Source: Macrostomum hystrix
Lineage: Eukaryota; Animalia; Platyhelminthes
Assembly: GCA_950097015.1 (NCBI GenBank)
Contig: CATNEN010000039.1
Location: forward strand, 4,588,001-4,652,000
Length of the DNA stretch: 64,000 bases
Reading direction: 5' to 3'
In this document: positions 1 through 64,000 of the stretch, piece after piece
Position numbering within the stretch: the stretch's first letter is position 1
Layout: the number at the start of each line of letters is the position of its first letter
Position numbers and translations under genes: made by a program
Notes under the pieces: model-generated
Database searches by the model: none
The model's input: only the letters and a program-made list of their open reading frames with translations
Told to the model about the DNA's origin: nothing

Positions 1-1794
1 AGAAAAATTAGTTGTTGAAATTCTTAGAATTTTTAATGTGCAAGTTATTTTTTTAAAATAGAATTCATGATTCCATCAATAATGTTGTCATTCTGATTTT
101 GGATCACTTTATTGTCTTTATCTAAAAATAAATTAATACTTTTGGCACTAGCCTTATAAACTCAGGGTACCTATGTGGCACAGAATATCTAATTCTGAGT
201 TGCAAAAAAATTTAGTTTAGCCATATCATATCACCAATTAGACTAAAAACGGTTTCTTAATTTCTTATAATTGTCCTAAAGACAAAAGCTTTTGTCAATT
301 GCTAATAAAATATAATACTATATTACCTATCTATTATTAATTATTTCTATGCATTGTCTCTGAGAAATTTTGTGTATATCTAATACACAAGTTAGCCCAG
401 AGCCAGACAACGTTGATCTTGAGTTTTGGTGCAGGTTAGGAGCTCAGAGATGGTAGAGATACCAGTAATCGGCAAACATATAGTTTGATTCCAGTCACTA
501 TGGGCTAGTTGCAAAACTATTGGCACCAGTTTACTAGAAACCATGAGGGCCACAGATTCATTAGTATTTGTGGGCTATATACAGAGGTGCATATAGGCAA
601 TAGAGATTGTGTAAAGCTAGGCGTGTCAAGGGCTGCATAAGGTGGGGTGTTAAATGCAATTTATTCTGCCTTGCTAAAGTGCTAAAGTGCATAAGTACAG
701 TTAATGCTATAGCTACAGCTAAAACTCGGCTATGAGCAAGCAGTGAGATGTACATCGCATGTTTTTTAAAGAAAGTATAGTGCAGCTATGCATTTTTTGC
801 TTGTTTATTTGTATCATAAATCATTTTGACGTATCAGTTTGATCATCAGTGACTGGCTCTGCCAGAAAAGTGACCGTGTCTGCTACATTATACTGTTGAT
901 TTGTATGTAATTTTTTCCTTTTGGTTTTTAGTTGGAATTAATATCCTGTTAGTATAGAAGTCATAGATAACATTTTTTCTGCAGTTCTGCTGTAGCTTGG
1001 CGTAAATTTCCTTCCACAAGCTAGATTAACAGACTTACTTATGCTTTTTGAAGAAAACAGTACTATACTACTTTTTTACTACTTCTAGGTGTGAATTATT
1101 ATTTTTGTCCACTGAAACGTTGGAACTACGTTTTCTATGAAAGAAGTGCACACAAAGCACAACCGATCTCATTATCTGTCTCATGTGCAGTTCCAAACTG
1201 CTGCTGGACTGTACTGTGCGTGAGGCAACAATGAAGGTTAGACTTGAAATTCTGTGCTCAGCCACTCAACTCCAGTTTAGTTCTCATTGGCCTGGCACGC
1301 TGCCACTACTGTACCTAGGAAAAAGCGGGCAGAATGAGGTTGGGGGCTAATCTAGTTCTAGAAATTATTTTCATTCATTCACTGCTCTGCTCTCACTCAA
1401 TATGCTCATTTCTGTCCGTTCTTGTGTAAACATTCTGTCCACTCTGCTAACAAGCCCTGAACTGAGCTAAATCACCTTTATTTACTATTTTACCTGCATA
1501 TTGTGTGCTGTGTCTGTGTTTGTGAGAGAGAGACAGGTAGGCAACCCCAGGGTCTAGTTTCTATGCGGTCTGAACGCTTGATACGTGGCTCGTTGACACG
1601 TTCAAACAGTAGATTGTCTGTAGCGTTAAGTGCCCCCAATCGAATTATACTGTTATTAATCAACCAATCCTACCTGTCTATCTTGCTCTGTAGCCTTCTG
1701 TGTCTGACACTGAATAACTTTGAGCTAGTCCTGCAGTTAAAAGTTCGCTTATTACTTTTACTTTTAAGTAAAATTAAGAGTTTTTTAAGCTTGA

Positions 1795-2035
1795 GCTTCG
1801 GCGGAGAGAAGGCTTGGGGGCTTGTCGTGCAATTTTACGCCGTTAAGGGCCAACCTCCAAGGGCACAGTGAAGTGTACACTGCCTGACGATGAGAAAGTC
1901 AGGGCAGATGTACACACCTGTGAGTGAGAGTATATGCCTGCGTATGGTATCTAGTCAGCGAAATGGACAGAATTGCCTCCTCGCTGGCTTCGGGTCTAGT
2001 GTCACTAAATGATGTGCCGTTGCCCGCAGCCCTGC
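1795..2035 (+). mobile_element. Dispersed repeat, putative SINE body/3' part
   Basis: Homologous to the reverse complement of 42770-43030 (e.g. AGGGCCAACCTCCAAGG, AATTGCCTCCTCGCTGGC). Confidence 0.65.
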
Positions 2036-2092
2036 TGCAATAATAATAATTTTAAGCATGTAAGCTAATAAGCCTGAATCTATTTCAGCGCA

Positions 2093-3100
2093 ATGACTTC
2101 ATCGAATCAGTTTGATAAGCAGCAGCAGCCGGAGGTCAACTCGGACGACGACTCTAGCGACGATTCCGAGTACGTGCCAGACGAGGCAGAACTAGAAGAC
2201 GACGATCTTGACGATGATAGTCCGGACGATGAGGCTGACGATGATGTCGCTGATGTTGCTGCTTCTGCCAACGGTGACAGAAGGCCGATAAGAAAGCAAA
2301 CAAAGAAGTTAAAAAAGCGTGGCAAAGGCTCTCGGACTGTAGAACAATCAGTCTCAATCAATCGAATCAGGCGAGGCGGCATTCGGCTGGAAGGCGAGGT
2401 TGCTGACAAATCGCCGCTGGTGACTTCTCCGCAGCCACAGCCGCCGCCAGCTAGCGATGTCAGCCAGGAAGATTCGAAGATTGACGAACGCGAAAAGCGT
2501 CGGGCCGACGCTCTCTGGGCTAGCTTCCTGTCGGATGTTCGGCCCGCCGCATCTTCCGCATCGGCTTCGGCGTCTGATGCGGTTGCCAAGGCAACTGTTG
2601 CCAAGGCTGATAACTCTGCTAAAACAGGCACAATTAGTACTTGTGATGAATCAGTAGCGAAAAAAGCTTCGACTACTACTGAATGTCCCACCAGTTCGAG
2701 TAGTAGAGAGCCGGTGCGAACTAAAATATTCGACTTCGCCGGGGAATCCATCGCCGTACCGTTGGCATCGCCGTCTTCATCGTCAGCGCAAACCTCGTCT
2801 TCTGCGTCGGCTGCGAAGCGTCCAGCCGGAGCTGTTGGCAGAGGCGGCGGCGTGACGAGCCTCCTGGACCGGCTGACGAAGCGACCGAAGCTGTCGACGC
2901 TGGAGAAGTCCCGCCTGGACTGGGAATCCTTCAAATCCAATGAAGGCATCGGCGAGGACCTGGCGGCTCACAACAAAGGCAAAGCCGGCTATTTGGAGAG
3001 AAAGGCCTTCCTGGAGCGGGCGGATTATCGGCGCTACGAGCTGGAGCGAGACGCCAGGCTAGCCAGCAGCAGAGGACCACCCGCCGGTGGCAAGTCCTAA
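2093..3100 (+). CDS. CFDP1: Craniofacial development protein 1 / BCNT / Swc5 homologue (SRCAP/SWR1 subunit), single coding exon, 335 aa
   Basis: Acidic N-terminus (SDDSEYVP) and C-terminal BCNT domain KLSTLEKSRLDWESFK...GKAGYLERKAFLERADYRRYELER; tttcag acceptor just before the ATG. Confidence 0.93.
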   Translation: MTSSNQFDKQQQPEVNSDDDSSDDSEYVPDEAELEDDDLDDDSPDDEADDDVADVAASANGDRRPIRKQTKKLKKRGKGSRTVEQSVSINRIRRGGIRLEGEVADKSPLVTSPQPQPPPASDVSQEDSKIDEREKRRADALWASFLSDVRPAASSASASASDAVAKATVAKADNSAKTGTISTCDESVAKKASTTTECPTSSSSREPVRTKIFDFAGESIAVPLASPSSSSAQTSSSASAAKRPAGAVGRGGGVTSLLDRLTKRPKLSTLEKSRLDWESFKSNEGIGEDLAAHNKGKAGYLERKAFLERADYRRYELERDARLASSRGPPAGGKS

Positions 3101-3688
3101 GGCCTAGTCAGGGGATTCTAGATCTAGAACCTGAGGCAAGTCCTAAGGCCTAGTCAGGGGATTCTAGATCTAGAACCTGAGGCAAGTCCTAAGGCCTAGT
3201 TAGGGGATTCTAGATCTAGAACCTGAGGCAAGTCCTAAGGCCTAGTTAGGGGATTCTAGATCTAGAACCTGAGGCAAGTCCTAAGGCCTAGTTAGGGGAT
3301 TCTAGATCTAGAACCTGAGGCAAGTCCTAAGGCCTAGTTAGGGGATTATAGATCTAGAACCTGAGGCAAGTCCTAAGGCCTAGTTAGGGGATTCTAGATC
3401 TAGAACCTGAGGCAAGTCCTAAGGCCTAGTTAGGGGATTCTAGATCTAGAACCTGAGGCAAGTCCTAAGGCCTAGTTAGGGGATTCTAGATCTAGAACCG
3501 GGGGGAAGTCCTAAGGCCTAGTTAGGGGATTATAGATCTAGAACCTGAGGCAAGTCCTAAGGCCTAGTTAGGGGATTCTAGATCTATAACCTTTGAGGAA
3601 GTCCTAAGGCATAGTCAGGGGATTCTAGATCTAGAACCGGGGGGAAGTCCTAAGGCCTAGTCAGGGTATTCTAGATCGAGAACCTAAG
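3089..3688. repeat. 46-bp tandem repeat, ~13 copies, starting inside the last codons of CFDP1
   Basis: Unit GGCAAGTCCTAAGGCCTAGTTAGGGGATTCTAGATCTAGAACCTGA. Confidence 0.95.
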
Positions 3689-4121
3689 GAAATATAGCTA
3701 ATTCGCCATCTTGTCTCGAGTACTGTTTTTAATTGATATTTCCAGTTCTGCATACACTAATTATCTGCTTTAATCTATTGAATATGTCAAGTCGGTACAT
3801 GCTTAGTTATAAAGTGCCCAGTGTCATTCATAAGTATCTCAAGTCCCTGCTTCAATTAATGCTATCTGGCTACAATATTTGGCGTTAATTTTCCGGCATT
3901 TTTTGTTTAAATTTTGTCAAGCGTGCGTATCAGACTACTTATCTAAGTAGCCTATACTGCACAGAAGTAAAGCTATTCTTAAAAATAGTCTCGTTTTAAG
4001 TTGTCTTATTTTGTTTTCGCAAAACTGTGTTTTCTGTGAGTCAAGTTCAACTTTCAGCTGGGATTTTAGTTTGAGTTTAGCTCTTTAAATTCTAATTTGC
4101 AGCTATCAGGCTCAATCAGCC

Positions 4122-6198
4122 ATGACCAGTGCCTACCTGAAGAACCTGATGGGCGTGCCCGTTTCCGATGAAGAGTTGGAGAACATCCCGCACCCACACG
4201 TGGAGCTGGCTTTGCACACCACAATTCGCTTTATCCAGGTAAGCTTTCAGTCCAGCCTCGATATGAGTCAGGGGAGAAATTATTTGAGTTTGACAGTGGA
4301 GAGTAAGACAGGGGAGAGATATGGCAGTAGAGAGATGAGACGCAGGATTAAATAATTTCTGAAGTGGCTCAAATCCTTATGGATTCAGTCATCGTCTGAT
4401 AGCATCTAAAAGATTTCTGAAGCCCTTCAAATTTTATCCTCGATGTACCAGCTGATGTCACGAGCACACAACTAAATAACACAAGCCTAAATTCTCTTAT
4501 TACTATTGGAGCTGAGTTTAGAAACAGGGAGAGATAAGAGATGAGACACTGGGACAGATGAGACACTGGGACAGATGAGACACTGAGACAGATGAGACAC
4601 TGGGACAGATGAGACACTGAGACAGATGAGACACTGGGACAGATGAGACACTGGGACAGATAAAACACTGAGACAGATGAGACACTGGGACAGATAAAAC
4701 ACTGAGACAGATGAGACACTGGGACAGATGAGACGGAAGAGATGAGACAAGGGAAGAGTGGAGACACTGGGGCAGATGAGACAGGGAAGAGTGGAGACAC
4801 TGGGGCAGATGAGACGGAAGAGATGAGACAGGGAAGAGTGGAGACACTGGGGCAGATGAGACAGGGAAGAGTGGAGACACTGGGACAGATGAGACAGGGA
4901 AGAGTGGAGACACAGGGACAGATGAGACAGGGAAGAGTGGAGACACAGGGACAGATGAGACACTGGGACAGAAGAGACAGGGGAGAGATGACACAGCATA
5001 GAAGAGGCATATATCAGATAAGTGAGGGACATGAGGCATGGGGCTGTTTACAATTTTTAGATGCTCCGCGCATTCGCGGAATAACTGCTGCTGTGCCACT
5101 TGTTGCACATCAGATCCATCTAGATTAGCTTAATGTAAATAATTTTCTGTTTATCAAAGACCTGAGAGTACATTCTCCCGTGTTGCAGGCCGGCGCCTTC
5201 GTCGGCTCTCTGTTGGCGGCGCCCCTGGCAACGGCTATCGGCGGGCCCCGAACTCTGTCGGACCTGGCCGACCGGGCGCTGCGCTACGGCGTCACCGGGG
5301 CTCGCATCGGCGCCGTTATCGGCCCCCTGGCGTCCGTGATGGCAGTGCGCAAGGAGCCGGAAATTGCCGTGTACGACAGGGTCTACCGGCTCCGCTACCA
5401 CCCCTTCCAGGTCAGGGAGACCGGGACTCGCACCGGCATTGGGATATCTGATTTCTCATGGGTCAACTGACCCCTCTCTTGTATATTCTCCCAGTGGGTC
5501 AACTGACCCCTCTCTTGTATATTCTCCTAGTGGGTCAACTGACCCCTCTCTTGTATATTCTCCCAGTGGGTCAACTGACCCCTCTCTTGTATATTCTCCC
5601 AGTGGGTCAACTGACCCCTCTCATGTATATTCTCCCAGTGGGTCAACTGACCCCTCTCTTGTATATTTTCGAAGGGGGTCAACTGACCCCTCTCATGTAT
5701 ATTCTCCCAGTGGGTCAACTGACCCCTCTCTTGTATATTCTCCCAGTGGGTCAACTGACCCCTCTCTTGTATATTCTCCCAGTGGGTCAACTGACCCCTC
5801 TCTTGTATATTTTCGAAGGGGGTCAACTGACCCCTCTCATGTATATTCTCCCAGTGGGTCAACTGACCCCTCTCTTGTATATTCTCCCAGTGGGTCAACT
5901 GACCCCTCTCTTGTATATTCTCGAAGGGGGTCAACGGACCCCTCTTAAATGCCTCTTAGGTTTCTAGTCGCATTACGCAACCCAGTTTCCCTGGCCGCAT
6001 CCGCAGGTGCGGCACGATCGCTACTTCCTCATCGGGGCCAGCATTGGCGGCGCCAGCAACGGGCCGCAAGGCGCTCTGGTTGGCATTCTCAGCGGCATCG
6101 CTGTGGCCACAGCTTACAATACACTGCTAGCCGGTGGACACGACAAAGCCCCCAAGTATGGCGAGCTGAAGGCGAAGGTGGAGGCCGCTAGACAGTGA
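4122..6198 (+). CDS. DUF1757-family small membrane protein, paralogue A; exons 4122-4238, 5189-5410, 6007-6198 (176 aa)
   Basis: GT-AG introns give a continuous frame; YLKN..IPHP..E...HTT and YDRVYRLRY..QVR.DR motifs recalled from DUF1757; clear homology to the gene at 8067. Confidence 0.75.
4423..4510. repeat. Unclassified dispersed repeat; second copy at ~10460-10550
   Basis: ATGTACCAGCTGAT.TCAC.AGCACACAACTAAA...TTATTACTAT in both places. Confidence 0.6.
4530..4992. repeat. 17-bp-based purine-rich minisatellite (GAGACACTGGGACAGAT) in DUF1757-A intron 1
   Basis: Visible tandem array with longer variants. Confidence 0.9.
5458..5946. repeat. 36-bp tandem repeat in DUF1757-A intron 2
   Basis: GTGGGTCAACTGACCCCTCTCTTGTATATTCTCCCA, with GGGTCA/TGACCC hairpin. 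Confidence 0.95.
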
Positions 6199-6914
6199 GA
6201 TGGATACTCAACTATGGAATCTATTTTAGCTTTAATTAATGAACCTAATTAACGAGAGCTAACTAGTGTATATTATTCGTTACATTTGTATGTTTCGTTA
6301 AGTATCTTTTTTAGGTCAAAAATATTTTTTATTGTTTCGTTTTTTCGATGGCAAAAATGGCCAAATGATAGAAAAAATTGCTTATAATCAGCCTTTTTAA
6401 CTGCTCCTCTCATAATTGTTTTACTGAATTTGCTTTCAAACAACCAAGTAAAGATGTTTTTAACAGTGTATGTGAGCCATTGCGCAATTTTTATACCATG
6501 CTTATATTTATTGCTATTTAAAATACGTTACTAGGCCATTTTTTCTGATCAAGCTTGCAGCCTTACTGAATTCTAAAATACTTATTACTTATCATTCCAT
6601 ATCTGTTATCACTGTGTACTGTGAATTTTATCAACTATTTATAATTTAACAGTGTTTTCGAAATCCTACTCATAGTAGCAATGCACGTAAACGGCATTCT
6701 TTTTACCTATTCAACAAAAAAGTCTTCATTTGTATCAGTAGAACAGCCAGCAAAAGGTTCCTTATTGTAGATTCCGCTAATGATCCACTTTAATCTGCTG
6801 AATCATGTCAAAAATGTTTTTTAGGAAACTTACACCGTTTTTTCTTTTGATTCAGTTTCAGTTGAAAATTTTTTCTAAATACTGACTTTTCATTTTCTAA
6901 GATTTACTTCGTCC

Positions 6915-8000
6915 AATAGTTGGGATTTCAGTTTGGGTATTTGTTGGAATTTCAGTGTGGGTTATAGTTTGGATTTCAGTTTGGGTAATTGTTGGGATTT
7001 CAGTTTGAGTAATGGCTGGGATTTCAGTGTGGGATATAGTTAGGATTTCAGTTTGGGTAATAGTTAAGATTTCAGTTTGGGTAATAGTTGGGATTTCAGT
7101 TTGGGTAATAGTTGGGATTTCAGTTTGGGATATAGTTAAGATTTCAGTTTGGGTAATAGTTGGGATTTCAGTTTGGGTAATAGTTGGGATTTCAGTGTGG
7201 GATATAGTTAGGATTTCAGTTTGGGTAATAGTTAGGATTTCAGTTTGGGTAATAGTTGGGATTTCAGTTTGGGTAATAGTTAAGATTTCAGTTTGGGTAA
7301 TAGTTAAGATTTCAGTTTGGGTTATAGTTTGGATTTCAGTTTGGGTAATTGTTGGGATTTCAGTTTGAGTAATGGCTGGGATTTCAGTGTGGGATATAGT
7401 TAGGATTTCAGTTTGGGTAATAGTTAGGATTTCAGTTTGGGTAATAGTTGGGATTTCAGTTTGGGTAATAGTTGGGATTTCAGTTTGGGTAATAGTTGGG
7501 ATTTCAGTTTGGGATATAGTTAAGATTTCAGTTTGGGTAATAGTTGGGATTTCAGTTTGGGTAATAGTTGGGATTTCAGTGTGGGATATAGTTAGGATTT
7601 CAGTTTGGGTAATTGTTGGAATTTCAGTGTGGGTAATAGTTGGGATTTCAGTTCGGGTAATAGTTGGGATTTCAGTTTGGGCAATAGTTGGGATTTCAGT
7701 TTGGGATATAGTTAAGATTTCAGTTTGGGTAATAGTTGGGATTTCAGTTTGGGTAATAGTTGGGATTTCAGTGTGGGATATATTTAGGATTTCAGTTTGG
7801 GTAATTGTTGGAATTTCAGTGTGGGTAATAGTTGGGATTTCAGTTTGGGTAATAGTTGGGATTTCAGTTTGGGTAATAGTTAAGATTTCAGTTTGGGTAA
7901 TAGTTGGGATTTCAATTTGAGTAATGGTTGGGATTTCAGTGTGGGTAATAGTTGGGATTTCAGTTTAGGTAATGGTTAGAATTTTAGTTGAAGATTTAGT
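6915..8000. repeat. 24-bp intergenic minisatellite with a ~360-bp higher-order duplication
   Basis: GTTGGGATTTCAGTTTGGGTAATA; the variant pattern at 6961 recurs at 7321. Confidence 0.95.
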
Positions 8001-8066
8001 TTTAATTATTTCCAAAAAACTGATTCCTTCAGCCCAGCATCAGCAGCAGCAGCAGCAGCAGCAGCA

Positions 8067-9680
8067 ATGACTCTAGCGTACCTGAAGAACATGGCCGGCC
8101 TGACAGTGTCGGATGCGGACATGGAGGACATTCCGCACCCGTACCTGGAGCTGTACACCCACACCACTTACCGCGGCGTGCAGTTTGGTGTGTTCGTCAG
8201 CATGGTGATGGTGGCACCCGTGGTCACCGCCATTCGCGGTCCGCGCAACATCTCCGGCCTGGTCACGAGGGCTTTGAAATTCGGCCGCTTTGGCGCCTTG
8301 GCCGGCCTGCCCATTGGCCCGGCCATGACTATCAGCATGACCCGCAATGACCCCGAGCTGGCCATATACGACAGGCGAGTCCCTGGACAGGACTTGAACC
8401 AGGAATCGAACTGGGGATTAGACAGACAGGAATCAGATATTTGAGCTAATGGGGATTAGACAGTCAGGAATCAGATATTTGAGCATTAGGAAACTGGGGA
8501 TTAGAGAGTCAGCAATAAAATATTTGAGCATTGGAATACTGGGGATTAGACAGTCAGGAATCAGATATTTGAGCATTGGGATACTGGGGATTAGACAGTC
8601 AGGAATCAGATATTTGAGCATTGGAATACTGGGGATTAGACAGTCAGGAATCAGATATTTGAGCATTGGAATACTGGGGATTAGACAGTCAGGAATCAGA
8701 TATTTGAGCATTGGGATACTGGGGATTAGACAGTCAGGAATCAGATATTTGAGCATCGGGATACTGGGGATTAGACAGTCAGGAATCAGATATTTGAGCA
8801 TTGGGATACTGGGGATTAGACAGTCAGGAATCTGATATATGAGCATTGGGAAACTGGGGATTAGACAGTCAGGAATCAGATATTTGAGCATTGGGAAACT
8901 GGGGATTAGACAGTCAGGAATCAGATATTTGAGCATTGGGAAACTGGGGATTAGACAGTCAGGAATCAGATATTTGAGCATTGGGAAACTGGGGATTAGA
9001 CAGTCAGGAATCTGATATATGAGCATTGGGAAACTGGGGATTAGACAGTCAGGAATCAGATATTTGAGCATTGGGAAACTGGGGATTAGACAGTCAGGAA
9101 TCAGATATTTGAGCATTGGGAAACTGGGGATTAGACAGTCAGGAATCAGATATTTGAGCATTGGGAAACTGGGGATTAGACAGTCAGGAATCAGATATTT
9201 GAGCATTGGGAAACTGGGGATTAGACAGTCAGGAATCAGATATTTGAGCATTGGGAAACTGGGGATTAGACAGTCAGGAATCAGATATTTGAGCATTGGG
9301 AAACTGGGGATTAGACAGTCAGGAATCAGATATTTGAGCATTGGGAAACTGGGGATTAGACAGGAATCAGATATCTGAGCATTGGGAAACTGGGGATTAC
9401 AGGGTGCTCCCTCCATCTCTCCAGGTGCTACCGTCTGCGCTACAACTTCAACCAGGTGCGCCAGGATCGGTTCGGTGTTGCGAGCACCGTCGCTGGAGCC
9501 GCCATCGGAGGCATCAATGGTGCCCTGACTGGAGTTCTAGTCGGCATCCTGCTCGGTGCCATCTACAACACGGCGGTGGCGCTGCCGCATCAGAAGGCGC
9601 CAAAGTATGAACAGATCAAAGCCAAGGTTAAGGAGGCCAAAGAGCTGGCCAAGAAGGTTGCTGAGGGCAAGTCTGAGTAA
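8067..9680 (+). CDS. DUF1757-family protein, paralogue B; exons 8067-8374 and 9425-9680 (187 aa), GC-AG intron
   Basis: AG|GCGAGT donor and CTCCAG|G acceptor restore YDRCYRLRYNFNQVRQDR, collinear with paralogue A. Confidence 0.78.
8410..9402. repeat. 45-bp tandem repeat filling the DUF1757-B intron
   Basis: CTGGGGATTAGACAGTCAGGAATCAGATATTTGAGCATTGGGAAA. Confidence 0.95.
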
Positions 9681-10868
9681 TTATTTTCGGTGAACCTTTA
9701 CTGCGAACCTGTTTCGATTATTTCCGTTGCTAAGTGGGCGTTTTGTCGCAATCATGCGTTTTTCGTAGCTCCGAGAATAAAATCACAATTTATATTATTT
9801 TGGTCTTGACTGTTTCGTTTTTCGACTTGTTAAAGTAAAGTAATCAGTGCTTATTATAGTAAACTGTATGTTCTAGTTGACACAAGAGACATGTTAATAT
9901 CAGGGTTTCAAGAATTCTTTTCATAATTGAATTCGCCTAGCTGGTTGAGCCAGGCTTTGTTTGAGGAGCTTAATTGTAGAGATCGATTGCAGTTCCTGCT
10001 TATTTGCATGTTTTCCGATATCAATTATCTAGCCTTTTTCCTAGTAGGTACTCTTCATACTGACATCATTCTTATCATATTTTCAATTATTTATCGCCAG
10101 TTATTTATACAACAGTCTAGTATGCGCCCAAATCCATTTTTATTTTGTTTTTCGTTTCTCCTAGAAAATCTTCCTTGTGGCCTTATCGGCTAGAAGTACA
10201 TTTAGCAACATACTATCCTACTCACTGTCCATTTCAGTGTGGTATCGTGGGTTAGTCTGTTGGACTAATTAGAGCATTATAATTGCGTTGCTTTGTCGAC
10301 TCCACTTTTATATCTTGGACTTTCAACTTTCAACCTAATCACATAATTAGAACCATAAATCACAGTTAAAACATCTAACACATAAAAATAAGGCAGTAGA
10401 GATTAAGTCAGTAGACAGTAGAAAGTTAATAGAGAGATGAGACAGATGAGATGAGACAGCTGAAGCCCTGATAATTATGTTCCCCATGTACCAGCTGATA
10501 TCACAAGCACACAACTAAAAAACAGAAGGCAAAATTCCCTTTTATTACTATGTATGTATGTATGTATATGTATGTATGTACAAGCAATCTTAAATGGACA
10601 CCTCAGAGAACAATCAGTTTGTACTTTGTGCTTTTAAAGTACAAGTATAAAAAACAGGATAACTCTCGGTTGCGTAAATTTTCCACGACTTGGTAATAAT
10701 AAACTGCGGTGTTAGTTTAAGTTTAAATCTGTAAAATATATGACAGAAAGAACAATACAGAGGTCGATCAGCTTGTGAGAAGCGAGACTGCAGACACACG
10801 AATATTTTCGAATATTCGAACATTTTAGTGTGAATGGCAAAAATTGGAAAATAATGTGTCAGTTAAGG

Positions 10869-13800
10869 TCACAACAGAACATAGTTGTCATCCTCTTCGT
10901 CGTCCTGCTTGTCTGAAAAAAATAGGTAAAATGAAAGGCAAAATTGTAATTCCATCAATAGATTGAAAATAATAAGTACCCCCTGGGCCAGATCTATAAT
11001 GGGTGAGAAGCACCAAGGTCCATGAGTTCGAATCCGCACTGAGGTCACATCCATGTGGGGCGCAGCCACGGAGAGAAGACTTGCAATTTAAATCAATGAG
11101 GGAGTGTACACTGCCTAGCGACGAGACAGACAAGTGCACCTACTCCGTCCCTGCTCCGTGTGCCCTGTGCGGCCACCTGATTGGCTGGGCGCGGGCATTG
11201 TCTGTTAGCCCTTACCCCAGCCCTGCGTGGCTTTGCCCCTCCCGCCAATCAGCTCCATGTAGCTTTGCCCATCCACCCTCCCTGCGCGCTGGTGGCTTGA
11301 CTTTGTGCACCGCCTCCCCTGCCCCCTTCCTCCAGGTAGCTGCCCTATTTTGGCTATGATCTGCCCATGCCGGGCGATCGCGTTGAACTTGAACTGCGTT
11401 CCGACCAATTCGCGTCTGTCCTTTCGGAGTATCGGGTCCGTACTGTACAGATCTTACTTAGTAGTACAGTAGCAGAGTCCTGACGCCTGCTTCAGTGATT
11501 ACTCGCACTCGTAGTTTACTTAATAGTACTGAAGGCCGACCACTGTCACTACACTTTAAAAAATCTATCTAAATATGCGTAACATGGGCATTCCTGATTG
11601 GCCAGACTGAGCACCCGGGCAAGCCAGAGCAACAACCGTAATCCCTTGTTACCAAGCAGATTTGGCAACAAATATGAGAAATTTGAGAAACAGAAATTTA
11701 ACTGCTGAAAAAAATAAACTAACATTTTAGCAAGCAACTCCTACAGGTGGTTGCACAGGTGGCATCTAGCCAGTTACCTATTAGTTTAAGCTCTGTACTT
11801 GGCTGCAATAGGCAAGTTTTGATGATGCACATTTTACGGACGGAAATGGCAGAAAGAATAGATCGCCTAAACACAATCATCAGAATCCGCCAAAAACAAC
11901 CAGAATCCACTCAAACCCAAATGAGACTCCGCCTAAATATAAAGATAATCCTCCAAAATCCAAACAGAATCCGCCCAAATCTAAACGGAATCCGCCCAAA
12001 TCCAAACGGAATCCGCCCAAGGTTAGTCTGGATCCGATTAGAATTACGAGCAGTTAAGATTCTTAAAAAGAAAAATGTGCATTTTAACTACTAAACTCCT
12101 CTGAAATAGATCCGAGTCTACTGAAATGCATCAATAATCTGTACAGTGTACAGTTCTATCGAATTTAAGAAAAATGCTGAATTCGTAGAAAAAAATATTA
12201 GAATCGAACGAAACAAAATCAAAACCCACTGAAAGGTTAAACAAGATCGACGAAAATGCCACCAGAATCCGCCCGAAAAGGAGATCATAATTAGGCACTA
12301 GGCAGCCCATTGCTCACCGAACTTCATCTGGCTAGCCAGGGTGTAGGGCTCAAACGCTGGCCAGTGGCTGGGCCGGGTCTGGTGCACCTCGAACAGAGGC
12401 AGGTCGAACTGCTGCACCATGCGGCGGACCAGGCTGGCGCAGAGATCGTCCAGGTGGGCCTCCGAGGCGCAGACGAAACCGAGAGCCAGGCTGGGGTCCA
12501 GACGGCCGAATGGCATGCGGCGAAGGCTCGGACAGTGGTAGCTGGCGTCCGGAGGCAGCGGCGACTGAGTAGGGAAGAGATCAGTCATTTGAGTACGGAA
12601 GAGATCAGTGATTTGAGTAGTCTTAAGATCGGTGATTTGAGTAGGGTTGAGATCAGTGATTTGAGTAGGGTTGAGATCAGTGATTTGAGTAGGGTTGAGA
12701 TCGGTGATTTGATTAGGGTTGAGATCATATTCATTTACACAGAAGTTAAAAGTCGTCACTGACCCCGTTAGTAGCGGAGGCGGTTGCGGCGGAAGACGTA
12801 GAGAAAGCGGCGGAACCAATGGGCGCGCAGTCCTGTGTGGTGTGCGGGTCCAGATAGTACAGCTCGGAACCCTGATAGCCAATGAAATAGTGCGCATGGT
12901 TGGGCTTGCCGCCGATGATTCCAAGACTGTGCGGCAGCTCCAGACAGCGCTTCAGAGCCGGCACGTACTGCTGGTTCAGGTCCGCCAGGCCTAGGCGCAG
13001 CGGCACAAACAGGAGGAGCGGCTTCGGCTCCGGCGAGCTGCGAAGCAGCGACTCTGGATGGGCGATGGGGAAGGCATGATGGCTGCGGCTACAATGTTTG
13101 TCCACCTGCAACTGTCCTGTACACCTGCACCTGTCCTGTCCACCTGCACCTGTCCTGTCCACCTGCACCTGTCCTGTCCACCTGCACCAGTCCTGTCCTG
13201 TCCTGTCCACCTGAACCTCTCCTGTCCACCTGAACCTATCTTGTCTACCTGAACCTATCTTGTCTACCTGAACCTGTCTTGTCCACCTGAACCTGTCTTG
13301 TCCACATGCACCTGTCCTGTACACCTGCACCTGTCCATAAACCTGCACCTGTCCATAAACCTGCACCTGTCCATAAACCTGCACCTGTCCATAAACCTGC
13401 ACCTGTCCATAAACCTGCACATGTCCATAAACCTGCACCTGTCCATAAACCTGCACCTGTCCATAAACCTGCACCTGTCCATAATTCATAAACCTGCACC
13501 TGTCCTGTTGATGAATATGAACAGCCGCCTTGGCAGCACTCACTGAGGTCGTCAATGATGACGGTGTTGTCCAGTGCCACGTGAACTAGCAGGTTGGCAA
13601 ACTGATCGAATACTGACAGCTTGCGGATGGCCTGGGCCACCGTGTTGGGCCCAAACCACTGACCCACCGGCTTGCCGTCTGAGATACCCATGGAGGCTGC
13701 GGGACATGATAGACAGAGGGCAATGACCAACTGAACAACTCAATGAAGGGCAATGACCAACTGAACAACTCAATGAAGGGCAATGACCAACTGAACAACT

Positions 13801-14725
13801 CAATGAAGGGCAATGACCAACTGAACAACTCAATGAAGGGCATGACCAACTGAACAACTCAATGAAGGGCAATGACCCTCAGCTCACCAATCTGATGAAT
13901 TGAGAACGGGGCAACCTTGGTATCGTCGAACAGTCGCAAAATGTCTCTATAAGTTGCATCGTTGGCAAAGCTGTCTCCGGTCCATCGCCAGGCGCGGCCC
14001 AGCTTCACGCGAACAATGGCCTCGGCTAGCATCATCTGGCCGCAGCGCAGCATGCAGCCCCAGCCTTTGTCAGTTTTGGGACCTTCGGAGCCGCCAATCG
14101 GAGCGAAATCGCGCCGATATGTGATCCACAGGCGCGACAGATGGTCCAGGCGGATGTCATCTCGATCTGTCGTTTAAAAATAGGAAAAATATGTTGACAT
14201 TTCTACTTATAGCAGGCAAAAACGACTACTACAAATTTATTCAGAAAAATGCGCTGCTACGCAAACATTACTACTCATTAACATGACTCATGAAAGTAGT
14301 ATGAATATACACGAACCATGCTTGGTGCTGTACGCGTGTCCCAACATGTACAAAGGCTCGTCAGACAGGGGCAGATCGTCGTATTCAACTCCAGCGCCGC
14401 TTTCATAGCTGTTACCGGTGGCATCCACCAGGCCTGCAGTGGTGGCGTTTTGTTGTTGTTTGCCAAATAGGTGCCCTGTTACAGACGACAAGGTCAATTA
14501 TATTAGAGAACAGTACAGAATAGCTAAACTTAATTCCAAAATCATAACCTTCATAAAAATTCCGAAATAAACTTTTGCTGGTACCAATTTTGCTCTCAAG
14601 ACAACAAACTCTCCAGGGCTGCGATTCGAACTCCTGACCTATCGGTTAGACTTACTAAGCTAAGAAATTCCTAATGAATATGCCATTCATATCGTATTGG
14701 ACTCACTATCCCAGTAGCTTTCCAT
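10869..14725 (-). CDS. ATG4B: Cysteine protease ATG4B-like (peptidase C54); exons 14725-14707, 14475-14317, 14166-13888, 13696-13544, 13116-12764, 12564-12318, 10912-10869 (exon 4/5 junction ambiguous)
   Basis: LWITYRRDF, TDKGWGCMLRCGQM (catalytic Cys), WFGPNT, PLRLG, GIIGGKPNHAHYFIG, YLDPH (Asp/His), LDPSLALGF and C-terminal LIR DDEEDDNYVLL; splice phases consistent. Confidence 0.93.
11005..11135 (+). mobile_element. Putative tRNA-derived SINE fragment
   Basis: B-box-like GAGTTCGAATCC then GAGGTCACAT..GGGGCGCAGCC, shared with the 16425 and 43020-43070 copies. Confidence 0.5.
12565..12727. repeat. 24-bp tandem repeat at the 3' end of ATG4B intron 5
   Basis: Minus-strand unit ATCACTGATCTCAACCCTACTCAA. 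Confidence 0.9.
13100..13506. repeat. 17-18-bp CAGGT-rich repeat in ATG4B intron 4
   Basis: Minus-strand units GGACAGGTGCAGGTTTAT / GGACAGGACAGGTGCAGGT. Confidence 0.9.
13716..13878. repeat. 30-bp tandem repeat in ATG4B intron 3
   Basis: GAAGGGCAATGACCAACTGAACAACTCAAT x5. Confidence 0.9.
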
Positions 14726-15053
14726 GGCAACGAAAGCAGTGACTAGCTAGCGAATCTCACTTCGGCCTGAGCAGTCTCAGCAGGCAGGTGAAACCGAGGT
14801 GCAACTGTAAGCACTGACTGCTCAGCTCATTCAGTTGAGACGAATAGAATCGCGCAGCCGTCGAAGACACGGACTGAAGCCAGGAATTCACAGAAGCAAA
14901 CGAATAGTTGTCAAGGCTGCAGTGGGTACAATTTTTTTTACATTTTTTTCATTTACGATAATTATTCTAGACAGCTACAAAATCCGGCTTAGTGCAGGTA
15001 GCCTAAAGGTAGCCATTAGGTAGCCTAAAGTCACGAGAAATATACTGTCTACA

Positions 15054-15930
15054 TTAGCTACTCAACAACTCTACTGCTCTGTCTGCCTTAGCTACTCAAC
15101 AACACTACTGCTCTGTCTGCCTTAGCTACTCAACAACTCTACTGCTCTGTCTGCCTTAACTACTCAACAACACTACTGCTCTGTCTGCCTTAGCTACTCA
15201 ACAACACTACTGCTCTGTCTGCCTTAACTACTCAACAACACTACTGCTCTGTCTGCCTTAGCTACTCAACAACACTACTGCTCTGTCTGCCTTAGCTACT
15301 CAACAACACTACTGCTCTGTCTGCCTTAACTACTCAACAACACTACTGCTCTGTCTGCCTTAGCTACTCAACAACACTACTGCTCTGTCTGCCTTAACTA
15401 CTCAACAACACTACTGCTCTGTCTGCCTTAGCTACTCAACAACACTACTGCTCTGTCTGCCTTAGCTACTCAACAACACTACTGCTCTGTCTGCCTTAAC
15501 TACTCAACAACACTACTGCTCTGTCTGCCTTAGCTACTCAACAACACTACTGCTCTGTCTGCCTTAGCTACTCAACAACACTACTGCTCTGTCTGCCTTA
15601 GCTACTCAACAACTCTACTGCTCTGTCTGCCTTAGCTACTCAACAACACTACTGCTCTGTCTGCCTTAACTACTCAACAACTCTACTGCTCTGTCTGCCT
15701 TAGCTACTCAACAACACTACTGCTCTGTCTGCCTTAGCTACTCAACAACTCTACTGCTCTGTCTGCCTTAGCTACTCAACAACACTACTGCTCTGTCTGC
15801 CTTAGCTACTCAACAACTCTACTGCTCTGTCTGCCTTAGCTACTCAACAACACTACTGCTCTGTCTGCCTTAGCTACTCAACAACACTACTGCTCTGTCT
15901 GCCTTAGCTACTCAACAACACTACTGCTCT
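15054..15930. repeat. 34-bp intergenic tandem repeat, ~26 copies
   Basis: TTAGCTACTCAACAACACTACTGCTCTGTCTGCC. Confidence 0.95.
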
Positions 15931-16424
15931 TATAGATCTACCATAAGTACTCAGTATATCTACTGCACTGTACATATTGCTACTCAATCGCTCTTGAAGT
16001 GATTGAGCTTGTCAATCAATATAAATAATGAACAAGTAGTCAGAAATGTAATAGCAGGAGTAATTCGGGAACAAAAAAGTAGATGTATAGGACAGTTTGC
16101 ACATTAGATTTTGGTAGCAATTTTCAATGCACTCGCAAGAAGACAAACACCGAAAGGACAAAACAGCACAAAAGCGCACAAAAATGAATGCGGGTCAAAG
16201 TTATGGCGACACTGGGCAGACAAAACTGACAAGCTTTGATTTAAAAAAAAAACAGAACGCAAAAGATCTGAGATAACAATAATGTTGGGAGTTTTAATCA
16301 GGACAATGTAGGCCTGGACAATGGATACTGAAATACCACGTGAAGGTGGACATACGGACTGGTTGAAATACATATTTGCCGCAACTGTTCAGTCAAAGGA
16401 CTGGGGTCCACACCCAACCTCAAT

Positions 16425-16525
16425 GACCGGTTCGGAGCGGTCTAACGCGTTCGCTTCTCGCAGCAAGGTCCCTGAGCTCCATTCCACGACGAGGCCACAT
16501 TAAATTGGGGCGCAGCCGCGGAGAT
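16425..16525 (+). mobile_element. Putative tRNA-derived SINE 5' head
   Basis: CAAGGTCCCTGAGCTC..GAGGCCACATT..TTGGGGCGCAGCCGC matches the reverse complement of 43015-43072. Confidence 0.55.
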
Positions 16526-17314
16526 CATTAAGATCTGAATCATTAAGTAGTTACATCGAATGCCATTTAAGATTTTTTAAATAAATCCTAAATTCATTCC
16601 TCGAATCAGACTCAGACGTCACTTAATCCCATAAATTGGCTTGAAATCCCAAAAATAACTGAAATCAGAGATCCTATTGACAAAATACTAAAATCGACAA
16701 CCGCAAAGTTAAACTAAAGAGTCTATTTTTAATAATTAACACTGATCAGTGCGAACACAGCAACACAGCTAAAACAGCTAAAACAAAAGGGAATGCCTTT
16801 AACGGCCGAAAACAAGACAATGAGTAAAGATTATCTTTTTTCTGTTAATATTAAACTCTGGTTACTACGGATTCGTTTTCATTATTACTTTAATTAATTT
16901 ATTTTAAACAAACAAAAAAAACAAATGATTAGCCAAAACGAAATGCCACCACAATAAGCAAAGTACCAATAATCGATTCTAAACCACAGCGAGCAATAGT
17001 TGATTAGTGATAAAAATTAACTGACAAAAAAGACAAGATGATCTCAGTGGCAAAAATGACATTCCGATTCTGAATTTCAAAATGACAATAGTCTACACAG
17101 ACAAAAAAACACTCACAGCGATGCTAAAAAATAAAAGGGACTTAACTATGCTGAACACTTACAATGCTGCTATCCTGTTTGAGTAGTGTAAGTAGCATTT
17201 TGCGTCAAAACAATCAGAGAGACGAAAAGGTAACGGTAAAATTATTCAGAAGTAAACAGAACATTGAAAACGAGGAAATTTAGGAATTCCGGCCGAGTCA
17301 GATCTGAAGTGATC

Positions 17315-20300
17315 TCAAGCGGATGTGCTCAATGAGTACAGGTACCTAGCCTGCTCGGCCAGGTAGTGCAGAGCTGCCGTTGTTTTCTGCAGACAAATGT
17401 CAACAGCTTCGCCAAGCCAGGCAACAACGTTTGGCATGTACAGCCGCATCTGGTGGGTCAGCAAGGTGTGGTTGCATTATGTGCGACAATGAGGGCTGAC
17501 CTAACAATAAATGTGACTTGCAGATATGAAAACTGAGAGAATGCAACACGATACAATATGCCTTGTGGAATAAGAATTTCATGTGAAAATGATAATCCGA
17601 CTTGAGAAATGATAATCCGACTTGAGAAATGAAGATCCGACTTGAGAAATGAAGATCCGACTTGAGAAATGTTATTTTTAACGCGAGAAATGATAATCTC
17701 AAAATCAAGAATGGAGTCCAGTGTATTCAGCGCTCACCTCAGCGTCGATGTACTGCCAGGCGGACTCGGCGGCGCTGCTGGCAGTCCTCCAGCCGGCCTG
17801 CAGCCTCGGTGTCGCGTGCTCGGACCAGGCGTCGGCAACCTGGCGACACTTGGGCAGCAGGGAGTCGTGATAGAAGTCGGCCAGGCGATCCCAAAGGCGC
17901 AGCACGTGCGGCGCCAGGTGCTGCTCGTAGTAGATGCGGCAGTCGCTGTGCAGTCGGCGAACATGGTACAGCACCAGGCGCTCCTCCAGGTAGTCCCACG
18001 CCGGATGCACTGCGGGGAGAGAGTTTAAGTATGGGGCTTTCAACAAATCACAGAATGTCTCTCCCACAGGATTTAATTACCGAAAGACGGCAGCCGGCCA
18101 CGCGGCACGAAGGCTAGAACGCTGAGGACGCTGGCAACAATCATGAAGATCAGCAGGGCGATGCTGGCCAGATTGAGTAGCCTCAGGAGGAGGCGTCCAA
18201 ACTGGCCGCAAACTCCACCGAAACCCCGACGCCGCCCGGAGCGGCCAGAAGCTGCCGCAGCTTCGGCGGCGTCGACTGCGGCGTCGGCAGCTCCAATAGC
18301 CGCCATCTTGTTGATATCCGGCGGGCAAGAAGCGCTGAAAGTCGACGACGACAGTCGAATAGACAGAGCTAGTCGGGCCGGCCTGCCGAAAACAGTTTCG
18401 CCAGCGTCAGTATTCAAAGCTAAGCGCAGAAGCCGCAGATCCGAAGTCGCCTCCGGCGAGAACGGCAGGCCGGCCAGCAGGTCAGGCGGCCCGGCCCGCA
18501 GGCAGTCGACAAGGCACTGCCACATAAGGTCGGCTGGGGCGGTGGTGGTGTCCCAGCGTCGAAGCGCCACAAGCAGCCGGGAGCAGGCGTCGGGCTGGGA
18601 GTCGCGCGAGGCGGCCAATCGCTGCCAGGCGGGCCGCAGGCGGGCCAGGCAGCGCAGCAAGCGGTCGCGGGTCTGGCCGGGCCCGGCGCCAGCGGCGGCT
18701 TCCAACAGGCCGGCAGCGTGTCGCAGCGTAAGCTTGACGGCGGAGGTGGCTGCGGCGGCCTGGTCGCGGGTTAGTTCGTCCAGGGTATCGAGGATGTCGG
18801 GAGCCGCCCACCTGGTGGCCAGGAGCTGCCCGTCATCAGCTGGCAGGGCGCAGTCAATCAGCACCTGGAGTCCGGTGGCTCGGTCTCTGCGTGGGTTTCG
18901 ATCGGATAACTGTGAGTTTCCCAAAATTTTCACATAGAAAAAAAAATGAGAATTGGCCGACGTAGATATCTACGGGAATCTTCCCGTATGGGAAGATACC
19001 TGTGATCTGTGAAGGAGGCCTAAACTGCTAAGGGAGTTCAGGGGAGAAATGAGGCCCGAGGAACTAGGGGATAATAGTTATAATAAAAAATAACTGCCAA
19101 CAGCACAGCCGCAGCTATTGCGCGGCGCAACTGTAGGCTGCGTACAGCTGTTCAGTCCATGGACTGGGGGGACGCCAGTCAGATTAGCGCCAGCCGGAAG
19201 CTAGTTATCCCAGCTAATGCTGGTACCCGTTTAACAGCTGGGTGAACTGAAGCAATGCAGAGTTAAGTGTCTTGCAAAAGGACGCAAATTGATCTAGTGG
19301 AGTTTCAATCGAACCTTCGACCTCAAAGTCGTGAGTCCGATGCTGTAACCACAAGGCTACAACCTCGTGCCCAAGGGAGAGAAATGAGACCCAGTGAGGG
19401 AGAAACGAGGCCTGATTTAATGAGGAAGCCGAGATGAGAAATGAGGCCTGAATTTGCCGATACGGAGGAAGAAATGGATTAGTACTGAGCATAGCTAATA
19501 ACTAACTTGAAGGCCGTCTGTCCCAGAGCCCACATTAGCGCGGCGAAGGCCGAGCGGGTGCCGCGTGCCGAGTCGAAGAGCTCGCGCATTTTCTGGCCGC
19601 ATGCGGCATGGCCGGGCAGCTGGGGCTTGAGCCGGACGGCCAGCTGCAGCACCGCCCGAGTTCCCAGAGCCCCCGCCGGCCGCTCTGACTGCTTGACAAG
19701 TCTCTGGCAGGCGTGCAAATAGAAGCGACGCTTCACATCGTCGGACACGGATTCCAGCAGACGGGTGAGAGCCTGCCGGCTGGCATTTGGCAGGTGATTG
19801 CTGGGAAAGTCTGCGGTAAGGTTTAGAGCAGTACATTGTTATTGTCTGATTTGCAGATAAACGGGATCTTTGCCTGTGGGGAAATCCGAAGATGTCAGAG
19901 AAATCCCAAGATGTCCGAGAAATCCCAAGATTTCAGGGAAATCCCAAGATTTCAGGGAAATCCCAAGATTTCAGGGAAATCCCAAGATTTCAAGGAAATC
20001 CCAAGATTTCAGGGAAATCCCAAGATTTCAGGGAAATCCCAAGATTTCAGGGAAATCTCAAGATTTTAGGAAAATCCGAAGATTTAAGGAAAATCTAAAG
20101 ACTTCAGGGAAATTCTGGATTCAACTAAGCCACAACTCACTTAGATCAGTGCGATTCCATTCCTCCTTCTTATCGTAGACCATATCCAAATCTATGATGG
20201 CACAGATATCGATTAGCCATGCAAGGGGCGAGTCAGGCACCGTGTCGCGCGACCGCTCCAGCGCCTGCTCCAGCCGGGCCGGCGTGATCTATTGAAAAGT

Positions 20301-21039
20301 GCGGACTCTTTGGTTAAGTTAAAGCCGTACAGAAAGAGAAGAGCTCGTAATAGATAGATTATATATTAGATAATAGTTAATAGATAATAATAAAACTACA
20401 ATAGATATAGTTCTGGAATACATATCTACCAGGTTAAATTGACGGCCTGCGAGAAACTAGACACTAGAAACGGACACTAGAACACGCACACAGATTCTGT
20501 GTACACTCTCACTGTGCCTTGAGGATTAGTACAGTCTGACCACGCTCCGCGACTCACTCCATGGATGTGAAAAGTATTTAGAAATCAACAGATTCTACTC
20601 ACAGCCTGCAGAGCTTCAATATTATTAGCTGGTTGGCGTTTGGCAGTAGCTGCAGCCGATGTGCCATTGCTTCCAGACTTTCCCGACTGCTGCTGCTGCT
20701 GCTTGGGCTTTGTGGGAGAATCTTGGCTCGGGTGGTTCTTGGAGACGACATTGCCACTAGTGCCACTGCTGCCATTGCCATTGGCTTCGGCATAGGCGGC
20801 GAGGTCAAGATTGTCGCCGCCAGCAGTCTGGTAAATTGACGACCTGGTGGCATGGTCTGCAGGCCATGGCAGGTTCAGGTGTTCATATATATTCGACCTG
20901 ATTGACAGAATATACACAAATGTTGAAACTCACCCAGATCTTCAACACGAAGCATGTTCTCGATAATCCTCTTTTTATCATTCTTAGTCAGCTTGTCTTT
21001 TTTCTTTCCATAAGAAACTCGTTCCCAGTTTTTATCCAT
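17315..21039 (-). CDS. TMEM214: Transmembrane protein 214 homologue; exons 21039-20934, 20856-20603, 20288-20141, 19810-19507, 18886-18081, 18009-17738, 17449-17315 (~674 aa)
   Basis: N-terminal WERV, IEALQA-ITPARLEQALERSRDTVPDSPLAWLIDI, MWALGQTAFKDRATGLQV and one hydrophobic segment near the C-terminus; exon lengths sum to 2025 nt; last exon less certain. Confidence 0.8.
17586..17671. repeat. 20-bp repeat x4 in the last TMEM214 intron
   Basis: GAAATGAWRATCCGACTTGA. Confidence 0.85.
19878..20118. repeat. 19-bp repeat in TMEM214 intron 3
   Basis: GGGAAATCCCAAGATTTCA. Confidence 0.9.
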
Positions 21040-22100
21040 TTTAGATGGCGAAAATGTCTGGAAATCATTTCAGAAAACTGAGTACAGTTTTATAGCTACT
21101 GCTTAGACCATAAGATATGTTAGATGTTAATATTTAATACATAAGAACCTAGCCAATATCTAATTAAGACTAAGATATAGCTAAATATATTACTTTTATA
21201 CATATATTTTATTAAACTTCTTTCTAATATATAACAAAACTATAGGTATGTATTTTAAGTGTCTAGTTGAAAAGATCAGACAAAAATAAATATTGTGGCC
21301 TGGTTAAAATTTTAGGTAGCATTAAAATTTTTCAATAACTGGCTATATTAAACAGATCTATTAAGATTTGAATTTGTTATACATTTTACAAAGTAGGATC
21401 TATATATAGAATTCATAATATCCTATTATTTAATGATCAGACTCCTAACTAAGAAGTTGTTTGTTTATGGTTTCCTCAAATTACAGTTAACTACAAAAGC
21501 TATCTAAAAAGTATTTTAGCTACTAACAAATATACAAATATCAGGGAGTTGTAATACTTGCAATCTTCTAATGTAAATTGCAAAAAAATATCATTTTTAT
21601 TGACAGTTGCTGATCCAATTTTCAAACTTTAATTTCAGGGGAAAATGGCATATAGTATAGGCATAGCAGACTTTAATATGATTTACATTTTTGGCTTGGT
21701 GCACCTTTAAGTTTGTGTGAGTCTGAGCAGTTTGAGTAAAATTGAAATAGGGCATAAATATTTACATCAAAGTACAGCATAAAACATGGACCTCGTTTTA
21801 ATTATATCTAGCCCCAGCCCTGAGCATAGGCCTAATATATTTTTTTTTATTTCAATGTAAGAATATTGTCCTCATTCACTCTTTTTGCAATGCAATTTGG
21901 TAGACAAATCACAATTGCATAATCGACTTAGCTATTGTGGAATATACCTAGCTATGGACCATTTTTAATTTATTGTGCAGTGTCATGAGTCATAAGTGAC
22001 CTAGTAAATGATAATGAATACACATAAAATTTTGTAAGAACTATACACCAACAAATGTTTATGTCAATATGCAGAAGTTGCTAGGGCCAATATATTATAG

Positions 22101-23063
22101 CACCCGACGGCAATAGGCTAGACTGGGAAAAAGATCAAAATATCTCCAGGCTTGCCTGGCAAAAGCTGCGCTTTCCCGCTTTCTTGGTATCATTGCCTGG
22201 GAAAAGCGCAGCTCTGATGAAATGCATAGGGATAGCTTGGCAATGCTAACTAAAGCCAAGCAAAAGGAAAAAATGCGTGATTTGTTTAAGTATAGTCTCG
22301 TGAGAGAAACTCGCGTTGTTTAAAAATACTTGGTTTTTTAAATTAAGCATTATTAGAAACAGGGGCGTGGCATTCTGGGCTTTTGGTAATTGATATATTT
22401 GAAAAGTACTTCAGATCGTTTTAATTTGACAGGCCTGTGTAGTAAGCTACATTGAAATAACTTATGTCTGGACTAATAGTAATGCTAATACTATATTACT
22501 AATATTACAGGGTATGCTTATTTTCATGCATGGTATAAGCATCCAAATTCATGGATTGGATTGATATAATGATATTATATTTCATATCCATAGCCATATG
22601 TCCAATTATATAGATGATTTGTATATTTGAATTGGGCCTTGACTTGATGATGTCTGCAGTATCCTGGCCATCATCCTATGTGGCTAAGATGTCATATTAA
22701 AAGTGGTACATCATACATGTAATTATTATTATAAATGATAAAGAAATTAATCTATTCTAGACTGGTTTTCTTTGCTTTGTTGCCCGCCTATATCATAGTC
22801 AAATGAGTTATGTTTTGCTTTTGGCAAATGCTTAAAAAACAGGCCCAAACAATAAATTGTATTTGCCTTTCTACTGCTATATATCCTCTGATTTGTCCCA
22901 TAATCTATTTGTTATTTTGCTCTATTTTCTCTTCTATAATCTATATTATTGGTTATTTTAGCTAGGGAGATGCTGGGTCATTCTGAAATTAGACCCAAGA
23001 TGGCTCAGTGCCATCCACATTTTCTGTTTTGGCATTTTTTGTATCCTGAAATTCAACCCTGGA
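22101..23063 (+). repeat. Left terminal inverted repeat (963 bp)
   Basis: Matches the reverse complement of 39302-40264, same length; no differences seen in the stretches compared by eye. Confidence 0.95.
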
Positions 23064-23408
23064 ACCTTACTTTCTGCCCCTCCCTACTTTCTGCCTCTCC
23101 CTAATTTCCCCTCCCTTTTTACCCTTGTCCGCTTTCTGCCCCTCCCTACTTTCTGTCCCTACTCACTACGCTCACCAACTTATGCCCTCTGCCTGCCAAT
23201 CACCTGATTTAGCTGCCTTGCTGCTGTCACCCGCCACACCCCCACGCCTCCCTGATTCACTTCACTCTAGCTGCATTCACTTCCCTGCTTTTACTCTCTG
23301 CATTCACCCTTCCACTTTTACTGAACTGCTCTCTGTTTGATCTGAGGTGTTGAGAAAACAAAGTGATGTAGTAAACTTAGCATGTAAGGAAACAATTTCG
23401 ACTTTCAG

Positions 23409-26400
23409 TTGCCCCGGAAGCTCAATCTTTCCATCCGAGTGAGAAGACAGCGCGGTCGTGGCTCACTTGTACTCCCACATAGTGTCGCACACAACAATTG
23501 GCGTTCTCAAGCGAACTCAAGCAGCCAAGGTGAGCCTTCTCAGGTTCCCATATCTGAGCAGTTGGAAGAAGAATGGGAGGACGAAGCAGCATTGCCGGCT
23601 CCGCAACAGCGAGACTGGGAGCAAGAAGTGCCCATTGATAGTTCTGTAAATGCTTCGTTTCTCCAACAGTTTACTCTTCAGCCATGCTGCCGGTGTTTGG
23701 AAATTTATGGTACAATGTTTTGTGTAACGTGCGCAAGACCGTTCTGTAAAGAATGTGCTGATGTAACGCATGGTAACTTTTTGGTGCATACATTTACCAT
23801 CTGGAATGTAAGTTTATAATTTTATAATTTGTTTTCTGTTATTCTTATACTTTGCATGTGACGCTCCAATATCGGGATTCGTGAACATTATACATTCTTC
23901 ATCATGTTATTGTATCTGTGGCTACGTGGATTGTAGATATGACCTTTCCTTCCAATTGCAAATGTCTGATGTGTGATGCAGTCTTTGCTTCCCCGAGTTC
24001 GAATCTCAACTTTTTGGCCGCTTAACCTGTACTACCATGTATTTTGTTTTCTGTGCAATGTGTACTGTATATTACACATACATCTCCTGGGGCCAATTTT
24101 ATAAAGCCTTGATCATAGATAAAAATATATGAAACCTTTGATTTTATCATGTGCCACTTTTATAAAGAAGTGATAGAAAATCTGTCCACTGCGGGCATCC
24201 TGCCAATGCAAATTATACTGACGAGACGTCTATGGGAGAACTTCCAAATTTGGGACTAAATAAAGTTCTTTCCATTCATACCCTTTTACGCACTGTTTGA
24301 TTAATTACCAACGCTGACTCAGTTTTCATCATGGCTTTATAAAATAGGATTTCAATCGATTGATAACTGGTGGGCCATCTGCGATTTTTAACCATAGGTT
24401 TTTTACCAAGGCGTTATAAAATTGGCCCCTGGAACTATAATTGAAACTTAATTGTACATTGTTCTATGTTTCAGGGAGAGATGTTCCAGGAGTCCGCTTG
24501 CGCGGACCCACCGGTTATTAACTGCTGCCAAAACGCCAGAAAACAGCTGGTGAATAACCCAACTGCCGAGGTGTACGACTGCTTTGGCCGTAAGATAACA
24601 TTAATTTGTGACGTTTGATGGTGCCGAGTATCTGCTATGCATTTACCTACCGAGTAGCCTTTGTGGTTATTAAAGCATTGTTCTATAATTTTCTAAAGTT
24701 GTATGGAGCAAAGTACTGTATTTCTATGCATGTTTAACTTGAATTGTAAATGACCAAGTTGCAACGAATTTCAGGCTGAAGCACCCATTAGATGCTTTCC
24801 GAAGCACTTCTGAGCTATGCCCTGATTTAAAATTGGCTGTCTTCAAATTCCAATTGAAAATTAGAACGACTAGGGCAGGTGCTGTGTGCAATTGGGGGAA
24901 GCAAATGTTGGAAATACTATCATTTGTGATTTACTCTCTGCTGGTGCGATTGGCTTGCTGAAACCCTGTCGCTTTCTAGGTCGCATTCCCGTGTCAGTTC
25001 ACCTGTGCTCACAGTGCACGATCACTGGAGCGATGCTATCAACAGGATACTTTCCCGCCACGAAAATTAGTTGTTTTACATTTGTTGACAAGAGGCTGCT
25101 GGACATGCTGGACTGTCTAACCTCGGACGGAAAGATGTCGCTTCTGCGAGCGGTGCGCTCCATACTGACGTCTGGTAATATTCCTGCAGCTAGTCAGTGC
25201 GTAAGTGAAAAGCAAATATTTTTATTCTTTTTTATATTTTTTTCTGTACAGACACTTAGTGCAATAAGAGAGGATATGCTTATATTTTCGAAGAATTTAC
25301 TTACCTACCTTGATTTGTGCTTATGAATGTTTACATTTAATTTTTATTTCTAGACATGGGTACAATTGTACGATTCACTGCGCCGGAACGGAGTACTTCA
25401 ACGCTACCGGCAACTGATTCGACAAGTGATTCCGTGGCCAACTGAGTGCCTGTTCTGTCCAAATGGAGTAAGTGCCTATATTAGAAACATGCCTTCCGGT
25501 TCCAAATTATTTTGGGAATCTTGAAAACTAAATTTTCATAAAATTCCTTGACTTTTTGAATTTGAACCCCTGTTGAACATTCAGGGTGACGCAGCTGCAT
25601 ACTTTTGTTCCAGAACACTCCTGGTTCAACGCCGTCAACGACATGCGTCTCAGCGGATGCTTGTTTTGGTTTGCGTCACAGGCGACGTGCTGGTGAGCAG
25701 CTCCACCCCTTGCCAACTGACGGCCGTCTCCCGGCACCTTTCGTCCATGTTCCCATTGAAAGTACGGAAGCAGCGGATGCAGTAGACGATGCAAGTTGTC
25801 CCAATTGGAGAGCTGGTGCAATAAATCGAAAAATCGCATCCCGAGCCCTCGATGTCAACGCCTTCTTCATGCTGTCATGCAGGCATTCCATTATCGTGGC
25901 ATGTGCAGACATCCGATCACCGGGAGAGCGTCTGATCTACGCAGAATCGTGTCTCCGTTACTTTATTGAGAAAGCCGGCGTGAACGGCATTGTAATATTC
26001 ATCTACGATGTCGCTTGCAAGATGATTCGTCGATTGCAACGAATCGCAATGGAATATCCGTTTGTTTCCATCATCCCAGCCGTCAATGTTTTTCATGCCT
26101 TCGCTCACAAGACATCCTGCCGGGTATAATATAATATATAATATATTCATATTATCGAATAAATGCTGTATATTTTTCTCTGGGCGTTGGGCCGTTCGTA
26201 CTATTTTTTCTTGTTATTATTTTAGCTGAAGAACTCCGTGCGATTTGTTGAAGGCTGTGGCCTCACTGACGGTGAACATAACGAACGACTGAACTCAGCG
26301 TTTCGACCATACGGACCACATCTCAAGGAAATGCGCATTGACCGTCGAACCTACACTCTGGCGCACTATGTTTGGCGTTCCAATGTTAACCATTTGCTTC

Positions 26401-29400
26401 AGAGCGGTGCGTGATATGCATTGTTACATATCTAATTAAGATCTATTATATTATATTATATCTATTATATCTATTATATTTATATAGATACATTAAATTG
26501 ATGCACTGTATATATCACGTAATAATAATAATAATAATAATAGTTACACTCCACGCCGACCACAGAAGTGGCCAAGAGGGGGGAGCGTCAAAACGCGCGT
26601 TTCAGTGCCAGGTCTCTGACGTGCTTCACGCCTGCCGCCTGGCTGGGTGCTCGGGCGTCTTCAAAAAGGCGGTCAATATAGCGGGCTGTACGTCCCTGGC
26701 CGCGCCTGCGCGGTCCCTGCGAGGTCCACAGCAGGACATCCTGCAGCGGCTCTGGGCAGTAGGCTTCGGCGCGGATGACATGCCCGGCCAGCCGCAGTCG
26801 CCGCTGACTCAGCAGGACAGAAGGCCGCGTTAGGCGCGCACGCTGGTACAGGGACTCGGTTGTCTCGCTGCCAGGGCCGCGGCGGGCGCCGAAAGCGGCG
26901 CGAACTAGGGCCGCATGCGCCGCGTCGAGCTGCGCCTCGAGCGCCCCGGTCATCGTCCAGGTCTCAGCATTGTACAAGAGGGCGGTCTCGACAACTGCCT
27001 GGAACAGCTGGGACCTGGCGCCGTTCGACAGGGCCTCGGAGAGTAGCACCGCCCGCACAGAACGGTAGGCGGCCCAGGCCTTGCCGCGTCGTCTCGCCAG
27101 GTCGTCGCCCACGTCAGGCACCAGTCCGCCGAGGTAGACGAACTGACGGCACTTCGGGAGCACGGTCCCGGGGCCGTCACCGTCTCTTAGTCGAATCTCG
27201 GCAGGTAGGTTTTGCGGCACCGTCAGCACCTCGGTCTTCATGGCGTTGATAGCGAGGCCGACCCTCGCCGCCGCCGCAGTCAGGCCATCCAGCAGCCGTT
27301 GGGCGCCTTCGGCCGTCGTAGACAGCAGGGCAAGGTCGTCCGCGTAGCCGAGGACAGACAACTTCTTCTCCGGGTGCCGTCGACTAGTGCGTCTTTGAAG
27401 CAGAAAACCGTCCTCTGCAGTCGGCAGGCCGGTCCTGAGCACCCAGTCCATCACCAGCACGAAAAGAAAAGGCGCCAGGGTGTCACCCTGCAGCACTCCG
27501 GAGGTAGTGCTGAACAGGTCCGACGGTCCGTCTGGCGTCGCTACCACAGCGGTGGTGTCCTGATACAGTGCCATGATGGCGGAGATCAGCTGCTGCGGTA
27601 TGTTGTAGGCACGGAGCACGTGAGGCAGCGCGCCGCGGGCCACCGAGTCGAAAGCTTTGAGAAAGTCAACAAAGATGACGACAAGGCTTGACTGGTGGAT
27701 GCGCGCCTCCTCGATGATGCGACGGAGGGCCAGGATCTGAGTCACCGTGCCGCGACGGGGCCGGAACCCATTCTGCTCGTACCGCAGAAACGAGTCCAGC
27801 ACAGGCTGTAACCGTGCTAACAGCACCCGGTTGAACAGCTTCGCGGCACAGGACATGAGCGAGATCCCGCGATGCTCCTCCTTCTTTGTAGTGCCCGGCT
27901 TCTTCGGGATGCCGACGATGGTGGCCTGGGTCCACTCGCGGGGCGCAGGGCCTCCCGCCAGGACGCCGTTCATCACGCGGGCCACCTCGGTGGCAACCCT
28001 TGTGACTCGCAGTGCCTCTACGGGGACCTCATCCGGACCGGGGGCGCGGCCTCCCGGTGCCCTGCGGGCGAATTCCACGATGTCGGTGCTGGTCACTGGA
28101 CTGGTGTCGAAGTCCTCCTGCCGCGGTAGCGCCACCTCGGGGGGCAGCGGCATCTCGTTCGGCAGAGTCGGCGGCGGCGCGTTGACAATGGCGGCGAAGA
28201 AGGTGCGCAGCTCGTTTCTGCGCTCCTCGGCAGTATCGCCAGCCAGGTTGAGCGCCGCTTTCGTTTTGCGACCGGTGAGGGCGTTCACAACGGGCCAGAC
28301 GACCCTGTTCTGCCGTTCAGGCCCGACAGAGGTGACAGCCCGGATCGCGTCGTCAACAGCGGCTTTCTGTCGACTTGCGTAGGCGTCTGCCAGGGCTTTC
28401 TCGGCATCGGATGTCGGTCGCCTGGCTCGCCGCAGCTGCTCGACAGTGCGGCGGGCCTCACGTACCTCCGGGTCGCTCGCCCAAACTGGAAGTTGCCGTG
28501 ACGCGGGTTCCATAAGCGGCAGAGTCTTGGCAGCGGCAGTGGCGATGGCTGAGCTAATTGTGCTGTAGTCCGGCGCCTGCGCTGATCCCAGGGCGGTCGA
28601 AAATATATCACGTAATTGTATTCCGTATCATTAATTACCACTACCAGTTTTCCACAGAATTTATTCGGCCTTCTTTTAAGATCCGTAATAACATAATATA
28701 TGTTTTCCATTATTCGCATCTAATTTCAGCTTCATGGTTGAAGGACAGACTGCGACTGTTGGACAAACACTCGGCATCTTTGAAAGATATATTGCACCAA
28801 TTACTTCCGGAAGGTGATTACTTACTCTTTAACTTAGATTCGGTTTGCCTTTGATTAGTCGAATCGATTAGATTAGCCATTACCGTGCGTCGAACTCGAA
28901 ACTGATTTTTTTCCAGGGCGTGATCCGCATCTAGTTTTGCAACAGGGGCAGCTGCATCTACAGGAGTACCTTGCTCAACAGGAAGCCTTACCGTTAACTC
29001 CGCTAGAGCGACTCCGTTGCGGTGCTGTTGAGCTGCGGCGTTTGTATTCGAAAATTCGCCAGTGCAGCTCACAAAAGGACGCCAGGGTGTACACATCAGA
29101 ACTTTCTGTCGTTGAGGGCGAGATGGCAGCAGTATGGTCCAAGGATCTGCCGGAATTTTCCAGGAGGCCTCTAGTGACTTACAAGAATCCTATGGCCGAG
29201 GTCTACGATGATGTATATGTAGATGAGCCGGCTGTCCAGTTTCATCGACGCGCCATTGAGGCTTCCGCTCTGCTTGCTCGAGTAAGTGAGGAGTGCAATT
29301 TAATCCGCGAAGAAGCCTCTCGTCTACAACTGCGCCTCAGTCAAGCGATCGCCTTGCTACATGGGAGGCCAGGATTATTTTCCAAATGTCGTTGCGCTCT

Positions 29401-29569
29401 TGAAGTTGTGCGGTCTCAATGTCTTCAGCTGAGTCCTCAAATCCATTCGTATTCCGTACTCAGTGATGCTAACAAGTCATCATCACATTCGCAAGCATCG
29501 GATGACTCTTCCGAGTATGCTTCTTCCGACTCATCGGCTAGAGGGGATGCTGCATATTTATCTGATTAA
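23409..29569 (+). CDS. KDZ (Kyakuja-Dileera-Zisupton) transposase with B-box-like and CxC Cys clusters; exons 23409-23807, 24475-24589, 24980-25200, 25354-25467, 25614-26123, 26226-26406, 28730-28813, 28917-29569 (~758 aa; start codon unresolved)
   Basis: All GT-AG, 2277 nt open frame; motifs GYFPAT, CLFCP, SADACFGLRHRRRAG, SCRH..D..GER, YDVAC, FHAFAH..SC, GCGLTDGEHNERLNS. Confidence 0.88.
24090..24428. mobile_element. PIF/Harbinger-like MITE (339 bp) in the first mapped intron of the transposase
   Basis: TIRs GGGCCAATTTTATAAAGCCTTG / CAAGGCGTTATAAAATTGGCCC; 3-bp TSD CTG at 24087-24089 and 24429-24431. Confidence 0.8.
26524..28602 (-). mobile_element. 5'-truncated non-LTR retrotransposon (RTE-like LINE) inside a transposase intron
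   Basis: (TAT)n 3' tail at ~26521-26542; TSD ATATATCACGTAAT at 26510-26523 and 28603-28616; sharp GC shift; no endonuclease domain. Confidence 0.9.
26588..28513 (-). CDS. LINE reverse transcriptase (truncated ORF; frame stays open up to the insertion edge)
   Basis: APGPDEV, RGISLMS, QNGFRPRR, FVDFLKAFDSV, GVLQGDTLAPFLF, YADD, FVYLG. Confidence 0.95.
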   Translation of the reverse strand: MEPASRQLPVWASDPEVREARRTVEQLRRARRPTSDAEKALADAYASRQKAAVDDAIRAVTSVGPERQNRVVWPVVNALTGRKTKAALNLAGDTAEERRNELRTFFAAIVNAPPPTLPNEMPLPPEVALPRQEDFDTSPVTSTDIVEFARRAPGGRAPGPDEVPVEALRVTRVATEVARVMNGVLAGGPAPREWTQATIVGIPKKPGTTKKEEHRGISLMSCAAKLFNRVLLARLQPVLDSFLRYEQNGFRPRRGTVTQILALRRIIEEARIHQSSLVVIFVDFLKAFDSVARGALPHVLRAYNIPQQLISAIMALYQDTTAVVATPDGPSDLFSTTSGVLQGDTLAPFLFVLVMDWVLRTGLPTAEDGFLLQRRTSRRHPEKKLSVLGYADDLALLSTTAEGAQRLLDGLTAAAARVGLAINAMKTEVLTVPQNLPAEIRLRDGDGPGTVLPKCRQFVYLGGLVPDVGDDLARRRGKAWAAYRSVRAVLLSEALSNGARSQLFQAVVETALLYNAETWTMTGALEAQLDAAHAALVRAAFGARRGPGSETTESLYQRARLTRPSVLLSQRRLRLAGHVIRAEAYCPEPLQDVLLWTSQGPRRRGQGRTARYIDRLFEDARAPSQAAGVKHVRDLALKRAF

Positions 29570-31559
29570 GGCATTTTTGCTATTTTGCTAGCAGATGACC
29601 ACAAGTGCCGCATTTTGTTCGAAATTTACTGACTGACTTCAACTTCAATGCCTCGGAAGTGCCGGATTTTAATACGCTGCCGAGAGGATCTATCTGTGTC
29701 AGCCAGCTTATTTCACAATAGTTTTAGTTTTCTCTGTTAAACAATATGTTGAATTTTCTGCCTAAAGTTGTTTTTACTGGTTGATTTATGCAAGTTTTGT
29801 TTTTATCTAGGACTTTTTTAGTAAGCGTTTAAGCTTTGATACAGCTAGACTTTCACTTGTGTTTCAAACTAAAACTTTTGTTCTGAAATGAATAAAGTTG
29901 CTTTACATTGTTTTTTCCCCACATTTACGTTATAATATAGTAACTGCGTCTGCGCTCCTGCGTCTGCGTTTCTGCTGCATGATGTGACTGAACCCCCAAA
30001 GTGCACTTTTCAAATTTCCTCCTCCAATGCAATTCACTGATTCAAATAAAACATTTGGGGTACTAGAAGATGTTGGCTAATTTGGGCTTCAAAAGGGGGC
30101 GCATCGCTAAGAAAGTTGGGCGGAGTGCAAAGAAAATCTGGTGTGAGTGCCACAAAGATGGGAGGGTTCACAGAAAATGACGGGGCTTGAGATTTCTAGA
30201 AAGCACGGTGCTAAATAAATCGGCAACCCAGAAGAAGGCGGACATGACCTTGCCGACTGTGCGCTGAACCTTGAACTTCCTAGGTGGTGCTTCGCCTGGT
30301 TGCCTCCACTCCATAGACTGGCTTTTGCTTTCGGGTCTGCTGTTTGTTTTTAAATCTAGAGCACCAAATTAACAGTCATTGAAAATAAACGAGGCATTTT
30401 TAAGAATGCTTTTTTATAACGGAATGTGAATGATTCATCTTTGAAATGTAAAGTCACGCAGCAGTCAATTCTGTCATATTAGCGTGATCGCGGATTTTAT
30501 TGGGATATCTATTTGCAGTAAAGTGAACTTATTACTGGATCTCAGGGCTGAGTTTGATGGCCTGCAGTGCAGCCACTCGGTCGGCTGGTGTTAGAGGACC
30601 CAACACCAGTGTTCCGACGGATCCGTGCTCCGCAGGCCAAGCTGAGCAGCATACACTATGCCGGTGCAGGGTGACGTCAGCACAAGTCATCAGATCTCTG
30701 GACGGCAGCCTCTCCGGGTAGTGCACGCCCATGGCGTATGGGCAGCTGCGGTGGCGGTCAACTTGTGAGCGACAAATGTGACAAGTGACATGACAAGTGA
30801 CATGCATGCTACAAAGCTTACATGTACAGTAAAAGTGGGAGACAAGTGTATAGGAGTGAATGTTCTACTGTTGTGAATAGTCAGATTTACATGTTTGCGC
30901 GTAGTATGGCTGACAGACTAGTAACTTAAAATTGTCAGTGCAATTGAAATTTTGATGTTGAAACGTAATTTTGTCCACTTGTAACTTGTCAACTCTAATG
31001 AAGCACTCCACAGGCCGCACCACACTCCATCTGGAATATATTATATATATATACATGTAGATATATATGGAATGGATCAGATTCAGCAACCAAGCCCCGG
31101 CAGGCTTCCATCAAACAGGTATATCATATACTGCAGTATATGATATACCTGGTTACCGATATATCGTCAGCTACAATGCTGTACAGTATAGCTTGAATTA
31201 CAGTACAGTATGCTCCAATGCGTTTCTGCAGTACAGTTTATTGTACATGCATTTTATTGATTCCGTTTTATCATTACTAATACGTTCACATACAGTATTG
31301 GAGAATGGGTTCGCGGGTTTTGCTCAGTGTTTTGGCAGCGTCTAACAATTAGCCGCGCGCACATCAAATGGAAGCCGCCCTCTCTCCCCTTCCTCGCTCT
31401 ATAAAGCTGTTTAGAACTCTTACAGTTACACACAAATTAATATATATACGCTCGCGTGGACTCGCACTTCTCTATTTGGCTAGCACGCCACAGCATTACA
31501 TTGTATATACTCAGCAAAAGCAAACCCCACACAAGACTCACGCCAGTCAGGAGACAATA

Positions 31560-31720
31560 TAATGTTATTGAAGTCAGTCGTGCTTCAGTAGCGTGTGGGA
31601 CCACCAGCCGGTTGATGAATTCTTGGGGCAGCTGCAGCTGCCAGGCATTCAGGACCGCCAGTCGCAATTGCTCAGCATTCTGCGGCGCATTGCGCGATGC
31701 ATCCTCCAGGACAGAGGTGC
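31560..31720 (-). pseudogene. Relic of a Tc1/mariner transposase C-terminus
   Basis: PQNAEQLRLAVLNAWQLQLPQEFINRLV resembles the Tc1 C-terminal P.N..EL...L...W..IPQ..I..LV motif; no intact ORF. Confidence 0.55.
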
Positions 31721-33491
31721 TAAAACCTATAACAGTGTTGAAATTGCAATGACTTCATCATCATCATCATCATCAAATGGTGCAGGATCATGGTCAACTG
31801 GGGGATAATTGTCCACTGGGGGTTCATTGTCAACTGGGGGATTGTAAGCGTTTGAAAAGCGCTTACATCGGTGCTCCTTTCAATCAGCGACCTTCATCTA
31901 CATTTCGACCCACCCAGCGCTCAAAATAGACCTGAGCGGGCCAGACCGGCTGACCTGACGGCCTGGAAAGCAATGACGCAGAGACCGAGAACCTATGCAC
32001 CCTATCAGCCTGCGAACTCGTGCCTAGAATGCTCGCGGCTGGTGTGTTGGTTTGGGGACCATGGCAACGCGGGGCAGAGATATAACTGCATGCTTGTGTG
32101 TTATCTGTTATATATATCTCTCTCTCTGACCCCCCCCTACTGCTAAACACTGTGCCTTATCGCTTGAATATAAAATACACAGCTTCGTAGATATGCTCCT
32201 GCACTGAAGCTTTGAGATGTGAGTCTCACACTCATAAAATTGTTGGCCTCTGTGGTCAGTACGAGTTCAAGTCTTTCTGTAAGTGTCGGCAGAAGGTAGC
32301 AGGCGGCAAGAAAACCTGCTATAGGGATCATTGTCAACTCGGGGATCATTGTCAATTGTGTGATCATTATAGCTTTAAAAAATCTGAAAATACCGCTGCT
32401 GAAAGGTATATATACTAGAGGAATTAAAACTATAGCTCGTATTTCTGCTCCCCTTCGGGGGGCAAAACTTGCTAGTCATTATATTCTCAAATGCATGCAG
32501 TCTTCCAATTATCTGATGGAATCGCAGCTGTACATTTACGATGCTGTGCAGTATAGCTTGAATTACATGTACAATATACATTGCAGCATAAATTTGAATA
32601 TTCCCAGAGATATTCAGTAATCAAATCAGATGGTCAGCGATCGAAAGAGCCACTGCACGAGCGAATACATGTCAATGGCAACCCCTAATGCCCTTACAGA
32701 GGGACCATTTTGGACATAATATGCATATCGATCAATTCGTCATCTCTCCATGAGACACAAAATGGGGATGCACTTGTGAGCAGGTTGATATGGTCACATG
32801 TACTTTGGACAGGCGAAACTGCATAGCCATACACTGTCTAAAAAACGGATCATCAAAATAGTATACTGTAGTTGACATTTAAGAGACTTAAATCGGGCAT
32901 CGCGGGTAATTCCCTTTCCCTAACCCTCACACCCCTCTACAGTATACTATATACATGTATACTATATACAGTAGTGTTGATTCCAATTTATGGTGTTGCC
33001 ATCAACTTCTTAATTCCAGCTGCCGTACCCTAACAAACAAGTACGGCGAAGTGTACGTGGCCATGTCCATTGTACATGTACATGTAGATAAGCTCATGCA
33101 ATGTCCTGCATGTACATGTACTGTTTATTTACTGCACCAGTACACGGGGTATTCAATGGACAGTTCCCCGCGGATAGTGCGTCCAGAAGGCATCGCCTTC
33201 CACAGCAGTATAAATGACTGCTGCAGTTAATGAGTTATAAAGCGCTAACAGCCTTCAATGGTCGGTCTTTTATTGACACTGAGTGCTGCAGTTGCACTCG
33301 GAGGGGCCTTGGCACATAATTTGGCCGTATTACCTTTCCTTTGCCCCAAAAGGAGCACGAAGTAGGGAGGCGTGAGGAACCGTCATCCGTTAAGAACATT
33401 CCTATTTGACTTTGAGTTCTTTACTTGCAAATCTGTAACTTTGAGACTCGACGGAATTGTCATAGGGGCGAAATTTATTATCAATGCAAGC

Positions 33492-33611
33492 ATTGACTTT
33501 CAGCCATAGAAATGACATTTCCGGAGTCCGCTGTCATTTCCGTAGGTGGGTGGGGTGGGAGGGAAGGGAAGGAAGGAATTCTGGTGTCTTTGTCTATGGC
33601 TGAAAGTCAAT
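33492..33611. repeat. Small inverted-repeat element (19-bp arms), possible MITE
   Basis: ATTGACTTTCAGCCATAGA (33492-33510) and TCTATGGCTGAAAGTCAAT (33593-33611). Confidence 0.55.
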
Positions 33612-34925
33612 CAGGAATCCTCCATTTGAGATCCACTTGGCCCAGTGCACATCCACTGATCCAGCAACTCTCACTGCTGCCCACAAACGAGCATGCAATT
33701 TGCGCAATAGATGTGGCTGAGCGCTGATGACTAGTTAAGCCCCCCCCACAGAGGGCACGTACCGAATAGGCAATTTACAGAGGTGTATTTTCTTAAGGAG
33801 CCGTCTTCAGTATTCAGGGGCGCTAACCTGCAGGCGGTGCCCTTCCTGGATGGGGAGGGGCACAGAATGCCTTTCTGAGGTAATCCGCCCAGCGTCTGAC
33901 TGTTAATGCTTGTGTGCAGTGCCACCACCAGTTGTTAAATTGCTTCTTACTTGCAATTTTATTCACGTGTACCAAAATAATAACTCTCACTGATTAAATT
34001 TCTCATTTGTTGATTATAAATTCGTTTGTTGAATGTAGTAAATAAGTAAGCTTAAATTAAAGCGACAGCAGAGGTTTTGAATTGACAGTGCTAATCTTCA
34101 CAAATTTGTCATTCTCATACAACAGAATTGCTACTTTGTCATCTTAAAATCTATCATTTAACAGTCATCAGTTTTGTTGACTGACAGTTAATTACACACT
34201 TTCTTGTATTTCATAGTCATTCCATGAGAGAGAGAACCGAATGCAAATGGCGTACTCGTACAGTCTTGGAGTAAAGCTACTTGTATACAAACGAAATGCG
34301 CTCTGCTACAACCAAACAGAAAAGCAAATGCAATGTTATCGCTATATGTTGGCAATTTCTTTAAAAAACAATATAAAAGATATTGCCAATAACCCGGATT
34401 GCTGGAAAACTCAAATGCAAAAAATAGATCAGCAAAAGGAAACGGCAACCAGAAGCAGCAAGTATGCCACCTAATTGAAAAAATGGTAGCAATGGTAGCA
34501 AAAAATAGCCGGGTATCTCAAGGGACGCGATATATTGTTAGGTAAAGACATATAAAGCATCACCATTGCTGCCTCGAATTGTTATTAGTGACTATACTGC
34601 CTACCATCAATACAACAATACACATACGGGAGGCGGAATGCGAAGTCATGAGACATCGTTTTCAGGGGCTGGTGCAGTGAGAGGCAGTTTTCAGTGGTAC
34701 CAGAAGTGGTTTCCCTAGGAACAGTTTACAAAGCCTTGCATTGGAACAGGTTTAAATTAAGGATTAAGTGCATTCACTTTTTAGTGGCTCGATCAATTGG
34801 GAGCAGGGGCACTCAGTCTTCAGTCACCTACCTGAGGGCACACAATCCGCCTGTATTTTGATATCGAAACTAAGCTGACACTAAACTAAAAACCAGGAAG
34901 AAAACTACCCTGCACAAACGTCAGC

Positions 34926-36938
34926 TTAAATTGCAACAACAATTAGCTCCCCGTTTTCCCAATAGCAGTCTGCGGTGTCCAACTGACGCAGGCCGTCTCC
35001 GAGCTGGCTGCTGCCCACTCGCTGGCCGCTGCCCACTTGCAGGCCGCTGCCCACTCGCTGGCCGCTGTCCACTTGCAGGCCGCTGCCCACTCGCTGGCCG
35101 CTGTCCACTTGCAGGCCGCTGTCCACTCTCTGGCCGCTGCCCACTCGCTGGCCGCTGCCCACTCGCTGGCCGCTGCCCACTCGCTGGCCGCTGCCCACTT
35201 GCAGGCCGCTGCCCACTCGCTGGCCGCTGTCCACTTGCAGGCCGCTGCCCACTCGCTGGCCGCTGCCCACTCGCTGGCCGCTGCCCACTCGCTGGCTGCT
35301 GCCTCCGCGCTGGCCGTTGCCTTCTCGCTGGACGCTGCCTTGATCATCATGGCCGACTCCGTGCTGGACGTCGCCGTGATCATTATGGCCGTCTTCGAGC
35401 TGGCCGTCACCATTGGTGCCAACTACAATGTACAAACAGAATGTAGTAAGTCCCATTCGTGTGGATCGATTTCCATGGATGGGGTTTTGTTGGGATGTGA
35501 TATCCTCCAAAAGGGTATATTTTCTCTCAAATATCCCATCAAAAGAAGGCGGCTATATGGGTCCCAAGGATCCTGAAGCCGATGGGAGTGCCGACACGGC
35601 ATCAATGATTGACTGCTGTGGCTGCGGACGTGCATCGATATGGCAGGCAACTACCTCGAGAGGTCGTGAAAGTTTGTAGATTATGACTGTTTTGGTTTCG
35701 CTTTGCTCCGATCTTGCTTACTGACAATTTCTACGAACTTTTGAAGAAAAAATCCTCGTAGAAAGCTTATAAATACCCGAAAGCGCCGGATGGAAGGACA
35801 GAGGCTGACTAAGAACCGCTTTAATTGCACTGATGTGCATCCACGTTGGATTGCCAACTTCTGGTTGGAAGAAGCCGATTGCTGGGATCTCACTCCACTT
35901 GATGGAACCTTTGCATCCAGCGGCGTCTAAAAAAGCAGTGTAAATGCGAAATTTGTCCACATTTCAAATGATATAAATTATTTCTTTCAGCACATACAAA
36001 TCAATACGAACAGAATTGGGCAAATATTGAGCACAGTACGCAGTAATCTCTGAGCATGCCAACAATCTCTACTTCCGCATACATCAGCTGGTACGAACCC
36101 ACCCACACTTCTTCCAAATTCACCAGGCAGCTGCGAAGGACGCCTGAACTGAGAGGATCCAGCGGATCCACGATTGACATTTTGCAAGGATATAACCCTG
36201 CAAATAGTATAGTTGTACCTTACTTACGAAATGCTTCTTTTGCCTTTTGGCGCAGGACCTTCCTTAAGCCGTTGATAGTCTCCTTTGGCGGACATTTTAG
36301 TTCTCCGAGTAGCTTCTGAAAGAGAGTTTTTAACATTAGTAAGCAGACAATCAACACTTTACGTAAAGAACAATTAATAAATATACCTCTGTAACCTGAC
36401 GAGCCAGCGGCACAAGTTCCTGGTCCTCGGGAGAGCAGGCAAAGTACGGTGGCTTGTTGTCACGGACAACCACCAGAAAGAAGCGAGAAGTCTGATCGGT
36501 TCTTAGCTAAAGTGATTGATTGAGGGACAAAGCAATTATTACCAGATGAACTTATTCTGGCATTCTTTAGCATTCACTACTATCAGCATTCAAAGCCCAA
36601 AAAGACATTCAGAAAACCACGTACCATTTTTTCAATTGTTGACAGCTTAGGTGGCATACTTGCTGCTTCTGCAGCAAGTCGCTGCTTGGTTGCCCCGCTG
36701 AGCCGGTGGTATTTGATTGCCGTTTCCTTTTGCTGATCTATTAAAGAAAGAGAGTGATCAGCTGCGAGGATACACAACTCCGATTTGTATAATTCTGAAT
36801 TCTAATTAAATTAGCTAAAACAATGGATTAAAGCCATTTAGTGAGAACAACTCGAATCGTATACTAATAAAAGTGTAAGAAAGACTTACCAAACTTCTTC
36901 TGCGCCTTCAGAAATGCAGTGTAGGAGTTGCGAACCAT
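34926..36938 (-). CDS. Transposon-borne HMG-box-like protein with Gly/Ser/Gln/Arg hexapeptide tail; exons 36938-36890, 36761-36625, 36506-36387, 36315-36228, 35926-35777, 35422-34926 (~346 aa)
   Basis: Six exons join through GT-AG introns in one frame (1041 nt); N-terminus MVRNSYTAFLKAQKKFADHSLSLIDQQKETAIKYHRLSGATKQRLAAEA has HMG-box spacing; last exon encodes (QRVGSG)n. Confidence 0.65.
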
Positions 36939-37329
36939 CTTAAAAGTCAATAAAAGCGGAACAATGGCATTGTAGAAAGATGCATGCAGACACATGGATT
37001 TGCATTTAATATTTAGGTATCTCAAGAACCGCCCAAAACTCAGAATCCCTACCAAATCGCCAACAGAGGGAGTAAATGCAGCAATAGAGTGAAATTGGGG
37101 GGAGTGCGAGAAGCAAAAAGCAGAGAAGAAAAAGTGGGGTGGAAGATGGGATTGAAAGTGGCGGAACATGACAGTGGGGGCGGGAAAGTGAAACGATCAA
37201 AAGTGCGGGAGCTATTGTAAGACCGTGATAGCGGGTGAAAAAAGTGACAACGAATGTGAGGCCGCGGAATCAGAGGTGCAAATGTGGAAAGAAAGTGGTA
37301 GACGAGCAAAAGTAGAGTAGATGGTGGAG

Positions 37330-38960
37330 TAGAAAGTAGGGAGGGGCAGAAAGTATGGTGGGGCAGAAAGTAGGGAGGGGCAGAAAGTAGGGGGCAGAAA
37401 GTAGGGAGGGGCAGAAAGTATGGTGGGGCAGAAAGTAGGGAGGGACAGAAAATAGGGGGCAGAAAGTATGGTGGGGCAGAAAGTAGGGAGGGGCAGAAAG
37501 TATGGTGGGGCAGAAAGTAGGGAGGGGCAGAAAGTATGGTGGGGCAGAAAGTAGGGAGGGGCAGAAAGTATGGTGGGGCAGAAAGTAGGGAGGGGCAGAA
37601 AGTATGGTGGGGCAGAAAGTAGGGAGGGGCAGAAAGTATGGTGGGGCAGAAAGTAGGGAGGGGCAGAAAGTATGGTGGGGCAGAAAGTAGGGAGGGGCAG
37701 AAAGTAGAGGGCAGAAAGTAGGGTGGGGCAGAAAGTAGGGAGGGGCAGAAAGTATGGTGGGGCAGAAAGTAGGGAGGGGCAGAAAGTATGGTGGGGCAGA
37801 AAGTAGGGAGGGGCAGAAAGTAGGGGGCAGAAAGTAGGGTGGGGCAGAAAGTAGGGAGGGGCAGAAAGTATGGTGGGGCAGAAAGTAGGGAGGGGCAGAA
37901 AGTATGGTGGGGCAGAAAGTAGGGAGGGGCAGAAAGTATGGTGGGGCAGAAAGTAGGGAGGGGCAGAAAGTATGGTGGGGCAGAAAGTAGGGAGGGGCAG
38001 AAAGTATGGTGGGGCAGAAAGTAGGGAGGGGCAGAAAGTATGGTGGGGCAGAAAGTAGGGAGGGGCAGAAAGTATGGTGGGGCAGAAAGTAGGGAGGGGC
38101 AGAAAGTAGGGGGCAGAAAGTAGGGTGGGGCAGAAAGTAGGGAGGGGCAGAAAGTAGGGGGCAGAAAGTAGGGTGGGGCAGAAAGTAGGGAGGGACAGAA
38201 AATAGGGGGCAGAAAGTATGGTGGGGCAGAAAGTAGGGAGGGGCAGAAAGTATGGTGGGGCAGAAAGTAGGGAGGGGCAGAAAGTATGGTGGGGCAGAAA
38301 GTAGGGAGGGGCAGAAAGTATGGTGGGGCAGAAAGTAGGGAGGGGCAGAAAGTATGGTGGGGCAGAAAGTAGGGAGGGGCAGAAAGTATGGTGGGGCAGA
38401 AAGTAGGGAGGGGCAGAAAGTATGGTGGGGCAGAAAGTAGGGAGGGGCAGAAAGTATGGTGGGGCAGAAAGTAGGGAGGGGCAGAAAGTATGGTGGGGCA
38501 GAAAGTAGGGAGGGGCAGAAAGTATGGTGGGGCAGAAAGTAGGGAGGGGCAGAAAGTATGGTGGGGCAGAAAGTAGGGAGGGGCAGAAAGTATGGTGGGG
38601 CAGAAAGTAGGGAGGGGCAGAAAGTATGGTGGGGCAGAAAGTAGGGAGGGGCAGAAAGTATGGTGGGGCAGAAAGTAGGGAGGGGCAGAAAGTATGGTGG
38701 GGCAGAAAGTAGGGAGGGGCAGAAAGTAGGGGGCAGAAAGTAGGGTGGGGCAGAAAGTAGGGAGGGGCAGAAAGTAGGGGGCAGAAAGTAGGGTGGGGCA
38801 GAAAGTAGGGAGGGACAGAAAATAGGGGGCAGAAAGTATGGTGGGGCAGAAAGTAGGGAGGGGCAGAAAGTAGGGAAGGACAGAAAGTAGGGGGCAGAAA
38901 GTAGGGTGGGGCAGAAAGTAGGGAGGGACAGAAAATAGGGGGCAGAAAGTGGGATGAGGA
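37330..38960. repeat. 17-bp G-rich subterminal minisatellite (GGGGCAGAAAGTAGGGA / GGGGCAGAAAGTATGGT), about 95 units
   Basis: Visible tandem array; a few inverse copies next to the left TIR (23066-23165). Confidence 0.95.
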
Positions 38961-39301
38961 CAGGAAGTGGTGAAGGACAGAAGGTAGTGAGGAACAGAAA
39001 GTGGGGAGGTGCAAATAGTGGGAAAGGCAGCAAGTAAGGATGTATTGAAAGTAGAGAGGGGTAGAAAGTAGGAAGTATGGAGGGAAAAACAGTGAGGATG
39101 GACAGAAATTATGGAGTTATGGAGTTACCCACAGAAAGTGGGCATCTTGTAAGGAGTAGGAGAAGGGGCAGATAGTGGGATATAAATGAGAAGGGCAAAA
39201 ATTGGGATAAGATAGGATAGGTAAAAGTGGGGATCAAACTACAAAACAAAATGCTGATGGTTTATTTGCTGCTGTTCCAATAGTTGATATGCCTTTTGGT
39301 A

Positions 39302-40264
39302 TCCAGGGTTGAATTTCAGGATACAAAAAATGCCAAAACAGAAAATGTGGATGGCACTGAGCCATCTTGGGTCTAATTTCAGAATGACCCAGCATCTCCC
39401 TAGCTAAAATAACCAATAATATAGATTATAGAAGAGAAAATAGAGCAAAATAACAAATAGATTATGGGACAAATCAGAGGATATATAGCAGTAGAAAGGC
39501 AAATACAATTTATTGTTTGGGCCTGTTTTTTAAGCATTTGCCAAAAGCAAAACATAACTCATTTGACTATGATATAGGCGGGCAACAAAGCAAAGAAAAC
39601 CAGTCTAGAATAGATTAATTTCTTTATCATTTATAATAATAATTACATGTATGATGTACCACTTTTAATATGACATCTTAGCCACATAGGATGATGGCCA
39701 GGATACTGCAGACATCATCAAGTCAAGGCCCAATTCAAATATACAAATCATCTATATAATTGGACATATGGCTATGGATATGAAATATAATATCATTATA
39801 TCAATCCAATCCATGAATTTGGATGCTTATACCATGCATGAAAATAAGCATACCCTGTAATATTAGTAATATAGTATTAGCATTACTATTAGTCCAGACA
39901 TAAGTTATTTCAATGTAGCTTACTACACAGGCCTGTCAAATTAAAACGATCTGAAGTACTTTTCAAATATATCAATTACCAAAAGCCCAGAATGCCACGC
40001 CCCTGTTTCTAATAATGCTTAATTTAAAAAACCAAGTATTTTTAAACAACGCGAGTTTCTCTCACGAGACTATACTTAAACAAATCACGCATTTTTTCCT
40101 TTTGCTTGGCTTTAGTTAGCATTGCCAAGCTATCCCTATGCATTTCATCAGAGCTGCGCTTTTCCCAGGCAATGATACCAAGAAAGCGGGAAAGCGCAGC
40201 TTTTGCCAGGCAAGCCTGGAGATATTTTGATCTTTTTCCCAGTCTAGCCTATTGCCGTCGGGTG
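39302..40264 (-). repeat. Right terminal inverted repeat (963 bp)
   Basis: Reverse complement of 22101-23063. Confidence 0.95.
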
Positions 40265-42303
40265 ATTATAGCAATAGGCTAGGCCTATAGCGCTAGCATC
40301 AGTCCTGACTCCTGACAACTGACAGCTTGTTAAGGAAAAAGTTTTGGATTTGACTCTGGTAGATTTTTTGCGCTTTTTACTATTAATTCATAATAATAAG
40401 AAAGCAGACAAGGCAATAAAGAAACTAACTTTGGTTTAGTATATTAAATTATTCATTTAGGCCTAGTAATTGAAATGGACAAATACAAATGCATGATTAA
40501 GCATCAGCAAGCGACGAACTCTTAATCGTAACAGATAATTTCTTAGAAAAACTTAAATTATATTAAAGCTTAATAGTGGTCGTGGTGTCAATTGCACTTC
40601 AGATATAGTGAAAATTAGCAAGACAGTATACAGTTTCTTCACGCGAGTATGTTTATCATTCACATTCGCAATGTTTGCTTTGTGCAACAAATATTTCAGA
40701 CACACAGATCTAGGTTTTCATATTTATTATATTCAGGGATAGATAAAAAACGCGTTACTTCAAAAAGCTTCTCTTCACCTTTACAATGTCATTATTGTTA
40801 TGAGCAAAAATTGTTTAAAATGTAAACTTCAACGTATAACTTTGTTCAATTATTAAAAGGAACTGGTTTTTTTAAATACACTTGTTATGCTTAGTTTGAC
40901 GGTACGAAAATAGAAATTCATAGAAACTGTCAGATCGGCGCAAAGACCACTTCATGAAGAGGTCTTGTCTTCTTGTTATAATAGTCCTTGGATCGGCGTT
41001 GGCGGTGGTGGCGAATGCGCCCACGGCCACACTACCCATAGTACGGTGTATATTATACATATAGCTAGATGTTTTATGGCTGACTTGCAGGCGCTGGGTC
41101 TCAGCCCCCCGGACACTGTTGCCTGCCCCTCCTGTCTGTTTCGCAAGTGCGTGTCTCGCGGAACATCTATCTAGTACATGTAGCACATATTGTGTATTTT
41201 ATTATTATTATATGTGTATAATATATTAATAGTATACACGTATACATATGTTTTGTATATATAGAAAAGTGAGATATAAGTTTTTTAACTGAATATACAC
41301 ACAGCTTTATTTTAAAGTGCTTGTTTTTGTATGTAGTGAGTAGTGATAACTTAAGTAGCAGCATATTAGCTACCTGCCTAGTTGAAGTTGGTTAAGCGTC
41401 ATGTTTTCGCTAGAGTGCTGCCATAGAATCCATAGATACAGGTATGGCTATAGGAAGTTGCAGTTATTATGGACACAGCTTTTTGGACAAAATTTACTGA
41501 TACAGATATGATTACAGGAACTTCTGTTTCCCATATCTTTGTTCTGTCTCTTGAGTTTGCACCAATGTGATTAAAACAGTGCAGAAACAAAAGAGACAAC
41601 AAAAAATAGAACACTAGAGAGAAAGAAACACAAGCATAAACAAAAAGTTCAGTTTTGTCATCTCTAATAAATCAGCCTGACAATGCCAATCGACTTGGGA
41701 AAACAAGTCATGTTAATTTAGCTATTTAGATTATAAAAAAGAAAAATGGGAATTTTTGTGTTTACCTTTATTTTCTTGACCTTCATAAATCTGTTTCATA
41801 CCTTCATAGACCTTCAAAGCCAAAGGGGAAAAGGTTTTTGTGGGTTCTGAGTAAAAAAGTTTGCAATTTTGTTCTATACACAACCACTTTCTATATAATG
41901 GCTTCTATATCCCAGGATTACCACACAATGACTTAATAGGACATGGGGAATTAGGGATTTTGGAAACATTTTTTCAAATGTGAATTGAATAAAAGTTCAA
42001 TAGAGTCAAAGGGGATGCACTGAAGATTACTCATATTTAATTGTAGTATAGGCAACTATAGGCCTGAGGCTTTTGTGGGTACCCAAATATATTGGAATAC
42101 CAGACTAAGTGGGAAATAGTGATTGATTTTTTAGGTGAAGTGAAGAATAATTGGTTTACACTTTAACTTATTTTTTATGTTAATTTTGTCAGGTAAATTG
42201 TGTCCAATTTTTTAGTTTTTTACTTTGTTTTTAGCTATGAGGTCTTACTTAGCCATAATTTGTGACTTCAGCACTGTGCAACAGCAGACATTTAGAACAA
42301 GGT

Positions 42304-45300
42304 ATGGAGTCTAAGCCTAGTAACAAATGTGAGTCCACGGAAGAGCCAATGGTGCTGGCAGACTGTTCATCACCATTAGGCAATGAGAACCCAGCTAATT
42401 TCTGTATAGAGAATCATCTAGACTCTAATAATGTTGATGACACACTTGATATGACTCGACAACGGCTTACTGCTAATGATTGCAATGTAAGATTTACTTC
42501 TTATCTTTCAGTAGCTATTGTGACACTTTATTTCTTGTTAACGTTCTTGTTCAATACAATTATCATGTAGTATTTAGTTCTAGTGGATAAAAACTGGTAG
42601 CACACAAAAACTACTCGTAGTAGCATACCTCGAGTATATACAAAAGTGATCATTTGATTTCTTTATCAGGTGACCAACATGAATTAATTAGTACGTATTA
42701 AATACAAAAGGAAATTGATAACGAAACTATTCTAAACTAATGCGCTGGTAATCAATTGATAATTGCAGGTGGGCTGCCGGCTATGGCACATTATTCAGTG
42801 ACACGCAGCCAGCGAGGAGGCAATTCTGCCCATTCCGCTGAATCCTGTGGAACATGCTCACACATGCTCACAAATACTGTACACAAGCACACGCTTACAC
42901 AGGTGTGTACATCTGGCCTGACTTCGTCATCGTCACACAGTGTATACTTCACTGTGCCTTGGAGGTTGGCCCTCAAAAGCGTTAATTGCACGACAAGGTG
43001 CCAAGCCTTCTCTCTGCGGCTGCGCCCCAAATGAATGTGGCCTCGCCGCTGAATCGAGCTCAGGGACCTTGTAGTACGAAGTAAAGGAAAATAAGTTTTA
43101 CTCCCTGATTTTCTCATAAAGAGGGGTTCACTTACATGGCCAACTATCTAAGTTGACTTTTCGATATCAAATATTCACACTGCAAACACAATTCATCTAA
43201 TATTCTAAGTAGGGATGCGTTAAATTAACTAAAATAAAAACGTATTATCTTCCTAGTCCGATGACGCTGAGGCGGTTCCGACTGCCAAGCCGAGAGTCGA
43301 AGACTCCAAAGTTGAATCCAAGCGACAATCGAAGCACAAATCGTTGACTCCACAGCCGGCCGCCAATCTGTCTGCAACTATTCGTCATGGCTTTGACGAT
43401 CTGGCTAGTCGAGCCAAGGATGGCGCCGACCGACTCTTGCACGTCTGGCGCCGTGGCTGGCTCCTCACGGAGCACCGCAGCCTGCCTGACTGGCTCAAGG
43501 ACAATGACTTCCTTGTTGAAGGCCACCGGCCACAGCTGGGGAGCTTCACCAAATGCTTTCAAAGCATCTTTCGTGTTCACACTGAGACTGGAAATATTTG
43601 GACTCACATGCTGGGTCTGTCTTTCTATTCATCACTTCGTGTTCTCTATTATATGAATGCATCCAGATCCAGATCCCATTATTCTAAACCCATCGAGATC
43701 CCCTTCTTCTACACCCATCCAGATCCCATTCTTCTACACTTATCCAGATCCCATTCTTTTACACTTATCCAGATCCCATTCATCCACACCCATTCAGATC
43801 CCATTCTTCTACACCCATCCAGATCCCATTCTTCTATACCCATCCAGATCCCATTCTTCTACACCCATCCAGATCCCATTCTTCTACACCCATCCAGATC
43901 CCATTCTTCTACACTTATCCAGATCCCATTCATCCACACCCATTCAGATCCCATTCTTCTACACCCATCCAGATCCCATTCTTCTACACCCATCCAGATC
44001 CCATTCTTCTATACCCATCCAGATCCCATTCTTCTACACCCATCCAGATCCCATTCTTCTACACCCATCCAGATCCCATTCTTCTACACCCATCCAGATC
44101 CCATTCTTCTACACCCATCGAGATCCCATTCTTCTACACCCATCCAGATCCCATTCTTCTACACCCATCCAGATCCCATTCTTCTACACCCATCCAGATC
44201 CCATTCTTCTATACCCATCCAGATCCCATTCTTCTATACCCATCCAGATCCCATTCTTCTACACCCATCCAGATCCCATTCTTCTATACCCATCCAGATC
44301 CCATTCTTCTACAGACATCCAGATCCCATTCTTCTACACCCATCGAGATCCCATTCTTCTACACCCATCCAGATCCCATTCTTCTACACCCATCCAGATC
44401 CCATTCTTCTACACCCATCCAGATCCCATTCTTCTATACCCATCCAGATCCCATTCTTCTATACCCATCCAGATCCCATTCTTCTACACCCATCCAGATC
44501 CCATTCTTCTATACCCATCCAGATCCCATTCTTCTATACCCATCCAGATCCCATTCTTCTACACCCATCCAGATCCCATTCTTCTACACCCATCCAGATC
44601 CCATTCTTCTACAGACATCCAGATCCCATTCTTCTACACCCATCCAGATCCCATTCTTCTACACCCATCCAGATCCCATTCTTCTACACCCATCCAGATC
44701 CTATTCTTCTATACCCATCCAGATCCCATCAGACACCTAGATCCCATTCTACAAAAGGCCATATCGCCATAGTCTACAGACTGGATTTTGATCCGCATTC
44801 TGCTGCAGGCTGCATCGCATTCACCGCCATGGCCATATACTTCCTAAGCCGGCCAGCAGCCCAGGTCCAAGTGCAGGATAAGCTGGTGTTCTCCGCCTTC
44901 TTCCTTGGCGCCATCCTCTGCATGGGCCTCTCCTTCCTGTTCCACACAGTCTATTGCCATTCGGAGCGGATCGGCCGGCTGTTTAATAAGTAAATCTCAT
45001 GCAATGTATTAAATTAGATGGCTATTTGACATCAGGAATGGTCATTTCAATCAGGAATGGTCATTTCCAATCAGGAATGGTCATTCCCTATCAGGAATGG
45101 TCATTTCCAGTCAGGAATGGTCATTTCCAGTCAGGAATGGTCATTTCCAGTCAGGAATGGTCATTTCCAATCAGGAATGGTCATTCCCTATCAGGAATGG
45201 TCATTTCCAGTCAGGAATGGTCATTTCCAGTCAGGAATGGTCATTTCCAGTCAGGAATGGTCATTTCCAATCAGTAATGGTCATTTCCAATCAGAATTGT

Positions 45301-48300
45301 CATTTCCAATCAGAATTGTCATTTCCAATCAGAATGGTATGTCTGCTAAACAGCGAATGAACTGACATTTCAGGCTGGACTACTGCGGCATCGCCCTTCT
45401 AACAATGGGCAGCTTTGTGCCCTGGCTGTACTACGGCTTCTATTGCCAGGTGGCTGCCAAAGTCGTGTACATTTCACTCATTGGAGCCCTGGGCACCGCG
45501 GCCATTGTGGTGTCCATGTTTGACGCCTTCGCTGCGCCGAAGTTTAGGGCTTTGCGAGCTGGTGAGTAATCAAATGACTCATTAATGCTCAATTGTGTGT
45601 CCAGTGACTGCTAGCCATCATACTGAAGACTTGCACCAAGACATAGTCAATTATCCCTTCACTCATCCCTTCACTCACCCTTCACCCATCCCTTCACCCA
45701 TCCCTTCACCCATCCCTTCACTCATCCCTTCACCCACTCCTTCACTCAACCCTTCACCCATCCCTTCACTCATCCCTTCACTCACCCCTTCACCCATCCC
45801 TTCACCCATCCATTCACTCAACCCTTCACCCATTCCTCCACTCAACCCTTCACCCATCCATTCACTCAGCCCTTCACCCATCCCTTCACTCACCCCTTCA
45901 CCCATCCATTCACTCAGCCCTTCACTCACCCTTCACCCATCCATTCACTCAACCCTTCACCCATTCCTCCACTCAACCCTTCACCCATCCATTCACTCAG
46001 CCCTTCACCCATCCATTCACTCAACCCTTCACCCATCCATTCACTCAACCCTTCACCCATCCCTTCACTCATCCCTTCACTCACCCCTTCACCCATCCCT
46101 TCACGCATCCATTCACTCAGCCCTTCACCCATCCCTTCACTCAACCCTTCACCCATCCCTTCACTCACCCCTTCACCCATCCATTCACTCAGCCCTTCAC
46201 TCACCCCTTCACCCATCCATTCACTCAACCCTTCACCCATCCCTTCACTCATCCCTTCACACTAAACTTTCAGTTTATCACGAAACACTAAACAATCATA
46301 CATTTTTATTTAACCAGTATTCTACCTTTTGAAGCTTTCATTCACTGCCTAAATCATTTTCTCTTCTCAAAAGTTCATCCCAGCCACAGCAAGGCTCTAA
46401 CCAATGCCTGCCCAATCTCCTACAGGTGTTTTTATTCTGCTTGGCGCATCTGGTGCCATTCCAGCCCTGCATTACACCATTGTTGAAGGCTTTCACAGCG
46501 CTGTCTATCACGCCGGCCTGGGCTGGCTGTCACTGATGGCCCTGCTCTACATCACCGGTGCAGTCATCTACGCTGTGCGATTTCCAGAGCGTCTGTTTCC
46601 TGGAAAATTCGATTTTTGGGTGAGATTATTCACTCACTTGATGTGAGCTATGCACCTCGCTACCGGTTCTTCCATTCCCTAATCCCATCGGTTCTCCCAT
46701 TCCCTTATCCCATCGGTTCTCCCATTCCCTAATTCCTCCGGTTCTCCCATTCCCTAATCCCATCGGTTCTCGAATTCCCTAATCCCATCGGTTCTCGAAT
46801 TCCCTAATCCCATCGGTTCTCCCATTCCCTAATCCCATCGGTTCTCCCATTCCCTAATCCCATCGGTTCTTCCTATCTCTAATCCCATCAGTTCTCCCAT
46901 TCCCTAATCCCATCGGTTCTCCCATTCCCTAATTCCTCCGGTTCTCCCATTCCCTAATCCCATCGGTTCTCGAATTCCCTAATCCCATCGGTTCTCGAAT
47001 TCCCTAATCCCATCGGTTCTCCCATTCCCTAATCCCATCGGTTCTCCCATTCCCTAATCCCATCGGTTCTTCCTATCTCTAATCCCATCAGTTCTCCCAT
47101 TCCCTAATCCCATCGGTTCTTCCTATCTCTAATCCCATCAGTTCTCCCATTCCCTAATCCCATCGGTTCTCCCATTCCCTAATCCCATCGGTTCTCCCAT
47201 TCCCTAATCCCATCGGTTCTCCCATTCCCTAATCCCATCGGTTCTTCCTATCTCTAATCCCATCAGTTCTCCCATTCCCTAATCCCATCGGTTCTCCCAT
47301 TCCCTAATCCCATCAGTTCTCCCATTCTCTAATCCCATCAGTTCTCCCATTCCATAATCCCATCGGTTCTTCCTATCTCTAATCCCATCAGTTCTCCCAT
47401 TCCCTAATCCCATCGGTTCTCCCATTCCCTAATCCCATCGGTTCTCCCAATCTCTAATCCCATCAGTTCTCCCGTTTCCTAATCCCATCGGTTCGCTAAT
47501 TCCCTAATCACATCGGTTCTCTAATTCCCTAATCTCATCGGTTCTCGAATTCCCTAATCCTATCGGTTCGCTAATTTCCTAATCTCATCGGTTCTCCCAT
47601 TCCCTAATCCCATCGGTTCGCTAATTCCCTAATCTCATCGGTTCTCCCATTCCCTAATCCCATCGGTTCGCTAATTCCCTAATCTCATCGGTTCTCGAAT
47701 TCCCTAATCCCATCGGTTCTCCCATTCCCTAATCCCATCGGTTCGCTAATTCCCTAATCTCATAGGTTCTCCCATTCCCTAATCCAATCGGTTCGCTAAT
47801 TCCCTAATCTCATCGGTTCTCGAATTCCCTAATCCCATCGGTTCTCCCAATCTCTAATCCCATCAGTTCTCCCGTTTCCTAATCCCATCGGTTCGCTAAT
47901 TCCCTAATCCCATCGGTTCTCTAATTCCCTAATCTCATCGGTTCTCGAATTCCCTAATCCCATCGGTTCGCTAATTCCCTAATCTCATCGGTTCTCCCAT
48001 TCCCTAATCCCATCGGTTCGCTAATTCCCTAATCCCATCGGTTCTCCCATTCCCTAATCCCATCGGTTTGCTAATTCCCTAATCTCATCGGTTCTCGAAT
48101 TCCCTAATCCCATCGGTTCTCCCATTCCCTAATCCCATCGGTTCGCTAATTCCCTAATCTCATAGGTTCTCCCATTCCCTAATCCAATCGGTTCGCTAAT
48201 TCCCTAATCTCATCGGTTCTCGAATTCCCTAATCCCATCGGTTCTCCCAATCTCTAATCCCATCAGTTCTCCCGTTTCCTAATCCCATCGGTTCGCTAAT

Positions 48301-49117
48301 TCCCTAATCCCATCGGTTCTCTAATTCCCTAATCTCATCGGTTCTCGAATTCCCTAATCCCATCGGTTCGCTAATTCCCTAATCTCATCGGTTCTCCCAT
48401 TCCCTAATCCCATCGGTTCGCTAATTCCCTAATCCCATCGGTTCTCCCATTCCCTAATCCCATCGGTTTGCTAATTCCCTAATCTCATCGGTTCTCGAAT
48501 TCCCTAATCCCATCGGTTCGCTAATTCCCTAATCTCATCGGTTCTCGAATTCCCTAATCCCATCGGTTCTCCCATTTCCTAATCCCATCGGTTCTCGAAT
48601 TCCCTAATCCCATCGGTTCTCCCATTCCCTAATCCCATCGGTTCTCGAATTCCCTAATCCCATCGGTTCTCCCATTCCCTAATCCCATCGGTTCTCGAAT
48701 TCCCTAATCCCATCGGTTCTCCCGTTCCCCAATCCCGTCGGTTCTCCCGTTCCCTTATCCCATCGGTTCTCAAATTCCCTAATCCCATTGGTTCACGAAT
48801 TCCCTAATCCCACCGGTTCTCTAATTCCCTAATCCCTTTGGTTTTCCTCAAATGGCAGCTAGCTAATGACTGGGCTACTAATACTTTATCAATACCCTAC
48901 TTCCCTTTTCACTGTTTTTCGATTCCCTTGATTCCTGTCAAAATATGCCAGCTTATCAAACTTCCTGCCGGCAAAGGCTTTAGTTTTCCAAATTTAATAT
49001 TTCCAGCTGCAGAGCCACCAGATCTTCCACGTGTTTGTCGTGGCCGCTGCCTTTGTGCACTTTCACGGCATCACTCAGGTGGCCAATTATCGGCTAACTT
49101 ATGGATACTGTCAGTAA
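42304..49117 (+). CDS. ADIPOR: Adiponectin receptor (PAQR family); exons 42304-42486, 43257-43614, 44809-44989, 45374-45561, 46426-46619, 49007-49117 (404 aa)
   Basis: LPDWLKDNDFL..GHRP, SIFRVHTETGNIWTH, SFLFHTVYCHSE, LDYCGI, RFPERLFPGKFD, QSHQIFHVFVVAAAFVH; phases consistent (1215 nt); first exon less certain. Confidence 0.93.
42770..43080 (-). mobile_element. Putative SINE, longest copy, in AdipoR intron 1
   Basis: Joins the head seen at 16425/11005 to the body seen at 1795. Confidence 0.65.
43660..44752. repeat. 25-bp repeat in AdipoR intron 2
   Basis: CCCATCCAGATCCCATTCTTCTACA. Confidence 0.95.
45031..45337. repeat. 20-bp repeat in AdipoR intron 3
   Basis: TCAGGAATGGTCATTTCCAR. Confidence 0.95.
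45654..46262. repeat. 12-bp-based repeat in AdipoR intron 4
   Basis: CCCTTCACCCAT / CCCTTCACTCAA. Confidence 0.95.
46663..48845. repeat. 25-bp repeat (~87 units) in AdipoR intron 5
   Basis: CCCATTCCCTAATCCCATCGGTTCT. Confidence 0.95.
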
Positions 49118-49251
49118 AATGTATTCATTGACTGCTAACGAATCCGCGAAACCCTTGGCTGGAAATGTTAAAAAACATAGTTCAGTTTCTTTGCTTCAAC
49201 CATTGCATCCATTTTACACTTTTGATAACAAACAAACCTTCCTTATCGGTA

Positions 49252-49936
49252 GAATAGAGCTTCAGTTTGTGTAACTTCAGTGGAATACAACTTCAGGATT
49301 GTTTAACTTCAGTGGAATACAACTTCAGTTTGTGTAACTTCAGTGGAATACAACTTCAGAATTGTATAACTTCAGTGTAATAGAGCTTCAGGGTTGTGTA
49401 ACTTCAGGCTTGTGTAACTTCAGGCTTGTGTAACTTCAGGCTTGTGTAACTTCAGGCTTGTGTAACTTCAGGCTTGTGTAACTTCAAGCTTGTGTGACTT
49501 CAGGGTTGTGTAACTTCAGGGTTGTGTAACTTCAGTGGAATGGAGCTTCAGGCTTGTGTAACTTTAGGCTTGTGTAACTTCAGGCTTGTGTAACTTCAGG
49601 CTTGTGTAACTTCAGTGGAATGGAGCTTCAGGGTTGTGTAACTTCAGGGTTGTGTAACTTCAGTGGAATGGAGCTTCAGGGTTGTGTAACTTCAGGGTTG
49701 TGTAACTTCAGTGGAATGGAGCTTCAGGTTTGTGTAACTTCAGGGTTGTGTAACTTCAGTGGAATGGAGCTTCAGGGTTGTGTAACTTCAGGGTTGTGTA
49801 ACTTCAGTGGAATGGAGCTTCAGGGTTGTGTAACTTCAGGGTTGTGTAACTTCAGTGGAATGGAGCTTCAGGCTTGTGTAACTTCAGGCTTGTGTAACTT
49901 CAGTGGAATGGAGCTTCAGGGTTGTGTAACTTCAGC
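49252..49936. repeat. 16-bp-based composite repeat downstream of the AdipoR stop
   Basis: TTGTGTAACTTCAGGS and TGGAATGGAGCTTCAG modules. Confidence 0.9.
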
Positions 49937-50527
49937 TTTGCGCGAAACCACCAGTATAAACTTTTGTAATGCGCTGTTTTTCCTTTCTGTGATACTTGCC
50001 ATTGCCAGACAGCGACCGATCTAGGAAGCGAAATAAATTTCCTAGAAACAGACTATTTTTCATTAAAAAAAAGTTATTTTATTTGCTTTATTATTCTTAT
50101 TAAAGAATGTATAACTTTTTTATTGTAAATTAATTAATATTCAACATTTTTTGCTTTTTTGTCTTCCAGCGACACTTTTGAAGCTAAAGCCCTTTTGGCT
50201 TTTAAAATATAAAAGCTCAGTTACTGTTGTATTTCCAAGCCCTCATCTTTCTGACAGCTTTAAAATAAAAAGTGCGCAAAATGTATCTACTTGCACATAA
50301 GTAGTATGAAACAGATTTTTTAACGACCAAAAATACACGGAAGCACAATCTCGTTCACAGATTTTTCTTTACTAAATGTATTTTTAAGCTCGTATTTTTT
50401 CTGTTCTTTTTTGTACTTGTTCGCCTATGCAAATGACGAAACATCTCATACTGAGTCCGCTCACAGTTGCATATTCTTCAGCTATTTACCTTTAGTTAAC
50501 TTCCTGTTTCAGGTTAGCACAGCACCA

Positions 50528-53500
50528 ATGAGTACCAACGCGCACCAACGCTTGAATCACGCCCTGGACCTCATGCGGCGATTGCCCCCGCAGGCGGTTG
50601 AAAAGCACCTCGGCGAGCTAATGGATCTGGCTCCGGACCTCACCGAGAACCTGCTGTGCTGCGTCGACCAACCGCTGCGGGTTGCCAGAGACACCAGCTG
50701 CGCCAAGGACTTCCTGCTGTGCGACTACAACAGGGATGCGGATAGTCACAGGTGGGCATGGCATGCAGGGATGCGGATAGTCACAGGTGGGCATGGCATG
50801 CTGGGATGCAGATAGTCACAGGTGGGCATGGCATGCAGGGATGCGGATAGTCACAGGTGGGCATGGCATGCTGGGATGCAGATAGTCACAGGTGGGCATG
50901 GCATGCTGGGATGCAGATAGTCACAGGTGGGCATGGCATGCTGGGATGCAGATAGTCACAGGTGGGCATGGCATGCAGGGATGCGGATAGTCACAGGTGG
51001 GCATGGCATGCTGGGATGCAGATAGTCACAGGTGGGCATGGCATGCTGGGATGCAGATAGTCACAGGTGGGCATGGCATGCAGGGATGCGGATAGTCACA
51101 GGTGGGCATGGCATGCTGGGATGCAGATAGTCACAGGTGGGCATGGCATGCTGGGATGCAGATAGTCACAGGTGGGCATGGCATGCTGGGATGCAGATAG
51201 TCACAGGTGGGCATGGCATGCTGGGATGCAGATAGTCACAGGTGGGCATGGCATGCAGGGATGCGGATAGTCACAGGTGGGCATGGCATGCTGGGATGCA
51301 GATAGTCACAGGTGGGCATGGCATGCTGGGATGCAGATAGTCACAGGTGGGCATGGCATGCAGGGATGCGGATAGTCACAGGTGGGCATGGCATGCTGGG
51401 ATGCAGATAGTCACAGGTGGGCATGGCATGCTGGGATGCAGATAGTCACAGGTGGGCATGGCATGCTGGGATGCAGATAGTCACAGGTGGGCATGGCATG
51501 CTGGGATGCAGATAGTCACAGGTGGGCATGGCATGCAGGGATGCGGATAGTCACAGGTGGGCATGGCATGCAGGGATGCGGATAGTCACAGGTGGGCATG
51601 GCATGCAGGGATGCAGATAGTCACAGGTGGGCATGGCATGCAGGGATGCAGATAGTCACAGGTGGGCATGGCATGCTGGGATGCAGATAGTCACAGGTGG
51701 GCATGGCATGCTGGGATGCGGATAGTCACAGGTGGGCATGGCATGCTGGGATGCGGATAGTCACAGGTGGGCATGGCATGCTGGGATGCGGATAGTCACA
51801 GGTGGGCATGGCATGCTGGGATGCAGATAGTCACAGGTGGGCATGGCATGCTGGGATGCGGATAGTCACAGGTGGGCATGGCATGCTGGGATGCAGATAG
51901 TCACAGGTGGGCATGGCATGCTGGGATGCAGATAGTCACAGGTGGGCATGGCATGCTGGGATGCAGATAGTCACAGGTGGGCATGGCATGCTGGGATGCA
52001 GATAGTCACAGGTGGGCATGGCATGCTGGGATGCAGATAGTCACAGGTGGGCATGGCATGCTGGGATGCAGATAGTCACAGGTGGGCATGGCATGCTGGG
52101 ATGCGGATAGTCACAGGTGGGCATGGCATGCAGGGATGCGGATAGTCTCAGGTGGGCATGGCATGCAGGGGTGCGGATAGTCACAGGTGGGCATGGCATG
52201 CAGGGATGCAGATAGTCACAGGTGGGCATGGCATGCTGGGATGCAGATAGTCACAGGTGGGCATGGCATGCTGGGATGCAGATAGTCACAGGTGGGCATG
52301 GCATGCTGGGATGCAGATAGTCACAGGTGGGCATGGCATGCAGGGATGCAGATAGTCACAGGTGGGCATGGCATGCAGGGATGCGGATAGTCTCAGGTGG
52401 GCATGGCATGCAGGGGTGCGGATAGTCACAGGTGGGCATGGCATGCAGGGATGCAGATAGTCACAGGTGGGCATGGCATGCTGGGATGCAGATAGTCACA
52501 GGTGGGCATGGCATGCTGGGATGCAGATAGTCACAGGTGGGCATGGCATGCTGGGATGCAGATAGTCACAGGTGGGCATGGCATGCTGGGATGCAGATAG
52601 TCACAGGTGGGCATGGCATGCTGGGATGCAGATAGTCACAGGTGGGCATGGCATGCTGGGATGCGGATAGTCACAGGTGGGCATGGCATGCTGGGATGCA
52701 GATAGTCACAGGTGGGCATGGCATGCTGGGATGCGGATAGTCACAGGTGGGCATGGCATGCTGGGATGCGGATAGTCACAGGTGGGCATGGCATGCTGGG
52801 ATGCAGATAGTCACAGGTGGGCATGGCATGCTGGGATGCAGATAGTCACAGGTGGGCATGGCATGCTGGGATGCAGATAGTCACAGGTGGGCATGGCATG
52901 CAGGGATGCAGATAGTCACAGGTGGGCATGGCATGCTGGGATGCAGATAGTCACAGGTGGGCATGGTATGCTGGGATGCAGATAGTCACAGGTGGGCATG
53001 GCATGCAGGGATGCGGATAGTCTCAGGTGGGCATGGCATGCAGGGATGCGGATAGTCTCAGGTGGGCATGGCATGCAGGGATGCGGATAGTCACAGGTGG
53101 GCATGGCATGCAGGGATGCAGATAGTCACAGGTGGGCATGGCATGCTGGGATGCAGATAGTCACAGGTGGGCATGGCATGCTGGGATGCAGATAGTCACA
53201 GGTGGGCATGGCATGCTGGGATGCAGATAGTCACAGGTGGGCATGGCATGCTGGGATGCAGATAGTCACAGGTGGGCATGGCATGCAGGGATGCGGATAG
53301 TCACAGGTAGGCATGGCATGCTGGGATGCAGATAGTCACAGGTGGGCATGGCATGCTGGGATGCGGATAGTCACAGGTGGGCATGGCATGCTGGGATGCG
53401 GATAGTCACAGGTGGGCATGGCATGCTGGGATGCGGATAGTCACAGGTGGGCATGGCATGCTGGGATGCGGATAGTCACAGGTGGGCATGGCATGCAGGG

Positions 53501-55887
53501 ATGCAGATAGTCACAGGTGGGCATGGCATGCTGGGATGCAGATAGTCACAGGTGGGCATGGCATGCTGGGATGCAGATAGTCACAGGTGGGCATGGCATG
53601 CAGGGATGCGGATAGTCACAGGTGGGCATGGCATGCTGGGATGCAGATAGTCACAGGTGGGCATGGCATGCTGGGATGCGGATAGTCACAGGTGGGCATG
53701 GCATGCAGGGATGCAGATAGTCACAGGTGGGCATGGCATGCAGGGATGCAGATAGTCACAGGTGGGCATGGCATGCTGGGATGCAGATAGTCACAGGTGG
53801 GCATGGCATGCTGGGATGCAGATAGTCACAGGTGGGCATGGCATGCAGGGATGCAGATAGTCACAGGTGGGCATGGCATGCAGGGATGCGGATAGTCACA
53901 GGTGGGCATGGCATGCTGGGATGCAGATAGTCACAGGTGGGCATGGCATGCTGGGATGCAGATAGTCACAGGTGGGCATGGCATGCTGGGATGCAGATAG
54001 TCACAGGTGGGCATGGCATGCAGGGATTAAAGAACCGATGGAATTCGAGGGTACTGAGCAGTCCACCTGAGCAGTCCAGCTAACTGAGGCTCAGCACCTG
54101 CACCCGGATGCCTTACAGGTCTCCCTGGAGCAATCGCTATTTTCCCACCCTGGACGATGGCGCTGTGCCGTCTGACCGGCTTCGCCAGGTAGAGATCGAG
54201 TTGAATTTCGCGATGCAGCGCTACAGGGACCTGTACTATGGCGGGGACAGCATCGCGTCCGCCTACCTGTGGGATTTGGACACCACGGCCAAGGGATTCG
54301 CTGGCGCTGTGCTCATTAAGAAGTGCTCAGAGAGCGGAGGCCAATGGGATTCCGTGCACGTCATCAAGGTTGCACCGAAGGCGAGCGGACGGGCGGCAAA
54401 ATACAAGCTGACAGCCACAGTAATGCTGCGCCTGCTTGACGACTGCAGGTGAGCTGTGTGCCCGCTCTTGTCTGTAATTCCCCCTTATCTGTAATTATCC
54501 CTTATCTGTAATTATCCCTTATCTGTAATTATCCCTTATCTGTTATTATTCCTTATCTGTAATTATCCCTTATCTGTTATTATTCCTTATCTGTAATTAT
54601 CCCTTATCTGTTATTATTCCTTATCTGTTATTATTCCTTATCTGTTATTATCCCTTATCTGTTATTATCCCTTATCTGTTATTATCCCTTATCTGTTATT
54701 ATCCCTTATCTGTTATTATTCCTTATCTGTTATTATTCCTTATCTGTAATTATCCCTTATCTTTTATTATCCCTTATCTGTTATTATCCCTTATCTGTAA
54801 TTATCCCTTATCTGTTATTATCCCTTATCTGTAATTATCCCTTATCTTTTATTATCCCTTATCTGTTATTATTCCTTATCTGTAAAGAGCTCAAAAATGA
54901 AGTCTCTCAATCAAGTCAATGATTATCCTGTCCTTTATCTGTAATATCCTAATTCTGTAATTCTCTATCGTCTGTAAATATCCCCATCTCGCAATTATCC
55001 CGACCCTAACTGTCCCAAAATACTACACAATTATAACATCTGTGTAGTACTTTAGATAACTTCCCTATGATATCATTCAAGAGGTTTTAGCCTAGTGGTT
55101 TGAGCGTTGGACTGTCGACTTGAAGGTCGGTGGTTCGATTCATGACTCTTGCCTTTCTTTAGTTACCGCAGCGGTTAAATAGCTACCTGCATCAGCTGGC
55201 ATCCCTTTTCCAGTCCGTAGTAATAAATATTTTCTTTTTATTCCCCAAAAATTGGCAGCAATGGTCCACAAGGAGCTGGGGCAAGCAGCGGAGCAGGCGG
55301 CGACTTTGATCTTGGCGGCAGTTTGACTAGGCAAACTGAGCGAGAATGCGGCATCGGTGTGACCGGAGCGAGCGAGGCTTCGGTGGCTGGAGTTCACGTA
55401 GCCAATATTGGCCGACTTATTGAGGTCAGATTTTTATTGGCTAGTCTGAAACTAACCACTATTCAGTGATTTCCTGTGATTGGCTAGTCTAGACCTGTCT
55501 GATTTATCGACTGTTCTGTGATTGGCTAGTTTAGACCTGTCTGATTTATAGACTGTTCTGTGATTGGCTAGTCTGAAACAATCGATCATTCAATGATTGG
55601 CTGTGATTGGCTAGTCTAGAGATAGACTTTCGTTGATTGGCTGCTAGTCTAGAGTTGACTGAAATTTCTTTGTCCAGGAAACCGAGACCTCGATGCGGCA
55701 GCAGCTGATTGATGTGTACTTTGACAATGTGTGCGGGGTTGTTGAATCCATGCGCATTTCGCTGTCCAAGGCAACCAGGCAAGCCAGAGAGCAGCTGCAG
55801 CGCGAGCTGACGGAGGCCCTCAGCGGCAAGGTTTCAACGCTGATGACGTCATCATTGTCGACAGATGCCAAAGTGCTTATTGATTAA
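50528..55887 (+). CDS. CAPZB: F-actin capping protein beta subunit (divergent); exons 50528-50751, 54119-54448, 55259-55424, 55678-55887 (309 aa)
   Basis: [77 protein letters not shown]. Confidence 0.92.
50731..54027. repeat. 35-bp tandem repeat, 94 copies, spanning the CAPZB exon 1/intron 1 junction
   Basis: CWGGGATGCRGATAGTCACAG|GTGGGCATGGCATG; 50731-54020 = 94 x 35 bp. Confidence 0.97.
54470..54885. repeat. 17-bp repeat in CAPZB intron 2
   Basis: CTTATCTGTWATTATCC. Confidence 0.9.
55435..55652. repeat. Degenerate GATTGGCTAGTCT repeat in CAPZB intron 3
   Basis: About six copies. Confidence 0.75.
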
Positions 55888-57029
55888 CTACTCGTATATT
55901 GGTTGCTTTGGGATTTTTTAGACCTAATTTTTTTTGCTTTGATCTCTTATTATTAGTTTCTTTGACAACGTTATCTACACTTAGAATAAAATTTGTGTCT
56001 TCCTTTAGAAAATTTAGTTTGCATTGCTTTAGTTTGTAGTTCAACCTTGCAGTATTAACAAACCATTTGACATGTTGCTTGCTGCAGTTTTTGCAATCAG
56101 CTACTTTGCTATATTGACCTCTTTGAAATTTGCTAATTTTACTAATTTTCAAGTCATCACAGTTTGCAGTATTCGTCAGTCTTTTCTAGTCTAAGAAAGT
56201 TTTTCATTGAAAAATATACTCGTATATAATGATTTGCTTTACCTAGCTACTTCTAGTCATATTAGACGCACAAACTGCCAAACTTCTGTTTGAAAGTTTT
56301 CCAATCGATTTACTATCGAGAGCTCTGGGCGAGCGGACGACCGGTCACGTCCTACATTGCTGCATCTCTTGGCCTTTTAAGCTTCCATCGCGACCTAATT
56401 AATTATTAAACTGCTGTGTTTGCAATGTCTCCTGCTCCCAACCCACCCTCCTAGCTCCTCTTTCCCCAGTTTTCTGTTTTTTCCGTCTTTCAAAATTCTA
56501 GCCGTCTCAGTCACTGTGTGTTTGGTCGGAAAATATGCTTATGAATTATGTACTTTGTACTAATATATAGTATTGCAGAGCTGGGATATTTGAGCGAATA
56601 GTCCCCATCGCCACACCCTGCCTAGCAATGTCCCCTACAAAATCTTTGATTCCATGCATTCGCACACACAGACTGATTCCATGGGGATTTCTGTGCTCAC
56701 TGCACAAGCTGCGCTCGTGTGGCCGCATTGTAATGTGCTGCCCGCGGTCGATGAGGAAGATTCTCAACTGATCTTTTGTTCTTTGAGCAGCCCTGCCCCC
56801 CAACGGCCGGTCAAAGGAGGCCAAAAAAAAGCAGCGAAGACCCTCGACTTCTGATGTCTCTTTGCGAAGCCTGAATGGGCATCTTGACTTAGTTCTGATG
56901 CTTAAATATTTGCGCGTTCTTCCTCTCAGACTCCTCTGATCTTGACACTGGCACATTGTCTCCTGCAGTGCTTTGTCCGCTCCAACACTCCCTCCATCTC
57001 ATCCCTTATCCCTATTTCTCTTCTACAGT

Positions 57030-57822
57030 CTCCCTCCCATTCTACCACTCTCCCCCTATCTTCCACTCTCCCTCCCTTTCTCATTCTTTCCCTCCCATTC
57101 TCCCACTCTCTCTCCCTTTCTCCCACTCTCCCCCCTTTCTCCCACTCTCCCTCCCTTTCTCCCACTCTCCCTCCCTTTCTACCACTCTCCCTCCCATTCT
57201 ACCACTCTCCCTCCTTTCTCCCACTCTCCCTCCTTTTCTTCAACTCTCCCTCCTTTCTCCCACTCTCCCCCCTTTCTCCCACTCTCCTCCTTTTCTTCAA
57301 CTCTCCCTCCTTTCTCCCACTCTCCTCCTTTTCTTCCACTCTCCCTCCCATTCTCCCACTCTCCCTCCCTTTCTCCCACTCTCCCTCCCTTTCTACCACT
57401 CTCCCTCCCATTCTACCACTCTCCCTCCTTTCTCCCACTCTCCCCCCTTTCTCCCACTCTCCCCCCTTTCTCCCACTCTCCTCCTTTTCTTCCACTCTCC
57501 CTCCCATTCTCCCACTCTCCCTCCCTTTCTCCCACTCTCCCTCCCTTTCTACCACTCTCCCTCCCTTTCTACCACTCTCCCTCCTTTCTCCCACTCTCCC
57601 TCTCTTTCTTCCACTCTCCATCCCATTCTCCCACTCTCCCTCCCTTTCTCCCACTCTCCCTCCCTTTCTACCACTCTCCCTCCTTTCTCCCACTCTCCCT
57701 CTCTTTCTTCCACTCTCCCTCCCTTTCTCCCACTCTCCCTCCCTTTCTCCCGCTCTCCCTTCCTTTCTACCACTCTCCCTCCCTTTCTCCCACTCTCCCT
57801 CCCTTTCTACCACTCTCCCTCC
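57030..57822. repeat. Polypyrimidine/polypurine minisatellite (TTCTCCCACTCTCCCTCCC)
   Basis: Visible low-complexity array. Confidence 0.9.
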
Positions 57823-58246
57823 GTTTGGAAACTGTTCTTTTTTCACCGTGCTGAATTGTCTCGCTGTCACTGTCAGTTACCCGGCCGTTAAGTCTGCCAC
57901 ATTCTGTCCAAGTCTGCTAGTACGCGCTCGTATCAAGTTTCAATCTTTCTTCTGCTGCCTACCTTGAGATAACGATCGGTGCTTCCTGCAGTTGCCACAC
58001 CCTAGCGCTGAGAGCCTTCCGATTCAAATCCTGACTGGCTCAGAATCGTTAGTAACTAGACCCACTGCTTCCCAGTTTCCACTGGAGTTCTGGTGACGCC
58101 ACTGTATTGTCCAACGTCAGCGGACTCAAATTTCACTCACACTATGCCTATAAAAGCTCTTTCATCTTTTTCGGATAATAATGAGAAACTCCTATCTGAC
58201 AATTTGTACTCAGGAGTACTTCACCTCTACTCATTACTCAATATAT

Positions 58247-59137
58247 GGCATTGGGTCTACTCACTACTCAGCTCTGGTATTGAGTCTACTCACTACTCAA
58301 GCTCTGGTATTGGGTCTACTCACTACCCAAGCTCTGGTATTGGGTCTACTCACTACCCAAGCTCTGGTATTGGGTCTACTCACTACCCAAGCTCTGGTAT
58401 TGGGTCTACTCACTACTCAGGCTCTGGTATTGAGTCTACTCACTACTCAAGCTCTGGTATTGGGTCTACTCACTACTCAAGCTCTGGTATTGAGTCTACT
58501 CACTACTCAAGCTCTGGTATTGGGTCTACTCACTACTCAAGCTCTGGTATTGAGTCTACTCACTACTCAAGCTCTGGTATTGAGTCTACTCACTACTCAA
58601 GCTCTGGTATTGAGTCTACTCACTACTCAAGCTCTGGTATTGGGTCTACTCACTACTCAAGCTCTGGTATTGGGTCTACTCACTACTCAAGCTCTGGTAT
58701 TGAGTCTACTCACTACTCAAGCTCTGGTATTGAGTCTACTCACTACTCAAGCTCTGGTATTGGGTCTACTCACTACTCAAGCTCTGGTATTGGGTCTACT
58801 CACTACTCAAGCTCTGGTATTGAGTCTACTCACTACTCAAGCTCTGGTATTGGGTCTACTCACTACTCAAGCTCTGGTATTGAGTCTAATCACTACTCAA
58901 GCTCTGGTATTGAGTCTACTCACTACTCAAGCTCTGGTATTGAGTCTGCTCACTACTCAAGCTCTGGTATTGGGTCTACTCACTACTCAACATCTGGTAT
59001 TGAGTCTGCTCACTACTCAACATCTGGTATTGAGTCTGCTCACTACTCAACATCTGGTATTGAGTCTGCTCACTACTCAACATCTGGTATTGAGTCTGCT
59101 CACTACTCAACATCTGGTATTGAGTCTACTCACTACT
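58247..59137. repeat. 30-bp tandem repeat, ~29 copies
   Basis: CACTACTCAAGCTCTGGTATTGRGTCTACT. Confidence 0.95.
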
Positions 59138-59613
59138 TGATTAATTCTGCCACTAACTGATAATTGTATTTCCCCGAGGCTGCTGGGGGAACCAGGAAAA
59201 CTGACTCATTGCCAGAATTTCTAGTGGCATTCTTCTCAATTACTCAGCAGACTGAATAAAGCAGCAAATCTGATCGCTTCACCAGATTTATTTCATCCCG
59301 AGACCTGAGCTGAGAACGCTGAGCATACAGCTGAGAACATGCTGAAGCTCTAGCAGTCCCTTGTGCCGCTGCCGTGTGCTTGGCTGGGCACATCAGGTCT
59401 CCATAGTGCACCAGCAGCAGCAGCAGCAGCCTGGCTGCATGCGCATATATTTAATTAACGAGTTGCCTAACGCCTCCAAGACCAGCCTTAGTTCCCTAGG
59501 TGGGGGTCATTAGTCCCATTATGAATGCTTGCCTTGCCAGGACAGCTCTCCCCAGATAAGCTACCGAGCTCAGGTCTGCTGCTGTGACTGCCCTGAAAAT
59601 ATTGTAGCTGCCA

Positions 59614-60163
59614 TGTCACTCCATCCGCCCCTGTCACTCCGTCCGCCCCTGTCACTCCATCCGCCCCTGTCACTCCGTCCGCCCCTGTCACTCCATCCGC
59701 CCCTGTCACTCCATCCACCCCTGTCACTCCGTCCGCCCCTGTCACTCCATCCGCCCCTGTCACTCCGTCCGCCCCTGTCACTCCATCCGCCCCTGTCACT
59801 CCGTCCGCCCCTGTCACTCCATCCGCACCTGTCACTCCGTCCGCCCCTGTCACTCCATCCGCACCTGTCACTCCATCCGCACCTGTCACTCCGTCCGCCC
59901 CTGTCACTCCGTCCGCCCCTGTCACTCCATCCGCCCCTGTCACTCCGTCCGCCCCTGTCACTCCATCCACCCCTGTCACTCCGTCCGCCCCTGTCACTCC
60001 ATCCGCCCCTGTCACTCCATCCGCACCTGTCACTCCATCCGCCCCTGTCACTCCACCCGCACCTGTCACTCCATCCACCCCTGTCACTCCATCCGCACCT
60101 GTCACTCCATCCGACCCTGTCACTCCATCCGCCCCTGTCACTCCATCCGCCCCTGTCACTCCA
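59614..60163. repeat. 18-bp tandem repeat, ~30 copies
   Basis: CTGTCACTCCRTCCGCCC. Confidence 0.95.
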
Positions 60164-60499
60164 TTCCGAGCCTTCCGAGCCTTTGAGCAGTGCTCAAAAG
60201 GTAAGTCAGCCCGAAATACGGAGAGATCTGAGTTTTATTCAGATTTTTCACGGCACTCAATCAAGAGAGACTCTGAAAGGTAAAAAACGGAAGCCAGCGA
60301 AATCAAAAAGACACTTCCTCTTCTTTAAGCATTCAACTCCTATGTCATGTGACTTTCACTTTCTGCATTGCGCCGAGACTGCATTGTGCTCATGAGATTC
60401 TGCTCACTGCTGGCTAGACCCGTAAGTCACACCCAGGACATTCGTCACGTGACTGTATAAAGGGCAGCCAATTGGGTTTCAATTCCTATGGGGAAAACA

Positions 60500-61108
60500 T
60501 GAGTTTGTTTGTAAGAATGATTTGTCTCACAGGTGAGTTTGTTTCTAAGAATGATTTGTCTCTCGGGTGAGTTTGTTTCTAAGAATGATTTGTCTCACGG
60601 GTGAGTTTGTTTCTAAGAATGATTTGTCTCACGGGTGAGTTTGTTTCTAAGAATGATTTGTCTCACGGGTGAGTTTGTTTCTAAGAATGATTTGTCTCAC
60701 GGGTGAGTTTGTTTCTAAGAATGATTTGTCTCACGGGTGAGTCTGTTTCTAATAATGATTTGTCTCACGGGTGAGTTTGTTTCTAAGAATGATCTGTCTC
60801 ACGGGTGAGTTTGTTTCTAAGAATGATTTGTCTCACGGGTGAGTTTGTTTCTAATAATGATTTGTCTCACGGGTGAGTTTGTTTCTAAGAATGATTTGTC
60901 TCACGGGTGAGTTTGTTTCTAAGAATGATTTGTCTCACGGGTGAGTTTGTTTCTAAGAATGATTTGTCTCACGGGTGAGTTTGTTTCTAAGAATGATTTG
61001 TCTCACGGTGAGTTAGTTTCTAAGAATGATCTGTCTCACGGGTGAGTTTGTTTCTAAGAATGATTTGTCTCTCGGGTGAGTTTGTTTCTAAGAATGATTT
61101 GTCTCTCT
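60500..61108. repeat. 34-bp tandem repeat, ~18 copies, carrying GGTGAGT
   Basis: GGGTGAGTTTGTTTCTAAGAATGATTTGTCTCAC. Confidence 0.95.
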
Positions 61109-62950
61109 CAGAAAGATTCTTCTCACCGGTGATATTGATTCTAGGAATGCTTCATCTCAATGCTTAGATTGTTTCTTGGAATGGTTTTCCCGTGGGTGAG
61201 ATTGGTGCTAATAAGGGTACAACCCTGAGACTCTCCAGGGAAAAATGAGAGTGTGGGAAATGCGGGAAAAGTTTTCCAAACTTAATCAAGCCGCCAAAGC
61301 TGGGGCGCCATAAGCGCGGCCTGTTTTTACTCCCAGGGGATTTTGTCTGGAAATTTGTTTTCGCCTTTTTTCATCCCACCCGTTCCGGAAACTTCCTCGA
61401 AAATTTTGAGTAGTAAAAAGCATTCTTCCAGCCCCCAGATTTCTGTGTCCGCCTGTTGAAGCGCGGCCGAACTTTACTCAAAGGTTGGCACTGAAACTAA
61501 AAGTGCAAGCTAAGATTGTCTTCATTTTCAAGTTCGAGGTTGCGCTAGCACTAGTGCTACTGGACCATCTTCTGCTTTTAGTGTAATTGAATCAATCGAA
61601 AATTCTCTGCTATAGAGAAGTTCTCCTAATTTTAAGCTCGTGCTCATCTGCTCTGGGGCGGCAGCTCAGCCATCAGTTCTGCCCTCGGCCTCGCCATCTC
61701 GCCCTTCTCGCCATACTCCTCCACTTCATTCTCTTCCTGCCTTCTTCCTAAGCCCGCGCATGCTGTCACCGAGCTTTTGTTCCGCCATTCGCTAAAATCA
61801 AATAGCATGCCGCGTGCATTCTCGTTTTTTCCGCAAAAGCCGGAAAGCTAAAAAAACTATCTTCTTCGCGTGAGTCTAGACTCAAACTTCCGGCAGAAGG
61901 CGGCTGCAACAAAAAAACGGTTCGATTATTGTTTTCTTCTGTTCTGGCTTATCTGCTTCGGTGAAGCATTGAGTAGTACAATTTATCCTGCTATCAGCAG
62001 ACACCGAACCGGCCTCAACAAGGCCTTATCGTCTGCTTCCCATGGGAGATTTTCAGTCGAAAACTCTTCGAATCTTGGAATCGCCGGTCCGAGTTGAGAG
62101 GCATTTGAGTAATTTCAGGTCCCAACGGACCGGCGGGCGGCGCCCCTGGTTCAGATTTTTTCTCTCTTGAACTGCCTCCACGAATTTCCTCCATTTTATT
62201 TTTGCCCCCCGCCCAAATAAATCCACAGTCTGGCTCCCTGATGAGCAAGTCCTTCTTCAACCTGGCACACTCGAACCTCCCTCAACTCAACCCCAGTTAT
62301 TTTATCCCGTCTCGGCATGGGCAGTCGAGCGCGCCAGCGGTACTTCAGCAGCACGGCAATTCTGATCCGCGAACCCAGACTCGATTGGCTCCCGGTTGAG
62401 GGGGCAGCGCACTCACCTCACCTTCTCTGCCTCCCTCCCAACAATCTCTTACTTTCTCTCTCTCCCTACTCTCTCATCCTTACCAATGGCCACCATTTGC
62501 CTTCCTCTCATACCTGCAGGCATTCATGCCCCGCCGGCAACCTCCCAGCAACCAGCCGGCGCGACGGAGCAATGGGATGGGTGTCTGTGTGTGCTATATA
62601 CTTGCGCCAGATACACGATAGCCGGTAGCCATTCAGTGTGTTTTCAGCGCAATAATTTTTATCCTCAATTTGCTTCTGCCCAGCTCTGCGCATCTCTCAT
62701 CTGCTCTCCTCGCTCACTCTGTCCTCGGCGAAGGTCTTCTGGCCAATCTCAACTTGGTTCCGCTGCCCCGGCTCTTACCTATCCCCTCCCCCTTCCCCTC
62801 TACTCACTGTCTGTCCATCCACAGCCAGCCCGCTGTCCGCAGACTCGGGGGACACTCAAGCCGACCCTATCAAGTCCGGGCACAATTAATACAGCCTTGT
62901 ATAGTCGAGAGCAGCCACTCCAAAATCCATGCCAACTAACTCTGCAAGCA

Positions 62951-62988
<38 letters not shown>

Positions 62989-63112
62989 CCTGGGGGCGCT
63001 CGCAGTGGCAGCAGTGGAGTCAGCAAGAAAGGTGAGTTGCTTGACTGCATTTTTTCAGACTTTTTTCATTCAGTATTGTATTTTGGTTGCTAAGTGTACC
63101 AGTGGTCTAATG

Positions 63113-63288
63113 ATGATTCAATGACACACAGCTCACCCTCACAGCTATGGTCATTCAATGACCCACTGCTATGACCCACTGCTAACCCTCACAGCTATGG
63201 TCATTCAATGACCATCTGCTTACTCTCAGAGCTATGATCATTCAATGACCATCTGCTTACTCTCAGAGCTATGATCATTCAATGACCC
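63113..63288. repeat. Short degenerate repeat (GCTATGRTCATTCAATGACC) x4-5
   Basis: Visible repeats. Confidence 0.75.
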
Positions 63289-64000
63289 AGTTCTGATTTA
63301 TGAGCAATCTTTAATCTGTCAGTTAATGATCATCAACCGGACATCGCAGACATCAAAGAGATTGTCTGCCTGCATTTCTTAGAAACTTGATTTCTCTCAA
63401 GCAGCCTTTCTTGTCGTTGGTTTGAGAATAGCCAAATAATCCGCTGCCGTGATCGATTGGCTTTAGATAGTTTAGCTCGTTGAAAGCAGTTGGTGCACAA
63501 TTTCCTGGTCATTGTGAAAGCGTCTGTTCCTGGCACAATGGGGAAGAATGGGGATGGGGTGAATGGGGAAGAAAATCCCATATTGAATAGATAGCGACAG
63601 TTCCGATTGTTCACATTCTGCTTTTCCACTTGAAGCAGACAGTAATAAGTATGATAAGTACCGGTAGCAGTAAAGGACAAAGCAATATGCAGCGGGATCT
63701 TTGAGTGGAGAAGTGGGAAGTGGGAAGTGGGAAGAGGTGAAGAGAGACATTGTGGGATAGAGTTGAATTTTTTCCTTTCGAACATCTGCAGGGAATTTGT
63801 AATTAGCATGCTGCCGCTGCCGCTGCCGCTGCCGCTGCCGCTGCTTGTTAGCGCAGCCCGGTGGAGGCGGCTTCTTAGCACGGGACTCAATGTCTAGCTG
63901 TGAGCTGAGAGCTGCTTCTGGGAGAAAGTTTGCTTTCAGCCTCAGTTGGAAAACTGTACTCATATAAGCTGAGCATGAGTTTGTCTGAGTTGTGTACAGC

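Follow-up and report, generated by a model that had tools for sequence, protein, structure and literature searches.

A flatworm KDZ-superfamily DNA transposon with long inverted repeats and a conserved partner gene

Detailed accounts of transposons of the Kyakuja-Dileera-Zisupton (KDZ) superfamily come mainly from fungi, joined by Zisupton of fish, and the literature that we searched yielded no description of KDZ elements of flatworms. In a 64,000-nucleotide stretch of the Macrostomum hystrix genome (the window, to which all coordinates refer), two long inverted repeats enclose two spliced genes that face each other, raising the question of what kind of element this is, whether it is complete and whether it could still move. 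An initial annotation, made from the sequence alone, had proposed a delimited KDZ transposon with kilobase terminal inverted repeats (TIRs), a 7-bp target-site duplication (TSD) and two convergent spliced genes, and the KDZ domain, the ends and the conserved gene models described below confirm that proposal. The element spans 22101-40264 (18,164 bp), is fully delimited and is very probably a structurally complete member of a KDZ-superfamily lineage of cut-and-paste DNA transposons in flatworms.

Ends and target site of the element

The element is flanked on the left (22094-22100) and on the right (40265-40271) by identical copies of the TSD ATTATAG, and its termini read 5'-CACCCGACGG...CCGTCGGGTG-3', that is, 5'-CA...TG-3'. 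Alignment of the arms placed the left TIR at 22101-23063 on the forward strand and the right TIR at 39302-40264 on the reverse strand, the two being 100% complementary across 963 nt. Youth had been read from this identity in the initial annotation, a reading that we do not retain: TIR identity gives no insertion date, because cut-and-paste transposition brings both TIRs along. The inverted symmetry continues past the TIRs into G-rich tandem arrays of 17-nt units with a GGGGCAG core. The left subterminal array (23068-23160, forward strand) holds 5.8 units of TACTTTCTGCCCCTCCC and is inverted relative to the right one (37331-39072, forward strand), which holds 104.6 units of AGAAAGTAGGGAGGGGC.

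Comparison with a sister family delimited the conserved part of the ends. This family has six full-length copies (14.9-22.3 kb, 97-99% alike) on four contigs, TIRs of ~690 nt, both genes with identical intron positions, and inverted subterminal arrays. With the sister family the element shares the terminal ~85-110 nt; of the left TIR, only the outer ~110-138 nt are common to the sister family and to short derivatives. Two copies of the direct repeat TTGCCTGG(C/G)AAAAGC lie in this outer part, along with a palindrome of 14 nt. The terminal sequence recurs at the ends of the six full-length sister copies and of about 10 short derivatives. When TSD length was tabulated, a perfect 7-bp TSD was found at 11 of the 14 paired insertions, including all six full-length sister copies, three sister short derivatives and one short derivative of the studied family; the remaining three match at 5-6 of 7 positions. 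The recurrence of the terminal sequence and of the TSDs excludes a chance origin of the ends, and the hallmarks of cut-and-paste transposition, defined ends and a target-site duplication, are both present. The 11 perfect sites share no target-site consensus. Rfam scans in and around the element, run up to 26447 and from 26487 onward, gave no match. A remnant of a second element in the right flank was considered and rejected, TIR identity there extending over only 12 nt.

A collapse or duplication error could also yield perfect identity over 963 nt, and the inverted repeat might then have arisen during PacBio assembly, through a chimeric or fold-back join for example. We regard this as extremely improbable: the same architecture occurs in six sister copies on four contigs, each with its own TSD, the studied copy is itself flanked by a perfect 7-bp TSD, its interior is unique and asymmetric, and 63-68% of the 31-mers of 22000-26500 are present in another study's runs.

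The KDZ transposase gene

The transposase gene lies on the forward strand and comprises eight exons with 758 open codons, all introns being GT..AG and their positions and phases equal to those of the sister family. Exon 1 (23409-23807) encodes a B-box-like zinc finger and is followed by exon 2 (24475-24589), exon 3 (24980-25200), with a weak CxC2-like cysteine cluster, and exon 4 (25354-25467). The KDZ domain is divided between exon 5 (25614-26123; profile positions 3-164) and exon 6 (26226-26406; profile positions 165-216), and exons 7 (28730-28813) and 8 (28917-29569, stop codon included) complete the frame. The gene extents in the initial annotation, 23409-29569 for the transposase and 34926-36938 for the partner, agree with our models, which were built from sister-family conservation. 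Its further suggestion that the genes are driven from within the TIRs, as in MuDR, found no support, coding starting 346 nt and 2.36 kb inside the inner ends of the TIRs.

Pfam, PDB and Atlas searches were run exon by exon, and spliced joins were used only for frames, conservation and substitution ratios. The KDZ profile (Pfam PF18758) matched exon 5 (E 2.7e-17, 63.6 bits) and exon 6 (E 1.1e-6, 29 bits), both above the 26.6-bit cut-off. Exon 3 matched CxC2 at E 0.015 (15.9 bits, under the 27-bit cut-off), and the nearest homologue (P0001) matched CxC2 (9.8e-4) and CxC1 (1.2e-3), likewise under the cut-off; neither SWIM nor CxC4 was matched by any transposase exon or by the closest homologues. 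In an alignment with 60 homologues, the transposase keeps nearly all columns conserved at 75% or more. Retained core residues include D305, CRH379-381, GE394-395, YD421-422, H451, H455 and DGE475-477 (numbering follows the stop-to-stop frame that opens at 23388, seven codons before the exon model), and the core exceptions, Q460R and W483N, both occur in the sister family as well. Between the two families the transposase shows 63.8% identity and a dN/dS of 0.14, the mark of purifying selection.

Start codon of the transposase

The transposase frame contains no ATG and begins immediately behind a TTTCAG acceptor (23408/23409). The Macrostomum spliced leader ends in ATG (PMC8629364), as did 35 of 35 spliced leaders in the M. 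hystrix genome, and the acceptor sequence agrees with the [T/C]TNCAG motif published for trans-splice sites. From these features we infer that the AUG of the transposase mRNA would come from the host spliced leader through trans-splicing at 23408/23409; if true, this would be a neat case of a transposase relying on its host. Short ATG...GTAATG candidates occur in the TIRs of both families; a conserved ATG-bearing first exon within the TIR was rejected, the TIRs of the two families being unalignable past ~110 nt.

A conserved partner gene of orphan sequence

The second gene, on the reverse strand, is open over six exons and encodes 338 aa. Exon 1 (36890-36938) has its ATG directly after an AG acceptor, likewise in the sister family, and is followed by exons 2 (36625-36737), 3 (36387-36506), 4 (36228-36315), 5 (35777-35926; conserved with the sister family) and 6 (34926-35422, stop included). 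The protein consists of a ~175-aa N-terminal part and a low-complexity repeat tail: exon 6 encodes an acidic/His stretch and then a (QRVGSG)n tail, the latter specified by an 18-nt array at 35003-35339. A Gly-rich repeat tail ends the partner protein in both families, intron positions are the same, and the proteins are 57.8% identical over 173 aa without gaps. Together with a pN/pS of 0.35, this comparison shows a second gene that has been maintained under selection.

The partner had initially been called an HMG-box protein, and the question is whether it is a nucleic-acid binder of this or of the cold-shock-domain-like kind. The N-terminus resembles an HMG box by eye only (MVRNSYTAFLKAQKKF...KYHRLSGATKQRLAAEAA). 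No exon matched PF00505 in Pfam searches at E<=1, and a six-frame genome scan with this profile at E<=10 reported 46 places, none of them in the element or in the sister copies, although the same scan recovers split HMG boxes of host genes. For a cold-shock fold, exon 5 aligned weakly, and in a single register, with several cold-shock proteins of the PDB (best E 0.077), and the Gly-rich tail of both families would suit such a protein; however, neither exon 5 of the sister family nor a two-sequence profile matched cold-shock proteins, Pfam returned nothing for exon 5, and its Atlas neighbours were at noise level. We therefore retain the cold-shock likeness only as a faint lead and consider either identity highly unlikely. 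Across exon-wise Pfam searches at E<=1 and the PDB, profile and Atlas searches with exon 5, the partner has no recognisable domain.

This lack of a recognisable DNA-binding or transposition-related domain could instead mean that the element carries the partner along as cargo, either a gene taken from the host or a passenger without a part in transposition; such a status has been proposed for the additional ORFs of fungal KDZ elements. Exon 4 carries a frameshift in two of the four sister copies examined, and ORFs of unknown function are also present in Cryptococcus KDZ elements (PMC11343200). However, the gene is confined to these elements, bar one stray exon match on another contig (C1), and its position, orientation, intron positions and repeat tail have persisted in both families, between which synonymous sites are saturated; the pN/pS given above likewise speaks against a passenger. 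Cargo is thus an unlikely reading, and we favour a conserved partner that would take part in transposition or its control.

Nested insertions and the state of the studied copy

Intron 6 of the transposase gene contains a nested non-LTR-type retrotransposon of 2.08 kb in antisense orientation (26524-28602, reverse strand), which has a 641-aa RVT_1 ORF (26588-28513) and ends 3' in an (AAT)n tail. The insertion is flanked by a 14-bp TSD, ATATATCACGTAAT, at 26510-26523 and 28603-28616, and a paralogous fragment on contig C1 preserves the empty site of the insertion. Forward-strand ORFs at 26411-28382 were rejected as transposase exons and are antisense artefacts of the reverse-transcriptase ORF. 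The antisense insertion lies in an intron, not in an exon; it expands intron 6 to 2,323 nt and could disturb expression. This retrotransposon copy is 100% identical to many others and is therefore a very recent arrival. Further nested repeats lie at 31766-32490, where a dispersed repeat of ~480 nt (about 31840-32323), of which more than 25 copies occur at 94-96%, sits inside a second repeat with ~74-nt units. The retrotransposon and these repeats were absent from the initial annotation.

The studied family has only one full-length copy. Its other members are an internal fragment, the short derivative with a perfect TSD, a TSD-less short pair and a truncated end, and with so few fragments and derivatives there is no sign of recent amplification. 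The studied copy may accordingly be an immobile relic, silenced or disabled by its nested insertions and decaying, with only the sister family alive, an outcome to which we give somewhat less than an even chance. Besides the single full-length copy, the retrotransposon in intron 6 and the repeats at 31766-32490, it would account for the reduction of the left subterminal array to 5.8 units, where the right one has 104.6, and the sister family, with six copies 97-99% alike, has an open transposase in the four copies examined. Against decay, both ORFs of the studied copy are open with conserved core residues, its TIRs and TSD are perfect, the retrotransposon arrived very recently, and the truncated end found elsewhere is 100% identical over 131 nt. 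We somewhat prefer a copy that is still intact; the sister family is the better candidate for current activity.

Proposed mechanism and relation to known elements

These features allow us to propose how the element would move. An RNase H-fold transposase (B-box, CxC-like cluster and KDZ core) would recognise the conserved terminal ~110 nt at either end, cut at CA...TG and integrate through a target cut staggered by 7 bp. The orphan partner, itself conserved, would act in transposition or in its control, and may do so on the G-rich inverted subterminal arrays, like TnpA in En/Spm. A flatworm-specific KDZ lineage adapted to its host might combine a transposase that is translated only once the spliced leader has supplied its AUG with an orphan repeat-tail accessory factor on its subterminal arrays; we put this combination forward tentatively and hold it to be rather doubtful. 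If true, the spliced-leader AUG and an accessory protein working on the arrays would both be new for the KDZ superfamily.

The value of the locus is incremental, refining classification and biology within a known superfamily. The comparative set (two families at ~64% protein identity, one of them with six nearly identical full-length copies, and short derivatives that have only the outer ~110-138 nt in common) delimits the likely transposase-binding ends and fixes the 7-bp TSD. Because Macrostomum is a model for transgenesis and regeneration, an endogenous, possibly active DNA transposon with large cargo could be of interest both as a source of mutations and as a tool.

In layout the element resembles two autonomous two-gene DNA transposons of maize: En/Spm (CACTA), which has CAC... 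termini and whose accessory protein TnpA binds subterminal repeat arrays, and MuDR, whose genes are convergent. The likeness ends there. TSDs are 3 bp in CACTA and 9-11 bp in Mutator elements, and their transposase superfamilies are unrelated to KDZ; the flatworm element, with a KDZ transposase and a 7-bp TSD, falls in neither the MULE nor the CACTA group. It is an undescribed flatworm lineage of the known KDZ class, not a novel kind of element. The initial annotation had named no described element with this combination of TIR length, TSD length and gene pair. From fungi, 7-bp TSDs with CA..TG ends (PMC12730594) and large long-TIR KDZ elements with extra ORFs (PMC11343200) are already known.

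Fungal Kyakuja elements share the KDZ-superfamily transposase, the 7-bp TSD, the 5'-CA...TG-3' ends (PMC12730594) and a multi-gene content. For Kyakuja-1_LB and Kyakuja-2_LB of Agaricomycotina, no TIRs are reported, and both carry a TET/JBP dioxygenase (PMC12730594), whereas the flatworm element has 963-nt TIRs, inverted tandem arrays, an N-terminal B-box and an orphan partner, and gave no TET/JBP match. KDZ1, KDZ2 and KDZ3 of Cryptococcus neoformans are likewise large (9-11 kb), with long TIRs (236 bp in KDZ1) and additional ORFs of unknown function. Their transposase combines CxC and KDZ, they belong to the Dileera clade and make an 8-bp TSD, and mobility was shown experimentally in that system (PMC11343200). 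The flatworm element, by contrast, has an animal host, a TSD of 7 bp, TIRs four times as long, subterminal arrays and genes of several exons. Teleost fish harbour Zisupton, another KDZ-superfamily element of animals, which also has TIRs and a transposase gene of several exons but makes 8-bp TSDs (Bohne et al. 2012, cited in PMC12730594 and PMC9297572). In its canonical form the Zisupton transposase contains CxC4 and SWIM domains (PMC11343200), whereas the flatworm transposase has no SWIM match, and the TSD is 7 bp in all full-length flatworm copies as against the 8 bp of Zisupton and Dileera. Among 1.84 billion representatives, the closest proteins are B-box/CxC2/KDZ proteins of Macrostomum lignano (PAA67003.1, PAA68011.1, PAA74961.1 and others), annotated as hypothetical and at most 49% identical, which are collinear with all the larger transposase exons and have the same domain order.

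Element ends and flanking DNA

The two terminal inverted repeats (TIRs) of the KDZ-superfamily element, at 22101-23063 and 39302-40264, are 963 nt each and proved 100% complementary when the arms were aligned with each other, in agreement with the initial annotation, which had also reported the direct repeat ATTATAG that we find on either flank at 22094-22100 and 40265-40271. The element proper is thus delimited to 18,164 bp, starting with CACCCGACGG and ending with CCGTCGGGTG, and its expected empty (pre-insertion) site is ...GGCCAATATATTATAGCAATAGGC.... The inverted symmetry runs past the TIRs into tandem arrays built from a 17-nt unit. The left array (23068-23160) has 5.8 copies, and the right one (37331-39072) has 104.6 in the opposite orientation.

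The DNA around the element is AT-rich, and an Rfam scan returned no families within or near it. To the left, the closest host gene that can be recognised is represented by ATG4-type cysteine protease exons (Peptidase_C54, E 1.8e-28) at 12298-13555 (-). On the right, 3.4 kb from the element, a dense block of tandem arrays at 43667-49935 (units of 25, 20, 12, 25 and 32/48 nt, with a strong C-over-G skew) looks like the subterminal arrays of these KDZ transposons. The last base of the right target-site duplication (TSD) and the DNA beyond it (40271-40282) spell GCAATAGGCTAG, the same sequence as at TIR positions 9-20 (22109-22120). The right flank also forms the palindrome ATAGGC-TAG-GCCTAT, and TAGGC(C)T-type motifs adjoin three other insertions as well; such motifs could be accidental, reflect a target preference or belong to a common host repeat.

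Two families with 7-bp target-site duplications

We searched the M. hystrix assembly (220,453,370 bases in 42 contigs, the longest of 35,345,953). This assembly was produced from PacBio reads with canu, purged of haplotigs and polished, and its repeat content was deferred to later work (PMC10468722). The complete 963-nt TIR was found at the element's locus only, and its outer 106-138 nt recur elsewhere in the genome. Family A, to which the element belongs, further comprises a short derivative of 896 bp with the perfect TSD TGTCGGC, a short pair of 546 bp without a clear TSD (C39:12665343-12665888, on the contig that holds the window), an internal fragment (contig C1:10764675-10768439) that matches 26368-32936 at 88-96%, and a lone truncated end found on two contigs (C10:284706-284836 and C41:393088-393219) with 100% identity over 131 nt. 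Flank and interior of this truncated end are the same on both contigs, and it therefore represents one locus, assembled or duplicated twice, which suggests that the assembly retains a haplotig or contains a segmental duplication. Within the study from which the sequence probably comes, a run whose label names another organism contains 71% of the 31-mers of 22000-26500, indicating either near-identical sequence in a second species, by shared ancestry or horizontal transfer, or cross-contamination.

Four contigs carry the sister family B, which has six full-length copies. These measure 14.9-22.3 kb, are 97-99% alike among themselves and are bounded by the termini CACCCGACGGCAGAGG. Their TIRs of about 690 nt are followed on both sides by inverted arrays (about 0.9 kb) of a 21/34-nt unit, and the units of the A and B arrays have a GGGGCAG core in common. 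Between A and B, the TIRs align over the first ~110 nt only. This stretch holds short direct and inverted repeats, and the short derivatives retain it. From this sequence pattern we infer that the outer ~110 nt may be the functional end, the rest of the 'TIR' being an extended inverted duplication. The largest family-B copy (C1:10728461-10750711) measures 22.3 kb against the usual ~15 kb and so probably contains a nested insertion; the family-A internal fragment on the same contig is only 14 kb away from it.

Tabulation of element ends across the genome extended the 7-bp TSD to other copies. All six full-length family-B copies are flanked by perfect 7-bp duplications (TTTTTTT, AATTGAT, GTGGGGC, AATTTGC, AATAATT and ATTAGGC), as are the element itself, one short derivative of family A and three of family B; at three older short derivatives the flanks agree at 5-6 of 7 positions. 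No target consensus emerged among the 11 perfect TSD sites.

The transposase gene and its start

Comparison of families A and B by tblastx revealed eleven conserved blocks on the + strand. With GT..AG introns required to agree between the families in relative position and phase, one consistent model of eight exons emerged (23409-23807, 24475-24589, 24980-25200, 25354-25467, 25614-26123, 26226-26406, 28730-28813 and 28917-29569) with 758 open codons, in agreement with the coordinates in a companion to the initial annotation. In Pfam searches the KDZ domain is split across two exons, and weak B-box and weak CxC2-like cluster matches lie upstream of it. Among 1.84 billion representative proteins, the nearest comes from M. 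lignano; it has 777 aa, is 49% identical and runs collinear with the exons. More M. lignano proteins, with B-box or CxC2 annotations, come next, and then one chytrid and one amphioxus protein. The transposase keeps the residues conserved among 60 homologues; between A and B it shows 63.8% identity with a dN/dS of 0.14, and the frame is open in all four family-B copies examined.

The transposase frame has no ATG and opens merely 21 nt upstream of 23409; in both families the coding sequence begins right behind TTTCAG, which agrees with [T/C]TNCAG, the acceptor motif published for trans-splicing. The spliced leader of M. lignano is 35 nt long and ends in ATG (PMC8629364). A search of the M. hystrix genome matched this leader at 35 of 35 positions, in tandem gene arrays. 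Joined at 23409, the leader would place its ATG in frame with the transposase, which thus probably depends on the host spliced leader for its start codon. Leader-like sequences are also found elsewhere. An array of a leader variant with a 927-nt period (C39:12667884-12685526; 3 mismatches, ATG end kept) begins about 2 kb from the 546-bp family-A derivative, and further sequences with 2-3 mismatches are dispersed in the genome, one of which (C39:7709360) lies ~390 nt upstream of an RT-element fragment.

A conserved partner gene with no HMG-box signal

On the - strand, conserved blocks and splice positions shared between A and B define an open partner gene of six exons and 338 aa (36938-36890, 36737-36625, 36506-36387, 36315-36228, 35926-35777 and 35422-34926). 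All five introns match family B in position and phase, and exon 1 is 49 nt in both families, with the ATG immediately behind an AG. Over the N-terminal 173 aa, a gap-free alignment shows 57.8% identity (pN 0.28; pS 0.80, saturated). At the end of both proteins is a long tail of low complexity, which a tandem array encodes, and the array units differ: (QRVGSG)n in A versus (GPNSSGPRGGGPSGG)n in B. Elsewhere in the genome, homologous exons occur only within the six B copies and at one stray match, and the DNA of 34900-37330 is unique apart from these homologues. The partner gene is therefore real, element-specific and kept under constraint. In two of four B copies, exon 4 carries an A6 run in place of A7 (L023:~2890 and L024:~2100, compared with L025 and L026) and is frameshifted, a difference that could stem from genuine decay or from an error of long reads in homopolymers.

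The initial annotation had taken the product for an HMG-box protein, an assignment that the searches did not support. Exon-by-exon Pfam searches gave no match at E<=1, and a six-frame PF00505 scan of the whole genome at E<=10 detected nothing in A or B; the same scan did detect host HMG genes, split ones included. Exon 5 weakly matched cold-shock proteins, all in a single register and with a best E of 0.077, a faint lead that found no support from the B exon, an A+B profile or the Atlas. We hypothesise for now that the partner protein, like TnpA of En/Spm, may be an accessory factor that works on the subterminal arrays.

Nested insertions

The element also contains insertions absent from the initial annotation. 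The longest open reading frame of the region (26588-28513, -; 641 aa) encodes a reverse transcriptase and belongs to an RT-only, non-LTR-type retroelement of ~2.08 kb (26524-28602, -) with dozens of genomic copies. At least eight of these are 100% identical over their full length (for example, C38:13637817-13639892), and many are 5'-truncated at variable points. The insertion terminates in (AAT)n, both its flanks carry ATATATCACGTAAT as a perfect 14-bp duplication, and its uninterrupted target site is visible in the C1 family-A fragment. Because the copy is identical to its relatives, its insertion must be very recent, and the retroelement family looks to have been active very recently. It lies antisense within intron 6 (2,323 nt here versus 214 nt in family B) and thus leaves the transposase coding sequence untouched; expression of the transposase could be affected. 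Open reading frames on the + strand across the retroelement were rejected as coding and are antisense artefacts.

A second insertion, at 31766-32490, consists of a ~480-nt dispersed repeat inside another repeat. Together with the retroelement, it makes ~2.8 kb of the element's 18.2 kb secondary. The ~480-nt repeat (31840-32323) occurs over 25 times in the genome, with 94-96% identity between copies. Some copies form tandem pairs spaced by ~1.37 kb. The enclosing repeat consists of ~74-nt units.

Age and activity

The initial annotation had called the element young. TIR identity cannot show this, because both TIRs travel along with a cut-and-paste element, and their identity is therefore no clock. 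Three other observations point to recency: the TSD is perfect, the frames are open, and a truncated end elsewhere is 100% identical. No amplification is seen in family A. For activity at present, the better candidate is family B, with its six nearly identical copies, its intact transposase frames and the perfect TSDs of its short derivatives.

Comparison with known KDZ elements

Zisupton and Dileera have TSDs of 8 bp, and fungal Kyakuja elements have 7-bp TSDs, CA..TG termini and TET/JBP genes but no TIRs (PMC12730594). The element resembles Kyakuja in TSD and termini and differs from it in carrying 963-nt TIRs. The KDZ1-3 elements of Cryptococcus, for which movement has been demonstrated, are 9-11 kb long with 8-bp TSDs and extra open reading frames, and the TIRs of KDZ1 measure 236 bp (PMC11343200). 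Nematode 'Zisupton' genes are multi-exonic and have TIRs, with no TSD detected (PMC9297572). Weak CxC1/CxC2 signals leave the element's relatives ambiguous. Our literature search turned up no paper about flatworm KDZ elements. We file the element as a member of an undescribed flatworm lineage of the KDZ superfamily, characterised by a B-box at the N-terminus, inverted arrays next to kilobase TIRs, an orphan partner gene that is conserved and, probably, dependence on the spliced leader.
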